NCBI GenBank assembly: GCA_964016885.1
Contig: OZ024741.1
Span: 159,588,001-159,652,000 of the forward strand
Source of the DNA: Eledone cirrhosa
Lineage: Eukaryota
DNA length: 64,000 bases
Reading direction: 5' to 3'
Both the position numbers and the translations under genes were made by a program. Below the pieces are notes generated by a model that was not told the DNA's origin, made no database searches, and saw nothing but the letters and a program-made list of their open reading frames with translations. This document shows, piece after piece, positions 1 to 64,000 of this stretch. How positions within the stretch are numbered: position 1 is the first letter of the stretch; the number at the start of each line of letters is the position of its first letter.

Positions 1-280
1 TGAAAAATAGGTGTTTGCCCTATACCTGCGCACTGTCCCCAGCTTTGCAAATTGCCTTCCCCATTATATTTATTGTCACTTATCCTTCTAATACCAAGAA
101 TAAGTCTGAACAAATTTTTAATTTAAGAGAAAATAATATAAGAGATAAAAAGTTGGGCGAAATCTTCAAAGTTTCACGGTTGATGAGGGTCGCCTTGCAG
201 TTGTCCGTTTTGCATAGATTGGTCTTTTGTAAATTGGAACAAGATGGGTGGGTAGGAACTAAACCTTTAGCAAGTTGAAA

Positions 281-469
281 AATAATTGTTTCTACTTTAG
301 GCACAAGGCCAACAATTACCCAGTGCATTACTGGTACTTTATTTTATCGACCCCTTAAGGATGAAAGGCAAAGTCAACCTCGGCGGGATTTGAACTCAGA
401 TCGTAAAGGGACGTAACTATGCTGGAAAGCATGGTGTCCGACCCTCTACCGATAGTGCCAATCCACCGC
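281..469 (-). mobile_element. tRNA-derived SINE (main family), full length, with 17-bp target-site duplication
   Basis: Minus strand has A box TGGCACTATCGG, B box GAGTTCAAATCCC, the GCCTTTCATCCTT..GGGTCGATAAAATAAAGTACCAG body and an ATT tail. GCAAGTTGAAAAATAAT is repeated at 270-286 and 468-484. Confidence 0.92.
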
Positions 470-690
470 AAGTTGAAAAATAATGGCCACCCGTTATTTT
501 TATTTTTATTATTATTTTTTTTCCACTAACTCCTCTTCACTCCTTCTCGAAGTTCACACTCCTCCTCCTTCCCACCACTCTCCTGATGAAGGGCTTCTGC
601 CCAAAACGTCGCTCTCTCAATAAGCGTGAAACTAATACCTTTCGTAACTTGTACTCCTGTGTTTTTGTTTTTTACTTTCTCATATATATA

Positions 691-3107
<2,417 letters not shown>

Positions 3108-3194
3108 TAAGATATATATATATATATATATACAGAAAGAGGTAGGTTAAAGAGGTAAGAATAATTACTGGTAGATGGAAGGTAGAAATGGAAT

Positions 3195-3420
3195 AGTATG
3201 CCACCTTTTTTAGCCTCCCTTCTCCCTCAATTATGCCACCTTTTCTAGCTTCTCTCTTTCCGTCTGTAGTTATGCTATCCTTTGTAGCCTCCCACCACCC
3301 GTAGTTATGTCACCTTTCCTGACCTCCCACCACCCGTAGTTATGCCACCCTTCCTGACCTCCCTCCGCCCGGACTTATGCCACCTTTTGTAGCCTCCCTC
3401 CGCCCGTAGTGAATCCACCG
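3195..3420. repeat. About 37-bp minisatellite
   Basis: About 6 diverged copies of GTTATGCCACCTTTTGTAGCCTCCCACCACCCGTA. Confidence 0.85.
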
Positions 3421-3532
3421 CCCTCAACATACATCATATTCTATATACTCAGAAATATATGTAGAAATCTTATCAGTTTTATAGTACACAAGTCTGGCAT
3501 GCCTATGTAAAACTCATAGGGTAGACCAACTA

Positions 3533-3561
3533 CCTCTCTCTATATATATCATAACCCTCCT

Positions 3562-3619
<58 letters not shown>

Positions 3620-3755
3620 CCCCCCTCTCTCTCTATATATATATATAATAACACCTCTCTCTATTATGACCTCTCCCTTTCTATATATTATGAGCCTACT
3701 CTCTATATATATTATATATATTATAACCCCCCTCTCTATATATATCATAACCCTC

Positions 3756-3835
<80 letters not shown>

Positions 3836-4415
3836 AACCCCCCCCCCCTCTCTCTCTATATATATATAATAACACCTCTCTCTATTATGACCTCTCCCTT
3901 TCTATATATTATGAGCCTACTCTCTATATATATTATATATATTATAACCCCCTCTCTATATATATTATATATATTATAACCCCCCTCTCTCTCTCTCTAT
4001 ATATATAATAACACCTCTCTCTATTATGACCTCTCCCTTTCTATATATTATGAGCCTACTCTCTATATATATTATAACCTCCCTCTCTCTATATATTATA
4101 GCCCCTCTCTATATATATTATAGCCCCTCTATTATAGCCCCTCTCTATATATATTATAGCTCCTCTATTATAGCCCCTCTCTATATATATTATAGCCCCT
4201 CTCTATATATATTATAGCCCCTCTCTCTATATATATTATAACCCCCTTTCTCTATTTATTATAACCCCTATCTCTATATATTATGACCCCTCTCTCTATA
4301 TATATATTATAACCCCCTTTCTCTATTTATTATAACCCCTATCTCTATATATTATGACCCCTCTCTCTCTATATATATTATAACCCCCGTCTCTCTCTAT
4401 ATATAATAACCTTTC
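3533..4415. repeat. Compound TA/CT minisatellite with higher-order duplications
   Basis: Recurring TATTATAACCCCCTCTCTATATA units. The block starting AATAACACCTCTCTCTATTATGACC occurs three times. Confidence 0.9.
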
Positions 4416-4555
4416 TCTCTCCTTTCCAAATCTTGCAACGCTGGTTGATTTTTTTTTCTCGCCGTAGATTTTCGTACCTCCCTTTTCTTCATTCATCTCA
4501 CAAGTGGACTGACACACGGATGGACACGACGGTCTTAAAACTTATTTTAATCACT

Positions 4556-4870
4556 AATGACGAAGCGTTTTACACCTAGAAGGTTCTGCTTTAAAGCACA
4601 AAGCTGGGCAAGGTTTTTTTTGTTGAAGACCAGCAGTCGTCCATGCATACCAGTTTCCTATCTCCACGTCAACAATGTAGTACAAGGGAAAGACAAAGGC
4701 CGATGCAGATTGGCACCAGTGACGACGCAACATTTTTCCAGCAGAGTGAACTAAAATGAAATAAAGTGTTTTGCTCACGGACACGACGTACCACCAAGCC
4801 CATGAATCGCACTCACAACCTTATGATTGTGAATCCAATGATCTAACCACTAAGCCACAAGCCTTCACGT
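4556..4870 (-). mobile_element. Second tRNA-derived SINE family (CORE-like central domain)
   Basis: Minus strand has A box TGGCTTAGTGG, a degenerate B box, then GTGTCCGTGAGCAAAACACTTTATTTCA..CACTCTGCTGGAAAAATG, resembling the CORE domain. The 15-nt head is duplicated in inverted orientation at 4871-4885. Confidence 0.7.
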
Positions 4871-4979
4871 GTGGCTTAGTGGTTATATATATATATATAT
4901 ACACTGGTCGCTTGAGTTTGCTATTTGTTATGATCAGTTCCTTTCCACAACATATTCCTTTTTGCAGTATCTTTGAATC

Positions 4980-5680
4980 TCAGTCCAGGTCATCCTTAGT
5001 TTCTTTCCCCCGTGCGTAGTTGGGAGTAAAGGGGTTGTCTAGAGAGCCTATGTACATGACGAACAATCGTAAATTTCTATCAATGAGCACTTCCATCATA
5101 GGAGGAAGACCAGCATGCTGGAGGATCTCTTCATTCCTGATTTTATCAAACCGAGTAATATTTATGATTTGCTGCAGCCGTCTCATCATATATGCATGTA
5201 ACTTGCCTACATGAGCTTTATAGACTGTCCAGGTTTCAGCTCCATACAGTAGGGAAGAAAGCACTATAGCCTGGTATAACTTACAATTGACCCATATTGA
5301 AACAATTCTATTTTTCCACAGCCTCTCCTGTAGCCTGCTAAATGTAGCGGTAGCTCTGCTAATTCTGTATATGATTTCCCGGCCCAGTTGTGCATTATCT
5401 GAGATGGTGGAACTAGGTATTTGAATGCTTTGCACTGGACTAATTTTTCATGTTTAATAGTGATGTGTTCTTCTGTTACAGAGTCAAGTAGGTTCTTTAC
5501 AGGTTGGTAAAGGCATTCTGTTTTTCTGATGTTAATCTTTAAGCTGAACCGTGATATAGCTCTAGCAAAGTTATCTACCAGTTTCTTCAACACTGTGGGC
5601 AACCAGCGCACTATCATCAGCGAAAAACATCTCTTACACTAGGATCTTGGTTGTGCGCGTTTTTGCTTTAATAAGCAGCA
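4980..5680 (-). pseudogene. RTE-clade LINE reverse transcriptase C-terminal remnant
   Basis: Motifs FADDSALVAH, LKINIRKTECLYQP and LSSLLYGAETWTVY across frameshifts. Confidence 0.88.
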
Positions 5681-6242
5681 TCATGTCGTGCCTAGATGTA
5701 AATCCCGCCTCTAACTCCTTCGAAGGCAACTTCCAACATTGCTGCAACATATTCCATTCGGCGATATTCAGTGTTGTCCCCAACGTAGACCTTGTTTACT
5801 TGGGCAACAGTCGAGCTGGTATGGGAATCTTTTGCCTTTGCCATTTTCCATAGAACTGCTTGCAAATTCATGAAGTGAGACTAGCTTTTGGAATTGGCTA
5901 GTATCATTCTCTCGGAACAACACTAATGCTGTCCAGCGGGCAATGACAGTCCCAAAGCGTAGTGGAATCAGTCCCATATTGTAGCAGCTGGCCGGATGAT
6001 AGGTGTGTTCAGTGGCGGACTGGGTCTAAAAATATTGGTTGCTAGGAGATAAAGGGGGCCCACCTACATATAGAATGCTATCATTTAATTGTTATAATGA
6101 ATAAATAACATTTTTGAAAAATACATAAGTGGAAACAAAACAGTGCAATCAAATTTTTGCGGAAAAATGTCTTACCTTCTCCAATAAAAAATATTATGTA
6201 TTTTGCGAAATCCAGAGACTTTCAATAATGACCAGAAGTCGC

Positions 6243-6650
6243 CCCTAAATATTACTAATAGCTCTAGGAACGCCATGAACGACAGCACATTATTTTAACT
6301 TTGATTTTGAAAGTAGGTTTATAATTATTAATTTTCATTATACATTTGTAGGGGTCTCGGTGGCCTAGCTGGAGAAATCATAGACGGTGGTGACCCTGGT
6401 CTGCTGTTAAATCCTAGGGTTCCCTGTAAACCTTTTCAGTTTTTTTTCTATGGGTTATAAAATAAAAAGGGCACATGTACCTCTTGACCAGGATTGGACC
6501 CAAGGCCAGGCGCTCCAGCGTCTCTAGTACCTACCGCTAGGCCACAGAGACAACTGTGCAAGTCTTATGAAAATTCATACTTATAAACCTACTTTCAAAA
6601 TTTTCAAAACAAAGTGTTGTAGAGTCGTTCATGTCTTTCTTAATGTTATT
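6243..6650. mobile_element. Foldback element with two convergent tRNA-like units, copy 1
   Basis: Arms about 6274-6369 and 6536-6633. tRNA-like heads GTCTCGGTGGCCTAGCTGG (+, 6354) and GTCTCTGTGGCCTAGCGGT (-, 6551), with T-runs between them. Confidence 0.72.
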
Positions 6651-6863
6651 GCTTCTACTTAAAGTCGACTTCTAAATCATTTGGGTGTTCCATAAACTAC
6701 ATCCTCGGTTTGTTTCACATCTATCTAGACTATATTTTAACCTGTAATCTGTTTCATTTCTGTCGCACCTCATTTCTCCCCGCTCTCTCTTTCTACGATT
6801 TGGGCTTACTTTATTCACATATATATGTTTTTGCATGTCAGATTCAAGTTTACAATGATTGGT

Positions 6864-6909
<46 letters not shown>

Positions 6910-7006
6910 CTGTTTGCTAAAATAATCAAATTAAATTAATTCAACAGTTAAACACTCATAAGAATAATAAGGTTGTTACCAGAGGGCCAAAAGATTGACA
7001 AGTTGA

Positions 7007-7392
7007 CCCTAAATATTACTAATAGCTCTAGGAAAGCCATGAACGACAGCACATCTTTTTAATTTGGAAGTAGGTTTATAATTATCAATTTTCATTATAC
7101 TTTTGTAGCTGTCTCGGTGGCCTAGTTGGGGGAATCATAGACGGTGGTGACCCAGGACTGAAGTTCGAACCTGGTAGGGCTCCCGATAAACCTTTTCATT
7201 TTTTTCTATTGGTTGTAAAATAAAAACTGAAAAAGGTTACGTGTACCTCTTTACCAGGATTGAAACCAACGACAGGATCTCCACCGTCTATAGTAACTAC
7301 CGCTAGGCCACAGAGACAACTACGAACATCTCATGAAAATTCATACTTATAAACCTATTTTCAAAACAAAGTGTTTTGGTCAGTAGTTCGTG
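7007..7392. mobile_element. Foldback element with two convergent tRNA-like units, copy 2
   Basis: Direct repeat of 6243-6650 with a clear B box GTTCGAACC at about 7163 followed by a T-run. Confidence 0.72.
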
Positions 7393-7472
7393 TGTAAGTA
7401 TACAAATATATATATTTATATATATATTTATATATAAAGAAGAAATTAAAAGATGATTAAAAAAGTTCAATA

Positions 7473-7542
7473 TATTTTATTATGCACATTTCGAAAACAA
7501 CATCATCCTGGGACAAAAATTGTGTTCTCATCAGATAAAATA
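7473..7542 (-). ncRNA. Type I hammerhead motif in the PLE pLTR
   Basis: tattttat CTGATGA gaac...gttttc GAAA tgtgca TA ataaaata, with an 8-bp helix I. Confidence 0.8.
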
Positions 7543-7880
7543 AGATAACATGATATGAGGCCTAAAAACACTTGTGAACAAGAACGTGTCCAGTCTACAT
7601 ATGACAAAAATATAAGAGAAGAGAAAAAAATAGGAAAAAATGAAGAAAAGGAAAGAAGAAGGAAAAAGGAAAAAGAAATAGAAGAGAGGAAAACAGAAAG
7701 AAAGAAGGAGGAGAGAGAAAGAGAATGAGAGAGAGAGACTTTTGATCTGGGAATGCTGTCAAAAATGAAAACAGCTGTAAATAACGGCTAAAAAAAAAAA
7801 TAAATAAATTGATGAGGTGTAAGTGCGAATATTACAAATATTAGATGCCTAGAATATAGAAACTGGGTATATTATTTTAT

Positions 7881-8060
7881 TTGGCAGTATCGGTAGAGGG
7901 TCGGACGCCATGCTTTCCAGCATAGTTACGTCCCTTTATGATCTGAGTTCAAATCCCGCCGAGGTTGACTTTGCCTTTCATCCTTACGGGGTCGATAAAA
8001 TAAAGTACCAGTAATGCACTGGATAATTGCTGGCCTTGTGCCTAAAGTAGAAACAATTAT
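7881..8060 (+). mobile_element. Main-family SINE nested in the PLE 3' UTR
   Basis: A and B boxes plus family body. ATTATTTTAT is duplicated at 7871-7880 and 8056-8065. Confidence 0.9.
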
Positions 8061-9939
8061 TTTATATTGAGTTTGAATACTAAAACTTGGATTAAGAAGT
8101 GTCAAAATGTATTAATAAAATTAAATAAAATTAAATTAAAAATAATTATAATAATTATAAAAAAAAGGTTTGTAAAATAAAATAAAATAAAATAAAATAA
8201 GATAGAATAGAATAAAAAAATAAAAATAAGAATAGTCTATCTATATGAAAATAAAAAATTACTATTGAAAATCTATATATGTGGGGTATATTATTTAATT
8301 ATTATTTTATATCAACAATTAAATAAAGGAAATTGCTAGAAAGGTTTATAAACGTAGAAAGACATATGACGTCATAGTTTGTATACAAAATCTACGAAGG
8401 TTTGAACAAAAATTTAAGGCAATAGAGGAAAAAAGGTGAAAGGCTTAAAAATGCAGAGAAAAGAGAATTAATGCATTGTAGGATATAATGAAATATGTGA
8501 GAAAAAATGTGTGAAAAGATATATGTGTAAAAAAATTAACCGTTATTTGTGGGATATGTTATAGGACATTAGCTGTATACTTTGTGAAAGATCTTAAAAT
8601 ATTTATGATTACAAAGTCCAAATAAGTCTGTACGTATATTTATTAAAGAGTTGAAATTCGAGATAATGGTAAATTTTTCAGCATGACATAAATTATAAAC
8701 CATAGATATGGAAGCAATGGAGTAAGGAAGAGCGTTGCAAATTTTACGCCAAGAAATTTCGTAATTAATGTTTTTGTCTTTTAAGGAAACAAATGGGTTC
8801 TGAGAGTGCGGTGCTGGTCCTTTTAAGTGGATATTTAAATGTAGAAGAATGGTTATAGTCTTGCTTTAAAAGAAGTAGAAGTAGAGCCAATGTTGGTATA
8901 GGTATTGGTAGTAGTTACCACTTTACATTCGTATACTAGGTTTTTATCGAGACAGAAATTACTAAGAGGACAATTAGTTCTAATAGGGCAGTTGCATTTA
9001 CGATTAAGATTATTAACAGAGTTATTTGCAAGTGGCCCAGGATTATTTGTATTAGGAACTGGAGTGGTGGAATTAGCTAAAGGAGGTGCTAAGGTTTCCT
9101 GATTTACATTACTATTTGAAGCATTCCTCAAAGTTAGGTTTGACGTCGTATTTGTATTTATGTTATTTTGCCTAGAGTTTACATTGACGTCGGGCCTTAC
9201 AGTGTTATTATTATGACTCTCATGGTTGAATGCATATGAGTTATGGTTTAATATTTTAGAATTATGTCTTGAGATAATTTTAGAAATGTTGGAAGTAGTG
9301 GAATATGAGAATTTAATGGTATGCTTATTAAAAATCTTGCTATATATATGTGAAGGGGGGAAGCTGTTATCTAAAGCCCTAAAAAATAATTTAGGGATAT
9401 TACTAATAAGTGAAAGAGAGAAGGGAGCGTTGTACCAAAGGATATTTTTATATCTAGGTCTCCTCCTTATGTTACTGGTATGATTATTACTAGCTACATT
9501 ACTATAAGTTCTGCCAAGATTAGTTTCCTTAGTGTATCTAATTTTGTCTGGATATCCAGCCCTAGATAACGCATTATGATAATAGTTGGCATTAGCATCG
9601 AAGATATGTTTATTAGAGGATAAATTAGAAATTCTTTTTTCAACACTTCTGAGTATAGCAGTTTTAACATTATTAGGGTAGTTTGATTTAAAGTTGACAT
9701 AATTTAGGTTCTCATTATCCTTATGGTATGGGTAATATAGGCCGGTATCTAGATTAAGGGATATATCAAGGGATATATATATATTGTTTTCTAAATGCGC
9801 ATAATAAAATATATGGAACTTTTTTAACCATCTTTTAATTTCTTCTTTATATATACTCCAGTTCTACCAACTGTTGAGTGCTACTTATCTGATATATGCA
9901 TAGTTTTATTGTTCTACAATATTACTCACCTCCTACATA

Positions 9940-10011
<72 letters not shown>

Positions 10012-10396
10012 TGTGTGTCTGTGTCTATATATATATATGCTTTCATGCATGAATGAATACACTAAGCGTTAGATTTAGTAGAATGTACAACCACTGATTC
10101 CAATTACTTGCACTATCATATATTTTGGTTTCTAGTAATTCCCTGGGGGAATTGGTTGAGCAAATACTTTGCTTAATTGTTTTATTTATTTAAAAAAAAA
10201 ATCTATTCTTTCTCTTAGATTTCAGGTATTTTTTGAAAGCAAAGCATTGGGCCCTAAAATACTACAGTGGGCCCTGCAATGCTACTGTGGGCTCTTGCAA
10301 TGCTACCGTGAGCTCCCTGGGGCCCACTTGCCTTTGGGCAACCTGGCCAGTCCGCCACTGGGTGTGTTTATCTCTCTCTATATATAAATATATATA

Positions 10397-10581
10397 CAGT
10401 GTAGGTAGTACGGTGAAATAATGGTGTGGGTACCAAATCAAGCACTCTATGCACAGGCAGAATGTATATAATAGAAAAACGAGGGTCACCTTGAGCCAAT
10501 CCTCTGCGAAACGCGCGTAACAGGTTGGTACACAATGAATATTTTTTTATATGTAAACAAAACTTCCCCGTTTTTCTATTA
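10397..10581. mobile_element. Short PLE-type insert with 3' half of an HHR and inverted tail
   Basis: GAAA-CGCGCG-TA at 10508-10519. 12-bp inverted repeat 10470-10481 / 10569-10580. Bulged hairpin on minus at 10444-10463. Confidence 0.62.
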
Positions 10582-10590
10582 AATAAATAA

Positions 10591-10645
<55 letters not shown>

Positions 10646-10648
<3 letters not shown>

Positions 10649-10790
10649 CGAAGGAAATGTGGTAAGGAACCAAGTGGACCATAACGCACCAAAGTACTCA
10701 ATACTTAGGGTAGTAGAGTGGGTAATAGGAACGAGTAGGACCCCGACGAAACGGCTTGAGCTCAGCCGTCGGGGTCCTACTCGTTCCTAT
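10646..10790. mobile_element. Family X foldback insert, short copy
   Basis: Same sequence as 32053-32270, 62421-63755 and 63813-63938. Embedded in (TA)n. Confidence 0.85.
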
Positions 10791-10801
10791 ATATATATAT
10801 G

Positions 10802-10951
<150 letters not shown>

Positions 10952-11384
10952 GCACAGAGAGGTTATATGCTTCATAAAAAATGTAAATGTAGGAAATTCA
11001 GACGCAGAAAATAACCGTTAATACAAATAGGAACTAGAAAATATATCGGAAAGTCGGGTAAAGTTCTCTTATTGACGTTGGTCACGTTTTTCTGGTGCTG
11101 GATTGGCATTGACAAAATGCCACTACGGTTTTTGTTCTGGTTCTTTACATTCTGAATTCATCATTCCGGGGTTGATAAAATAAACTACCAATCAAGTACA
11201 GGGCTTGTTTAATCAACTTTGCTCTTTCCCCAAATTTGCTGATATTAGAAATTAATATTAATCCAGCTTCTGTCATACATTACAGATGAACTTGGCAGGA
11301 ACCTCCCATTTGGGTTCGTACCTACTCGGGATCGAATATATGATAAAAAACAAAGACATTCTCGATTATGAGCTACAAAATATA

Positions 11385-11812
11385 TTGGCAGTATCGATAG
11401 AGAGTCGGACACCATACTTTGCAGCACAGAGTTACGGCCCTTTATGATCTGAGTTCAAATCCCGCCGAGGTTAACTTTGTCTTTCATCCTTACGGGGTCG
11501 ATAAAATAAAGTACCAGTTACGCACTGGGATCGATTTAATTGATTTCTCCTCCCCCAAAATTGCTGGGCTTGTGCCTATATAAGAAACCATTATTTACAA
11601 TAATAAGGGCGGTAGATCGGCAGTATCAGTAAAACGCCGGACAACACGCTTCGCGGCATAGAGTTACGAGTACAAATCCCGCCGAGGTCAGCTTTGCCTT
11701 TCATCCTTACGAGGTCGATAAAATAAAGTACCAGTAATGCACTGGGATCGATTTAATCGACTTTCTCCTCCCCTTCAAATTGCTGACCTTGTGCCTACAG
11801 TAGAAACAATTA
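11385..11812 (+). mobile_element. Two tandem main-family SINEs (older degenerate copies at about 11095-11240 and 11945-12120)
   Basis: Repeated A box, B box and GCCTTTCATCCTTACGGGGTCGATAAAATAAAGTACCAG body. Confidence 0.88.
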
Positions 11813-12404
11813 TATTACCAACTACAGTAGGGTGGTGGTTTTGCAGAATTGGTAGCATCTTGGAAAAAATACTTTGTGGTATTCCTCCTTGAAATTGCTG
11901 GACTTGTGGCTAAAGGAGAAACAATTATTTACGACAATAGAAGTCAATGGATTAGAAGTATCGGTAGAACATCGGACAAAATGCTTTGCAGTATTTAGAT
12001 AGGACTTTCGACGTTCTGAGTTCAAATGCCAACGAGATGAACATTGCCTTTTAATACAAAATAAAGCACCGGTTAAGTACTGGGGCTGATACAATCGGCT
12101 TTCACCTTCCATAAAATTGCAATTTGTTTAAGATGATAGGGTATTTCCTTTGAAAGGGATTTAGCTGCTACTTCTGTATCATCATTCACTTCCATCGCCT
12201 TCCCCCCTTCTCATTTGCGTCGTGATAATCTTTCACCACCACCACCAGTGCCACCGCCACCATCACCGCTTCTATCACCATCATCACCATATTTGTCGTC
12301 GTCATCATCATCATCACCATCGTCTTTATCGTTGTCGTCATCAATGTTTCTTGTTGTTCTTACCAAAGATTTTGTTTGATTTGTCTGCGTCTGGGTGTGT
12401 TTTG

Positions 12405-12443
<39 letters not shown>

Positions 12444-12513
12444 GATATGCACACATAAACACATGTGTGTATATGTATATATATACATATACATATACAC
12501 ACATAATCACATG

Positions 12514-12545
<32 letters not shown>

Positions 12546-12911
12546 CGTGTGTGCGTGTGTGTGCGTCTGAATGTATATATGTGTGTATGTTTATTATATT
12601 TCAATATTTTCTACCTGCTAGCAACTTGTGATTTCCCTTGTCTATAATATCTCAAGTAATTCTTGATTTCCCATCAGTATTTCATATACATACACACAAC
12701 TATGGTTATGTCTAACCACCACCACCACCACTGCCACCACTGCCTCCGCCGCCACCACTGGTACCACCACCACCACCGGCACCACCGCCTCCGTCGCCAC
12801 CACTACCACCATCACCACCACTACTACATCAACACCACTAGAACCACTTTAACTCTGTTATCAACTATACCGCTTAAAATAACCGTCTTATCGTCGAGAC
12901 TTGCTTATACA

Positions 12912-13732
<821 letters not shown>

Positions 13733-14080
13733 GCGTATGTGTATTAATGTGCGTACAATGTCTATTTGACAAAACATGCTTTTCGGACAATTTAAATGAA
13801 ACAAAAGTTATTGCCAACCCCACCGCGCACATCATCATTTTGAATTGTTTTGTTTTAGATTTGGTATCAACGTACTGGAAGCTATTTAATAAAACAACAA
13901 CAAGAAGAAACAAAACAACAAGAACAACCACAACTTTGATAATAAAACATTCGAGAAAGCAATGCAAACAATACAAATTAGAAAATTGGAAAGTGTTATA
14001 TATTCTCTTCTCCCTAACTAAATATAAATATAACATAACATATAATATTGTTTATGTATTTATGGATATACGAATATCTC

Positions 14081-14188
<108 letters not shown>

Positions 14189-14259
14189 GGAATACTGTTG
14201 GCTTCTTGCTACAATAATTTCTATACTTTATATATTATATATATATATACTTATTATAT

Positions 14260-14292
<33 letters not shown>

Positions 14293-14325
14293 CTTATCTA
14301 TTATATATATATAGATATAGATATT

Positions 14326-14394
<69 letters not shown>

Positions 14395-14399
<5 letters not shown>

Positions 14400-14522
14400 G
14401 TTTCTACTATTGGCACAAGGCCAGAAATTACCCAGTACATTACTGGTACTTTATTTTATCGACCCCGTAAGGATGAAAGGCAAAGTCAACCTCGGCGGGA
14501 TTTGAACTCAGATCGTAAAGGG
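14395..14522 (-). mobile_element. 5'-truncated main-family SINE
   Basis: Family body and B box present, A box missing. Confidence 0.88.
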
Positions 14523-14566
14523 ATATATATATAAATACATGCACATGTGTCTATATTTACACAAAT

Positions 14567-15030
14567 ACTAGCTGAGGTACCCAGCTTCACCCGGGTAAAA
14601 AGATAATAAGGGAAGACTGATAGAAAAGAAAACAATTGTATTTGGATGTGTTGTTTGGTTTACTGTGCGAGAACATGGTGTGTGTGTGTGTGACAAAACA
14701 AAAATAATCGCCCAGATACACCAGATTCTTAGTTTTACGGTTCGTGCATAGTATATGAAGATTTCTAGGGGTCCCCACCCGTGAACAACCTACATATAAC
14801 TGTCCATGGGTAAAAACCGATTCTCTCATATTCAATCCTACATCTTTGAGACTCTGGCCCTGAGCTTTATTTATGGTTATAGCAAACCTGGCTCTAACAG
14901 GGAACTGAAGTCTTGAGAATTTGAACGGCAACTCGGTAGAGAAAGGGATGAGAGTAATCTTGGAAATAAATGTACTTTTCCTTGATGTTTGCCTCCAGGA
15001 ATAGTATCCTGTAGGAGATGGTTAAATTAT
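14567..15030 (-). pseudogene. Helitron 3' end with PIF1-like helicase C-terminal fragment
   Basis: RLQFPVRARFAITINKAQGQSL..VFTHGQLYVGCSRVG. Terminal hairpin at 14579-14596 and CTAGT at 14567-14571. Confidence 0.9.
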
Positions 15031-15146
15031 ACGCCTGGCTGTTAAGCGTTTGCCTTGCATAGACGTGGCTGGTCCGGGTTTCTCAAAAGGATGATGGGAG
15101 TTCCAATCTTTTGTGTCATATATAGTAATAAGTAATTATATTATGT

Positions 15147-15300
15147 CCAAGTATCTGCCGCTCTCGGACAGGTTTGTGGTAGGGCCTGTAACAATGGAAA
15201 TTTCCGGCGTTCTTGGGCCCCAGACAACATCACTACTCACTGCTATCGGAGTGGAGTTGGCCGCCTGCAATGCATTCTCCATCATGTCGGTCGGGACACA
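15147..15300 (+). pseudogene. CRE-like non-LTR element, restriction-like endonuclease C-terminal remnant
   Basis: KYLPLSDRFVVGPVTMEISGVLGP...NAFSIM resembles the KY..F.P.A.ET.G..GP and GNA motifs of CRE-clade elements. Recognised by eye. Confidence 0.55.
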
Positions 15301-15534
15301 GAGGCAGAGGGTAAGTTAGTTGGTAGTGGAGAATACTCGTTCGGACGTCACGTTCACACATGTATTGAGTGCCTTTTTGAATCCATTCATTTCACATAAT
15401 AAACTGTTTGTTTATTAAAACAAAAACAAAAACAAAAATAATAATACCTGGTGGTTTTGAAGGTTATATTCGTTCAAAACACGTAAAATCATAGGAAAAA
15501 CATAAATTTCATCTCCAAAGATGATTATATATAA

Positions 15535-15573
<39 letters not shown>

Positions 15574-15952
15574 AACCAGCGTTCGATTTCATGGAAACGT
15601 TGGCCGTGAAACACGATCATCGCAGATAACGCAGAGAGAATCTCTTATGGTTGTCTTCCAGCCTGCTAGAAATATCAGTTAGGTTTTTAGCATACCCTGG
15701 ATTTTTTCTTTTTCTTTGATGTTATAAAATTAGTATCAATAAACCTTCCTGGATATACCCTTATTCCATTGCTGTACTTATTTTTCGATTGTCAGTTTTT
15801 ATTTTTGTGTGATGCGCGAAGGAACCAACCAGTTAATAAACATCTCTTTTATATTATGTATAGATATTATGTATTTTTGTTTATATGTTGTAATGCTTTA
15901 TAAACCTTTTCATTGAGCAACTTTGAAATATGCAGCCGCTTTGTGAACCATG

Positions 15953-16037
<85 letters not shown>

Positions 16038-16038
<1 letters not shown>

Positions 16039-16278
16039 ATCTAAGGCGGGTAAAATTCCCGAGATCCATGGACGAGTTCTCTCCAGCGGTCTCTGTCCCT
16101 CATTATCGCTGCCATATCCTGCATCTCCAACAGACCAGTGTCTGTCCTTAGGGCATCAACATATGTTAACCTTGGTCTTCCTCTTCTAGTGTGTCCATGT
16201 AGGGGCTCCCAAGGGAGCACTGAGTGCAATGTCAACTCTGGATGTCGGTGAGCATGTCCAACCAACCTCAGTCTCGTT
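16038..16278 (-). pseudogene. 3' end of an RTE-type LINE
   Basis: RLRLVGHAHRH...RRGRPRLTYVDAL..DRDRWRELV then stop, similar in pattern to the C-terminus at 45780-46009. Confidence 0.8.
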
Positions 16279-16338
16279 AGTAATTAAATGTCCTTAAACA
16301 CTCCTTGATTGTTATTTATAACGTATATATATAAATAA

Positions 16339-16407
<69 letters not shown>

Positions 16408-16504
16408 CTCTCTTTTCCACTCTCTCTCTGTATAAACACACCCACCCTCACACACACGCACATATATATGTAATTCAAAATTAAGAAAGAAAAAAAAGCA
16501 AACA

Positions 16505-17700
16505 CAGGCTTCTTCTTCTTCGTCCTCAAACACTCCTTCCAGTGGGTCCTATCACCAGCAACCGTCTCCAACTGATCCGACTGAATCTCCAAGCGAGAAC
16601 AGCCAAGTTTATGGATGTTATCCAACCATCTTGCTCGGGTCACCCCTGGGTCGCTTGCCGGTTGGTTTTGCCCATAAAATCTCTACAGCAAGTCTTTCCT
16701 GAGACATTCTAACTACTTGCCCAAAGTAATGAAGCCGTGATCTCCCAATTCGGAGAGGTAGCGGATCTATCTGGAGTGACTCTGATCTCCGAGCTACTCA
16801 TTCTATCGATTAACGTTATTCCAAAGATCCTTCGGAGGAAACCCATTTCGGCCGCTTGTATTTGCGATCGTATTCTTTCGGTCATTAAACAAGATTCATG
16901 GCCATAGGCAAGCGTTTGCATGAATATACAATTGAAGATTGCGAGGTGGGCTTTTACACCTACCCTCCTTCTTCTGATTACTGAATGGTGAAGCTCGCGA
17001 GGTGGAGAAAATACTTTGCTGATCTCCTAAACCCGATCACAACAACATCTTCTGATGCACACGAGGTGAATCTGGGAGCAGTGACTAATCTCTCATAAGC
17101 AGTTAAAGAACTTAAATGTGACAAGGCCGCTGGGGAAGATGAAATCCAGCTCGAGATGTTAAAAGCCTTAAATAGAGAAGGTATTCTCTGGCTAACTCAC
17201 GTGGCATGGATATCTGGAAAGGCACCGAAGCAATCGCAATCGGGAGTGATAATCCCAATTACAGAGGGATCGCTTAGTTAACGTCTATGTTAAGTGTCTG
17301 GCAAAGAAATGCAGGGAGATTGTTGAGTCCAAGGTAGCTGAAGAACGGTGTTGTTTTCGCCCCGAACACAGCACACCCGACCAAATATTCACATTGGAGC
17401 AGGTCTTCGAGAAATCGTGGGAATATTGCCAAGAGGTATAATCTTGTTTTGTCGACCTTGAAAAGGCATATGACCGCGTTTCTCGGGACTTGCTGTGGTA
17501 GGTTGTGCAGGAGTATGGGATCAATGGTCAGCTTCTTGTTGGCTTGATGTCTCTATACGAATACCCGAGTATTTGCGTTCGAATAAATGATGCTGAATCG
17601 AAGCCATTCAATGTGGGAGTCGGTTCCACCAACGGAGTATTCTGGCACCTCCCCTGTTCATTATTTACATGAACAGGATTGACATGTGAAGCCGGGTTGG
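16505..17700 (-). mobile_element. Degraded RTE LINE with inverted 5' segment
   Basis: Minus strand 16505-17000 has TLAYGHESCLMTERIRSQIQAAEMGFLRRI and a (GAA)n tail. Plus strand 17030-17700 has KAAGEDEIQLEMLK and CFVDLEKAYDRVSRDLLW. Confidence 0.8.
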
Positions 17701-18124
17701 AAGTGGTATCATGAATGGCGCAATAAGTCACGCACTGGGGTCGATTTAATCGACTTTCCTCTCCCCCCAAATTGCTGGCCTTGTGCCTATATAAGAAACC
17801 AATATTTCATTGGCGGAGTTTCGAAATAAGCATATCACCGTATTTTTTTCTAAGTTTGAAGGTGCACTAGTACAACGCGACGGGCCCTCTGGACTAGAAA
17901 AATGAAAGTGTGCACAGTAATACAAATTAATTACACAACACACATTAGCATAATATTCAAGATAAAAGGACAAGAAAACAACATTGCAGAACAAACGCGA
18001 AATTCGCAGAGTACATCTGGACTATAGCTTTAGATGTATACCAGGAATTATTAGGACGCTTGGTTATGTAGTTAAGAGCATTCAGTAATCAGAAGGAAGG
18101 AAGTATGGGTATTAGTGAACACTT

Positions 18125-18520
18125 ATCTGTGTTCATGAATCTTGGGTAATGACCGAAAGAATACGATCGCGAAAAGAAGCAACCGAAACGGGGTTCCTCC
18201 GAAGGGTCTTTGGAGTAACGTTACTTGATAGAGTACGCAGCCTGGGGATTAGAGAGTTACTCCAGGTAGAAACACTACTTCTCTGAATTGAGAGATCTCA
18301 GCTTCGATACTATGTGCATGTGGTTAGAATTTCGTAAGAAAAAATTCGCTAAACAGATTTTACGGGCAAAAAAAAAAAAAAAAATACTGGCAGGAGACCC
18401 AGGGGTAGACTCTGAGCAAGATGGTTGGATAACATCCATGAGCTCGGCTGGTCTCACTTGGAAACGGTTGCTTCTGATAAGACCCGCTAGAACGAGTATT
18501 AGATGACTCTGCCGCCACAA
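18125..18520 (+). pseudogene. RTE LINE 3' remnant, same family as 16505-17000
   Basis: HESWVMTERIRSRKEATETGFLRRVFGVTLLDRVRS. Confidence 0.78.
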
Positions 18521-19382
18521 CCCCCCTTCTCTTTCTCTCTCTCTCTAAGAAGAAAAAGAAGAAGAAAAAGAAAAAGAAAAAGAAAAAGAAAAAGAAAAAG
18601 AAAAAAAGAAGAAAAAGAAGAAGAATAACAAGAAGAAGAAAAGGAAGAAGAGGAAGAAGAAAAAGAAAAAAGAAGACGAAGAAAAAGAAGAAGCAGAAGA
18701 AAGAAGAAGAAGAAGAAGAAGAAGAAGAAGAAGAATATAAAGAAGAAGAAGAAGAAGAAGAAGAAGAAGAAGAAGAATATAAAGTAGAAGAAGAACAACA
18801 ATAATATTGAAAACCTAAGTTTCATAAAACTAAAAAGAAAACGAAAATAAAAAGACGATCAATTCAGAAATTACAACTACTAGCCTCTTAATAGAACTGT
18901 GAAAATATGTGAAACATTCCAGAAGTTTAGCATGCATTTATATATATATATATGCACACACACACACATACACGCGCGCACCACAGACACACACACCACA
19001 TAACACACATGCACACACACACACATATATATATATGTGCATACATAAAAATAGACAAACCAACACACGAAATGGTATGCATTATTGCATGCTAACACGC
19101 ATACATTCATACAAACAAAATACATACATACACATACATACACGCACACAAATATTCATACAAACAAAATACATATATACACATACACACACACATACAT
19201 ACAAACATTCATACAAACAAAATACATATACACATACATACAAACACACATACATACAAACATACATACAAACATACATATATACATATATATATATATA
19301 CACATACATATCTACGCATACACATATACTTATATACATACATATCTACACATATATACATACACACACACACACGCACACG

Positions 19383-19437
<55 letters not shown>

Positions 19438-19818
19438 CTACACATACATACATATACATATACATATACATGAGTGTACGTATACATACGTATAAACATA
19501 CACGCATAAATCCCTACACATATACAGATATAAACACACATCAACTCTCACAGATACACACTCACACACAGACACACAGACACACAGACACACAAACAAG
19601 ATGGTTTCGTGATTTAATTATCCAAGAGATTTTTTCAAATATTTGTTAAGCCTAAAGATATATTTTGAAAACTAAATTAATATTTCTGGGATTCTCTAGA
19701 AAATAATGTTTCTAATATGTTAATCGTCTTGTATTCCCCGTGTTAATAATATCTGCTTTGTTGTTGCTACTCTACTATATTATATCTCATTATATATCAT
19801 CAATCTATGCATATCTAC

Positions 19819-19851
<33 letters not shown>

Positions 19852-20208
19852 TGTATGTATGTATGTATGTATGTATGTATGTATGTATGTATGTATTATG
19901 TATGTATGTATGTATGTATGTATGTATGTATATATGTTTGTATATATATATATATATATATATATTAGTATATATATTTGTATAAAAATATGTGTATATA
20001 GATATGTATATGCATATAGATATGTATGTATATATATATATATATTTCTATATAATTATGTATGTGTATATAAATACGTATGTGTATATAGATATGTATG
20101 TATATATATATATATATATAATATATATATATATTTCTATATAATTATGTATATATATATTATTATATATATAGTTATATATAATTATGTATGTATATAT
20201 ATATATGT

Positions 20209-20585
20209 ACAAATGGAAACTATATTTATAAAACCATATTTATTTCATTATACATGTTTCAAGGACACCAAGTTAAATTATGGTGTGCTTTCATCAGATA
20301 AAATATAATATAGATCAGTTTTATAAATAAATATTGACATACCTTTATTTATAAAACTGATCTATATTATTTATAAAACTGATCTATATTATATTTTATC
20401 TGATGAAAGCACACCATAATTTAACTTGGTGTCCTTGAAACATGTATAATGAAATAAATATGGTTTTATAAATATAGTTTCCATTTGTTAATATATCGTA
20501 TTTTTACTCCAATAATTTGTTGAGTGCTTTATATCAGTTATAAAAATATTTGCTTGTTGTATCCCAACAATTTAAATAGAACTTC

Positions 20586-20590
<5 letters not shown>
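20209..20590. mobile_element. Foldback pLTR-only insert related to the Naiad pLTR, HHR motif in both arms
   Basis: Near-perfect arms 20209-20330 and about 20367-20488. HHR at 20392-20456 is tattttat CTGATGA aagcacacca..tggtgtcctt GAAA catgta TA atgaaata. Tail ends TCTACAT, similar to the CCTACAT tail end at 9940. Confidence 0.82.
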
Positions 20591-20650
<60 letters not shown>

Positions 20651-20839
20651 TACGTTCATACACAAAATAAAAGCACTACCTAAGGCTTCAAGCCCCAATT
20701 TTTCACACCGACGGATACTTCTATACACGCACCACGCACACAAACACACACATATATATGTATGAATTATATATATATATATATATATATTTATGAAAGT
20801 AAAACAAAGAAGCCTTCAATACATCAAAAGTCTTTATTA

Positions 20840-20877
20840 GCCAACAATGTTTCGTCCTATTAAGGACTCATCAGGGC
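20840..20877 (-). ncRNA. Minimal canonical-core hammerhead motif
   Basis: gcc CTGATGA gtcc-ttaata-ggac GAAA cattg TT ggc. Helix I is only 3 bp. Lies in a short insert next to (TA)n. Confidence 0.68.
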
Positions 20878-20971
20878 AATTAAAACAACAAGAAGTATTA
20901 TCGGCCAATACAAGCCGAAAACTCCGAAGAATATGGAGTGTACATACACTAAAGTATTGCAAGATTATTAT

Positions 20972-21155
20972 ATGGATTGGCAGTATCGGTAGAGAGTCGG
21001 ACGCCATGCTTTGAAGCATAGAGTTACGTCCCTTTATGATCTGAGTTCAAATCCCGCCGAGGTTAACTTTGCCTTTCATCCTTACGGGGTCGATAAAATA
21101 AAGTACCAGTAATGTACTGGTGAATTGCTGGCCTTGTGCCTAAAATAGAAACAAT

Positions 21156-21186
<31 letters not shown>

Positions 21187-21875
21187 AGAAAGTGAGGTTT
21201 TATACAAAATGAATAATAACCGAGGTGTCCTGCACGAGAGAAAGTATAAAGAAAAAAGATGATACCGAACATGCAACTGGAGTCTTATTTTTAAAAAAAT
21301 ATATATATTTATTTGGTTCCTTTACCGGTTTCGCAGTTCTTCTGCTTTTCAAAAGTAGAGTTGAGATGGAGGGTCTGTGGTTTTTTTTTAAAAATAAGAC
21401 TCCAGTTGCATTTTCAATTTCATCTTGTTTCCCTATATATATATATATACGTCGATAAAATAAAGTACCAGTAATGCACTGGGTATTTGCTGGCCTTGTC
21501 CCAAAAGTAGAAACAATTATTATCCCGCCGAGGTTGACTTTGCCTTTTATCCTTACGGGGTCGATAAAATAAAGTACCAGTAATGTATTGGGTTATTGCT
21601 GGCCTTGTGCCTAAAGTAGAAACAATTATTATCTCGTTGCAAGGGCGGTGGATTGGCACTATCGGTAGAGGGTCGGACGCCATGCTTTGCAGCATAGAGT
21701 TACGGCTCTTTATGATCTGCGCTCAAATCCAGCCGAGGTTAACTTTGCCTTTCATCCTTCCGGGGTCGATAAAATAAAGTACCAGTCACGCATTAGGGTC
21801 GATTTAATCGATTTTCCCCTCCCCAAAAATTGCTGGCCTTGTGCCTATATAAGAAACCATTATTATTATTATTAT
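20972..21875 (+). mobile_element. Cluster of main-family SINE copies and fragments interrupted by a foldback insert
   Basis: Family body at about 20975-21157, 21452-21522, 21523-21630 and 21645-21870. Confidence 0.85.
21185..21437 (-). mobile_element. Foldback insert in (TA)n with U3-A8 variant HHR at 21320-21355
   Basis: Arms about 21246-21299 and 21381-21436. Minus strand reads ctt TTGAAAA gcag-aagaa-ctgc GAAA ccgg TA aag. Confidence 0.68.
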
Positions 21876-22180
21876 TATTACTATTTACTACAGTTATTAT
21901 GGTTGTAGTCGTTGTAATTGTTGTCCTTGTTAGCGGTTATTCAATACGTACTTTTCAATTTTGCTTTCTTAACCTGATCCCATTGGACTTCCGCCATGTT
22001 TAGTTGTATCTATCACTCTATCTATCTGTCTATCTATCTATTGCGCTTTCTTTCTTTCTTTCTTTCTTTTTTCCTTTCTTTCTTTCTCTGTAGTACATTT
22101 GTGACGATCGGTTTCACCAATCCCATTATTCTACCACCATTTTCTATATGTGTATTTCTTCATTTCTTCTAATCTATGCA

Positions 22181-22219
<39 letters not shown>

Positions 22220-22438
22220 GCACGCACACACACACACACACATACACACACACACATATGTATATAAGTATATAAATCAATACAATGATAGATCATACAC
22301 TAACGCATTCAGTAGCTCATATTATATATATACACACACACACATATATATATACACACATATATATATACACACATATATATATACACACATATATATT
22401 TACACACACACACACGCACGCACACACACACACGCACG

Positions 22439-22585
<147 letters not shown>

Positions 22586-23144
22586 CTATATATCTATACG
22601 TACAATATACGTTTAATGAAACAGATCCAATCAGGGAACATAAGAAATCATGTATGCATTATGGGAATGTGTGTATATATTATATTATAAATATATTATA
22701 TAAATAATCAGTAGTTTCGTGTTCAAAGTAATATCTAATAAAAATTGTAGTCATGTGTGTATGTGTGTGTATATGTGTGCCTATCTACGTATGTGTACGT
22801 GTGTTTTTGTATGTGTGTGTATATCTAAGTCTATGTATATGCGTGAGTGTGTGTAAGTGCGTGTGTGTGTGTGTGCGCGCGCACGCGCGCACGTGTGTGT
22901 GCGTAATCTCTTATTAAATGATTCATATTTATTTCCCATAGAGATTCTGGTTTCTATTTAATTGCTGTTAGTAGATATACACACGGACTCACACACACTC
23001 ATAAGTAGATACGTACGTACCTACATATGTATGCTTGCATGTATGTGTGTATGTATCTACGTATGTGCGTATGCATGTATGCATGTATGTATGTGTTTTG
23101 TGATGTATATTTATTTTCTAACTGATCAACCTCAAATTTTAGGA

Positions 23145-24409
23145 CATGGCAGACACAACGAATGAAAAGACAAAACCCAATGAAAATTCCAGTACTAAAT
23201 TTTCTGTGTGAAACAGTACTATAAATATGGTTCGTACGAGCAGATCCAGGAGAAATTTCATGCAGATTTTGGAACGGACTAATCTTCTTTTAAAGCAATT
23301 ATACAAAACTGGGTAAAGAAGTTTGAGATCTTCGGGTCAGTGGAGAACTCCAATATAATGTCTGAGAACCGTCCTACTCATTCTGAACGACCCAAGAAGC
23401 GTACACAGGAGGTTATTGACACGTTTCGAAAGTCTGTTGAAGAGAGGTCAAAACGATCGCTTCGTAGAAGCCAATCCTTGGGTCTTTCCACAGAAACGTG
23501 GGGAAGGGTTGTCAATGAGGATCTTAAGAAGTATCCTTACAGAATACAGACTAAACAAACGCTTACTGTTGTTGATATGTCCAAGAGAAAGGCTATGGCT
23601 GAGAAAATTCTGGAGAAGAGGGAAAACAACCTCAATTTTCTGAATTTTCTGTAGACCTCTGATGAAGCCCACTTTCATTTAGAGGGAAAGATCAAGTCTA
23701 AGAATAATGGGTTCTGGGGTCAGAGAAACCCACTGCAGTAGCTATAAAAGCTCTTCACCTGGCTGAATGTACTTCTGAGAGAGTGTTAATTGGTCCATTC
23801 TTCGAAGAAAATGGTGTCACTGCTACAGTTATAAAGGGACGCTATATTAAGATCATGGAAACTTAAAAAAAAAAGAGCTATAGACCATGGAACCATCTCT
23901 AATGAATGCGTTCTGGTTCCAGAAAGACAGAGCAACCCTCCACACCTCCAATTAGTCGCGAGAATAGCTGAAAAATAAGTTTGAAAGTCATGGGATTAGT
24001 TTGATATCTGATTTTGAGTGGACCCCACACTGCCCTACCATCAGATTTCTTTCTTTGAGGCTATCTGAAGGATAGGGTGTATGTTAACAAACCCAGGACC
24101 ATCACTAAAGGAAAACATCATGGAGGATATTTTCCGGTCTGTTTATAAAGACGTACTATTCACCATGGGCCTCAAAAACTGCATGGATTCAAGTGGGACT
24201 CCTTGGACCTGGACAGAAACAGCAGAATATATGTTATTTTTGAGGGTTTGAACTAAACACATTCGGAGTTTCATTAGTTTTTGTCAAAGAATTAATAATG
24301 TAACTTTGACAACTTTAATAGGTTTTGGTCAGTATTGGCCCAGGCCATGTCTAACTTAATAGCACCAGGACAAAAATAAAAATGAACCAGTTTGTTTTGA
24401 GTCACCCTG
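23145..24409 (+). pseudogene. Degraded Tc1/mariner-superfamily transposase with right TIR
   Basis: TSDEAHFHLEG, IGPFF, FWFQKD and DFFL*GYLKDRVY motifs. Ends in ..GAGTCACCCTG followed by TA. Confidence 0.85.
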
Positions 24410-24823
24410 TACATATATAACTATATATTCGGAGTGTATATGAAAACATATACTAGATTTTTATATCACTAGCAAATGTTCATCATGCAAAATTCTATAT
24501 AGATTCCAATCTTTTCCATGCCAGTACTGGTGAATGTCACCGATGAAAGATTAAAAAATCTTGAAACAGCACTGTCTGACATTCTCGACCATATTGACAA
24601 CTCTGTAACATATAGAGAAAAATAGTTTTTTCATTACGAAAAAAATATTTTTCTTTGATAGCGAGGCTATCCATATGTTTATCATAAGCTAATGTCGATT
24701 GGAAAGATCATACCCAGCCTTCAAATGTGTGGCTTTATACAATTAATATATAAATTAATAATAATTTATATATTTATAAATTATAATCATATAATACAAT
24801 TAATAATACAATTTATACAATTA

Positions 24824-26186
24824 ATAATTGTTTCTACATTTGGCACAAGGCCAGCAATTATCTCAGTATATTACTGGTACTTTATTTTATCGACTCCGTA
24901 AGGATGAAAGGCAAAGTTAACCTCGGCGGGATTTGAACTCAGACCATAAAGGGCCGTAACTCTTTGCTGCAAAACATGGCGTCCGACCTTCTACCGATGT
25001 TGCTGATGCTGTTAATAATAATAATAATAGATTCTGATTTAGGCACAAGGCCTGCAGTTAGTCCGCGTATTACTGGTGCTTTATTTTATCAACTCCGTAA
25101 GGATGAAGCCAAAGCTAACTTCGGTGGGATTTGAACTCAGAACATAAAGGGCCATAACTCTATGCTGCAGCGCATGGTGTCTGACTCTCTACCGATACTG
25201 CCATTCCACCGCCCTGTTAATAATAGCTGTTTCTACTTTTTGACACAAGGCCAGCAAATTACCCAGTGCATTACTGGTACTTTATTTTATCGACCCAATA
25301 ATGATGAAAGAAAAAGTTAACCTCGGCAGGATTTAAAGTCAAAACGTAAAGGGCCATGACTCTATGATGCAAAAAATTGTGTCTGACGCTCCACCGATAC
25401 TGCCAATCCATCGCCTTTCATTGTAATAATTGTTTCTACTTTTGGCACAAGGCCAGCAATTATCCAGTACATTACTGGTACTTTATTTTATAGACCCCGT
25501 AAGGATGAAAAGGCAAAGCTAACCTCGGTGGGATTTGAACTCAGAACGCAAAGGGTCATAATTCCATGCTGCAAAGCATAGTCTCTGACGCTCTACCGAT
25601 ACTGCCAATCCACCGCCTTTCATAGTAATAATTGTTTCTACTTTTGGCACAAGGCCAGCAATTACCCAGTACATTACTGGTACTTTATTTTATCGACCTC
25701 GTAAGGATGAAAGGCAAAGTTAACTTCGGTGGGATTTAAACTCAGACCGTAAAGGACCGTAACTCTATGCTGCAAAGCATGGTGTCTGACTCTCTACCGA
25801 TACTGCCAATCCACCGCCTTTCATTGTAATAGTTGTTTCTACTGTTTGGCACAAGGCCAGCAATTATCCTAGTACATTACTGGTACTTTATTTTATCGAC
25901 CCCGTCTTGATGAAAGGCAAAGTTAACCTCGAATAATAATTGTTTCTACTTTAGGCACAAGGCCAGCAATTACTCAGTACATTACTGGTACTTTATTTTA
26001 TCGACCCCGTAAGGATGAAAGGCAAAGTTAACCTCAGCGGCATTTGAACTCAGACTGTAAAGGGACGTAACTATACTAGAAAGCATGGCGTCCAACCCTC
26101 TACCGATACTGCCAATATAATAATAGGGAATAATTGTTTCTACTTTTGGCACAAGGCCAGCAAATACCCAATGCATTACTGGTACG
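24824..26186 (-). repeat. Head-to-tail array of about 8 main-family SINE units
   Basis: Units start near 24826, 25030, 25226, 25425, 25626, 25830, 25937 and 26130, all in the same orientation. Confidence 0.92.
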
Positions 26187-26564
26187 TTATAATAACAGGG
26201 AATAATAATAGGGAATAATGAAATAAACTCTACATTCTTCTCTCTAGCGTTAACACCTTTAACCAACATTTTAAGCCAAACTAAAATTGAATACAGATGC
26301 TCAGAGAAGACAATCAACCGTCTTTTGCATATAGATGATTTCTCAAGTTGTAAGTTGAAGATGATAAAAACTAGAAACAACTGCTATGTTAGATAAAGAA
26401 ACAGAGATAAACGAATTTGATCAAACACAGACATTAAAATACTTATGAATTATTGAACTAGACAGTGTACAACAGACAAATAAAAGAAAAGGTTAGGAAG
26501 GAAGTTATAGACATAGTGGATTATGGATTAATACTTAAAAAGAAAGATTGATATCTCAAAAATC

Positions 26565-26789
26565 ATGATCATCAAAATCAAGATCATTGTCACTATCTCA
26601 TCAACAACGACAACACCACCATCAACACTATCCTCATCATCATCATCTTCATTATCATCAACATTTTCAGCAGCAGCAGAAGCAGCAACATGCTCCTCCT
26701 CCGACTCCACCTCGACCTCCTCCTCGACCTCCTCCTCCTCCTCCTCCTCCTCCTCCTCCTCCTCCTCCTCCTCCTCCTCCTCCTCCTCC

Positions 26790-26825
<36 letters not shown>

Positions 26826-27016
26826 GTATCACCCTCATCATCAATATCATCAACATTCTCTTCATCCTGATGATGATGATGATCATCATCATCATCAGCT
26901 TTAGAGGCAGCAGCAGCAGCAACATCGTCATCCACCTCATCATCATTATCGGCATCAGCAGCAACAAAAGTAGCAGTAGTAGCAGTAGTAGCAGTAGCAG
27001 CAGTAGCAGCAGCAGT
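26565..27016. repeat. Compound trinucleotide microsatellites (CAT/CCT/CAG/TAG)
   Basis: Direct inspection. Confidence 0.95.
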
Positions 27017-27475
27017 ACGCCAATGTTGTTAAAGCTTTTTAACCCTTAGAAACTTCACTTTTTTCTATATTTTCCCTTTATTTCAGCCCCCCCCCCCCTC
27101 CCCCCACACACACTCTCTTATTTATTTATTTGTTTATTTATTTGTTTATTTAATTCCTGAACTTCTGGTTTTCTTTTTAAGATATTTTTTGTTCTTTTAT
27201 TTTTAATTCAATTATCTCCCTTTGCAACTTGACTGCTTGACACTCTGATAACACAGCTTCTTACCTTTTCTTTGTAAAGGAAAAGATCGGTGTGGTGGCG
27301 CTGCAGGGCTAGTGAGCATGGATGTGGTGGCAAGGTGCAGAGAGCAAGAGAAAAGGACGTCTGTCTATCTCCCAGTCTTTATTTCTCACCACCTTTCAGT
27401 TAACTTACCTTATTTTGTTTCATTCTTTCCAACATCTATCTATCTACCTACCTACCTATCTATCTATCTATCTAT

Positions 27476-27549
27476 CGTTTTATTGTATGTAAACTTCCCC
27501 CTTTGTATTTGTCCCCTTCTTTTGTGCCCCTGTGGCTAATAAAGAAATA

Positions 27550-27605
<56 letters not shown>
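27476..27605 (+). mobile_element. Tx1 LINE 3' tip inside (TATC)n
   Basis: Matches about 56827-56918 (CGTTTTATTG..CCCTGTGGCTAATAAAGAAATATATCTATC). Confidence 0.88.
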
Positions 27606-27606
<1 letters not shown>

Positions 27607-27676
27607 GTGTGTCCGTCCGTCTGTCCGCCTGTCTGTTTGTTTGTCTATTTATCCCTCCCCCTCTCTCTATATATAT

Positions 27677-27847
27677 TGTAAATCAGGATGGATTCAGTTT
27701 GAAACTGGTAGACGCTTACTCAACAAAGTACTCGATACTGGGGTAGTAGAGTATTGTTATATTATATAGAGTCGGGTTCCTCAGTCTGGAACTAGCTGTT
27801 GAAACGGCAAGAGCTCAGCTGTCGGGTCCGGATTCTTTATAATATAT
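27677..27847. mobile_element. Diverged relative of family X foldback
   Basis: GAAACGGCAAGAGCTCAGCTGTCGGGTCC at 27801. Minus-strand bulged hairpin at 27730-27752. Short inverted arms. Confidence 0.7.
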
Positions 27848-27848
27848 A

Positions 27849-27926
27849 CAGGATGTCCCCCCAAAAGTTTACATTTATTTATTAGAATGATGTTGAACTG
27901 TGTATACTTTTTTTTGGGACACCATG
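27849..27926. mobile_element. Tiny Tc1-type MITE
   Basis: Imperfect TIRs CAGGATGTCCC and GGGACACCATG, flanked by TA on both sides. Confidence 0.6.
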
Positions 27927-28067
27927 TATATATTGGAAAAAAAAGCTCAGCCGTCGGGCACTACTCTTTTCAATACCTACACTTTACTTAGCTGAGTAAT
28001 AGTCTTACTAGTCTACACTAACTATCTCCTGAAGTTGAGGGTTGTTCTATCTACGGGGTATTAAACA

Positions 28068-28625
28068 ACCCATTTGTGGCGCCTTCCCATTATTGGGGAT
28101 TTCGATTGTTAAATTTGTTTGTTTCAATATTTTTACACGACTGTATGTAAAATCCCCGGCATGTCTTTGTATTGTCCCCTTTTCTTGTGCGCCCTTGTGG
28201 CAAATAAAGAAATCTATCTATCTATCTATCTATCTATCTGATAGATTCTTTTTTTCAAATACCACTTTGGAAGAAGAATCAGGATGGAGAGAGAGGTGCT
28301 GTACCCCAGCAACTTTTATGAAAGGTGGGTGAAAGTGGCGAGAATGGCCCGAGTGAATGGGCCTTCTCTCTATATCAGCCTGTAGGTTGAGGAAAAGGAG
28401 GAGGAGAGGAAAGGAGTACAAGCTCTTCGTACTCCTGGAGATGAGGGTTGCACATTTTTTTCGGGGGTATGTGTTACCCATATAAACTGTCTCCCCCTAT
28501 TGGGGAAAATCGACTAACTTTTAAATTCCATCTGTGATAACATTTTACACGTTTTTATTGTATGTAAACTTCCCCCTTTGTATTTGTCCCCTTCTTTTGT
28601 GCCCCTGTGGCTAATAAAGAAATAG

Positions 28626-28668
<43 letters not shown>
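28068..28668 (+). mobile_element. Two tandem Tx1 3' fragments (28068-28239 diverged subfamily; 28244-28668)
   Basis: Both end in AATAAAGAAAT plus (CTAT)n. The second matches 56519-56900. Confidence 0.88.
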
Positions 28669-28669
<1 letters not shown>

Positions 28670-29404
28670 CTATGTCGGTCTGTCCGTATATCTATCTATC
28701 AATCTATCTATCTATCGCGCTTTCTTCCTTTCTTTCTTTCTTTCTTACTTACTATCTTTCTTTCTTTCTTTCTTTCTTTCCTTTTCTTTCTATCTATCTT
28801 TTTTACTTTTCTTTCTTTTTTCTTTCTACCTCAATCTCTTTCGCTATTTTCTCCCCCTCTCTCTATTTCCCTTCCTTATCTAACCATCGTTACCACCATA
28901 TTCACCACCACAATCAAAACCACCACCACCATCATCACCACCACCACCACCACCACCATCACCGCCATCACCACTATCACCACTATCATCATCATTACCA
29001 CCATTACTACCATCACCACAATCATCACTATTACCATCATCACCATCATCACCACCACCATCACTACTATCACCACCATCACCACCATCACCACTTTCAC
29101 CCCCATCACCCCTCTTACCACCATCACTACCATCACCTCCATCATCACATTTGACATCATCATCACCACGAAAATAAAACCATTACACTACTATCTGTAC
29201 CACAACAGAACCAAAATCTGAAGCCACTACCACAACCAAAACCACTATCATCCACCACTCACCACCATCACTACAACGCCCACCACTTTCACTCCACCGC
29301 CACCACCTGCTAATCACCACCACCACCACAACCACCACCACCACCACCACCACCAACACCAACACCATCACCACCACCACCACCACCACCACCACCACCA
29401 CCAC

Positions 29405-30580
29405 CACTGATATAACCACTACAACCCTCATCACCACTATGACGCCCCACCCCCATCGCCATTATCACCACAACCATCACGCCCACCAGCACCAACATCA
29501 GCACCAGCACCACCGATATAACTACTACCTCTCCCATCACCACCACCACCGATATAACCACTAACTCCCCCATCACCACTATGACCCCCCCCACCATCGC
29601 CATCATCACCACAACCCACCACCACCAGCACCACCACCATCGCTATAACCACTACCTCCCCCATCACCACTATGACCCCCTCCCCACCATCGCCATCATC
29701 ACCACAACCCACCACTAGCACCACCAGCACCACCACCACCACCAATATAACCATTACCTCCCTTATCACCACTATGACCCCTCCCACCATCGCCATCATC
29801 ACCACAACCTACCACTAGCACCACCAGCACCACCACCACCACCGCTATAACCACTACCTCCCCCATCACCACTATGATCCCCCCACCATCGCCATCATCA
29901 CCACAACCCACCACCACCATCACCACCACCACCGCTATAACCATTACCTCCCTTATCACCACTATGACCCCCCCCCCCCCCCTCCTCACCATCGCCATCA
30001 TCACCACAACCCACCACTAGCACCACCAGCACCACCACCACCACCGATATAACCACTAACTCCCCCATCACCACTATGACCCCCCCATCGCCATCATCAC
30101 CACAACCCACCACCACCAGCACCACCACCACCGCTATAACCACTACCTCCCCCATCACCACTATGACCCCCTCCCCACCATCGCCATCATCACCACAACC
30201 CACCACTAGCACCACCAGCACCACCACCACCACCAATATAACCATTACCTCCCTTATCACCACTATGACCCCCCACCCCACCATCGCCATCATCACCACA
30301 ACCCACCACCACCAGCACCAGCACCACCGCTATAACCACTACCTCCCTTATCACCACTATGACCCCCCTCACCATCGCCATCATCACCACAACCACCACC
30401 ACTAGTACCACCAGCACCACCACCACCACCGATATAACCACTACCTCCCTTATCACCACTATGACCCCCCCCACCACTATGACCATCATCCCCACCACCA
30501 CCAGCACCACCACCACCACCACCAATATAACCACTACCACCCTCATCACCACTATGACGCCCCACCCATCGCCATCATCC
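29405..30580. repeat. ACC-rich minisatellite, about 90-120 bp unit
   Basis: About 12 copies of TATAACCACTACCTCCCCCATCACCACTATGACCCC..ATCGCCATCATCACCACAACC. Confidence 0.92.
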
Positions 30581-31129
30581 CCACTATCACCACCACCACA
30601 CCAACAACACAATCCTCGACATCATTTCCACCCTTACCATCATCAAAAGTAAATAGGAGGACCCTACATGGTCTTGGTTTGCTAGAATTAGAAGCCAAAT
30701 CTCCCTCAAATCTCAGTCTCATGAAAAGACCCGCTATATAACGTTTCCCTATATACGCCCCCCCCCCTACCCCGCGCCACAACCCCCTAAAAATTATGAG
30801 CTGGCCACAGATGGTCACAGATGGCGACATCTTTGATCATAGGTCGGCTTAATCAGGGCTGGCTTCGGGCTAAACAACAACAACAACAACAATTATACAG
30901 CCACAAACACAAAAACCATCATCAACGCCACCACCACCACCACCATTGTCCTCTACTTCCACTACTATCATCATCAACATCGCCATCACTATCAACTAGA
31001 ACATCTTTGATCATAGATCTACTCAATCAGGGCTGGCTTGGGGCTAAACTAAAACAACAATAACGACTACAACACTGCCACAAACATCACCGCCACCACC
31101 ACTACCACGACGACGACGACGACCACCAC

Positions 31130-31505
31130 CACCATCACTTTCGTTATTACAATCACTGTCACCATTACCATCACTATCACCATCACCACCATCACAACCA
31201 CCACCACCATCACCGCCGCCACAACCACCGCCACCACCACCACCACCACCACCATCACTATCGTTATTACAATCACTGTCACCATTACCATCACTATCAC
31301 CATCACCACCATCACAACCACCACCACCATCACCGCCGCCACAACCACCGCCACCACCACCACCACCACCACCATCACTATCGTTATTACAATCACTGTC
31401 ACCATTACCATCACTATCACCATCACCACCACCATCACTGCCGCCGCCACAACCACCGCCACCACCATCACTATTGTTATTACAATCACTCTCACCATTA
31501 CCACC
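31130..31505. repeat. 120-bp tandem repeat, about 3 copies
   Basis: Near-identical lines begin at 31141, 31261 and 31381. Confidence 0.92.
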
Positions 31506-31796
31506 ACCACCACCACCACCACAACTCTACTCACCATTACAACGACTTAGTCACTATCTCTCTCTCTCTTTCTCATTAGCATTCTTCCTCTCTCTCCCCC
31601 TCTTTACAAACTTACTCATCCACTTTGTCACTCTCTCTGTATCTTTCTCCCCCCCCTCTCTCTCTCTCTCTCTCTCTCCCTCTCTCTCTCTCTCTCTATT
31701 TCTTATTCTCACTCTTCCTCTCTCACACTCTCTCTCCCTCTTTACAAACTTACTCATTCCCTCTCACTTAGTCACTAGCTCTACATCTTTCTCTTC

Positions 31797-31872
<76 letters not shown>

Positions 31873-32052
31873 TCCTCTCTTTCTCTCTCTGTATATATAT
31901 ATACACCCTTCTCCTCTCCCTCTCTCTCTCTCTGAATATATATATATATCTCCCGCTCTCTCTCTCGTGAACCTAATACTAACACTTTGTACAGCTTCTT
32001 CGCTTTATTTTTTTATTTTCTGTTTAAACTATTATATATATATATATATATA

Positions 32053-32265
32053 TAACGAAGGAAATGTGGTAAGGAACCAGATGGACCATAACGCACCAAA
32101 GTACTCAATACTTAGGGTAGTAAAGTGGGTAATAGGAACAAGTAGGACCCGATGGCTGAGCTCAAGCCGTTTCGACGGCTAATTCTGGACTAAATAAAAT
32201 TTTTTATTTAGTCCAGAATTAGCCGTCGAAACGGCTTGAGCTCAGCCGTCGGGGTCCTACTTGTT

Positions 32266-32270
<5 letters not shown>
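32053..32270. mobile_element. Family X foldback insert
   Basis: Tail 32053-32131, arms 32132-32199 and 32202-32270, in (TA)n. Confidence 0.88.
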
Positions 32271-32316
<46 letters not shown>

Positions 32317-32320
<4 letters not shown>

Positions 32321-32484
32321 TTGCGAGGTTTTTTATATGAAATCGTGTGTCGAAACAAATATTGTTATACTTGGAGAGGGTCATATTTGTGTAATAATAT
32401 TGCCAGAATTAATAACAGTGAGTGTGTTCTGTTATTAATTCTGGTAATATTATTACACAAATATGACCCTCCCCAAGTATAACA

Positions 32485-32488
<4 letters not shown>
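32317..32488. mobile_element. Foldback insert with one-sided tail in (TA)n, no HHR visible
   Basis: 60-bp arms 32359-32418 and 32429-32488, tail 32317-32358. Confidence 0.7.
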
Positions 32489-32541
<53 letters not shown>

Positions 32542-33537
32542 TGGGTGAGAAGAATACTGCTGGTTGCACATGGATAACATGTTATAAAATGAGTCCCTCA
32601 TCAGTGATTTACCAAACGATCATGGGTATTTCATCGCATTAAAAATCATATACCTCACGTTGGAGCGATAATAACTAAAATAAGTTATTAGGACAATAGA
32701 AACGCGTTAAGCGAGTGAGACAAGTAAACAACACAGGGGGAAGCTAACCGAAGATGGAAATAAACACAAGCAACATAGTTATTCTTTCAGTATAAGCTGT
32801 GTGAATATATGAGCGAGTCAGAAAACAGACGTTTCGCTAGTGAATCCGGTGTTAGAAAGAATGAAAACCGTTTTCCCAGCGAACGGGAGGAAGAAAGAAG
32901 GGGAGACACAGGGACTGAGTGAGTGGGAGTGCGAGGAAGAGGTCAGTAGAGAGAAAGATTTAACTGACGTGGCAGAGGGGACGAAAGAAAGTAAAAGAAA
33001 CAGAGAGAACGAGGGAGCAGTAAGAGAGAAAGAGAGAAACACAAATATATATATATATAAATATTTATCCTCCTCTCTCTTTCTGTCTCTCTCTCTCTCT
33101 CTCTCTTCCCCACCCAGAAACAACTGTCTAACTGACAGTATCAATCCAATTCTATTGTTTCAAACTGATTTCCCCCCTCCCTTCCTTTTCTCTCCCATCC
33201 CACACCTCATCTCTGCCCCTCCCTCACATCTCTAACTCCTTCCCTTCCTCATAACTCCCCCTCCTCTTTCCTTCCCTATCAGAATAATCTAATTTCTTCA
33301 GGGACTCTAAAACACTCACACCAGATTAGAACTGCTGCTTCTCTTCTTCATAACTTCAGCATGTTATTCTTATTGTCCTTATTGTTATTCTTATTGTTGT
33401 TATTGTTTTTGTTGTTATTGTTGTTATTGTTTTTGTTGATGTTATTGTTGATATTGTTATTGTTGTTATTGTTTTTGTTGGCGTTGGTCTTGTTATTGTT
33501 GTTGCTGTTTTTCTTGTCGTTGTCTTGTCATTATTAT

Positions 33538-34180
33538 CGGTGGATTAACAGACACGGTAGAGGGTCGGACGCCATGCTTTGACGCATAGAGTTACGGCCC
33601 TTACCATTCTGAGTTCAAATCCCGCCGAGGTTAACTTTGCCTTTCATCCTTACGGGGTCGATAAAATAAACTACCAGTAATACACTGGGTATTTGCTGGC
33701 CTTGTGCTAAAAGTAGAAACAATTATTATCGGTGGATTGGCAGACTCGGTAGAGCATCGGACAACATGCTTGGCAGCAGCACAGAGTTTTGACTCTTTAC
33801 GGTCTGAGTTCAAATCCCGCCAAAGTTAACTTTGCCTTTCATCCTTACGGGGTCGATAAAATAAAGTACCAGTAATGTACTGGGGTCAATTTAATTGACT
33901 TTCCCCTCCCCTTCAAATTGCTGGCCTTGTGCCTAAAGTAGAAACAATTATTATTAAGTTGTGGTGGATTGGCAGAATCGGTAGAGCATTGGACACTATG
34001 CTTCGCGGCATAGTTACGTCCCTTTACATTGTGAGTTCAAATCCCGCTGAGGTTAGCTTTGCCTTTCATCCTTACGGGGTCGATCAAATAAAATACCAGT
34101 AATGCACTGAGGTCGATATAATCGAGTTTCCCCTCCCCCAAAATTGTTGGCCCTGTCACTATAGTAGAAATTATTATTAT
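33538..34180 (+). mobile_element. Three tandem main-family SINEs
   Basis: Units begin near 33538, 33730 and 33962, each with A and B boxes and an ATT tail. Confidence 0.9.
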
Positions 34181-34406
34181 CAAATTGTGATCAAAGATAT
34201 CCAAGCTATGACCATCCCTTCTTTTCGGGGTGACATGGGGGTTAGAACCACATTATCCAATGTGCTCGTATTTATGTATATCTAATGTTTGATGTGAGGG
34301 AGAATTGCTTGCCATTTCTAGCTTATCCAATAACCAGAGAGATGTTGCCACCGGGTTGTACTGAGGTATTTTGGTACGCAAACACCAGTCCATCCATCCA
34401 ACCTAC

Positions 34407-34492
<86 letters not shown>

Positions 34493-34525
34493 GATAGATC
34501 TATCTATCTATCTATCTATCTGATA

Positions 34526-34912
34526 GATTCTTTTTTTCAAATACCACTTTGGAAGAAGAATCAGGATGGAGAGAGAGGTGCTGTACCCCAGCAAGTTTTA
34601 TGAAAGGTGGGTGAAAGTGGCGAGAATGGCCCGAGTGAATGGGCCTTCTCTCTATATCAGCCTGTAGGTTGAGGAAAAGGAGGAGGAGAGGAAAGGAGTA
34701 CAAGCTCTTCGTACTCCTGGAGATGAGGGTTGCACATTTTTTTCGGGGGTCTGTGTTACCCATATAAACTGTCTCCCTCTATTGGGGAAAATCGACTAAC
34801 TTTTAAATTCCATCTGTGATAACATTTTACACGTTTTTATTGTATGTAAACTTCCCCCTTTGTATTTGTCCCCTTCTTTTGTGCCCCTGTGGCTAATAAA
34901 GAAATATATCTA
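34526..34912 (+). mobile_element. Tx1 3' fragment in (TATC)n
   Basis: Near-identical to 28244-28625, including the 5' junction. Confidence 0.9.
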
Positions 34913-36628
34913 TCTCTCCTCCCTTCTGTATGTATTGACTCTCGAACCACTACTGCGGAAGTTGGAGTTGTTGCAGGGCATCCCTTTGGAACCGGGATTG
35001 CGGAAAGCGGTGTCGGCCTACGCCGATGACGTGACAGTAATGGTGTCGGCGGCCTCCGAAATCGGGGCGATCGGCACCTTACTGGAGGAGTACGAAAGGT
35101 TCACAGGGGCTAAGATGAACCGGGACAAGTCGATGGTTTGCAACTCGGCACGTGGAGGGGCAAACCGATGCCCTCCGATGGCGTCGTCGGACACTGGACG
35201 GAGGGCCCGGTGAAGTTGCTCGGGGTCTGGTTCGGACCAGACCTCCAGGTGGAGAAGAACTGGGGTGAAGTTACGAACAGAGTGTTTGCACTGACCCAGA
35301 AGTAGGCCAGTTGCAAACTATCCCTGAAAGGTCGGGCGGAGGTGGCGAACACATATATAGCGTCCGTCATCTACTACCGCCTGACCGTCGTGCCTTGCCC
35401 AAGGGAAACCCTCGCCAAGATGGAGCGCGCACTCTTCCAATTCCTTTGGAAGAAGCGAGCTCCTTTGGTGAGGAGATCCATCTGCTGTCAACACCCTTCG
35501 AAAGGAGGGCTGGGGCTAATGATACGTAAACACGCATTAAGGCTACGGCACCTCCACGTATTCCTCACCGGTCAACCGGTGTGGGCCCCGTCTGTGAGAC
35601 GAACCTTTCCCAGACTCGTCTCACTCACCGAGCTGCAATCCTGGGTCAAGCAAAGACCGAGAAAACTGGGCGCCTGGCACACTGAGTGTGCCCAGGCGCT
35701 CACGGCCCTCTGGCAGGCGGACCCGGTTATCAGTGGAGACTCCACCGCGACATTCTATAGAGGGCTGGTACGCAGCAGGTGCGACGACGCCCTCGGAGAA
35801 GCCCTAGACATGGAGGAAGACGAACTGGCCAGCCTGTTCGGTAGGACATTCAGCCCGGGACCTATGGACAACTTCCAGAAGTTCCTGGCCTGGCAGTGCT
35901 ACCGAGGGCTCTACCCGTTCGAGAAAAGCTCTACAGACATGGGCGCCCGGGTAGGGACCCCGCCAAAAAGATCTGTCCCAGATGCGTGTGCGACGAGGAA
36001 ACCGTTGCACACGCATTGGTACACTTCTCGGGCGTAGTCGATCTGTGAGGCTATGTCGAACGACTGCTATCACGGGTGGGACCGATCCGGTTGACAACCG
36101 AGGCCATTGTAACGATTAAGCCGCCTCCCCCCTTCAAAAATGAAGGAGAGGCGGTGTTTCTGTGCGTAATAGCCATGGTGAAAGAGGTTTATGGTGGGCG
36201 CCTCTGAAAGGACTCAGGTCAGGCACCTTTCTCTCTGGCCAACAACTGATCCGTTTCTTCCGATATCATTTCGGAAGAAGGATCATGATGGAGAGAGAGA
36301 TGCTCAACCCTAGTCCTTTTTATGAAAGGTGGGTGAAAGTGGCGAGAATGGCCCGTGTGAATGGGCTTTCTCTCTACATCAGCCTGTAGGTGGAAAAGAG
36401 GAAGGAAAGAGGGAGCACCCTCTCTCTGTGCTCCTGAGGAGAAGGGGTTGCACACTTTTTTCGGGGGTGTGTGCGACCCCTATTGAGGACTTTATTGTTA
36501 ATTTTATATTTGTTATTTGTTTTCTTTACTCGCCTTTTTGTGTAAACCCCCCCCCCCTTGTATTTGTCCCCTTCTTTTGGGCCCTAGTGGCAATAAATAG
36601 AAATCTATCTATCTATATATCTATCTAT
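34913..36628 (+). mobile_element. 5'-truncated Tx1 LINE, sister subfamily
   Basis: LSSLLYVLTLEPLLRKL..AYADDV and a C-terminal CPRC..ETVAHAL zinc motif, with stops and frameshifts. (TATC)n tail. Confidence 0.92.
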
Positions 36629-38804
36629 TTGCACTAAAGTGTTAGTAATAGATGTGTCACCACGGGGGAAAGAGGGTGGTAAGAATGTGTGTGCGATAGA
36701 GCAAAAGAATGAGTGGTTGTCGTCGTGGCAGCAGCAAAACCCGACTTTGGTCACGTTGTGGAAAGGGGTTAGTGTGGGTGTTTGCGAGATAGATAGATAG
36801 ATACGTAGATAGATAGATAGAGAGGAAGAGAGAACGAGCGATAGCTAGAGAGAGAGAGGGAGAGGGAGGGGTTGCGAAAGTGAGAGAGAAGGTGAGAGAG
36901 AGAGAGAGAGGGAGAGGGAGGGGTTGCGAAAGTGAGAGAGAAGGTGAGAGAGAGAGAGAGAGAAAGAGAGTAAAAAAAAGAGTGGCTGCTGCGGTGGTGG
37001 CAGTGATAGTGGTATCGAAATTGTTTTAAATCCGGAAGAGGCTATGTAGCCGGTCCTGGTAAAATAGACTCCTAGGCTATTTACCCAGTAAAAGTGTCAC
37101 ACACCATGCGTTGCGGCTCGAGTTAAGACAATTGTTAAAACAATTTGAAATCTTTTCCACGATCAATTGTTCAAAAACAAGTTAAAATCATTTAGTCATC
37201 ATCTTATAACTCTGCTTGTGTTTTTTCCATTTGTAACGTGCGTTGCGCTTTAGTTACATACACACATCTACTGAGTTCCATAGCTTAAGAATTTTAGCAG
37301 TCAAATATTTCGAAATTAAGAACTTTAGCAGAAAGTCAAATATTTTCGAAATTAAGAATTTTAGCAAAAAGACAGAGCCTGGATTAAAGATAGTAGTCAC
37401 TACCTGGGTTCTAAAGCACTATTTATTATTTAGTGGTAAAATAAGCTTCCGGGACCCCGGCTAGAGTTGCACCCCTTTAGGCTATACCGGTAAAATAAGC
37501 TTAAAAAGCATGTTTGTTTATTTTGCCGGGACCGGCATATTCCTTTAAATCCTACGCTGTACGAAAAATATGGTTTATTCTCGAATTATAAATGAGTAAA
37601 ATATTCCGTTTTGGGAGTTTAAGTCGTTAAATTTATTCGTAATTTATATGTAATTTATATATGTTTATTTGAAATAAACGTTAAGACAGAAGTTACATAA
37701 TCATATTTATTAATTATACTTATTTCTGTAACACCAACATGGAGCTGTTGTGCAATCCTTACAACAGTGACCTGTACCTGTGTGACGTCATCAGATGTTA
37801 ACACAATTATGTAGGTGAGTTGATATGTTGTTGACTAACACGAGCATGAAAGTCCGGACTTTCGCAAACATGGTGGCGTTAGCCAACAACATATTATAAT
37901 AACCGGATAGCTGTTTAATTGTTGATTATCAAAGCTCTTTCGTCACACATTCTGTGACCTCTTCGGAGACTCCTTTTGTGACGGTGTGTCACCTCTTTGC
38001 TGTATTTTACCCCATATATTTTTGTATTTGTTTTGCAAGATTTTTTATGTGAAAACGTATGTTGAAACAGATATTCTTATACTTTGGGAGGGTCATGCTG
38101 CCAATAAAAACACAGGCACCTTTCTATATTTTTCTCTTTGGCTAAGCCCTTGCGCACTCCATATTTGTGTAATTTGCCTAAAGGCATAACTCGTCTCTTC
38201 CTGTTTTGTTATGTCCCAGAGTGCACTGGAATGAACGGTATCGATCTTAATGAACTGAAACCGTAGTAATTTCCAGAGATTGACCGAGGAGATGGGACTG
38301 TCCGTCTTTCCGTAGTTTTTTCCATTGTCTTTGTCCTGTGCGGTCCTTATTTTGAATTTATATATATATACAAAAACAATAGGAGGAGTTATTTAAGAGA
38401 CGTTCGTCTAGTCGCATATTATCTCTTCTCTCCTGTTGTATTAGTCAATCTTTCTCTAAAACGATATGTCTCTGTTCCTCTTCATTACCTCACATCTCTG
38501 TTGTCGTCTTCTTTCTCTTTGTATTATTTCTTCTTGCTGTTCCTGTCCGATTCTTACTCTGTCTTTGTGCAGCCTTTGTCGAGCTGCCTGCAACCGTCTT
38601 TCCTGGCGTAGAAACAATAAATCCATTTTATTAAGGTGCTTCTTTGTACAAGTAATAAATGTATGTCATAAATTTCTTAATATAGATATGTTAGCCACAT
38701 GCATGAACTGGTAGGTTAAGGGTAAATGTATATTTGTATATATACCTTGCAACGTTATATACCTTTTTTCACATAGAAACCATAGTCCCAACATTCGTTA
38801 CAAT

Positions 38805-38940
<136 letters not shown>

Positions 38941-39032
38941 GTAGGAGGTGAGTTTTATTGTAGTACAATAAAGCAATGCAGATATCGGATAAGTAGCACT
39001 CTACAGTTTGTAGGACTGGAGTATAAATAATA

Positions 39033-41188
39033 TAAAAAAATCTTAAATTCAAGAGAAACCCTTACAGAGGACAAGAGCACGTTGTAAATCTCAAGAACAC
39101 GATTTCAAACCTAAATTCCTCAAAAAATGTTTTAGTCCACTCTGACAAAACAAATAATTTATATGGTATTTCTAAGGACAACTATAACAACCTTATCTTA
39201 AAGGAACTTAGGAAAAAATATCGCAAAACCAACCATGATAATTTAGAATCCATAAACTTTGAAGCTTCTGAGATTATGTCAAAACTTAGCATCGGAAAAA
39301 AGACCGAACCATTCCTCCCAAGAACTCCGAGGATAAATCTCAAGGATCACAAAAACAAATTTCGTACTGAACTACCTGTTAGACTAATCGCCCCCTCTAA
39401 ATCAGATCTGGGGGTTGTTAGCAAAGCCATCTTGGATAGAATTATCCCACAGGTTCGTTCTAATTGCTCTTCTTTGAACTTAAATTTATGGTTTGGTACT
39501 TCTGAAGTGATTGGCTGGTTCAACAAATTGGATAATAAAAACAAACTAAAATTTATTCAATTTGATATTGCCAGCTACTATTCTTCTTTTTCGCCCTCAC
39601 TTCTCAACAATGCTCTATCTTTCGCTTACAAATATTCAGACATCACCACAGATGAACTTCACATCATTCTCACCACACGTAAAACCATCCTAGAGTTCAA
39701 CAATGAATATTGGACCAGAGCTGATACCTCTAACAACTTTGACATCACAATGGGAGCATCCGATTCATCCCAATTGACAGATTTAATTGGTATCTTTATT
39801 TTGAACTCTTTGAATCGGAAAATTCCTCAACTTCGCGGTGGAATTTATCGTGACGATGGACTCTTTACTATCTTAAATTGCAACATAGTTAACCTTAATA
39901 TTATTAAGAACAATATACGTAATCTCTTTAACCAACATAACTTAAAAATTGAATTTGATAACAACATCAAACTAGCTAATTTCTTGGATGTATCTCTTAA
40001 TCTTGACACTGGTCTATATTACCCTTACCATAAAAACAATGAGAATCTAAATTATGTTAATTTTAAATCTAACCATCCCACTAATATTAAGAATGCTATA
40101 GTTAGTAATATTGGAAAAAGAATATCCAACCTATCATCTAATAAAAACATCTTTGATGCTAACGCCAATTACTATAATTACGCGCTTTCTAAAGCCGGTT
40201 ATTCTGATAAAATCAAATATAGTAAAGAAACAAATTCTAGAAGATCTTACAGTAGAATAATTAATCATGATCATTCCAATAACTTTAATAAAAGACCTAG
40301 ATACAAAAACATAATCTGGTATAATGCTCCTTTCTCCATCTCTATTAATAATAATATTCCTAAATTATTCTTTAGTGCCTTAAATAAATTCTTCCCTCCC
40401 TCACATATCTATAGTAAAATATTTAACAAACACACTATAAAATTTTCCTATTCGACCTCCTCCAACATCTCCAACATTATCTCTAAACACAACAATAAAA
40501 TACTAAATACTAAATCTCTTCCTTCCATCACTGAATATCATAATAATAGTAATAGTACTCCCGACGTCATTGTTAACTCTAGGCTAATTTCTGCAAACCC
40601 AAATACAACGTCAAACGCAACTTCGTTAAATGTTCTTAATCCCAATCTAAATCAAGAAACTATTATTCCTATCTTAAATAACTTCTCCAATCCAATTCCT
40701 TCTATAGATAACACTAGGTCACTTGTTAATAACACTGTTAATTTCTGTAATCGCAATTGTAATTGCCCTGTTAAAAATAAATGTCCTCTCAACAACCATT
40801 GTCTTGAAAAACAAACTTAATCTACGAATGTAAAGTTATAACTGACACCAATTCCTTTACCTATTTTGGCTCCACTTCCACCTCCTTTAAAGCTCGTCTT
40901 TATAATCACCATTCGTCTTTTAAATACCAACTTAAAAGAACCAACACGGCACTCTCAGAACTCATATGGTCCTTGAAAGACAAAAATATTAACTATAATA
41001 TCTCTTGGAGGAAGGTTTATTCTGCTTCTCCATACTTGAATGCTTCTTTATTCAAGACATGTAATCTCTGTTTATGTGAGAAATTTACCATTATATCTAA
41101 TTTAGATTCTATAATAAATAGACGCACTGACTTGTTTTCTCTCTGCTTGCATAAATTCCACAGAACATTCCATAAAGTATACAGCTAA
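39033..41188 (+). pseudogene. PLE RT plus GIY-YIG endonuclease ORF with one frameshift near 40813
   Basis: In-frame SDKTNNLY upstream of the called ATG, QFDIASYYSS, ITMGA, GIYRDDGL, NFLDV, linker CNCPVKNKCPLNNHC (CX1CX5CX5C), LIYECKV..YFGSTSTSFKARLYNH and CNLCLCEK. DKT and CX1CX5CX5C are Naiad hallmarks as I recall them. Confidence 0.9.
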
Positions 41189-42146
41189 TATCTAATACTT
41201 TACCAATTTAAAATCCTTTTCTCAAAGGCACATATATATATACATATATATTTCTTTAAAAATATACCCATCTTTCTACCTTATTTCAATGTTATTTATT
41301 ATACATTATATAATACTAGTTACTCATTCTATATCACTCCTATTTATCACTTCCCTTTCTTTCTTTTTTTTCCTTTTTTCTTTTAATTTCTAACCTCTAA
41401 TCTGTACCTTTTCTTCCTAGATACTTCTCAATTCTCATTATTTCTCACCACAATATATCCTTACCCTCTTAAATACTTTATAATATCACCTTGAAAAATC
41501 CTTCGTAAACATAAACATTTTTTTGACGTTAGATTATTCATCCTCAATTCATTATTTTTTCTCCCTTTCATGTTCATCTAACTTATACATATTACACATA
41601 TTCATCCATTCATCCACTCTTCTACTTCTTTTCACAATATATCCTTAATTACATTACTATTGTTATATTTTTATATTTTTTTAATAATACATATCAACAA
41701 TTTCTTTCCATCGCACATATTATTAAACCCTTAAATATTATTCTTAATACATATTAACAATTTCTTTTCATCGCACATATTATTAAACCCTTCAATATAC
41801 AAACCTTAATTTAACATTATTCTTAAATTTTTCTCTTCGTTAATTTTCAAATTCTTTTAATTTATATATTATTTTCCAACGGTTTTTAACCTCTTTATGT
41901 AAAACAATATATTTTTCTCAGTTATAAAAGCTATCTCTCTCTCTCTATCACCCATCTCTCCTCCTATTTCATCCTTCCTTATTATACTCCTCCCCCTCCA
42001 TTCTTTACTCTCATCTCCTCGTCTTTTTCATCCCCCCCCTCAATTTTTTTTCCTAATATCACACATCAATCTAAAACTACTTTTCATATGTTGATTTAAA
42101 ACTGCACTATTCACAAGTGTTTTTTAACCTTCATATCATGTCTCCC

Positions 42147-42217
42147 TATTTTATCTGACGAAAACGCAAATGTCATCGCATGATGATATTTGTTTTTGAA
42201 ATGCGCATAATAAAATA
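42147..42217 (+). ncRNA. Type I hammerhead ribozyme in the PLE pLTR
   Basis: tattttat CTGACGA aaacgcaaatgtcatc-gcat-gatgatatttgttttt GAAA tgcgca TA ataaaata. 8-bp helix I, long helix II, palindromic helix III. Confidence 0.85.
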
Positions 42218-42247
42218 CATGGAATTCTTTTAACCATCTTTTGATCT

Positions 42248-42358
<111 letters not shown>

Positions 42359-42367
42359 TATATATAA

Positions 42368-42411
<44 letters not shown>

Positions 42412-42460
42412 CGAAGGAAGTGTGGTAGGGAACCAGATGGACCATAACATATATATATTA

Positions 42461-43416
42461 TAGCTTAAAATAGAGTGAGAATAAGTAGAAAGCAAGAACG
42501 GAGGTGGGATGGGGGCAGTTTTCCTCATCAGTTGTCTACTGGGGGTCTCGGATATTTCCATGCTTTAAAGACAAGATATCTACCGCCCAGAGCGTTCAGT
42601 AACTGGGTAAGTTATTGGGAAAACGGAGGAGGGAAGGAAAACAGAAGGGAAAAGGGAAGAAAAGAGAAAACAGCGAAAAAACCCCAACAAACCGAGCAAT
42701 GTACGAGCAACTTAAGGTAAGAAAATCCAAGACCACATTGATAACAGAACTTAAGTTCAAGAGCGTGTGGGCGAACGAAAAGACACGTCTGACCCCAACG
42801 AGTTGTAAGTGAGAAAAGGACTACTATAGGGTCAGGCGAGGGAAACAATAAGGTGGCTAGAAGAGAGAAGATGAGTGAAAGTGAGAGGGTTAAAGGGAGA
42901 GGAAAAAAGTGGGGTAAGAGTAGACAGTAACGAAATAGGTAGGTAGAAGGAAGGAGAGAGAAGACTGGTCACCGCGAAACATGATAAAATATATGGAGAA
43001 TAGGATTGGCTGTGTGGTTGCTAGTTCAGGTAGCTTAAAATGGAGTGAGAATAATAAGAAAGCAAGAACGGGGGAAGTTTTCCTCATCAGTTGTCTACTG
43101 GGGGTCTTGGATATTTCCACGCTATTTAAAGACAAGATATCTTCCGCCCAGAGCGTTCAATAACTGGGTAAGTTATTGGGAAAACGGGGGAGGGAGGGAA
43201 GGAAAATAGAAGGCAAAAGGGAATTCGATGTTTTTTTCGCTGTTTTCTCTTTTCTTCCCCCTTCCCTTCTATTTTCCTTCCCTCCCTCCTCCGTTTTCCC
43301 AATAACTTACCCAGTTATTGAACGCTCTGGGCGGTAGATATCTTGTCTTTAAAGCGTGGGAATATCCGAGACCCCAGTAGACAACTGATGAGGAAAGCCC
43401 CCCCCATTCTTGCTTA
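42461..43416. repeat. Unclassified repeat with two direct copies and one inverted copy of an about 200-bp unit
   Basis: Direct copies at 42461-42685 and 43031-43222 (period 570), inverted copy at about 43230-43416. Preceded by a family X tail fragment at 42409-42448. Confidence 0.8.
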
Positions 43417-43423
43417 CTGTGGT

Positions 43424-43490
<67 letters not shown>

Positions 43491-43496
<6 letters not shown>

Positions 43497-46020
43497 TGAA
43501 ACCAAGCTCTAAGTTTTCGTCCAGGGCTTTTCTCAATACATAGTCGAGGCAGATGATAAAAATATATGGTGCAAGAGTATCCCCTTGGAGTACTCCTGCA
43601 ATGATGTCAAAGAAGTTGGTATCTCCATCAGGTGAGCGCACCATTGCGCGGGTGTTTTTATATAACATCATGATGGCATTTACTGTTTCCTTTGGCAAGC
43701 CGTGGCTAGAAGTATCTCTATCATCCTCCCACGATGGATGGAATCGAATGCTTTTAAAAAGTCAATAAACAGGAGAGTTGCTGGGAGGTTTTTGGCTTTT
43801 ACGCCTTCCAAGATACGCCGAATAGTAAGTATTTGCCCTGATGTTGATCTGTTGGTGCGGAAGCCATTTTGGTTTTTTCTCAGCAAGGGATCAATGACAG
43901 GTCTTATTCTGTCAAGCAACATGAGATTGTATATCTTTGCGGCAATTGCCATTAGTGTTATGCCACGGTAGTTTTTAGCCATTCCAAGATCGCCCTTTTT
44001 GGGAAACGGGAGTATACATCCCTCAGTCCATTTGTCTATGGGGTCTTGATTATAGACACCATTACACAACTCTAGTAGGATTGGATGAAATTCAGGTACC
44101 TTCCACAATTCAGCTGGGATCTCGTCGAGTTCACACGCTTTTCCGATACCAATACTGTAGTTCCTCTATAGTGAAAGGACCTTTCTGTATTTGGTGTTCC
44201 TCTGTAAAAACGGGTATTATTTCTTCTTCGATGATCTGTGGTGCTTTGCCAAGTAGGTTCTGAAAATGTTGTTGCCACAGTTTTAAACGTTCGTCTTGGC
44301 TGGAGGCTTTCAGTTTGGCTCTGTCACTACTTTTTCTACCACTAATTTCATTGACAGTTTTCCAGGCTTCAGCAGACCTCTTATTGCTGACAGTACTCGA
44401 GATATGATTGATCTTTCTCTGCATGTATTCGGCTGGCTCAATTTCATACTCACTTTTCAGTGCTGTACAAGCAGCATTGAAGTTACTAATGTTTTCTGGA
44501 TATCGTTGAGTGTCTTTCAATTCTGCAGCTTTTCGCAACTCTTTGCGCTTTTGGCGTATCCTCTCTGTTTCCCAGGGTTTTCGTTTTGTAACCTTGGGTT
44601 TTAAAGGGATGGTGTCGGCCGCTGACTCTTTGAATGCCATTTGAAAGTGGTTAAATGTAGAATTTGACGATTTTGTTGGCGCAGAGTCTTGTAGGGCAGC
44701 AAATCGGTTGCTCCGTTGGGTTACAAAGGTTTTGTAAGTCTCAGAATTGTTATTCAGAACTGCCCAGTTCTAAGGAGTAGCATTCGCAGATTTCTTTTTA
44801 TCCACTCGGAGACTTAATCGTATCTTGGCCGAGACAATGCGATGATCCGAGTCAACACTAACAAATGAGTCATATGCTCTGCAGTTTTTTGCGCTGTTCT
44901 TCCATTTTCGATTGATTATGATATAATACAGTTGTGTCTTGTCGCCATTTAGATATTTGTGTGTCCACCGCTGGCCTGGTCTTTTTTGGAATATGGCGTT
45001 CAGACATCGTACATTTTTTAAAGTAATCTTTTAGCATACAACCGTTTCTATTGGTTTGTGAGTGATATGAGAATTTGAATCCATCAAGCTGTCCTAGACG
45101 CGCGTTGAAGTCTCTGCCAATGATGAGAACATTATTTTTCGGGATTTGTCTAGTGAGTGATGTTAGTTCCATGTAAAACCTCTCTACTTCGGCCATGTCA
45201 CATACATTTGTTGGACTCACAAAGCGAAAGTGTATACGCCATGCAGTTCAGAAAATCACCGATGCTGACTATGCGGATGATTTAGCGGTCCTCGCTGACT
45301 ACCTTAAAGATGCAACATCACTACTTCACAGCATCGAATCAGTTGCAAAGGAAATCGGACTCTATGTCAACGCAGGCAAAACAGAATATATTTGCTTGAA
45401 CCAAGACTCCTCAGTTGGTATGCGAAGTCTAAACGGCGATATAATCAAGCAAGTTGACGACTTCAAATTCCTGGGTAGCTATATCGCCTCCACAGAACAT
45501 GATGTTAACATCAGACTGGGAAAAGCCTGGGGAGCATTGAATGCAATTTAAAAAATATAACCTGCCGGCCAAACTGAAAAGGAATTTCTTCAGAGCTGCT
45601 GTGGAATCTTTGCTTGTTTATGGCTCTATCACTTGGACGCTAACGTCGAAACTGGAGAAAAAGCTAGACGGGGCATACACACGTATTCTCCGTGCAGCTT
45701 TAAACGTATCTTGGAAGGAACACCCAACAAATAAGGATCTCTATGGCAATATACCACCTATCAGCAGGTCAATACGTGGACAGAGACTCAGATTTGCTGG
45801 CCAGTTGGCGCAGCAAGGAAGAGATAGCAGGTGATGTATTGTTATGGAGTTCATCTCATGGAGCAAGAAACGCTGGTCGTCCCAAGAAGACATATGCCAA
45901 GCAACTTGAGGACGATACTGGATGCAATGCGGAAGAACTGGCAAACGCTATGAGAGACAGAGATGGATGGAGGAAACGTGTCGTAGAGAGCCGAGCAAGC
46001 TCGACCTGATGATGATGATG

Positions 46021-46022
<2 letters not shown>
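43491..46022 (+). mobile_element. RTE-type LINE with 5' inversion
   Basis: Minus strand 43491-45217 has partial APE and RT motifs (KKGDLGMAKNYRGITL, FIDFLKAFDSI, GVLQGDTLAP). Plus strand 45216-46009 has DADYADDL through the C-terminus, then a (GAT)n tail. Confidence 0.92.
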
Positions 46023-46061
<39 letters not shown>

Positions 46062-46269
46062 GGGGGGGGGGGGGTTGTAAATTAAAATAGCATGATTTTG
46101 TTGGCTGTTACTAATAAAACCGTGGTATTTCCAGGTCGCTCAGCTGGTATTAGAGATTTTCCGACGGTGGTCAACATCTTGTATCAATATCTAACTATTA
46201 GATTTATTTCTGGCATCTCCCCATCATACAGATTTTGAGGAGGAGTGCATCATATCTGCGGAAGGAGCC

Positions 46270-46360
46270 CTGTGGTACGGTGTGGCTGATGCAGCGGATG
46301 TCGTCGGCTATTCTCCTCGGCGATGCCTTCGCCATCATGGCCACGAGGGGCGAGCTGAAA
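46270..46360 (+). pseudogene. CRE-like endonuclease C-terminal remnant
   Basis: EPCGTVWLMQRMSSAILLGDAFAIMAT resembles the L.QR.S.AI.RGNA motif of CRE-clade elements. Confidence 0.5.
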
Positions 46361-46480
46361 TATATTGCCTAGACTGGAATGTGAAATCTGCCGCTCTCTC
46401 CCCTTTTCCTTATTTGTAGTAATAGTAGTAGTAGTAGTAGTAGCAACAGCAGTAACAGCAGCAGCATCAGTAGTAGTAGT

Positions 46481-46534
<54 letters not shown>

Positions 46535-46933
46535 TCGTGGTAGAAGAAGAAGAAGAAGAAGAAGAAGAAGAAGAAGAAGAAGAAGAAGAAGAAGAAGAAG
46601 AAGAAGAAGAAGAAGAAGAAGAAGAAGAAGAAGAAAGACGATTCGATAAATTAGAAAAATAAGATAAAAGGGAATTAGAAAAAGAATGAGGGGACGATGA
46701 ATGAAGAGTGGCTACAAATGACAAAAGCTGTGTGGTAGGGGTGGTTAGGTGGGGTGTTGAAGTGTTGAGTGGATTTAGACACCTTCTGAATAGAGACCAA
46801 GTGGTGACACTTGTTCAGTGAAACTGACACCCTAACTCACATTATGTGACAACTAAGGGATCATATTTCATGACATCCAACCTTAAATCCTTATAATTGG
46901 CAGACAGACAGACAGACTACAGACGCACATGGA

Positions 46934-47014
<81 letters not shown>

Positions 47015-47079
47015 ACATATATATATATATATAAATATATATATATGAGCATATATATGTATGTGTGTGTGTACATATA

Positions 47080-47129
<50 letters not shown>

Positions 47130-47136
47130 TATATGT

Positions 47137-47229
<93 letters not shown>

Positions 47230-47634
47230 TACATACATATATGTATATATATATATATATAGGCAATCACGCACAAACAGAAACACACACACACACATAC
47301 ACCCCACCCATCCTCACCCACATCGACACACACATACACACACGTTGTCAAACGGTTTGCTCTGCTCCGTATGCACAGATGCATATGCATGAACTGCTTA
47401 CACAGCGTACTAAATACATACATACATACACACACATATATACATACATATATACATACATATATAGACATACATTCATACCTCCACCGACTTACACGTA
47501 AGCACACACATATATTTACATACATACATATATATATATATATACACACACACAAACAGCCATAATACTTCATGACGTATAACATATTCAAGTGTTAACT
47601 GACAAATTAAGTTAATTTTTGTCATCGCCGCTAC

Positions 47635-47671
<37 letters not shown>

Positions 47672-48206
47672 TTTGTTATTATTATTATTATTGATATTTT
47701 TACCAATATTATTATTGTTATTATTATTTGCCATATTGTTGTTGTTGCTATTATTGTTGTTGTTGTTGATGATGCCGTTACTGTTGTTATTATTACTGTT
47801 GTCATAGTTATTATTGTTTGTTTTGTTATTTTTATTGTTGTTGTTCTTACTGCTACTGTTGTTATTGTTGTTATTGTTGTTATTATTGGTGATATCACGT
47901 GGGTAGTAAATTGGCAGTTTCGTTAGGAGGTTTGTTCCGTCTCTTTACGTACTAAGTTCAAATCTACTCGAGGTCAAATTTGTCTTTCATTCTTCCGGGG
48001 TAAATATAATAAAGTACCAGTCATGTACTGAGGTAGATTCAAATGACTTTATCTCAAAAGTTCTGGCCTTGTGACTAAATTACAAACTTTTTTGTTGATA
48101 TCGTTATTGTTAAGATTTCGTTGTTGTTATCGTTATTGTTCTGTTTGGAACATCTTTGTGCTGGATCATAATATACTGGATCACAGCTGACATGAACACT
48201 GCGGTG

Positions 48207-48275
<69 letters not shown>

Positions 48276-49132
48276 AAACAACAACAATAACAAAAAGAAC
48301 AACACCAACAAGAGTAAAAAAAATTTGTAAGCAAGTTTCAAATATTTCACTTAATATTGGCGATATATTTTCAATAGTTGTTCGTGCGGGTTGCTTCTGA
48401 ACACACCGGTTTCCACACGTTATAAGAATGATTTTTTTTCATGGACGGTTTATCTCCGGATACCTCAACTTTTATTCATTTGAAATGGCAAAGAATGGCG
48501 GTGGTTTGGCAGCCAAAAATAGTTTTAAACGGCAAAGTTAGGTGGTGAATTGAGTCACTAGAGCCCAGGTAAACATTTTTTTTGCGGTATTTCTTCCGGC
48601 TCATTGGCTCTGCGTTCAAATTCTGCTGAGTTCAACTTTGCCTTTTATTCTTTCGAGATCGATAAAATAAAGTACTAGTCCACGACTAGCGTCGGATGAA
48701 ATGTCCTTTGGTATTTGGCGTTTTTTTTCTTAGTTCAAATTACTATGGCCTCTTTGGATGACAGATTTAAACTATCTTCTAGTTGAAAACCACCACATGG
48801 CCCCGGTGAGCATTTAACCGAGTTTACTCTGTTGCAGACATTCTGGCTCAGTCTCCGGCTAGGAAATACCTCTATTCTTTCTCCAACTAATCTCAGAGAC
48901 CCTTAAAAGGTTCAGGAACACTGTCTAGCCCACCCTAACTAATCACAAACAAACATTTTCAAGGTAAAAAATAAATTATTTTGTTTAATATATGTTTCAT
49001 TAATTCAGTGTTTTACAACAAATTATTTTTTGCTAAAACATTCGATTATTAAATCTTACCAACTACCAGTGAAGTCATTCTTTTCGTTTTTCAAATATAA
49101 AATTCTGTGTCAATATTTTCCTAATTAACCAC

Positions 49133-49612
49133 GGCATACGTTAAGACGGGCGTTCCGGAAAGTGAAAGTAATTTCTGACAACATTGTGAATTTTTTTTTA
49201 TTTTTTTACAGTGAAAGTTATGATACACACGCAATTGTATGGATATCTTAATATATATATATATGTGTGGGTGTGTATATGTGTGTATATATGTGTGTAC
49301 ACTGTGAATTTTTTGTTTATTTACAACAGGTCTCTATAGTGATATGGTGTTAATTAGTATTGCGTGTGTGATTATTTTTTCTTTTTCTTTTTTTGTGTAT
49401 TGTGTGTACGGAAAATTTTTTTTTTAAATATATACATACAGACACACATATATATACACACATATACACACCCACACATATATATATATATTAAGAACTC
49501 CATACAATTGCGTGTGTATCGTAACTTTCACTGTAAAAAAAAACAAAAAACAAATTCACAGTGTTGTCAGAAATTACTTTCACTTTCCGGAACGCCCGTC
49601 TTAACGTATGTC
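49133..49612. mobile_element. Mutator-like (MULE) MITE
   Basis: About 165-bp TIRs starting GGCATACGTTAAGACGGG. Perfect 9-bp TSD ATTAACCAC at 49124-49132 and 49613-49621. Confidence 0.88.
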
Positions 49613-50769
49613 ATTAACCACTATATATATGTATATACTTTGTGGGTTACTGGAGGTGAGGTACCAATATATAATATTGGGTATGAATCGAAGTTAAAGA
49701 CACAATAAAACAGGTACTAATCGAATTGTTTGAGGCAATCACAAAGCACTCAATGGAATGAGAAGTTAATACATTATCGTCCAGAGTAAACACACAAATT
49801 CATAAAGTGTGACACCAAGAAAAATGACCAAAGGCTGTGGCCATACTTATACCACAACAGTGATAAATACAAATTGGGTGAAGATTAACCTGGACCATCT
49901 AGAGTCGATTAGAATCGATAGAAATCGATAAAAGTCTTCGATACGTTTCTGGGAGCTCTGGAAGCTACAAGAAAAGTTGCATAATGCATATGCAATTCAT
50001 GTATGCATTTCCACGATGGAACTGGAGCTCCCGTCTTCTAGTAGGTAAATATATCCAAGGTATAGAGTAACTCAAGACCATAGGGCGAGTTTTAATATAA
50101 TTATAAAGGCCAGTTATTACAACGGCGTCATACCAGGTACGTACGTTTTGTTAGCCCTTGCGACCAACTTATTCAACCTGTGCCGACGAAGCGAAAAATG
50201 TTTACTCAGAAAAGATATACAGAACAAAGAGAGAAAGGACTCAAATCTAGATGGTCTAGTGGGGACAATTTGACCGAAAACACGGGAGCAAACGTTAAAT
50301 GAGCTAATAATTATGGTTGGGCTAGAAAAAAAAATGATAGATTAAGAAAGATGTAAAACAATATTAAGGAAGCCAGTTCTTCAAAAAGTACTTAGGAACT
50401 TGAGAACCTTTGTGGGCTATATATATGTCTATAGGTAATAGAAAATTCCAGAGTAGACACATAGTTATTCGCTTCAATACAACACACGTAAATGGGTACC
50501 TTCAATTTATACCCGTACTCGAGTTTCTTCCACACTTAATGCAGCAATAGAGTGCACAGCATCCACTGCTTGCATTTATTATGCAACAATGCACAATCGG
50601 CGCATATGGCTTCATCAGCGGGTTTCGCCTAATCAATGGACAATCGGCTATGACAGCGAATGCGATGGTCAACACAGTAAAACATCAGCAACTGAAATCC
50701 CTATGCGTCATCACAATGCCGTCGACCGATTGGCTACCTACATCTGTTTATATGTATATATATGCATAC

Positions 50770-50800
<31 letters not shown>

Positions 50801-51932
50801 TGTATGTATGTATGTATGTATGTATGTATGTATGTATGTATGTGCAGTATATCGGGTCACTCTTGAGTGCTACTGGTAACATGTAACATGGTCGGGTCGT
50901 CGGCGACTAAACCGACAACCCCACCAAGTTTACTTGGTGAGGAGGGTGATTTTGGACAGCCTGTAGGGCAAAAAACAAAACCTGTTAAAGGGCGGAAGAA
51001 CTCATAAGAGTCAACGGCCATCTAAAAATATGTAAATATGTATATACACATGTACATATGTATGTATATGTATATATGTATATGTGCATGTGTATGTATA
51101 TGCGCGGGGACATAGAAATAGTCGGGCTGGATACCCGAGCGTGCGGTAAAAGCACTGGAAGTAAAGGATCCTTAGCCTTTGTCAGGGCATTCTTCTAGGA
51201 GAAGGCAACTCAGGAAACTGGGATAACTCCGACATAAAACCTGCGGATCAGTAGTTACCGATGATGTTGATCTTTTCTTAATTTCGGGTTATAGCTACTG
51301 TCGCTCAGAGAGTGGGATTGGCTCAGTGCACAGTCTTTCCTCACTTTAAAAAATATCTTCACGCCCAGGCATTGTAAGATAGAATTAATTAATAATCATT
51401 AATACTGGTATATCATGCAATGGCCATACTCGATAACGAGGGGGCAGCCATCATGTATGTATGTATGAATGTATGTTTGTATATATATATATATATTTGT
51501 GTGCATGTCTGTCTGTGTGTGTGTGTTTTAGCAACCGTGTCCAGGAATTTTGATTCGTTCAGGAGTATTCGAATAAACCCACTCAGGAGATAGTTTAAGT
51601 TGAGCTTCATAAGGAAAGAAAATGTTCAAAAATATAAATAAGCAAATATAAAACATAAAATACATTTTTACACATACATTTTCTCTCTCCCAACACCCCC
51701 ACCCCCCAAAAAAGAAGAAGAAATGTTTGTTTTTCGAAATACAGAGCTAATTTAGATTATTGTTCTAAACGAGTTATTTTTCTAATCAGTAGCATGTTCC
51801 AATATATATTGCAATGCTTGGGGGTTTGGAAAATGTTGTTTTCTATCTGCAATGAAAAAGAAAAGTTGTGTCCCTATGCAAACCTTCAGCTACCTAGGTA
51901 CAAAAATGTGGCCTACAGTGTAGAACATGCTG

Positions 51933-52002
<70 letters not shown>

Positions 52003-52225
52003 CTCTATCAGACGTGTGTAACTTCGCGGAGAAGTTTCCGTTAATTTATGTAAGAAAAAAACGTGAGTTTTTAGTTAAATTTTATATCATTGTGTAACTT
52101 GACCACCCGTCTGGACCTTCAGGTGGTGGGTCAACTCATTTTCACCCCTACAGGGCGGAATATCCATTTAAAAAATTTTTCTCCATCGAATCTTGGAAAA
52201 AATATTGTAAAATTTTGATTACGTT

Positions 52226-53430
52226 ATGAACGCTGCGTCCAACGATAATGGTGGTGGAGAGGCGGTAAGACTACAAAGATCGCAGTCAACAACGTCTTCT
52301 TCACTAGATACTATAGAGATGGAAAGACAAAATGAAAATAAAAAAACGAATTCATATCCAAACAACACAAATGACACCAAACAGTTCAATGACAACAAAA
52401 ATAACAGCAAAACCAATAATGATGATAAAAGCAACAATGATAACAACAACAAAGAAAAAAATAAAGACAACACCAATAACACCAGCATCAAAGACAACAA
52501 CAACACCAAGGAAAATACGGATGATACCAACATCGGTGACAACAAGCATAACAACAAGAATAACAACAATAATGACAACACCACCAATACGGATTCCACA
52601 AAGAAACCAAAAATTTCCTTTGCAGAGAAAGTTCAAAAGAAGGAAGAATTGATATATCTCGACATAACAAATGCTGAACAACTTTTAAAGGACGCTAGGA
52701 GATAAAAAATGGTGCTTTCAGCATCAATTCTCCGGTAGAAATTCGCAAGGAAACTGCTCTCAAAACGATGGTTTTTAGGACAGTTTCCAATTCTACCCGA
52801 AAACCAGTCCAATTGTCACAGAAAGAAATTGAACTGGTTTTCAAAAATTCAATGAATGATATTGCATTCATTCAAAGAAGCAAACTTTTTGAGAGTATTT
52901 CGGTACTCGTGAAGGATCAATTGACGGCCCAAAACTACTCTGTGTCGCCAATTGTATCCATCCTGTACACCTTTTTCCCTACATACATGGGAAAAAGGAC
53001 ACAAAAGATCAGAATCACGAGTGTCACACCAAAGGTGAACATATGGTGGATACTGTGCGGCTTCATCAATTTTGATGAAGACAGAATACTGTCAGTAGGC
53101 AAGTCCCCCAGAGATGTATTCAATGGGACTAGCATTGAAGTTCTGGTGCAAATGAGCCCAGAGCGAATAGCTATGATCCCACAGCGTGTACTCCTGGACG
53201 GACTCACCTACATAAACTTTTCGGTTGAGGGTAGGCGGCCTTCATGTTACCATTGCTTTAGCAGGGGTCACCTGAGTTCTTCCTGTCCTAAATTAATGAA
53301 CAAAAAAAAAGGCTCTTCTGCCGACACCCATCAAAACAACACAACCACCAACACCACCACCACAACAACAACACCAACACACAAAAATAACCACAACAAA
53401 CACAGTCCCATCCAACCCCATCTTCGATGA
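52226..53430 (+). pseudogene. Tx1 ORF1 (gag-like, CCHC knuckle), interrupted
   Basis: ISFAEKV motif and VEGRRPSCYHCFSRGHLSSSCP. Stop at about 52703. Confidence 0.82.
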
Positions 53431-56400
53431 CTTTGAGATCTACGCATCTCTCTGTCAACCGGGGGGTGGGGGCGGAGTTGCCGTTTTGCTTCGGAAACAC
53501 TTGCGCCTCGTAACACAGACGGTACATCTGGACCCGGAGGGTCGACTGGTGGTCCTAGACGTTGACGGTAGCGAAGGTGGAGCCTTCAGGCTGGTGGCCG
53601 CATATGCTCCATCCGGGCCACCGCGGCCAGACTTCTTCAAACGTCTAGAGACTTTTCTGGGAACGTCCCGCTCCTTGCTTTTAGTGGGGGACTGGAATGG
53701 AATCCTAGATGCACGTTGGGACTATGTGGGAGCATGTCCCGATAAAGGGGGGTGTAACTGCCTCAAACAGTTAATCGACCGATTTGACCTGGCCGATAGA
53801 TATCGACTAGATTTTCCGACTGCGCCACTGTAGACGTGGAGTAATCGCAGCGGAACATCTAGATCGTACCTAGATAGGGTTCTAGTTAGAAATAAGGATA
53901 GGGTCATGTTAAGCTGTCCACAAATGTTCATGGTTGCCTATTCAGATCACAAACTAGTGACCTGCATGGCCAACCTTGATAGAACCCATAGACAAGGACC
54001 CGGCTACTGGAAGCTGAACTTGTCGTTACCGACAAGCAAAGCCTACAGTAGACGGATTAGCACTTTAGTTAAACAGCACTTGACAGGGGCCATTGTCAAC
54101 AACAGATAGTGGTACTCTCTCAAGAGGGCAGTTAGATTAGACTCGATAGTTTTTAGTAAAGAATTAGCGTTAGATAGAAATAGAACCGAGAAGGAACTGG
54201 TAGATAAAGTAGAAGAGGCAATTAAAAGTGGCAACGTAGCCAGCGTGCTAGCAACGAGAACGGCCTTGGACCAGTTCTTCGACGCAAAGAACGAGGGCTG
54301 CGTTGTCAGAAGCAAAATACGTGCTCTGGGAAACGAGGGAGCCAAAGCTGTTAGCTGGGCCCGAGTGACGGAGGCAAAAAGTGGCAACAAGTCCACGATT
54401 CAGTCTTTGAAGGACCAAAACGGACGCATGATACGTGAGCCGAAGCAGATGTGTGCGGCTTTTCAGCGGCACTTTGCTCGGCTGTTCGGGGGGAGCGGCG
54501 CGCCGGGAGAGGCTATGGATTTCGGTCCATACCTCGACAGCCTACCGCGACTCTTGGACAGCGAGGCAAAGTTCTGCGAAAAGCCGATTTCAGCCACTGA
54601 GATAGGGGACGCGCTGAGCCAATGCGGCAAACGCAAATCTCCAGGTCTCGACGGTCTACCCTATGAATTTTACGTAGCAATGCCGGACTTATTCTCCGGT
54701 CTCCTGGAAGCGGTCTACTGCAACTGGCAACAGAACGGGAGAATTCCCAGTTCTGTAACCGGGGGCGTGGTCACACTAATCAGGAAGGACGAGAATAAGG
54801 GGGATGACATAGGCAACTTCCGGCCCATAACTCTGCTAAACACAGAGTTACAGATTTTGGCCAAGGTGTTGGCAAAGAGGCTGGCGCTTGTCGTCGAGAA
54901 CCTGGTGGGAGAAGCGCAGACATGCGCAATCCCGACCAGGTCCATACACGACAACCTCCACCTCATGCGATACATCATAGAGAGGGTAGGGTGTAAACCC
55001 GGCTTCGGTGGGGCCCTGATCAACTTGGATCAGTCTAAGGCTTTCGATAGGGTTGACCATCGTTACCTGGATGCGGTGCTCGAGGCAGCAGGTTTCGAAC
55101 CCGTGTTCAGGGGCTGGATTGCTGCAATGCACAACAGCAACATCTGCTCAAGGGTCAAGGTGAACGGCTATCTCTCGGAGCCGTTCCATATTACGCGATC
55201 CATTCGACAGGGATGCCCTCTCTCCTCCCTTCTGTACGTACTGACTCTCGAGCCACTACTGCGGAAGCTGGAGCTATTGCAGGGCATCCCTCTGGAACCG
55301 GGACTGCGAAAAGCGGCGTCGGCCTACGCCGACGACGTGCCAGTAATGGTGTCGAGCGCCTCGCAAATCGAGGAAGTCGGCACCTTACTGAAGGAATACG
55401 AAAGTCTCACAGGAGCGAAGCTGAACCGGGACAAGTCCATCGGTTTGCAACTCGGATCGTGGAGAAGCAGACCGATGCCTTCCGATGGCGTCGTCGAACG
55501 CTGGACGGAAGGACTGGTAAAGCTGCTCGGGGTCTGGTTTGGTCCGGACCTCCAGGTGGAGAAGAACTGGAACGAAGTGACGGCCAAGGTGTTTGCACAC
55601 ACCCAGAAGTGGGCCGAGTGCAAACTATCCTTGAAAGGTCGAGCGGAGGTGGCGAACACTTTTATAGCGTCCGCCATCTACTACCGCTTGACCGTCGTGC
55701 CTTGTCCAGCCAAAACGCTCGCCAAAATGGAACGCGCGCTCTTCCGATTCCTTTGGAAGAGGCGGGCTCCTTTGGTGAGAAGATCCATCTGCTGCCAACA
55801 CCCTTATAACGGAGGGCTGGGAATGCCGTGGTTGACGATGCGCAAACACGCGCTCAGGCTGCGGTATCTCTACGTATTCCTCACCGGACAACCGGTGTGG
55901 GCCCCGTTCGTGAGGCGAGCCTTCCCACGACTCGTCTCGCTGACCGAGCTGCAGTCCTGGGTCAAGCAAAGACCGAGGAAAATGGGCGACTGACACATCG
56001 AATGTGCTCAGGCACTCACAGCCCTCTGGCAGGCGGACACGGCGATCAGTGGAGACTCCACTTCGTCATTCTATAGAGGGTTGGTCCGCAGCAAGTGCGA
56101 CGACGTGCTCGATGAAACTCTAGGCGTAGAGGAAGATGAACTGGCCTGCCTGTTCGGTAGGACCTTCCGCCCGGGACCGATGGACAACTTCCAAAAGTCC
56201 CTGGCCTGGCAGTGCTACCGAGGAGCTCTACCAGTTCGAGACAAGCTCTACAGACATGGGCGCCCGGGCAGGGACCCTGCAAAAAAGATCTGTCCGAGGT
56301 GCGTGCGAGACGAAGAAACCGTCGCGCACGCATTCATACACTGCCCGGGCGTCACTGACTAGGTAGAACGACTATTGTCGCGGGTGGGACCAATCCAGTT

Positions 56401-56660
56401 GACCACCGAGTCCATTGTCATGATCAAACCGCCACCCTCCTTCAATGGCGAAAGAGGTTGTATGGTGGACAAGGTTGAAAGGGTTGAGGTCAGACACCTT
56501 TCTCTCCGGCCAACAACTGATTCTTTTTTTCAAATACCACTTTGGAAGAAGAATCAGGATGGAGAGAGAGGTGCTGTACCCCAGCAAGTTTTATGAAAGG
56601 TGGGTGAAAGTGGCGAGAATGGCCCGAGTGAATGGGCCTTCTCTCTATATCAGCCTGTAG
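53431..56660 (+). pseudogene. Tx1 ORF2 (APE endonuclease lacking N-terminus, RT, C-terminal zinc motif)
   Basis: AYAPS, LVGDWN, YLDRVL, SDHKLV, GYWKLN, KSPGLDGLPYEFY, RPITLLN, LDQSKAFDRVDH, RQGCPLS, YADD and CPRC..ETVAHAFIHC, with several stops. Confidence 0.93.
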
Positions 56661-57347
56661 GTTGAGGAAAAGAAGGAGGAGAGGAAGGGAGTACAAGCTC
56701 TTCGTACTCCTGGAGATGAGGGCTGCACATTTTTTTTCGGGGGTATGTGTTACCCATATAAACTGTCTCCCTCTATTGGGGAAAATCGACTAACTTTTTA
56801 AATTCCATTTGTGATAACATTTTACACGTTTTTATTGTATGTAAACTTCCCCCTTTGTATTTGTCCCCTTCTTTTGTGCCCCTGTGGCTAATAAAGAAAT
56901 ATATCTATCTATCTATCTACCTATCTTTCTTTCTATCTATACATACATATATATGCATACATATATATATATATATATACATACATATATACATACATAT
57001 GTATACCTATATATACATACTTATATATACATACATATATATGCGTATATATACATATATACAAATGTATCTTTCTATATATCCATACATATATATGCAT
57101 ACATATATACACATATATACATACATATATACATACATATATACATACATATATATATATATATACATATATACATATATATACATACATCCACACATCC
57201 ACACATATTTATATGCATATATACATACATGCATACATACGTACATGCACACACACACACATATATATTGGGTTGTCAAGTATGAAATTTCTAGAAATTT
57301 GTTCTTTTTTTACAAATTTCTACAAATTACAAACTTGGCGACCCAAT

Positions 57348-57380
<33 letters not shown>

Positions 57381-58084
57381 CATATTGATACATACATACG
57401 CACATACATACACACATACAAACACACACACATATATATATATGTACATATACATACATTTATGGTGACTTATCAAAGGCAGAAGTGTGTAAAATAAAGA
57501 AACCCACGGTTATAAGATTAAATGGACGGTAAACCATAAGGTTATCAATACGAAGGGGAGGAGGGGGAGAGAAAGGGACTGAGGAAGAGTGGGAGAGAGG
57601 CTTAGTGGGAGTGAAAGAGGTGGAGGGAGAGGGAGAAAGGGAGAGGCTGAGGTAAGTCGAGAATGAAACTGTGTGTGTGAGGGGCGGAAAGAGAGAGAGA
57701 GAGAGAGAAAGCGCGCGCGCGAGAGAGAGAGGGAGAGGGAGGGAGGGGGAGCGAGAGAGAGAGGGGGAGGGAGGGGGAGAGAGAGAGGCGGAGAGAGAGA
57801 GAGAGAAAGAATTTGTCATTGTATACATGTGTGCGTGTGCGTATATAATGTGAATGTTTTGGTTGCCAACACTGTGCAAGACATTTTAGATCATTGGCTG
57901 GGTTAAAAAGTCACATTCGATCGCAGCGCTGTTAATTGATATCGTGTGTGTGTATGTGTATGTGTGTGTGTGTAGATATGTTTATGTTTATGTGTGTGTA
58001 TATATATATATGTATATTATTATTGTTGTTGTTGTTATTATTGTCGTTATTGTTATTATTGTTGTTATTGTCATCATTATCATT

Positions 58085-58258
58085 AGGGTCGGACGCCATG
58101 CTTTGACGCATAGAGTTACGGCCCTTGCCATTCTGAGTTCAAATCCCGCCGAGGTTAACTTTGCCTTTCATCCTTACGGGGTCGATAAAATAAAGTACCA
58201 GTCATGTACTGGTTATTTGTTGGCCTTGTGCCAATAGTAAAAACAATTATTATTATTA
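58085..58258 (+). mobile_element. 5'-truncated main-family SINE
   Basis: B box, family body and ATT tail. Confidence 0.88.
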
Positions 58259-58622
58259 TGATTTTTATTTTATTTTATTTTTTTTCTTGCAATGGCCATA
58301 CTCGATAACGAGGGGGAAGCCATCATATATGTATGTGTATATGTGTTGGCGTTTGAGTTGTTGTGTTCTAGTGTCACGTGGTCCCTCTAGATTTATAATG
58401 TCTGACGTATTGTTGTCAATGTAACTTTGTTAAGAGGCCGATCAGTTTGGAAGAGTCAACACCATCACAACCATTATCACCACCACCAATACCACTATAA
58501 TAACCATTACCATCACCATCGCTAAATGTGTATATACGTACATACACATATACACACGTACATACATACATGCATACACACATGCATACACACATGCATA
58601 CGTACATGCATACGTATATAAT

Positions 58623-58712
<90 letters not shown>

Positions 58713-58851
58713 ATACATTGATACTCATATACGTGCATACACATTTATACACAAATACATAGTATTTGCATATATGTATGTATATGAATATGTATATGTA
58801 TACCATCATCGACCTAGCTGTATGTATATGTATATGTAACTGTGTATATAT

Positions 58852-58903
<52 letters not shown>

Positions 58904-59008
58904 GTATGTATATATGTATATATATATACACATATATATATGTATATATATATGTATATATATATACATATATATGTATATATATATATATATGTATGTA
59001 TATATATG

Positions 59009-59060
<52 letters not shown>

Positions 59061-59080
59061 TATATGTATATATATATGTA

Positions 59081-59517
59081 TATATTAATAAGAGGAATTC
59101 CAACTTTGTCTGATTTACTCGTTTTATTTACAATCCTTTAAAATATATATAATATGGTATTATAATGAAATAGTATGATAGAATATTAAATTCTAAGTGT
59201 TAATTGAACAAGTACTTTCATGCTTTCGAAATCTTCAGGTTCATGATATGTGGTGACAGTCGAGTTTGCAATTTTCAACTGTCAACAGTTGAAAATTGCA
59301 AACTCGACTGTCACCACATATCATGAACCTGAAGATTTCGAAAGCATGAAAGTACTTGTTCAATTAACACTTAGAATTTAATATTCTATCATACTATTTC
59401 ATTATAATACCATATTATATATATTTTAAAGGATTGTAAATAAAACGAGTAAATCAGACAAAGTTGGAATTCCTCTTATTAATATAATCTTCTATACACA
59501 ATCATACACACCCGTGT
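59081..59517. mobile_element. Near-perfect palindromic insert with HHR motif in both arms
   Basis: Arms 59081-59282 and 59285-59486, 2-nt spacer, tail to 59517. HHR at 59324-59362 is tgaac CTGAAGA tttcgaaagcat GAAA gtac TT gttca. Confidence 0.82.
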
Positions 59518-59570
59518 ATATTTACCTATCTATATCTATATATATATGTATATATATATACATATATATG

Positions 59571-61208
<1,638 letters not shown>

Positions 61209-61211
<3 letters not shown>

Positions 61212-61974
61212 AATTAGTATATCTAGTAACATATATATACACAGATGCATACTTATGTTAGCAAATATATAGGTTTTGTCTTAGTAACTATGTGGTTCAA
61301 TGCATGGGGTTGCAGAACAATAATATGGATTGATGACGAAAGGCTTCTCCGTGCTCTCTTCGGATAGTACGTTTAATCCCTTTCAGAAACTAATTAGTTG
61401 GGAGTGAAATTTAAGTAAGTAAGTTAATTTTATAATTTTCTTATTTTACGTCTCTCATATTATTGTTCTGCAACCCCATGCATTGAACCACATAGTTACT
61501 AAGACAAAACCTATATATTTGCTAACATAAGTATGCATCCGTGTATATATATGTTACTAGATATACTAATTCTTTATAATTATCTCCAAAATTATTTGTC
61601 GAGCAAAAATGGTCAAAACTGCTGCTATAGTAACAGTACGGCTGCTGTCTTACTAACAAACCACTATCCACTGATTGACCTCGATGTCACGTGATTGATT
61701 CTTTTGAATTTGCCACCGATGCAGTAGGCAGTGATTTTATCAATGGCTTGGCATTAGTCCTCACTTTGCTTTTTCCATCCACTGAATTATTTTTGTATAA
61801 GTTCCCTGTGTCCACGTATTGCCTGGAAACTTAGCTGAGAATAGACTTCCCTGATGACGAAAGGCTTCTCCGTGCTCTCTTCGGATAGTACGTTTAATCC
61901 CTTTCAGAAACTAATTAGTTGGGAGTGAAATTTAAGTAAGTAAGTTAATTTTATAATTTTCTTATTTTACGTCT

Positions 61975-61976
<2 letters not shown>
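61209..61976 (+). mobile_element. Non-coding retrozyme-like element with 521-nt unit and inverted 5' arm
   Basis: Direct repeat 61331-61455 / 61852-61976. Inverted arm 61209-61327 versus 61456-61574. (TA)n flanks. Confidence 0.85.
61845..61926 (+). ncRNA. Type I hammerhead ribozyme motif
   Basis: acttcc CTGATGA c-gaaagg...cctttc-a GAAA ctaattag TT gggagt. 6-bp helices I and II, 10-nt palindromic helix III. Confidence 0.8.
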
Positions 61977-62006
<30 letters not shown>

Positions 62007-62010
<4 letters not shown>

Positions 62011-62334
62011 GACGGCGTATATATGTGTTGGTATGTATATTTAATCTTGATAATTTGTATAATTTTGTATAATTTTGTACATAGATCTGTTGAATATGCA
62101 TACCAATTCTAACACATATATATCCTAGAAACGATCGTTAAATAATGAACTTTTTTTGTTTAATATAAGGAATTGTTTATTCATTATTTGTTTAATATTT
62201 TATCTTGACTCTGTATACCGTTTATCTTTCACCGAAAGTGATTTTTCATTACATCTCTTCTTTCCATGATATCCGGAATACATTGAGTTCTTCATACGGA
62301 TTGGACACTACCGTAAACTCTTGGTAGATTTATC

Positions 62335-62335
<1 letters not shown>
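62007..62335 (+). mobile_element. PLE-type terminal fragment with 5'-clipped long-helix-II HHR
   Basis: TGAAGA at 62007, long stem (tatatatgtgttgg/ctaacacatatata), GAAA cgatcg TT at 62128-62139. (TA)n flanks. Confidence 0.6.
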
Positions 62336-62420
<85 letters not shown>

Positions 62421-62423
<3 letters not shown>

Positions 62424-63275
62424 CGAAGGAAATGTGGTAAGGAACCAGGTGGACCATAACGCACCAAAGTACTCAATAGGGTAGTAGAGTGGGTAATAGG
62501 AACCAGTAAGACCCCGACGGCTGAGCTCAAGCCGTTTCGACGGCTAATTTTGGACTAAATGAAAATTTATCCTGGTATTTAAATAGCCGAGCTTCTCAAG
62601 AGGTAATTCCATATATGGTCAAAGTGATTGTCACAAGGATTGGTCACAAGTTAGTAGTAATTCTGTGATGGCAAATTAGTGGGGGAAGGGGTAGCTAAAC
62701 CTGCCAGTAGGAGAAAAAAGGGGAGGGGGTGGAGTAGACCCATTCATGCGTTGGTGGTGCCGGCTACAGCTGGGCGTGAGGTCAAAGAAGATACTAGGGA
62801 GGGGGAGGGGGAGGAAGTCGAAACGGTAAGTAGAACAATGAAGGGTAAAAATATACTGAGAGTGAAGCGAATAAATGTAAAGAAAAAAAAAATAAAATAA
62901 GCAATTTCTACGACCTAAGTCTCTCGCTATTGCTAGGCTAAATAAATAAATAAATAAATAAATGAATAAATAGATAAAGAAATAAAAAAATAATAAATAA
63001 ATAAACTAGGTGGGACGGAATAGGAAAGGACCCTTTTAAGAGGTATAAGTACGTATATCATACAGTGACGGGTCAACAAAGGGGGGCCAAAATACTAAAG
63101 AAACTACCACGAAATAATTAATAAAGGTTTCTACCCAGGGCACAAGGCCAGCAACCACCCAGTGCAGAAAAGTAAACTAGTACGAAATAATAATTCAGAG
63201 TCCCGAAAAAATATACTAATGCTAACTCTAAGGGTACCGCCACGCTACAAAAGTTCTTATACAAGCTACATGAAT

Positions 63276-63306
<31 letters not shown>

Positions 63307-63750
63307 TTTCTTTAGCCTAGCAATAGCGAGAGACTTAGGTCGTAGAAATTGCTTATTTTATTTTTTTTTCTTTACATTTATTCGCTTCACTCTCAGTATA
63401 TTTTTACCCTTCATTGTTCTACTTACCGTTTCGACTTCCCCCCCCTCCCCCTCCCTAGTATCTTCTTTGACCTCACGCCCAGCTATAGCCGGCACCACCA
63501 ACGCATGAATGGGTCTACTCCACCCCCTCCCCTTTTTCTCCTACTGGCAGGTTTAGCTACCCCTTCCCCCACTAATTTGCCATCACAGAATTACTACTAA
63601 CTTGTGACCAATCCTTGTGACAATCACTTTGACCATATATGGAATTACCTCTTGAGAAGCTCGGCTATTTAAATACCAAGATAAATTTTCATTTAGTCCA
63701 GAATTAGCCGTCGAAACGGCTTGAGCTCAGCCGTCGGGGTCTTACTGGTT

Positions 63751-63755
<5 letters not shown>
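62421..63755. mobile_element. Family X foldback element, long copy
   Basis: Tail 62421-62495, arms about 62496-62960 and 63290-63755, no ORF, in (TA)n. Confidence 0.9.
63647..63740 (+). ncRNA. Hammerhead motif with U3-A8 core (mirror copy 62511-62604 on minus)
   Basis: acctc TTGAGAA g-ct-cggcta...tagccg-t-c GAAA cggc-ttgagctca-gccg TC ggggt. Confidence 0.75.
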
Positions 63756-63812
<57 letters not shown>

Positions 63813-63815
<3 letters not shown>

Positions 63816-63938
63816 CGAAGGAAATGTGGTAGGGAACCAGGCGGACCATAACGCACCAAAGTACTCAATACTTAGGGTAGTAGAGTGGGTAATAGGAACG
63901 AGTAGGAGCTCAGCCGTCGGGGTCCTACTCGTTCCTAT
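63813..63938. mobile_element. Family X foldback insert, short copy
   Basis: Same tail and arm ends as the other family X copies. Confidence 0.85.
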
Positions 63939-64000
63939 ATATATACATATATATATTTATTAATACAATAACAGAGATAGCTTAACACTAAACTCCGACT

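Follow-up and report, generated by a model that had tools for sequence, protein, structure and literature searches.

The insertion at 61209-61976 of the window, by which we mean the whole 64,000-nt stretch of DNA analysed, is in all probability a young copy of a multi-copy, non-autonomous Penelope-like element (PLE), which in a broad sense counts as an animal non-LTR retrozyme; its unit measures 521 nt. The fuller explanation that we prefer, in which this non-autonomous PLE would have been inserted by reverse transcription primed at two sites of an RNA template, with a leaning towards a linear one, has in our estimation a probability of roughly 0.6.

The window consists of AT-rich, microsatellite-laden DNA of animal type, and the element is flanked by (TA)n on either side (61128-61208 and 61977-62007). 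From left to right, a minus-strand inverted arm (61209-61327) is followed by a 3-nt inversion junction (61328-61330) and, all on the plus strand, by a 5′-truncated pseudo-LTR (pLTR A′, 61331-61455), a segment we call tail B (61456-61574), a non-coding body C (61575-61844, or to 61851 if counted up to A) and the 3′ pLTR A (61852-61976). The two pLTRs are identical at 125/125 positions and lie 521 nt apart from start to start, and the longest ATG ORF in the closed (circularised) unit encodes 53 aa on the plus and 27 aa on the minus strand, which bears out the sequence-only reading of a 125-bp direct repeat, carrying a hammerhead ribozyme (HHR), that recurs at 521 nt with no ORF between. The inverted arm is the reverse complement of tail B at 118/119 positions, with the sole difference at 61540, and stops at 61456, the first base beyond the direct repeat. 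A monomer of 521 nt (61400-61920, plus strand, 35.7% GC, no ORF above 53 aa) is predicted between the cut sites, the first of which would fall at 61399/61400 within A′. An ORF for RT plus GIY-YIG, as expected of an autonomous PLE, was absent from the unit in the ORF check, and a tRNA scan of 60900-62400 returned no tRNA. The locus comprises 1.24 units with a single complete HHR; the description of a complete HHR-to-HHR unit thus stands as regards the 521-nt unit but not as regards two complete ribozymes.

The boundaries of tail B, termed T1 (61456) and T2 (unit position 61574), are the putative RT start sites. T1 lies 56 nt past the predicted cut site in A′ as well as in A, where it forms the 3′ end of the element. 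ATAT or TATA begins no more than one base after each of the two, as it does for 25 of the 521 positions of the unit. Within the tail, a bulged hairpin (61514-61565, plus strand) folds with 22 bp and two 1×1 loops. The earlier reading had called this hairpin shared; its presence in the unit is evident, but not sequence sharing with other elements of the window, since 12 overlapping 60-nt pieces of 61331-61830 gave only AT-rich or short, chance-level matches against the rest of the window.

The second HHR, a type I hammerhead of PLE type (61845-61926, plus strand), is intact, as had been proposed, with helices I to III and core in place. Helix I has 6 bp (61845-50/61921-26), the core starts with C3 at 61851, GAAA and GUU lie at 61907-10 and 61918-20, helix II has 6 bp (61859-64/61900-05) plus an inner helix of 6+2 bp whose C(UUCG)G loop has been placed by its coordinates in the first copy (61358-61363), and helix III is palindromic; given the GUU at 61918-20, cleavage is predicted after 61920. 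The first HHR begins at U4 (61331), without C3 and without the 5′ strand of helix I, in agreement with its earlier description as clipped at C3. A strict type I descriptor found one site in the whole window, namely the second HHR, and none in shuffled sequences (0/2000 dinucleotide shuffles of the element, 0/60 of the window). Rfam returned no hammerhead in the window at gathering score and, at E up to 10, only six unrelated weak matches, and the HHR call therefore relies on the descriptor together with the folds and with the variation among copies described below. Two HHR patterns had 0 matches among metagenome contigs. PMC4209133, which reports hammerheads of PLEs as weak cleavers, gives a set of features for them that this ribozyme shares: an extra base between A9 and 10.1, a G10.1-C11.1 pair, a long helix II and a palindromic helix III. 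An additional A also precedes G12. In energy the active fold is 2.5 kcal/mol less favourable than the MFE structure, and we lean towards regarding this HHR as a weak or protein-assisted processor.

That the unit belongs to a family emerged from a comparison of one unit (61331-61851), at 80% likeness, with the reads or contigs of four of the 13 listed sequencing runs (X1, X4, X8 and X11); none of the 13 is on record as RNA. Matches comprised 2082 contigs in X1, 46 in X4, 11 in X8 and 7470 reads in X11, covering 29/29 bins of the unit in each of the four runs. The joint that closes the unit, from 61851 to 61331, was present in 160 X11 reads (19 starts) and in 4, 2 and 1 contigs of X1, X4 and X8, respectively, and a sister joint with a different helix II was present in 103 X11 reads; among the 15 joints listed, of at least 16, there was a single skip, in 3 reads. 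Complete bin coverage together with the closing joint in all four runs therefore indicates a multi-copy family, not a one-off deletion, so that the non-coding, retrozyme-like HHR unit posited by the sequence-only reading is a real multi-copy entity in reads and contigs. None of these spans a unit, and tandem arrays are beyond their reach; pile-ups of X11 read ends (61395, 61571, 61590, 61710) were excluded because RAD reads start at fixed sites. Identity of family copies to the unit ranges from 99+ down to <90%, and the window copy differs at several near-fixed sites from organism A, the source of the runs, which may therefore be a relative. Behind 61460, 18 X1 contigs enter (TA)n, and the short end T1 is therefore family-wide. 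The best-covered blocks of body C are 61673-61710 and 61781-61851. The former, best covered of the body in three runs, contains a palindrome, TCACGTGA, and two TGATTGA words; we take these to be E-box- and CCAAT-like, with an internal promoter as a possibility.

Variation among the copies keeps RNA pairs. In the sister helix II, pairs 61342/61380, 61350/61371 and 61351/61370 are altered on both sides and 61356/61365 becomes paired, the X11 changes being 61365 T>A (417/457), 61370 C>T (406/459), 61371 G>A (178/459) and 61380 C>A (176/657); the 5′ letters of this helix come from a separate table and are only partly phased with the others. In helix I, 61402 G>A (69% of X1 depth) turns a G-U into an A-U pair. 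A variant of the tail hairpin behind 61523, found in 573 X11 reads (agreement 0.93) and in one contig each of X4 and X8, carries 11 substitutions and a loop shorter by 2 nt, and 13/13 positions of its stem pair by hand count, including six G-U pairs, two two-sided changes and one repaired mismatch. Judged on the pair-keeping changes among 40 of 185 substitutions, the preservation of helix II and of the bulged hairpin by two-sided changes and G-U pairs points to a selected plus-strand RNA, the G-U pairs identifying the plus strand as the RNA. Helix I, helix II and the HHR core look as though they have been kept by selection.

The same staggered ends recur in three further families of the window that are inserted in (TA)n. 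One comprises two 5′-truncated, broken coding PLE copies (38939-42245, plus strand; 7429-9938, minus strand), 73% alike. Their hammerheads lie at 42155 and 7534, the inverted tail measures about 90 nt, and the CxCX5C linker is preceded by an asparagine-rich insert; the motifs DKT and CxCX5C of these copies are diagnostic of the Hydra clade (PMC8557442 section 11). Naiad, considered as the type of partner, was dropped for these copies, since they combine a C-terminal endonuclease with Hydra motifs. Another family comprises five inverted-end stumps in (TA)n (10648-10787, 32055-32267, 42411-42450, 62423-63752 and 63815-63935) with tails of 76-81 nt and inversion points that vary between copies; the GAAAC...GUC half of a hammerhead is visible in these stumps, and the CUGANGA half was not found. 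A further (TA)n family (692-1130) has a tail of about 80 nt. Tails thus measure about 76-119 nt in the four families of the window, in all of which T1 is followed by TAT-like letters. The inverted arm at 38939 stops within a few bases of T1, and other arms are shorter (42411) or extend past T1 (9785, 10648, 62423, 63815). The 521-nt unit showed no similarity to the coding PLEs or the other staggered-end neighbours within the window.

Several further repeats were observed in the window. A near-perfect 203-bp palindrome (59081-59486, 99.5%) carries a hammerhead core in each arm, and both arms share one endpoint with no staggered tail. More hammerhead-like cores or inverted-end elements lie at 50618 (minus), 998 (plus)/747 (minus), 585 (plus), 59733-60965 and 42461-43418; the core at 50618 has an 83-nt structured helix II insert, and a long helix II could be widespread in this genome. 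An abundant SINE-like repeat, which we presume to resemble an octopus SINE, occupies 58085-58255 and about 15 further places, partly in 200-bp tandem arrays (24822-25931, 33530-34189). LINE-type fragments with APE-like endonuclease and RT domains are found at 53300-55993 and 43680-44165. Pfam searches of the window ORFs left the two PLE ORFs unrecognised and matched 3 of 14 ORFs to LINE-type domains.

For the insertion itself we propose that a PLE protein supplied in trans would nick both strands of a (TA)n tract and that reverse transcription would be primed at two internal sites of the plus-strand RNA: T1, and T2, which lies 119 nt further 3′ and just beyond the bulged hairpin, a candidate protein-binding element. 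The T1 cDNA would extend for 646 nt (1.24 units), across two cut sites that had stayed intact; priming from the opposite strand would yield a T2 cDNA comprising the tail only, halted at T1, and would thereby account for an inverted arm that ends exactly at 61456; the two would then be joined head to head at 61328-61330. We infer both primers and their order from this layout, which matches the two-site mechanism of PMC11167929, with 646 nt assigned to the T1 primer and the tail to the T2 primer. In that in vitro work on a PAc-type PLE, the protein nicks and extends both strands of AT-rich DNA, reverse transcription has two internal starts, both downstream of the HHR and separated by the tail, and HHR mutants insert normally, cleavage not being needed in vitro (PMC11167929). 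A typical PLE insert has two direct pLTRs plus one inverted (PMC3846280), a partial tandem with an inverted 5′-truncated copy is the standard PLE insertion (PMC3846280, PMC8557442), and non-autonomous PLEs are known (PMC8557442). The locus shows this anatomy, with partial tandem pLTRs that contain the HHR, a 5′ inverted segment and a tail at one end, and the tie to PLE machinery suggested by the sequence-only reading is upheld by it. Its argument that copying more than one unit implies a circular or multimeric template is logically correct, in that the template would have to carry two uncut or re-ligated cut sites, as a circle or as an uncleaved partial-tandem transcript, but it does not discriminate, such copying being the norm for PLEs. 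Counting against our explanation, no autonomous partner with a matching pLTR was found within the window, the tail measures 119 nt against the 30-40 published, and family-wide use of T2 is only suggested by a fall in X1 depth past about 61580, which divergence or RAD read ends could also cause. Likewise to be set against it are mixed loose ends before 61785-61786 in 769 X11 reads (agreement 0.36-0.46), which may reflect sister or coding families that share only the 3′ block.

The template was probably an uncleaved linear RNA longer than one unit, of at least 765 nt if both cDNAs derive from the 3′ end of one RNA; we favour it because of the in vitro data, the weak type of HHR and the modest self-pairing. 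The same family and machinery acting on a 521-nt circle is a tentative alternative, to which we give appreciable weight well short of even odds. Site 1 would be cut by the second core, in a permuted or double-hammerhead fold, followed by site 2 and by RtcB-type ligation, after which the PLE protein would perform rolling reverse transcription with T1 as its start, the extension of a second primer at T2 ending at T1. In the modelled permuted fold, the second core sits on the first cut site, which it could cut, via a 10-bp helix III formed between the two palindromes; this fold has an energy of −140.2 kcal/mol, compared with −137.4 for the site-2 monomer fold and −144.4 for the unconstrained one. 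Both junctions are exact, and the identity of the pLTRs within so divergent a family, together with the conserved ribozyme, slightly favours the circle, but that identity comes from one young locus whose geometry is equally compatible with linear RNA. Coral, mussel and axolotl retrozymes give abundant circular RNA (PMC7229834), and a circle was already proposed for PLE tandems in 2014 (PMC4209133); on the other hand, 8 of 9 Xenopus retrozyme dimers remained uncleaved in vitro (10.64898/2026.07.22.740005), the anole PLE gave no reads ending at the HHR site (PMC11167929), and the HHR here belongs to the low-activity PLE type. Self-pairing is modest for the circular unit (z −1.8, 2/40 shuffles as good, 60% paired) as for the linear monomer (z −2.3, 0/100 shuffles as good). 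We weighed whether an arm that stops exactly at T1 proves a circle and concluded that it does not, since a linear RNA with T1 and T2 would give the same result. Doubtful, in our view, is the more specific proposal that a ribozyme-made 521-nt circle was primed twice at once by a PLE dimer at T1 and T2, on either side of a conserved hairpin, with short TA pairing to the target and the T2 cDNA halting at the T1 primer; if true, the long-tailed families of this genome would document, at genome scale, how one circle is primed at two sites, and retrozyme circles would for the first time be tied directly to the tail mechanism of PLEs.

Far less probable is an origin of the locus by a single internal deletion within a long coding PLE, with no independent spread of the 521-nt unit. 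Read depth peaks around the pLTR and tail and is lowest in body C (in X1, 1950 at 61619-61636 vs 827,000 at 61439-61456), as a deletion might predict, but near-fixed differences sit where the troughs in C are, diverged contigs run colinearly across the low-depth parts (61569-61705 and 61685-61816 in X4; 61500-61651 and 61654-61792 in X8), and X11 shows no dip over 61601-61654. Among the listed ends, compared by eye, contig loose ends before 61669, 61754 and 61786 read as diverged versions of the same upstream sequence. With the family evidence from four runs also speaking against it, we regard this reading as largely refuted. Least probable of all is an artefact of assembly or a product formed at DNA level, by satellite expansion or by fold-back recombination. 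Assemblies do have difficulty with inverted repeats and long TA tracts, and no read spanning the locus was seen among the runs compared, but the arms differ at one base, the ends sit on family-specific sites, the staggered layout recurs in three other families, and the variation keeps RNA pairs, including G-U pairs on one strand.

How PLEs form partial tandems, inverted ends and tails, and what the HHR contributes, is a question to which one paper answers with circles, whereas cleavage proved dispensable in one in vitro study. Being small, abundant and young, and having a long tail and covarying cis-structures, this family would lend itself well to tests: a genome assembly allows copy ends to be counted, as well as pLTR divergence within loci, and assays on an RNA of 0.5 kb are simple.

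Animal retrozymes have been argued to be non-autonomous PLE derivatives of 51-972 bp (Li, Clavereau & Pollet, bioRxiv 10.64898/2026.07.22.740005), a range that includes the present unit, which is larger than the 150-450 bp given by Cervera & de la Peña 2020 (PMC7229834). Like the retrozymes of both sources, the unit is non-coding, multi-copy as a closed unit, below 50% GC and linked to PLEs, with one type I HHR per unit. Active retrozymes are defined in the preprint as carrying two complete HHRs and animal retrozymes form tandem arrays, whereas this locus has 1.24 units and one complete HHR; their helix II is the canonical 4 bp, in contrast to the long helix II of PLE motifs seen here, and their circles have been demonstrated in coral, mussel and axolotl, whereas for our unit a circle is the less favoured alternative. 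With EN+ PLE insertions (PMC3846280, PMC8557442, PMC11167929) it shares two direct pLTRs and one inverted segment, an HHR within the pLTR, a stem-loop tail that separates two ends lying downstream of the HHR, and an AT-rich target, and it differs in having no ORF, a 119-nt tail where 30-40 nt are described, and an inverted segment that consists of the tail alone. PAc starts at a non-homologous site (PMC11167929), whereas ATAT or TATA lies within one base of both start sites here. Hydra-clade PLEs likewise have (TA)n targets and canonical HHRs (PMC8557442 section 11), while the Hydra-like coding copies of the window have no sequence match to the unit; non-autonomous Chlamys such as MRC1 also form pLTRs, but most Chlamys lack HHRs (PMC8557442). 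In main texts of the open literature, our searches turned up neither tails of 76-119 nt nor inverted arms made of the tail alone, and this or a related family may be present in the supplements of PMC7229834, PMC8557442 or the preprint. The family described here is a new one of an already known kind, the non-autonomous PLE or animal non-LTR retrozyme, and the details that it adds are the long tails common to four families of the window and an inverted arm that corresponds exactly to the tail.

Follow-up and report, generated by a model that had tools for sequence, protein, structure and literature searches.

Near the right-hand end of the window, as the whole stretch of 64,000 nucleotides analysed is called here, lies a motif with the layout of a type I hammerhead, in which three helices surround the core and the end of helix I is left open. 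Identified in the sequence and with a descriptor, it has the following parts:

63647..63740, plus strand: type I hammerhead motif with the core U3-U4-G5-A6-G7-A8-A9
63647-63651 with 63736-63740, plus strand: helix I, ACCUC paired with GGGGU, 5 bp including one U-G
63652-63658, plus strand: core UUGAGAA
63659 with 63712, plus strand: G10.1 paired with C11.1
63662-63667 with 63705-63710, plus strand: helix II, CGGCUA paired with UAGCCG, enclosing a 37-nt loop
63713-63716, plus strand: GAAA
63716-63721 with 63729-63734, plus strand: helix III, ACGGCU paired with AGCCGU, 6 bp
63733-63735, plus strand: GUC site, with the predicted cut after C 63735
62604-62511, minus strand: inverted twin hammerhead, with U3 at 62599

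All 18 pairs are standard, and the required core positions are present: U4, G5, A6, N7 and A9, then G12, A13 and A14, together with A15.1-U16.1, H17 and G10.1-C11.1. Positions 3 and 8 form a Watson-Crick pair, U3-A8 in place of C3-G8. An earlier note had described a hammerhead here with a UUGAGAA core, three helices and a GUC site, and every element lies where it was placed; the U3-A8 reading is supported, and the helices pair as given, with helix III one base pair longer (6 bp). Helix I can be extended by six pairs beyond a 6-nt bulge, as far as the base at the end of the arm. A descriptor allowing C or U at position 3 and G or A at position 8, composed with the motif already in view, gave 2 matches in the window and none in any of 40 block-shuffled windows. 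Rfam returned no gathering-level match over the 64-kb window, and at E up to 10 no hammerhead family but only chance matches driven by (TA)n. This miss is not caused by the core, because the canonical CUGANGA hammerheads at 42155, 61851 and 7534 were missed too.

The twin hammerheads are the two arms of a single insertion, 63314-63752 and 62499-62939 being 98.6% identical over 441 nt. The core is present in both arms, as the earlier note had stressed, but this is no evidence of conservation, since the arms are one event and nearly identical. The insertion belongs to a repeat family, here called family X, which is represented in the window together with a diverged relative (family Z):

63275..63752, plus strand: tail-less arm, ending in (TA)n 17 nt past the predicted cut
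62499..62978, minus strand: tail-bearing inverted arm, carrying the twin hammerhead
62423..62498, minus strand: 76-nt tail, on one arm only, ending in (TA)n
62979..63274: non-coding spacer between the arms; 47 nt of it are 81% similar to the end of a SINE-like repeat that is abundant in the window
62339..62422: left (TA)n flank
63753..63814: right (TA)n flank
63815..63935: short family-X insertion in the same (TA)n tract, a tail and an inverted helix III remnant without the core
32055..32267: family-X insertion whose arms meet inside loop 2, without the core
10648..10787: family-X insertion whose arms meet inside helix III, without the core
42411..42448, minus strand: family-X tail-end fragment in (TA)n
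27700..27830: family Z, a tail hairpin and a helix III remnant without the core

All five family-X insertions adjoin (TA)n, a target also typical of Naiads and not specific to the Hydra clade. In four of the five, one arm carries the tail and is joined to a second, inverted arm that lacks it, with two shared end points in (TA)n that lie, in the 62423-63752 copy, 93 and 17 nt beyond the predicted cut; the hammerhead sits in a terminal repeat near the 3' end, at these distances from the two ends. The junctions at 10648 and 63815 show a 2-nt microhomology and unequal arms, which would suggest two separately primed cDNAs rather than a simple fold-back. Over about 80 nt, four of the family-X tails are separated by 1-4 substitutions. 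The several close copies claimed for the window do exist for the 3' end (10648, 32055, 42411 and 63815) but not for the core, which only one of the five insertions possesses. No ORF was found in the 850 nt upstream of the tail, nor in any copy in the window, these copies being too short to exclude one. A head-to-tail tandem array of the family-X unit, by which a retrozyme would be recognized, is also absent from the window, where the insertions are dispersed and inverted.

The surrounding DNA is rich in other repeats. A decayed SINE-like piece at 63106-63166, within the family-X spacer, may be donor flank carried along. A local insertion hot spot extends over 2.8 kb, from 61210 to 63960, where neighbouring (TA)n tracts contain at least 3 separate Penelope-like insertions. 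LINE-type reverse transcriptase (RT) ORFs are found at 53300-55993 (plus), 43680-44165 (minus) and 34800-35213 (plus) by the Pfam families RVT_1 and Exo_endo_phos, and one such ORF has a piece of an AP endonuclease upstream. A young SINE-like repeat of about 200 nt, with up to 97% identity, forms tandem arrays at 24822-26190, 33530-34189 and 21451-21800 and has many dispersed copies. Unclassified long inverted repeats lie at 43057-43418, 42509-43407, 37823-37894, 32363-32484, 49135-49610 and 6234-7372; the flank of the one at 37823-37894 ends like a family-Y tail.

Of 20 sequencing runs listed, among which was no RNA run, the reads of four, X1 and X18 (organism A), X5 (organism B) and X6 (organism C), were aligned to 62422-62938 at 80% likeness. 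On the strand used, a change of A8 to G appears as T>C at 62594 and a change of U3 to C as A>G at 62599. The T>C counts of X1 (1), X5 (2) and X6 (2) are wholly explained by positions 62550 and 62652, and A8-to-G is below 4% in these runs; X18, with a depth at the core of about 520 reads, has one T>C place outside the variants listed. Position 3 shows no change among the 40 variants listed of 112 in the four runs. A change at 62601, present in 473 of 495 X18 reads, turns the U-G wobble of helix I in the window copy into C-G, and in an X6 contig spanning the core all nine differences fall outside it. A related subfamily, represented by single contigs of X5 and of X6, has a core ending ACAA-G, with position 7 changed from G to C. 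A6, A8, A9, G10.1 and CGGCUA are unchanged in these contigs, which is what the U3-A8 register would lead one to expect; the 30 letters displayed do not reach position 3. Among sequences alignable across the core, U3-A8 is therefore the subfamily norm, a statement limited to that subfamily, since the alignment with an abundant subfamily that has a different loop 2 breaks off at 62546, short of the core. The core is covered 21 times less deeply than helix III in X1 and 11 times less in X5. UUGAGAA as a family consensus is supported for the core-aligning subfamily, with A8 kept and C3 absent from the variants listed. The constancy of the core is weak evidence of selection, because it contains no CpG.

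The same reads bear on the ends and age of the insertions. The tail measures 80 nt in copies with a 4-nt insertion, seen in 6066 of 11364 X18 reads, and 3527 loose ends of (TA)n fall at the tail-less end point in that run. Read depth is near zero beyond 62850. Depth does not fall at the cut site, and the inserted RNA would therefore have been mostly uncut. X18 read ends at 62549, 62564, 62605-62608 and 62674 lie on AATT, probably RAD restriction sites, and depth steps in this run were disregarded. A contig joint of X1, one of 14 listed, coincides with the base that immediately follows the predicted cut (62515); with a depth of 12.3 it was rejected as too thin. The commonest identity band of the aligned records is 90-95% in both X1 and X18; with tails only 1-4 substitutions apart, the recent activity suggested earlier is plausible but modest. 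Metagenome contigs, scanned twice for an exact pattern, contained no matching locus.

A coding relative with the same anatomy is present in the window as family Y:

38939-42245, plus strand: family Y, a near-full Penelope-like element with an RT ORF at 39036-40820 and a frameshifted GIY-YIG-type ORF at 40808-41188
42155, plus strand: family-Y hammerhead with the canonical core CUGACGA
7427..9938, minus strand: second family-Y-like copy, with a canonical CUGAUGA hammerhead at 7534

The two copies are 73% identical over the coding 3' part and have inverted tails of about 90 nt and minimal hammerheads. The RT ORF has 328 homologues, one with a GIY-YIG domain and one from Argonauta hians; the latter, together with a SINE likeness, makes an octopod host probable. 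Family Y bears the motifs DKT, CxCX5C, CxxC and CxH, which are given for the Hydra clade in PMC8557442. About 970 nt separate its stop codon from its hammerhead. The family-Y ORFs matched no Pfam family and gave only a chance match in NCBIfam; scans for related loci with the family-Y protein yielded 0 confirmed loci in genome and viral contigs. When the X and Y tails are aligned by sequence alone the score is not significant, since 56 and 954 shuffles out of 1000 do as well; tblastn and blastn between X and Y recovered only a SINE-like piece and simple repeats.

Other hammerhead-bearing insertions occur in the window. The (TA)n-flanked inverted insertion at 20206-20588 has a canonical minimal CUGAUGA hammerhead at about 20400 and an 80-nt tail that ends like that of family Y. 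At 59723-61127, also (TA)n-flanked, are inverted arms of 116 nt, a decayed hammerhead and a long tail with a hairpin. In the palindromic insertion at 692-1130 both arms carry a canonical hammerhead (near 998) and the tail hairpin is at 1059; another CUGAUGA...GAAA motif is found near 580, just upstream. The (TA)n-flanked insertion at 61210-61976 contains a canonical CUGAUGA hammerhead at 61851 with a long helix II and a palindromic helix III, and its junction at 61329 makes a chance UUGAUGA look-alike. Finally, a 406-nt palindrome in (TA)n at 59081-59486, 99.5% perfect, has a CUGAAGA motif resembling a minimal hammerhead and a tail without the hairpin, and perhaps belongs to another clade.

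The tails of families X and Y both open with a bulged hairpin of the form RCTC-stem-loop-stem-NN-GAGY-RCT, which is common to six repeat families in the window:

62465..62495, minus strand: tail hairpin of the main family-X copy, damaged by a 4-nt deletion
63857-63891 and 10690-10724: intact family-X tail hairpins
32097-32131: further family-X tail hairpin
27724-27757: family-Z tail hairpin
38992-39027 and 9850-9885: family-Y tail hairpins
20501-20531, 1059-1088 and 61000-61037: tail hairpins in other families

When X and Z are aligned with Y, 32 of 32 cells pair and 2 of 8 pairs are changed on both sides; the alignment comprises four sequences from two lineages, hence one event per pair, and its score was reached by 10 of 500 shuffles. 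A descriptor of the hairpin, composed after the motif had been seen, gave 6 strict matches against 0.025 per shuffled window. The held-out matches at 20506 and 61000 both lie in the tails of other (TA)n-flanked inverted insertions, and a third at 1059 stands beside a hammerhead-bearing palindrome. A covariance model of X, Z, Y1 and Y2 gave 23 matches with E up to 10. Nine of them fall below E 0.05, all in such tails: the four training sequences, three other X copies, and two from held-out families, 20501 (E 0.0008) and 1059 (E 0.023), these E-values being rough. The model missed the site at 61000 (family W), and the hairpin was not seen in the hammerhead-bearing insertions 59081-59486 and 61210-61976.

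Among the six Hydra consensi in file S7 of PMC8557442, the hairpin can be recognized by eye in four. It follows the hammerhead in Hydra-2_Amil (GCTC-TAC..GTA-TT-GAGC-ACT), Hydra-2_Ajap and, with one mismatch, Hydra-1_Crog, and stands at the 5' start of Hydra-1_Ajap; the consensi of Hydra-1_Amil and Hydra-1_Obim stop before the tail. The words 'hairpin', 'stem-loop' and 'bulge' are absent from the main text of that paper, and no such hairpin was found in the literature from 2021; Arkhipova's papers of 2006-2017, Lunse 2017, Repbase notes and figure images may bear on it and on the U3-A8 core alike. The tail hairpin with its compensatory changes is what is new here, and it is apparently undescribed in the literature covered. 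It would tie family X to a Hydra-like clade, a link that rests on anatomy and one short hairpin, because the family-X copies have no ORF and the X-Y tail alignment is not significant. As to function, it is a candidate start-site signal or enzyme-binding signal that the reverse transcriptase might recognize.

Folding of the hammerhead itself was examined with ViennaRNA, and two features of the motif are predicted to compete with or modify the active structure:

63706..63721, plus strand: competing hairpin AGCCGU-CGAA-ACGGCU, which would sequester G12-A15.1
63716..63734, plus strand: helix III with a near-palindromic loop, predicted self-duplex -30.7 vs hairpin -7.1 kcal/mol

The competing hairpin is possible because AGCCGUC is present twice in the motif, and it would hide GAAA; its pair probability is 0.32-0.87 across fragments. 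The minimum-energy fold differed from the hammerhead in every monomer fragment folded. With tertiary contacts left out, the ensemble is 1.6-3.2 kcal/mol lower in energy than the hammerhead fold, whose computed monomer probability is 0.6-7%, or 0.2-0.6% when G10.1-C11.1 is forced. Fold z-scores are near zero in all four fragments (0.02 to 0.59). The earlier statement that all three helices form is consequently sound as to pairing potential, but neither the z-scores nor the monomer minimum-energy fold supports it. For dimers of the 106-nt fragment the minimum-energy fold was a double hammerhead. In 119-nt fragments the intermolecular helix III had a probability of 0.68-0.88, but the intramolecular helix I went down to 0.0, and the dimer gain was equalled by 4 and 8 of 100 shuffles. 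Since the competing hairpin would mask GAAA in the monomer, cleavage by the family-X hammerhead is probably weak or conditional, and a switch that is off in the monomer and on in the dimer is a prediction of modest strength.

These results are best explained by a type I U3-A8 hammerhead in the terminal repeat of a likely Hydra-clade Penelope-like retrotransposon, which probably cuts its precursor RNA weakly or conditionally. Family X is termed Hydra-like rather than a demonstrated member of that clade, as it has UUGAGAA against CUGANGA in 26 of 26 published cases. The element's enzyme would nick (TA)n, and reverse transcription would begin at two fixed sites on the RNA, which lie downstream of the GUC site by 17 and by about 93-97 nt. 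Both resulting cDNAs could then join through a 2-nt microhomology, giving an inverted pair with the tail on one side; most cDNAs would halt inside the folded hammerhead. The RNA used for insertion appears to be uncut, because insertions run through the GUC site; cleavage would not be part of the insertion step and would act on a tandem precursor RNA. A lone copy is predicted to fold mostly into the inactive hairpin; the active fold would be favoured if the helix III palindromes of two units in a tandem precursor paired with each other, or if the element's protein bound. The two arms of the 62423-63752 insertion lie on opposite strands and so cannot provide this pairing for each other. Because the tertiary 3-8 pair is preserved by U3-A8, catalysis would be expected to survive (PMC3088659).

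Three other explanations have to be considered. Family X may be a non-autonomous derivative, retrozyme- or SINE-like, which retains the terminal repeat of a Penelope element together with the hammerhead and the tail hairpin, and which relies for its mobility on a Hydra-like enzyme supplied in trans, for instance by family Y. The lack of coding sequence in the 850 nt upstream of the tail and in every family-X copy, the loss of read depth beyond 62850 and the tail hairpin common to X and Y are in keeping with this, and animal retrozymes have been argued to derive from Penelope repeats (bioRxiv 10.64898/2026.07.22.740005). However, the unit forms no head-to-tail tandem array, heavy 5' truncation is normal for Penelope-like elements (PMC8557442), and with the 970 nt or so between stop codon and hammerhead in family Y an ORF would lie beyond this copy; the derivative is accordingly considered unlikely. 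The motif might also be a catalytically dead relic, in which CUUGAGAAG is perhaps a slipped CUGAAGAAG (C3-G8 kept, G5 and A6 lost) or which is locked off by the competing hairpin, carried along passively because of its position between the truncation points and the start sites of reverse transcription. An extra base before G10.1 is usual in published Penelope hammerheads (CUGANGAH-G, PMC4209133) and makes the slipped register equal in length. The disfavoured monomer fold and the insertions that cross the GUC site agree with a relic, as does the anole element, whose insertion in vitro is unaffected by hammerhead mutants (PMC11167929). Yet the G-to-C change of X5 and X6, known from 2 contigs only, would strike the invariant G8 in the slipped register and the free position 7 under U3-A8; the gap to the active fold is the 1.6-3.2 kcal/mol computed without tertiary contacts, and U3-A8 hammerheads are reported active in vitro (PMC3088659). 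A dead relic is thus improbable.

The third possibility, that palindromes in a foldback or miniature DNA-transposon-like repeat have fallen into this order by chance, would agree with the absence of an Rfam hammerhead match even at E up to 10, with fold z-scores near zero and with an element that is itself an inverted repeat. Against it stand the 0 matches in 40 shuffled windows, the asymmetric tail with fixed ends, and the occurrence of the same anatomy both in family Y, which encodes an RT, and in families whose hammerheads are canonical. The anatomy largely refutes this explanation, which is very hard to credit.

For the retrotransposon reading a broader picture can be drawn tentatively, as a possibility rather than an expectation: in Hydra elements a conserved, undescribed bulged hairpin between the two start sites may be the enzyme's cis signal, maintained in hosts as different as corals, sea cucumbers, copepods and cephalopods; family X may combine it with an active U3-A8 hammerhead that a decoy holds off in the monomer and that a dimer or a protein turns on. 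If the tail hairpin is real and functional, it would provide a short RNA signal for the choice of two start sites and would allow ORF-less stubs to be assigned to a clade. The U3-A8 core per se adds little, because it is already in print for Penelope-type hammerheads (PMC4209133); family X makes a small addition, an example that is Hydra-like, probably from a cephalopod, and has a long helix III. The earlier point that CUGANGA descriptors would miss UUGAGAA is borne out, and family X shows that they undercount Penelope-type hammerheads. The earlier note makes no mention of the element class, the tail or the competing hairpin.

Natural U3-A8 variants of the core are recorded in several hammerheads and cited as active in vitro by Perreault et al. 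2011 (PMC3088659). They show the same 3-8 covariation in other hosts and contexts, whereas in family X it is the fixed state of a retroelement subfamily. Cervera and De la Pena 2014 (PMC4209133) reported about 1,300 U3-A8 minimal hammerheads from Schistosoma mansoni, located in the pLTRs of its Cercyon Penelope-like elements, and describe 'dual min-HHRs ~100-700 bp apart on opposite strands'. With both reports in print, the novelty implied earlier for a natural U3-A8 core falls away. Like the Cercyon motifs, that of family X is of type I, lies in a Penelope-like terminal repeat, has U3-A8, occurs as an opposite-strand pair and has a palindromic helix III region suited to dimers; unlike them, it is not minimal, with a helix III of 6 bp and a 7-nt loop, has no extra base between A9 and G10.1, and combines a loop 2 of 37 nt with a predicted competing hairpin.

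An inverted copy with a tail of 30-40 bp is described for Penelope-like elements in PMC8557442 (Craig et al. 2021), against 76-80 nt in family X. The Hydra clade of that paper, including Hydra-1_Obim, shares with family X the (TA)n target, a hammerhead near the 3' end, an inverted 5' copy and a tail. In its Hydra hammerhead table, however, 26 of 26 rows have CUGANGA, which the descriptor used may demand, and a helix III of 3-4 bp, whereas family X has UUGAGAA and 6 bp; four family-X motifs were not found in its supplement. In the Poseidon element PAc of Anolis, two internal start sites explain the inverted copy and the tail (Frangieh et al. 2024, PMC11167929). The PAc hammerhead, from another clade, is active only with protein and has the canonical C3-G8. 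Its stem-loop, AC-rich and within the ORF, is the nearest published counterpart of the tail hairpin, a likeness by description only. As proposed for family X, PAc has two internal start sites that set the tail, an AT-rich target, an uncut RNA template and a stem-loop in the start region (PMC11167929).
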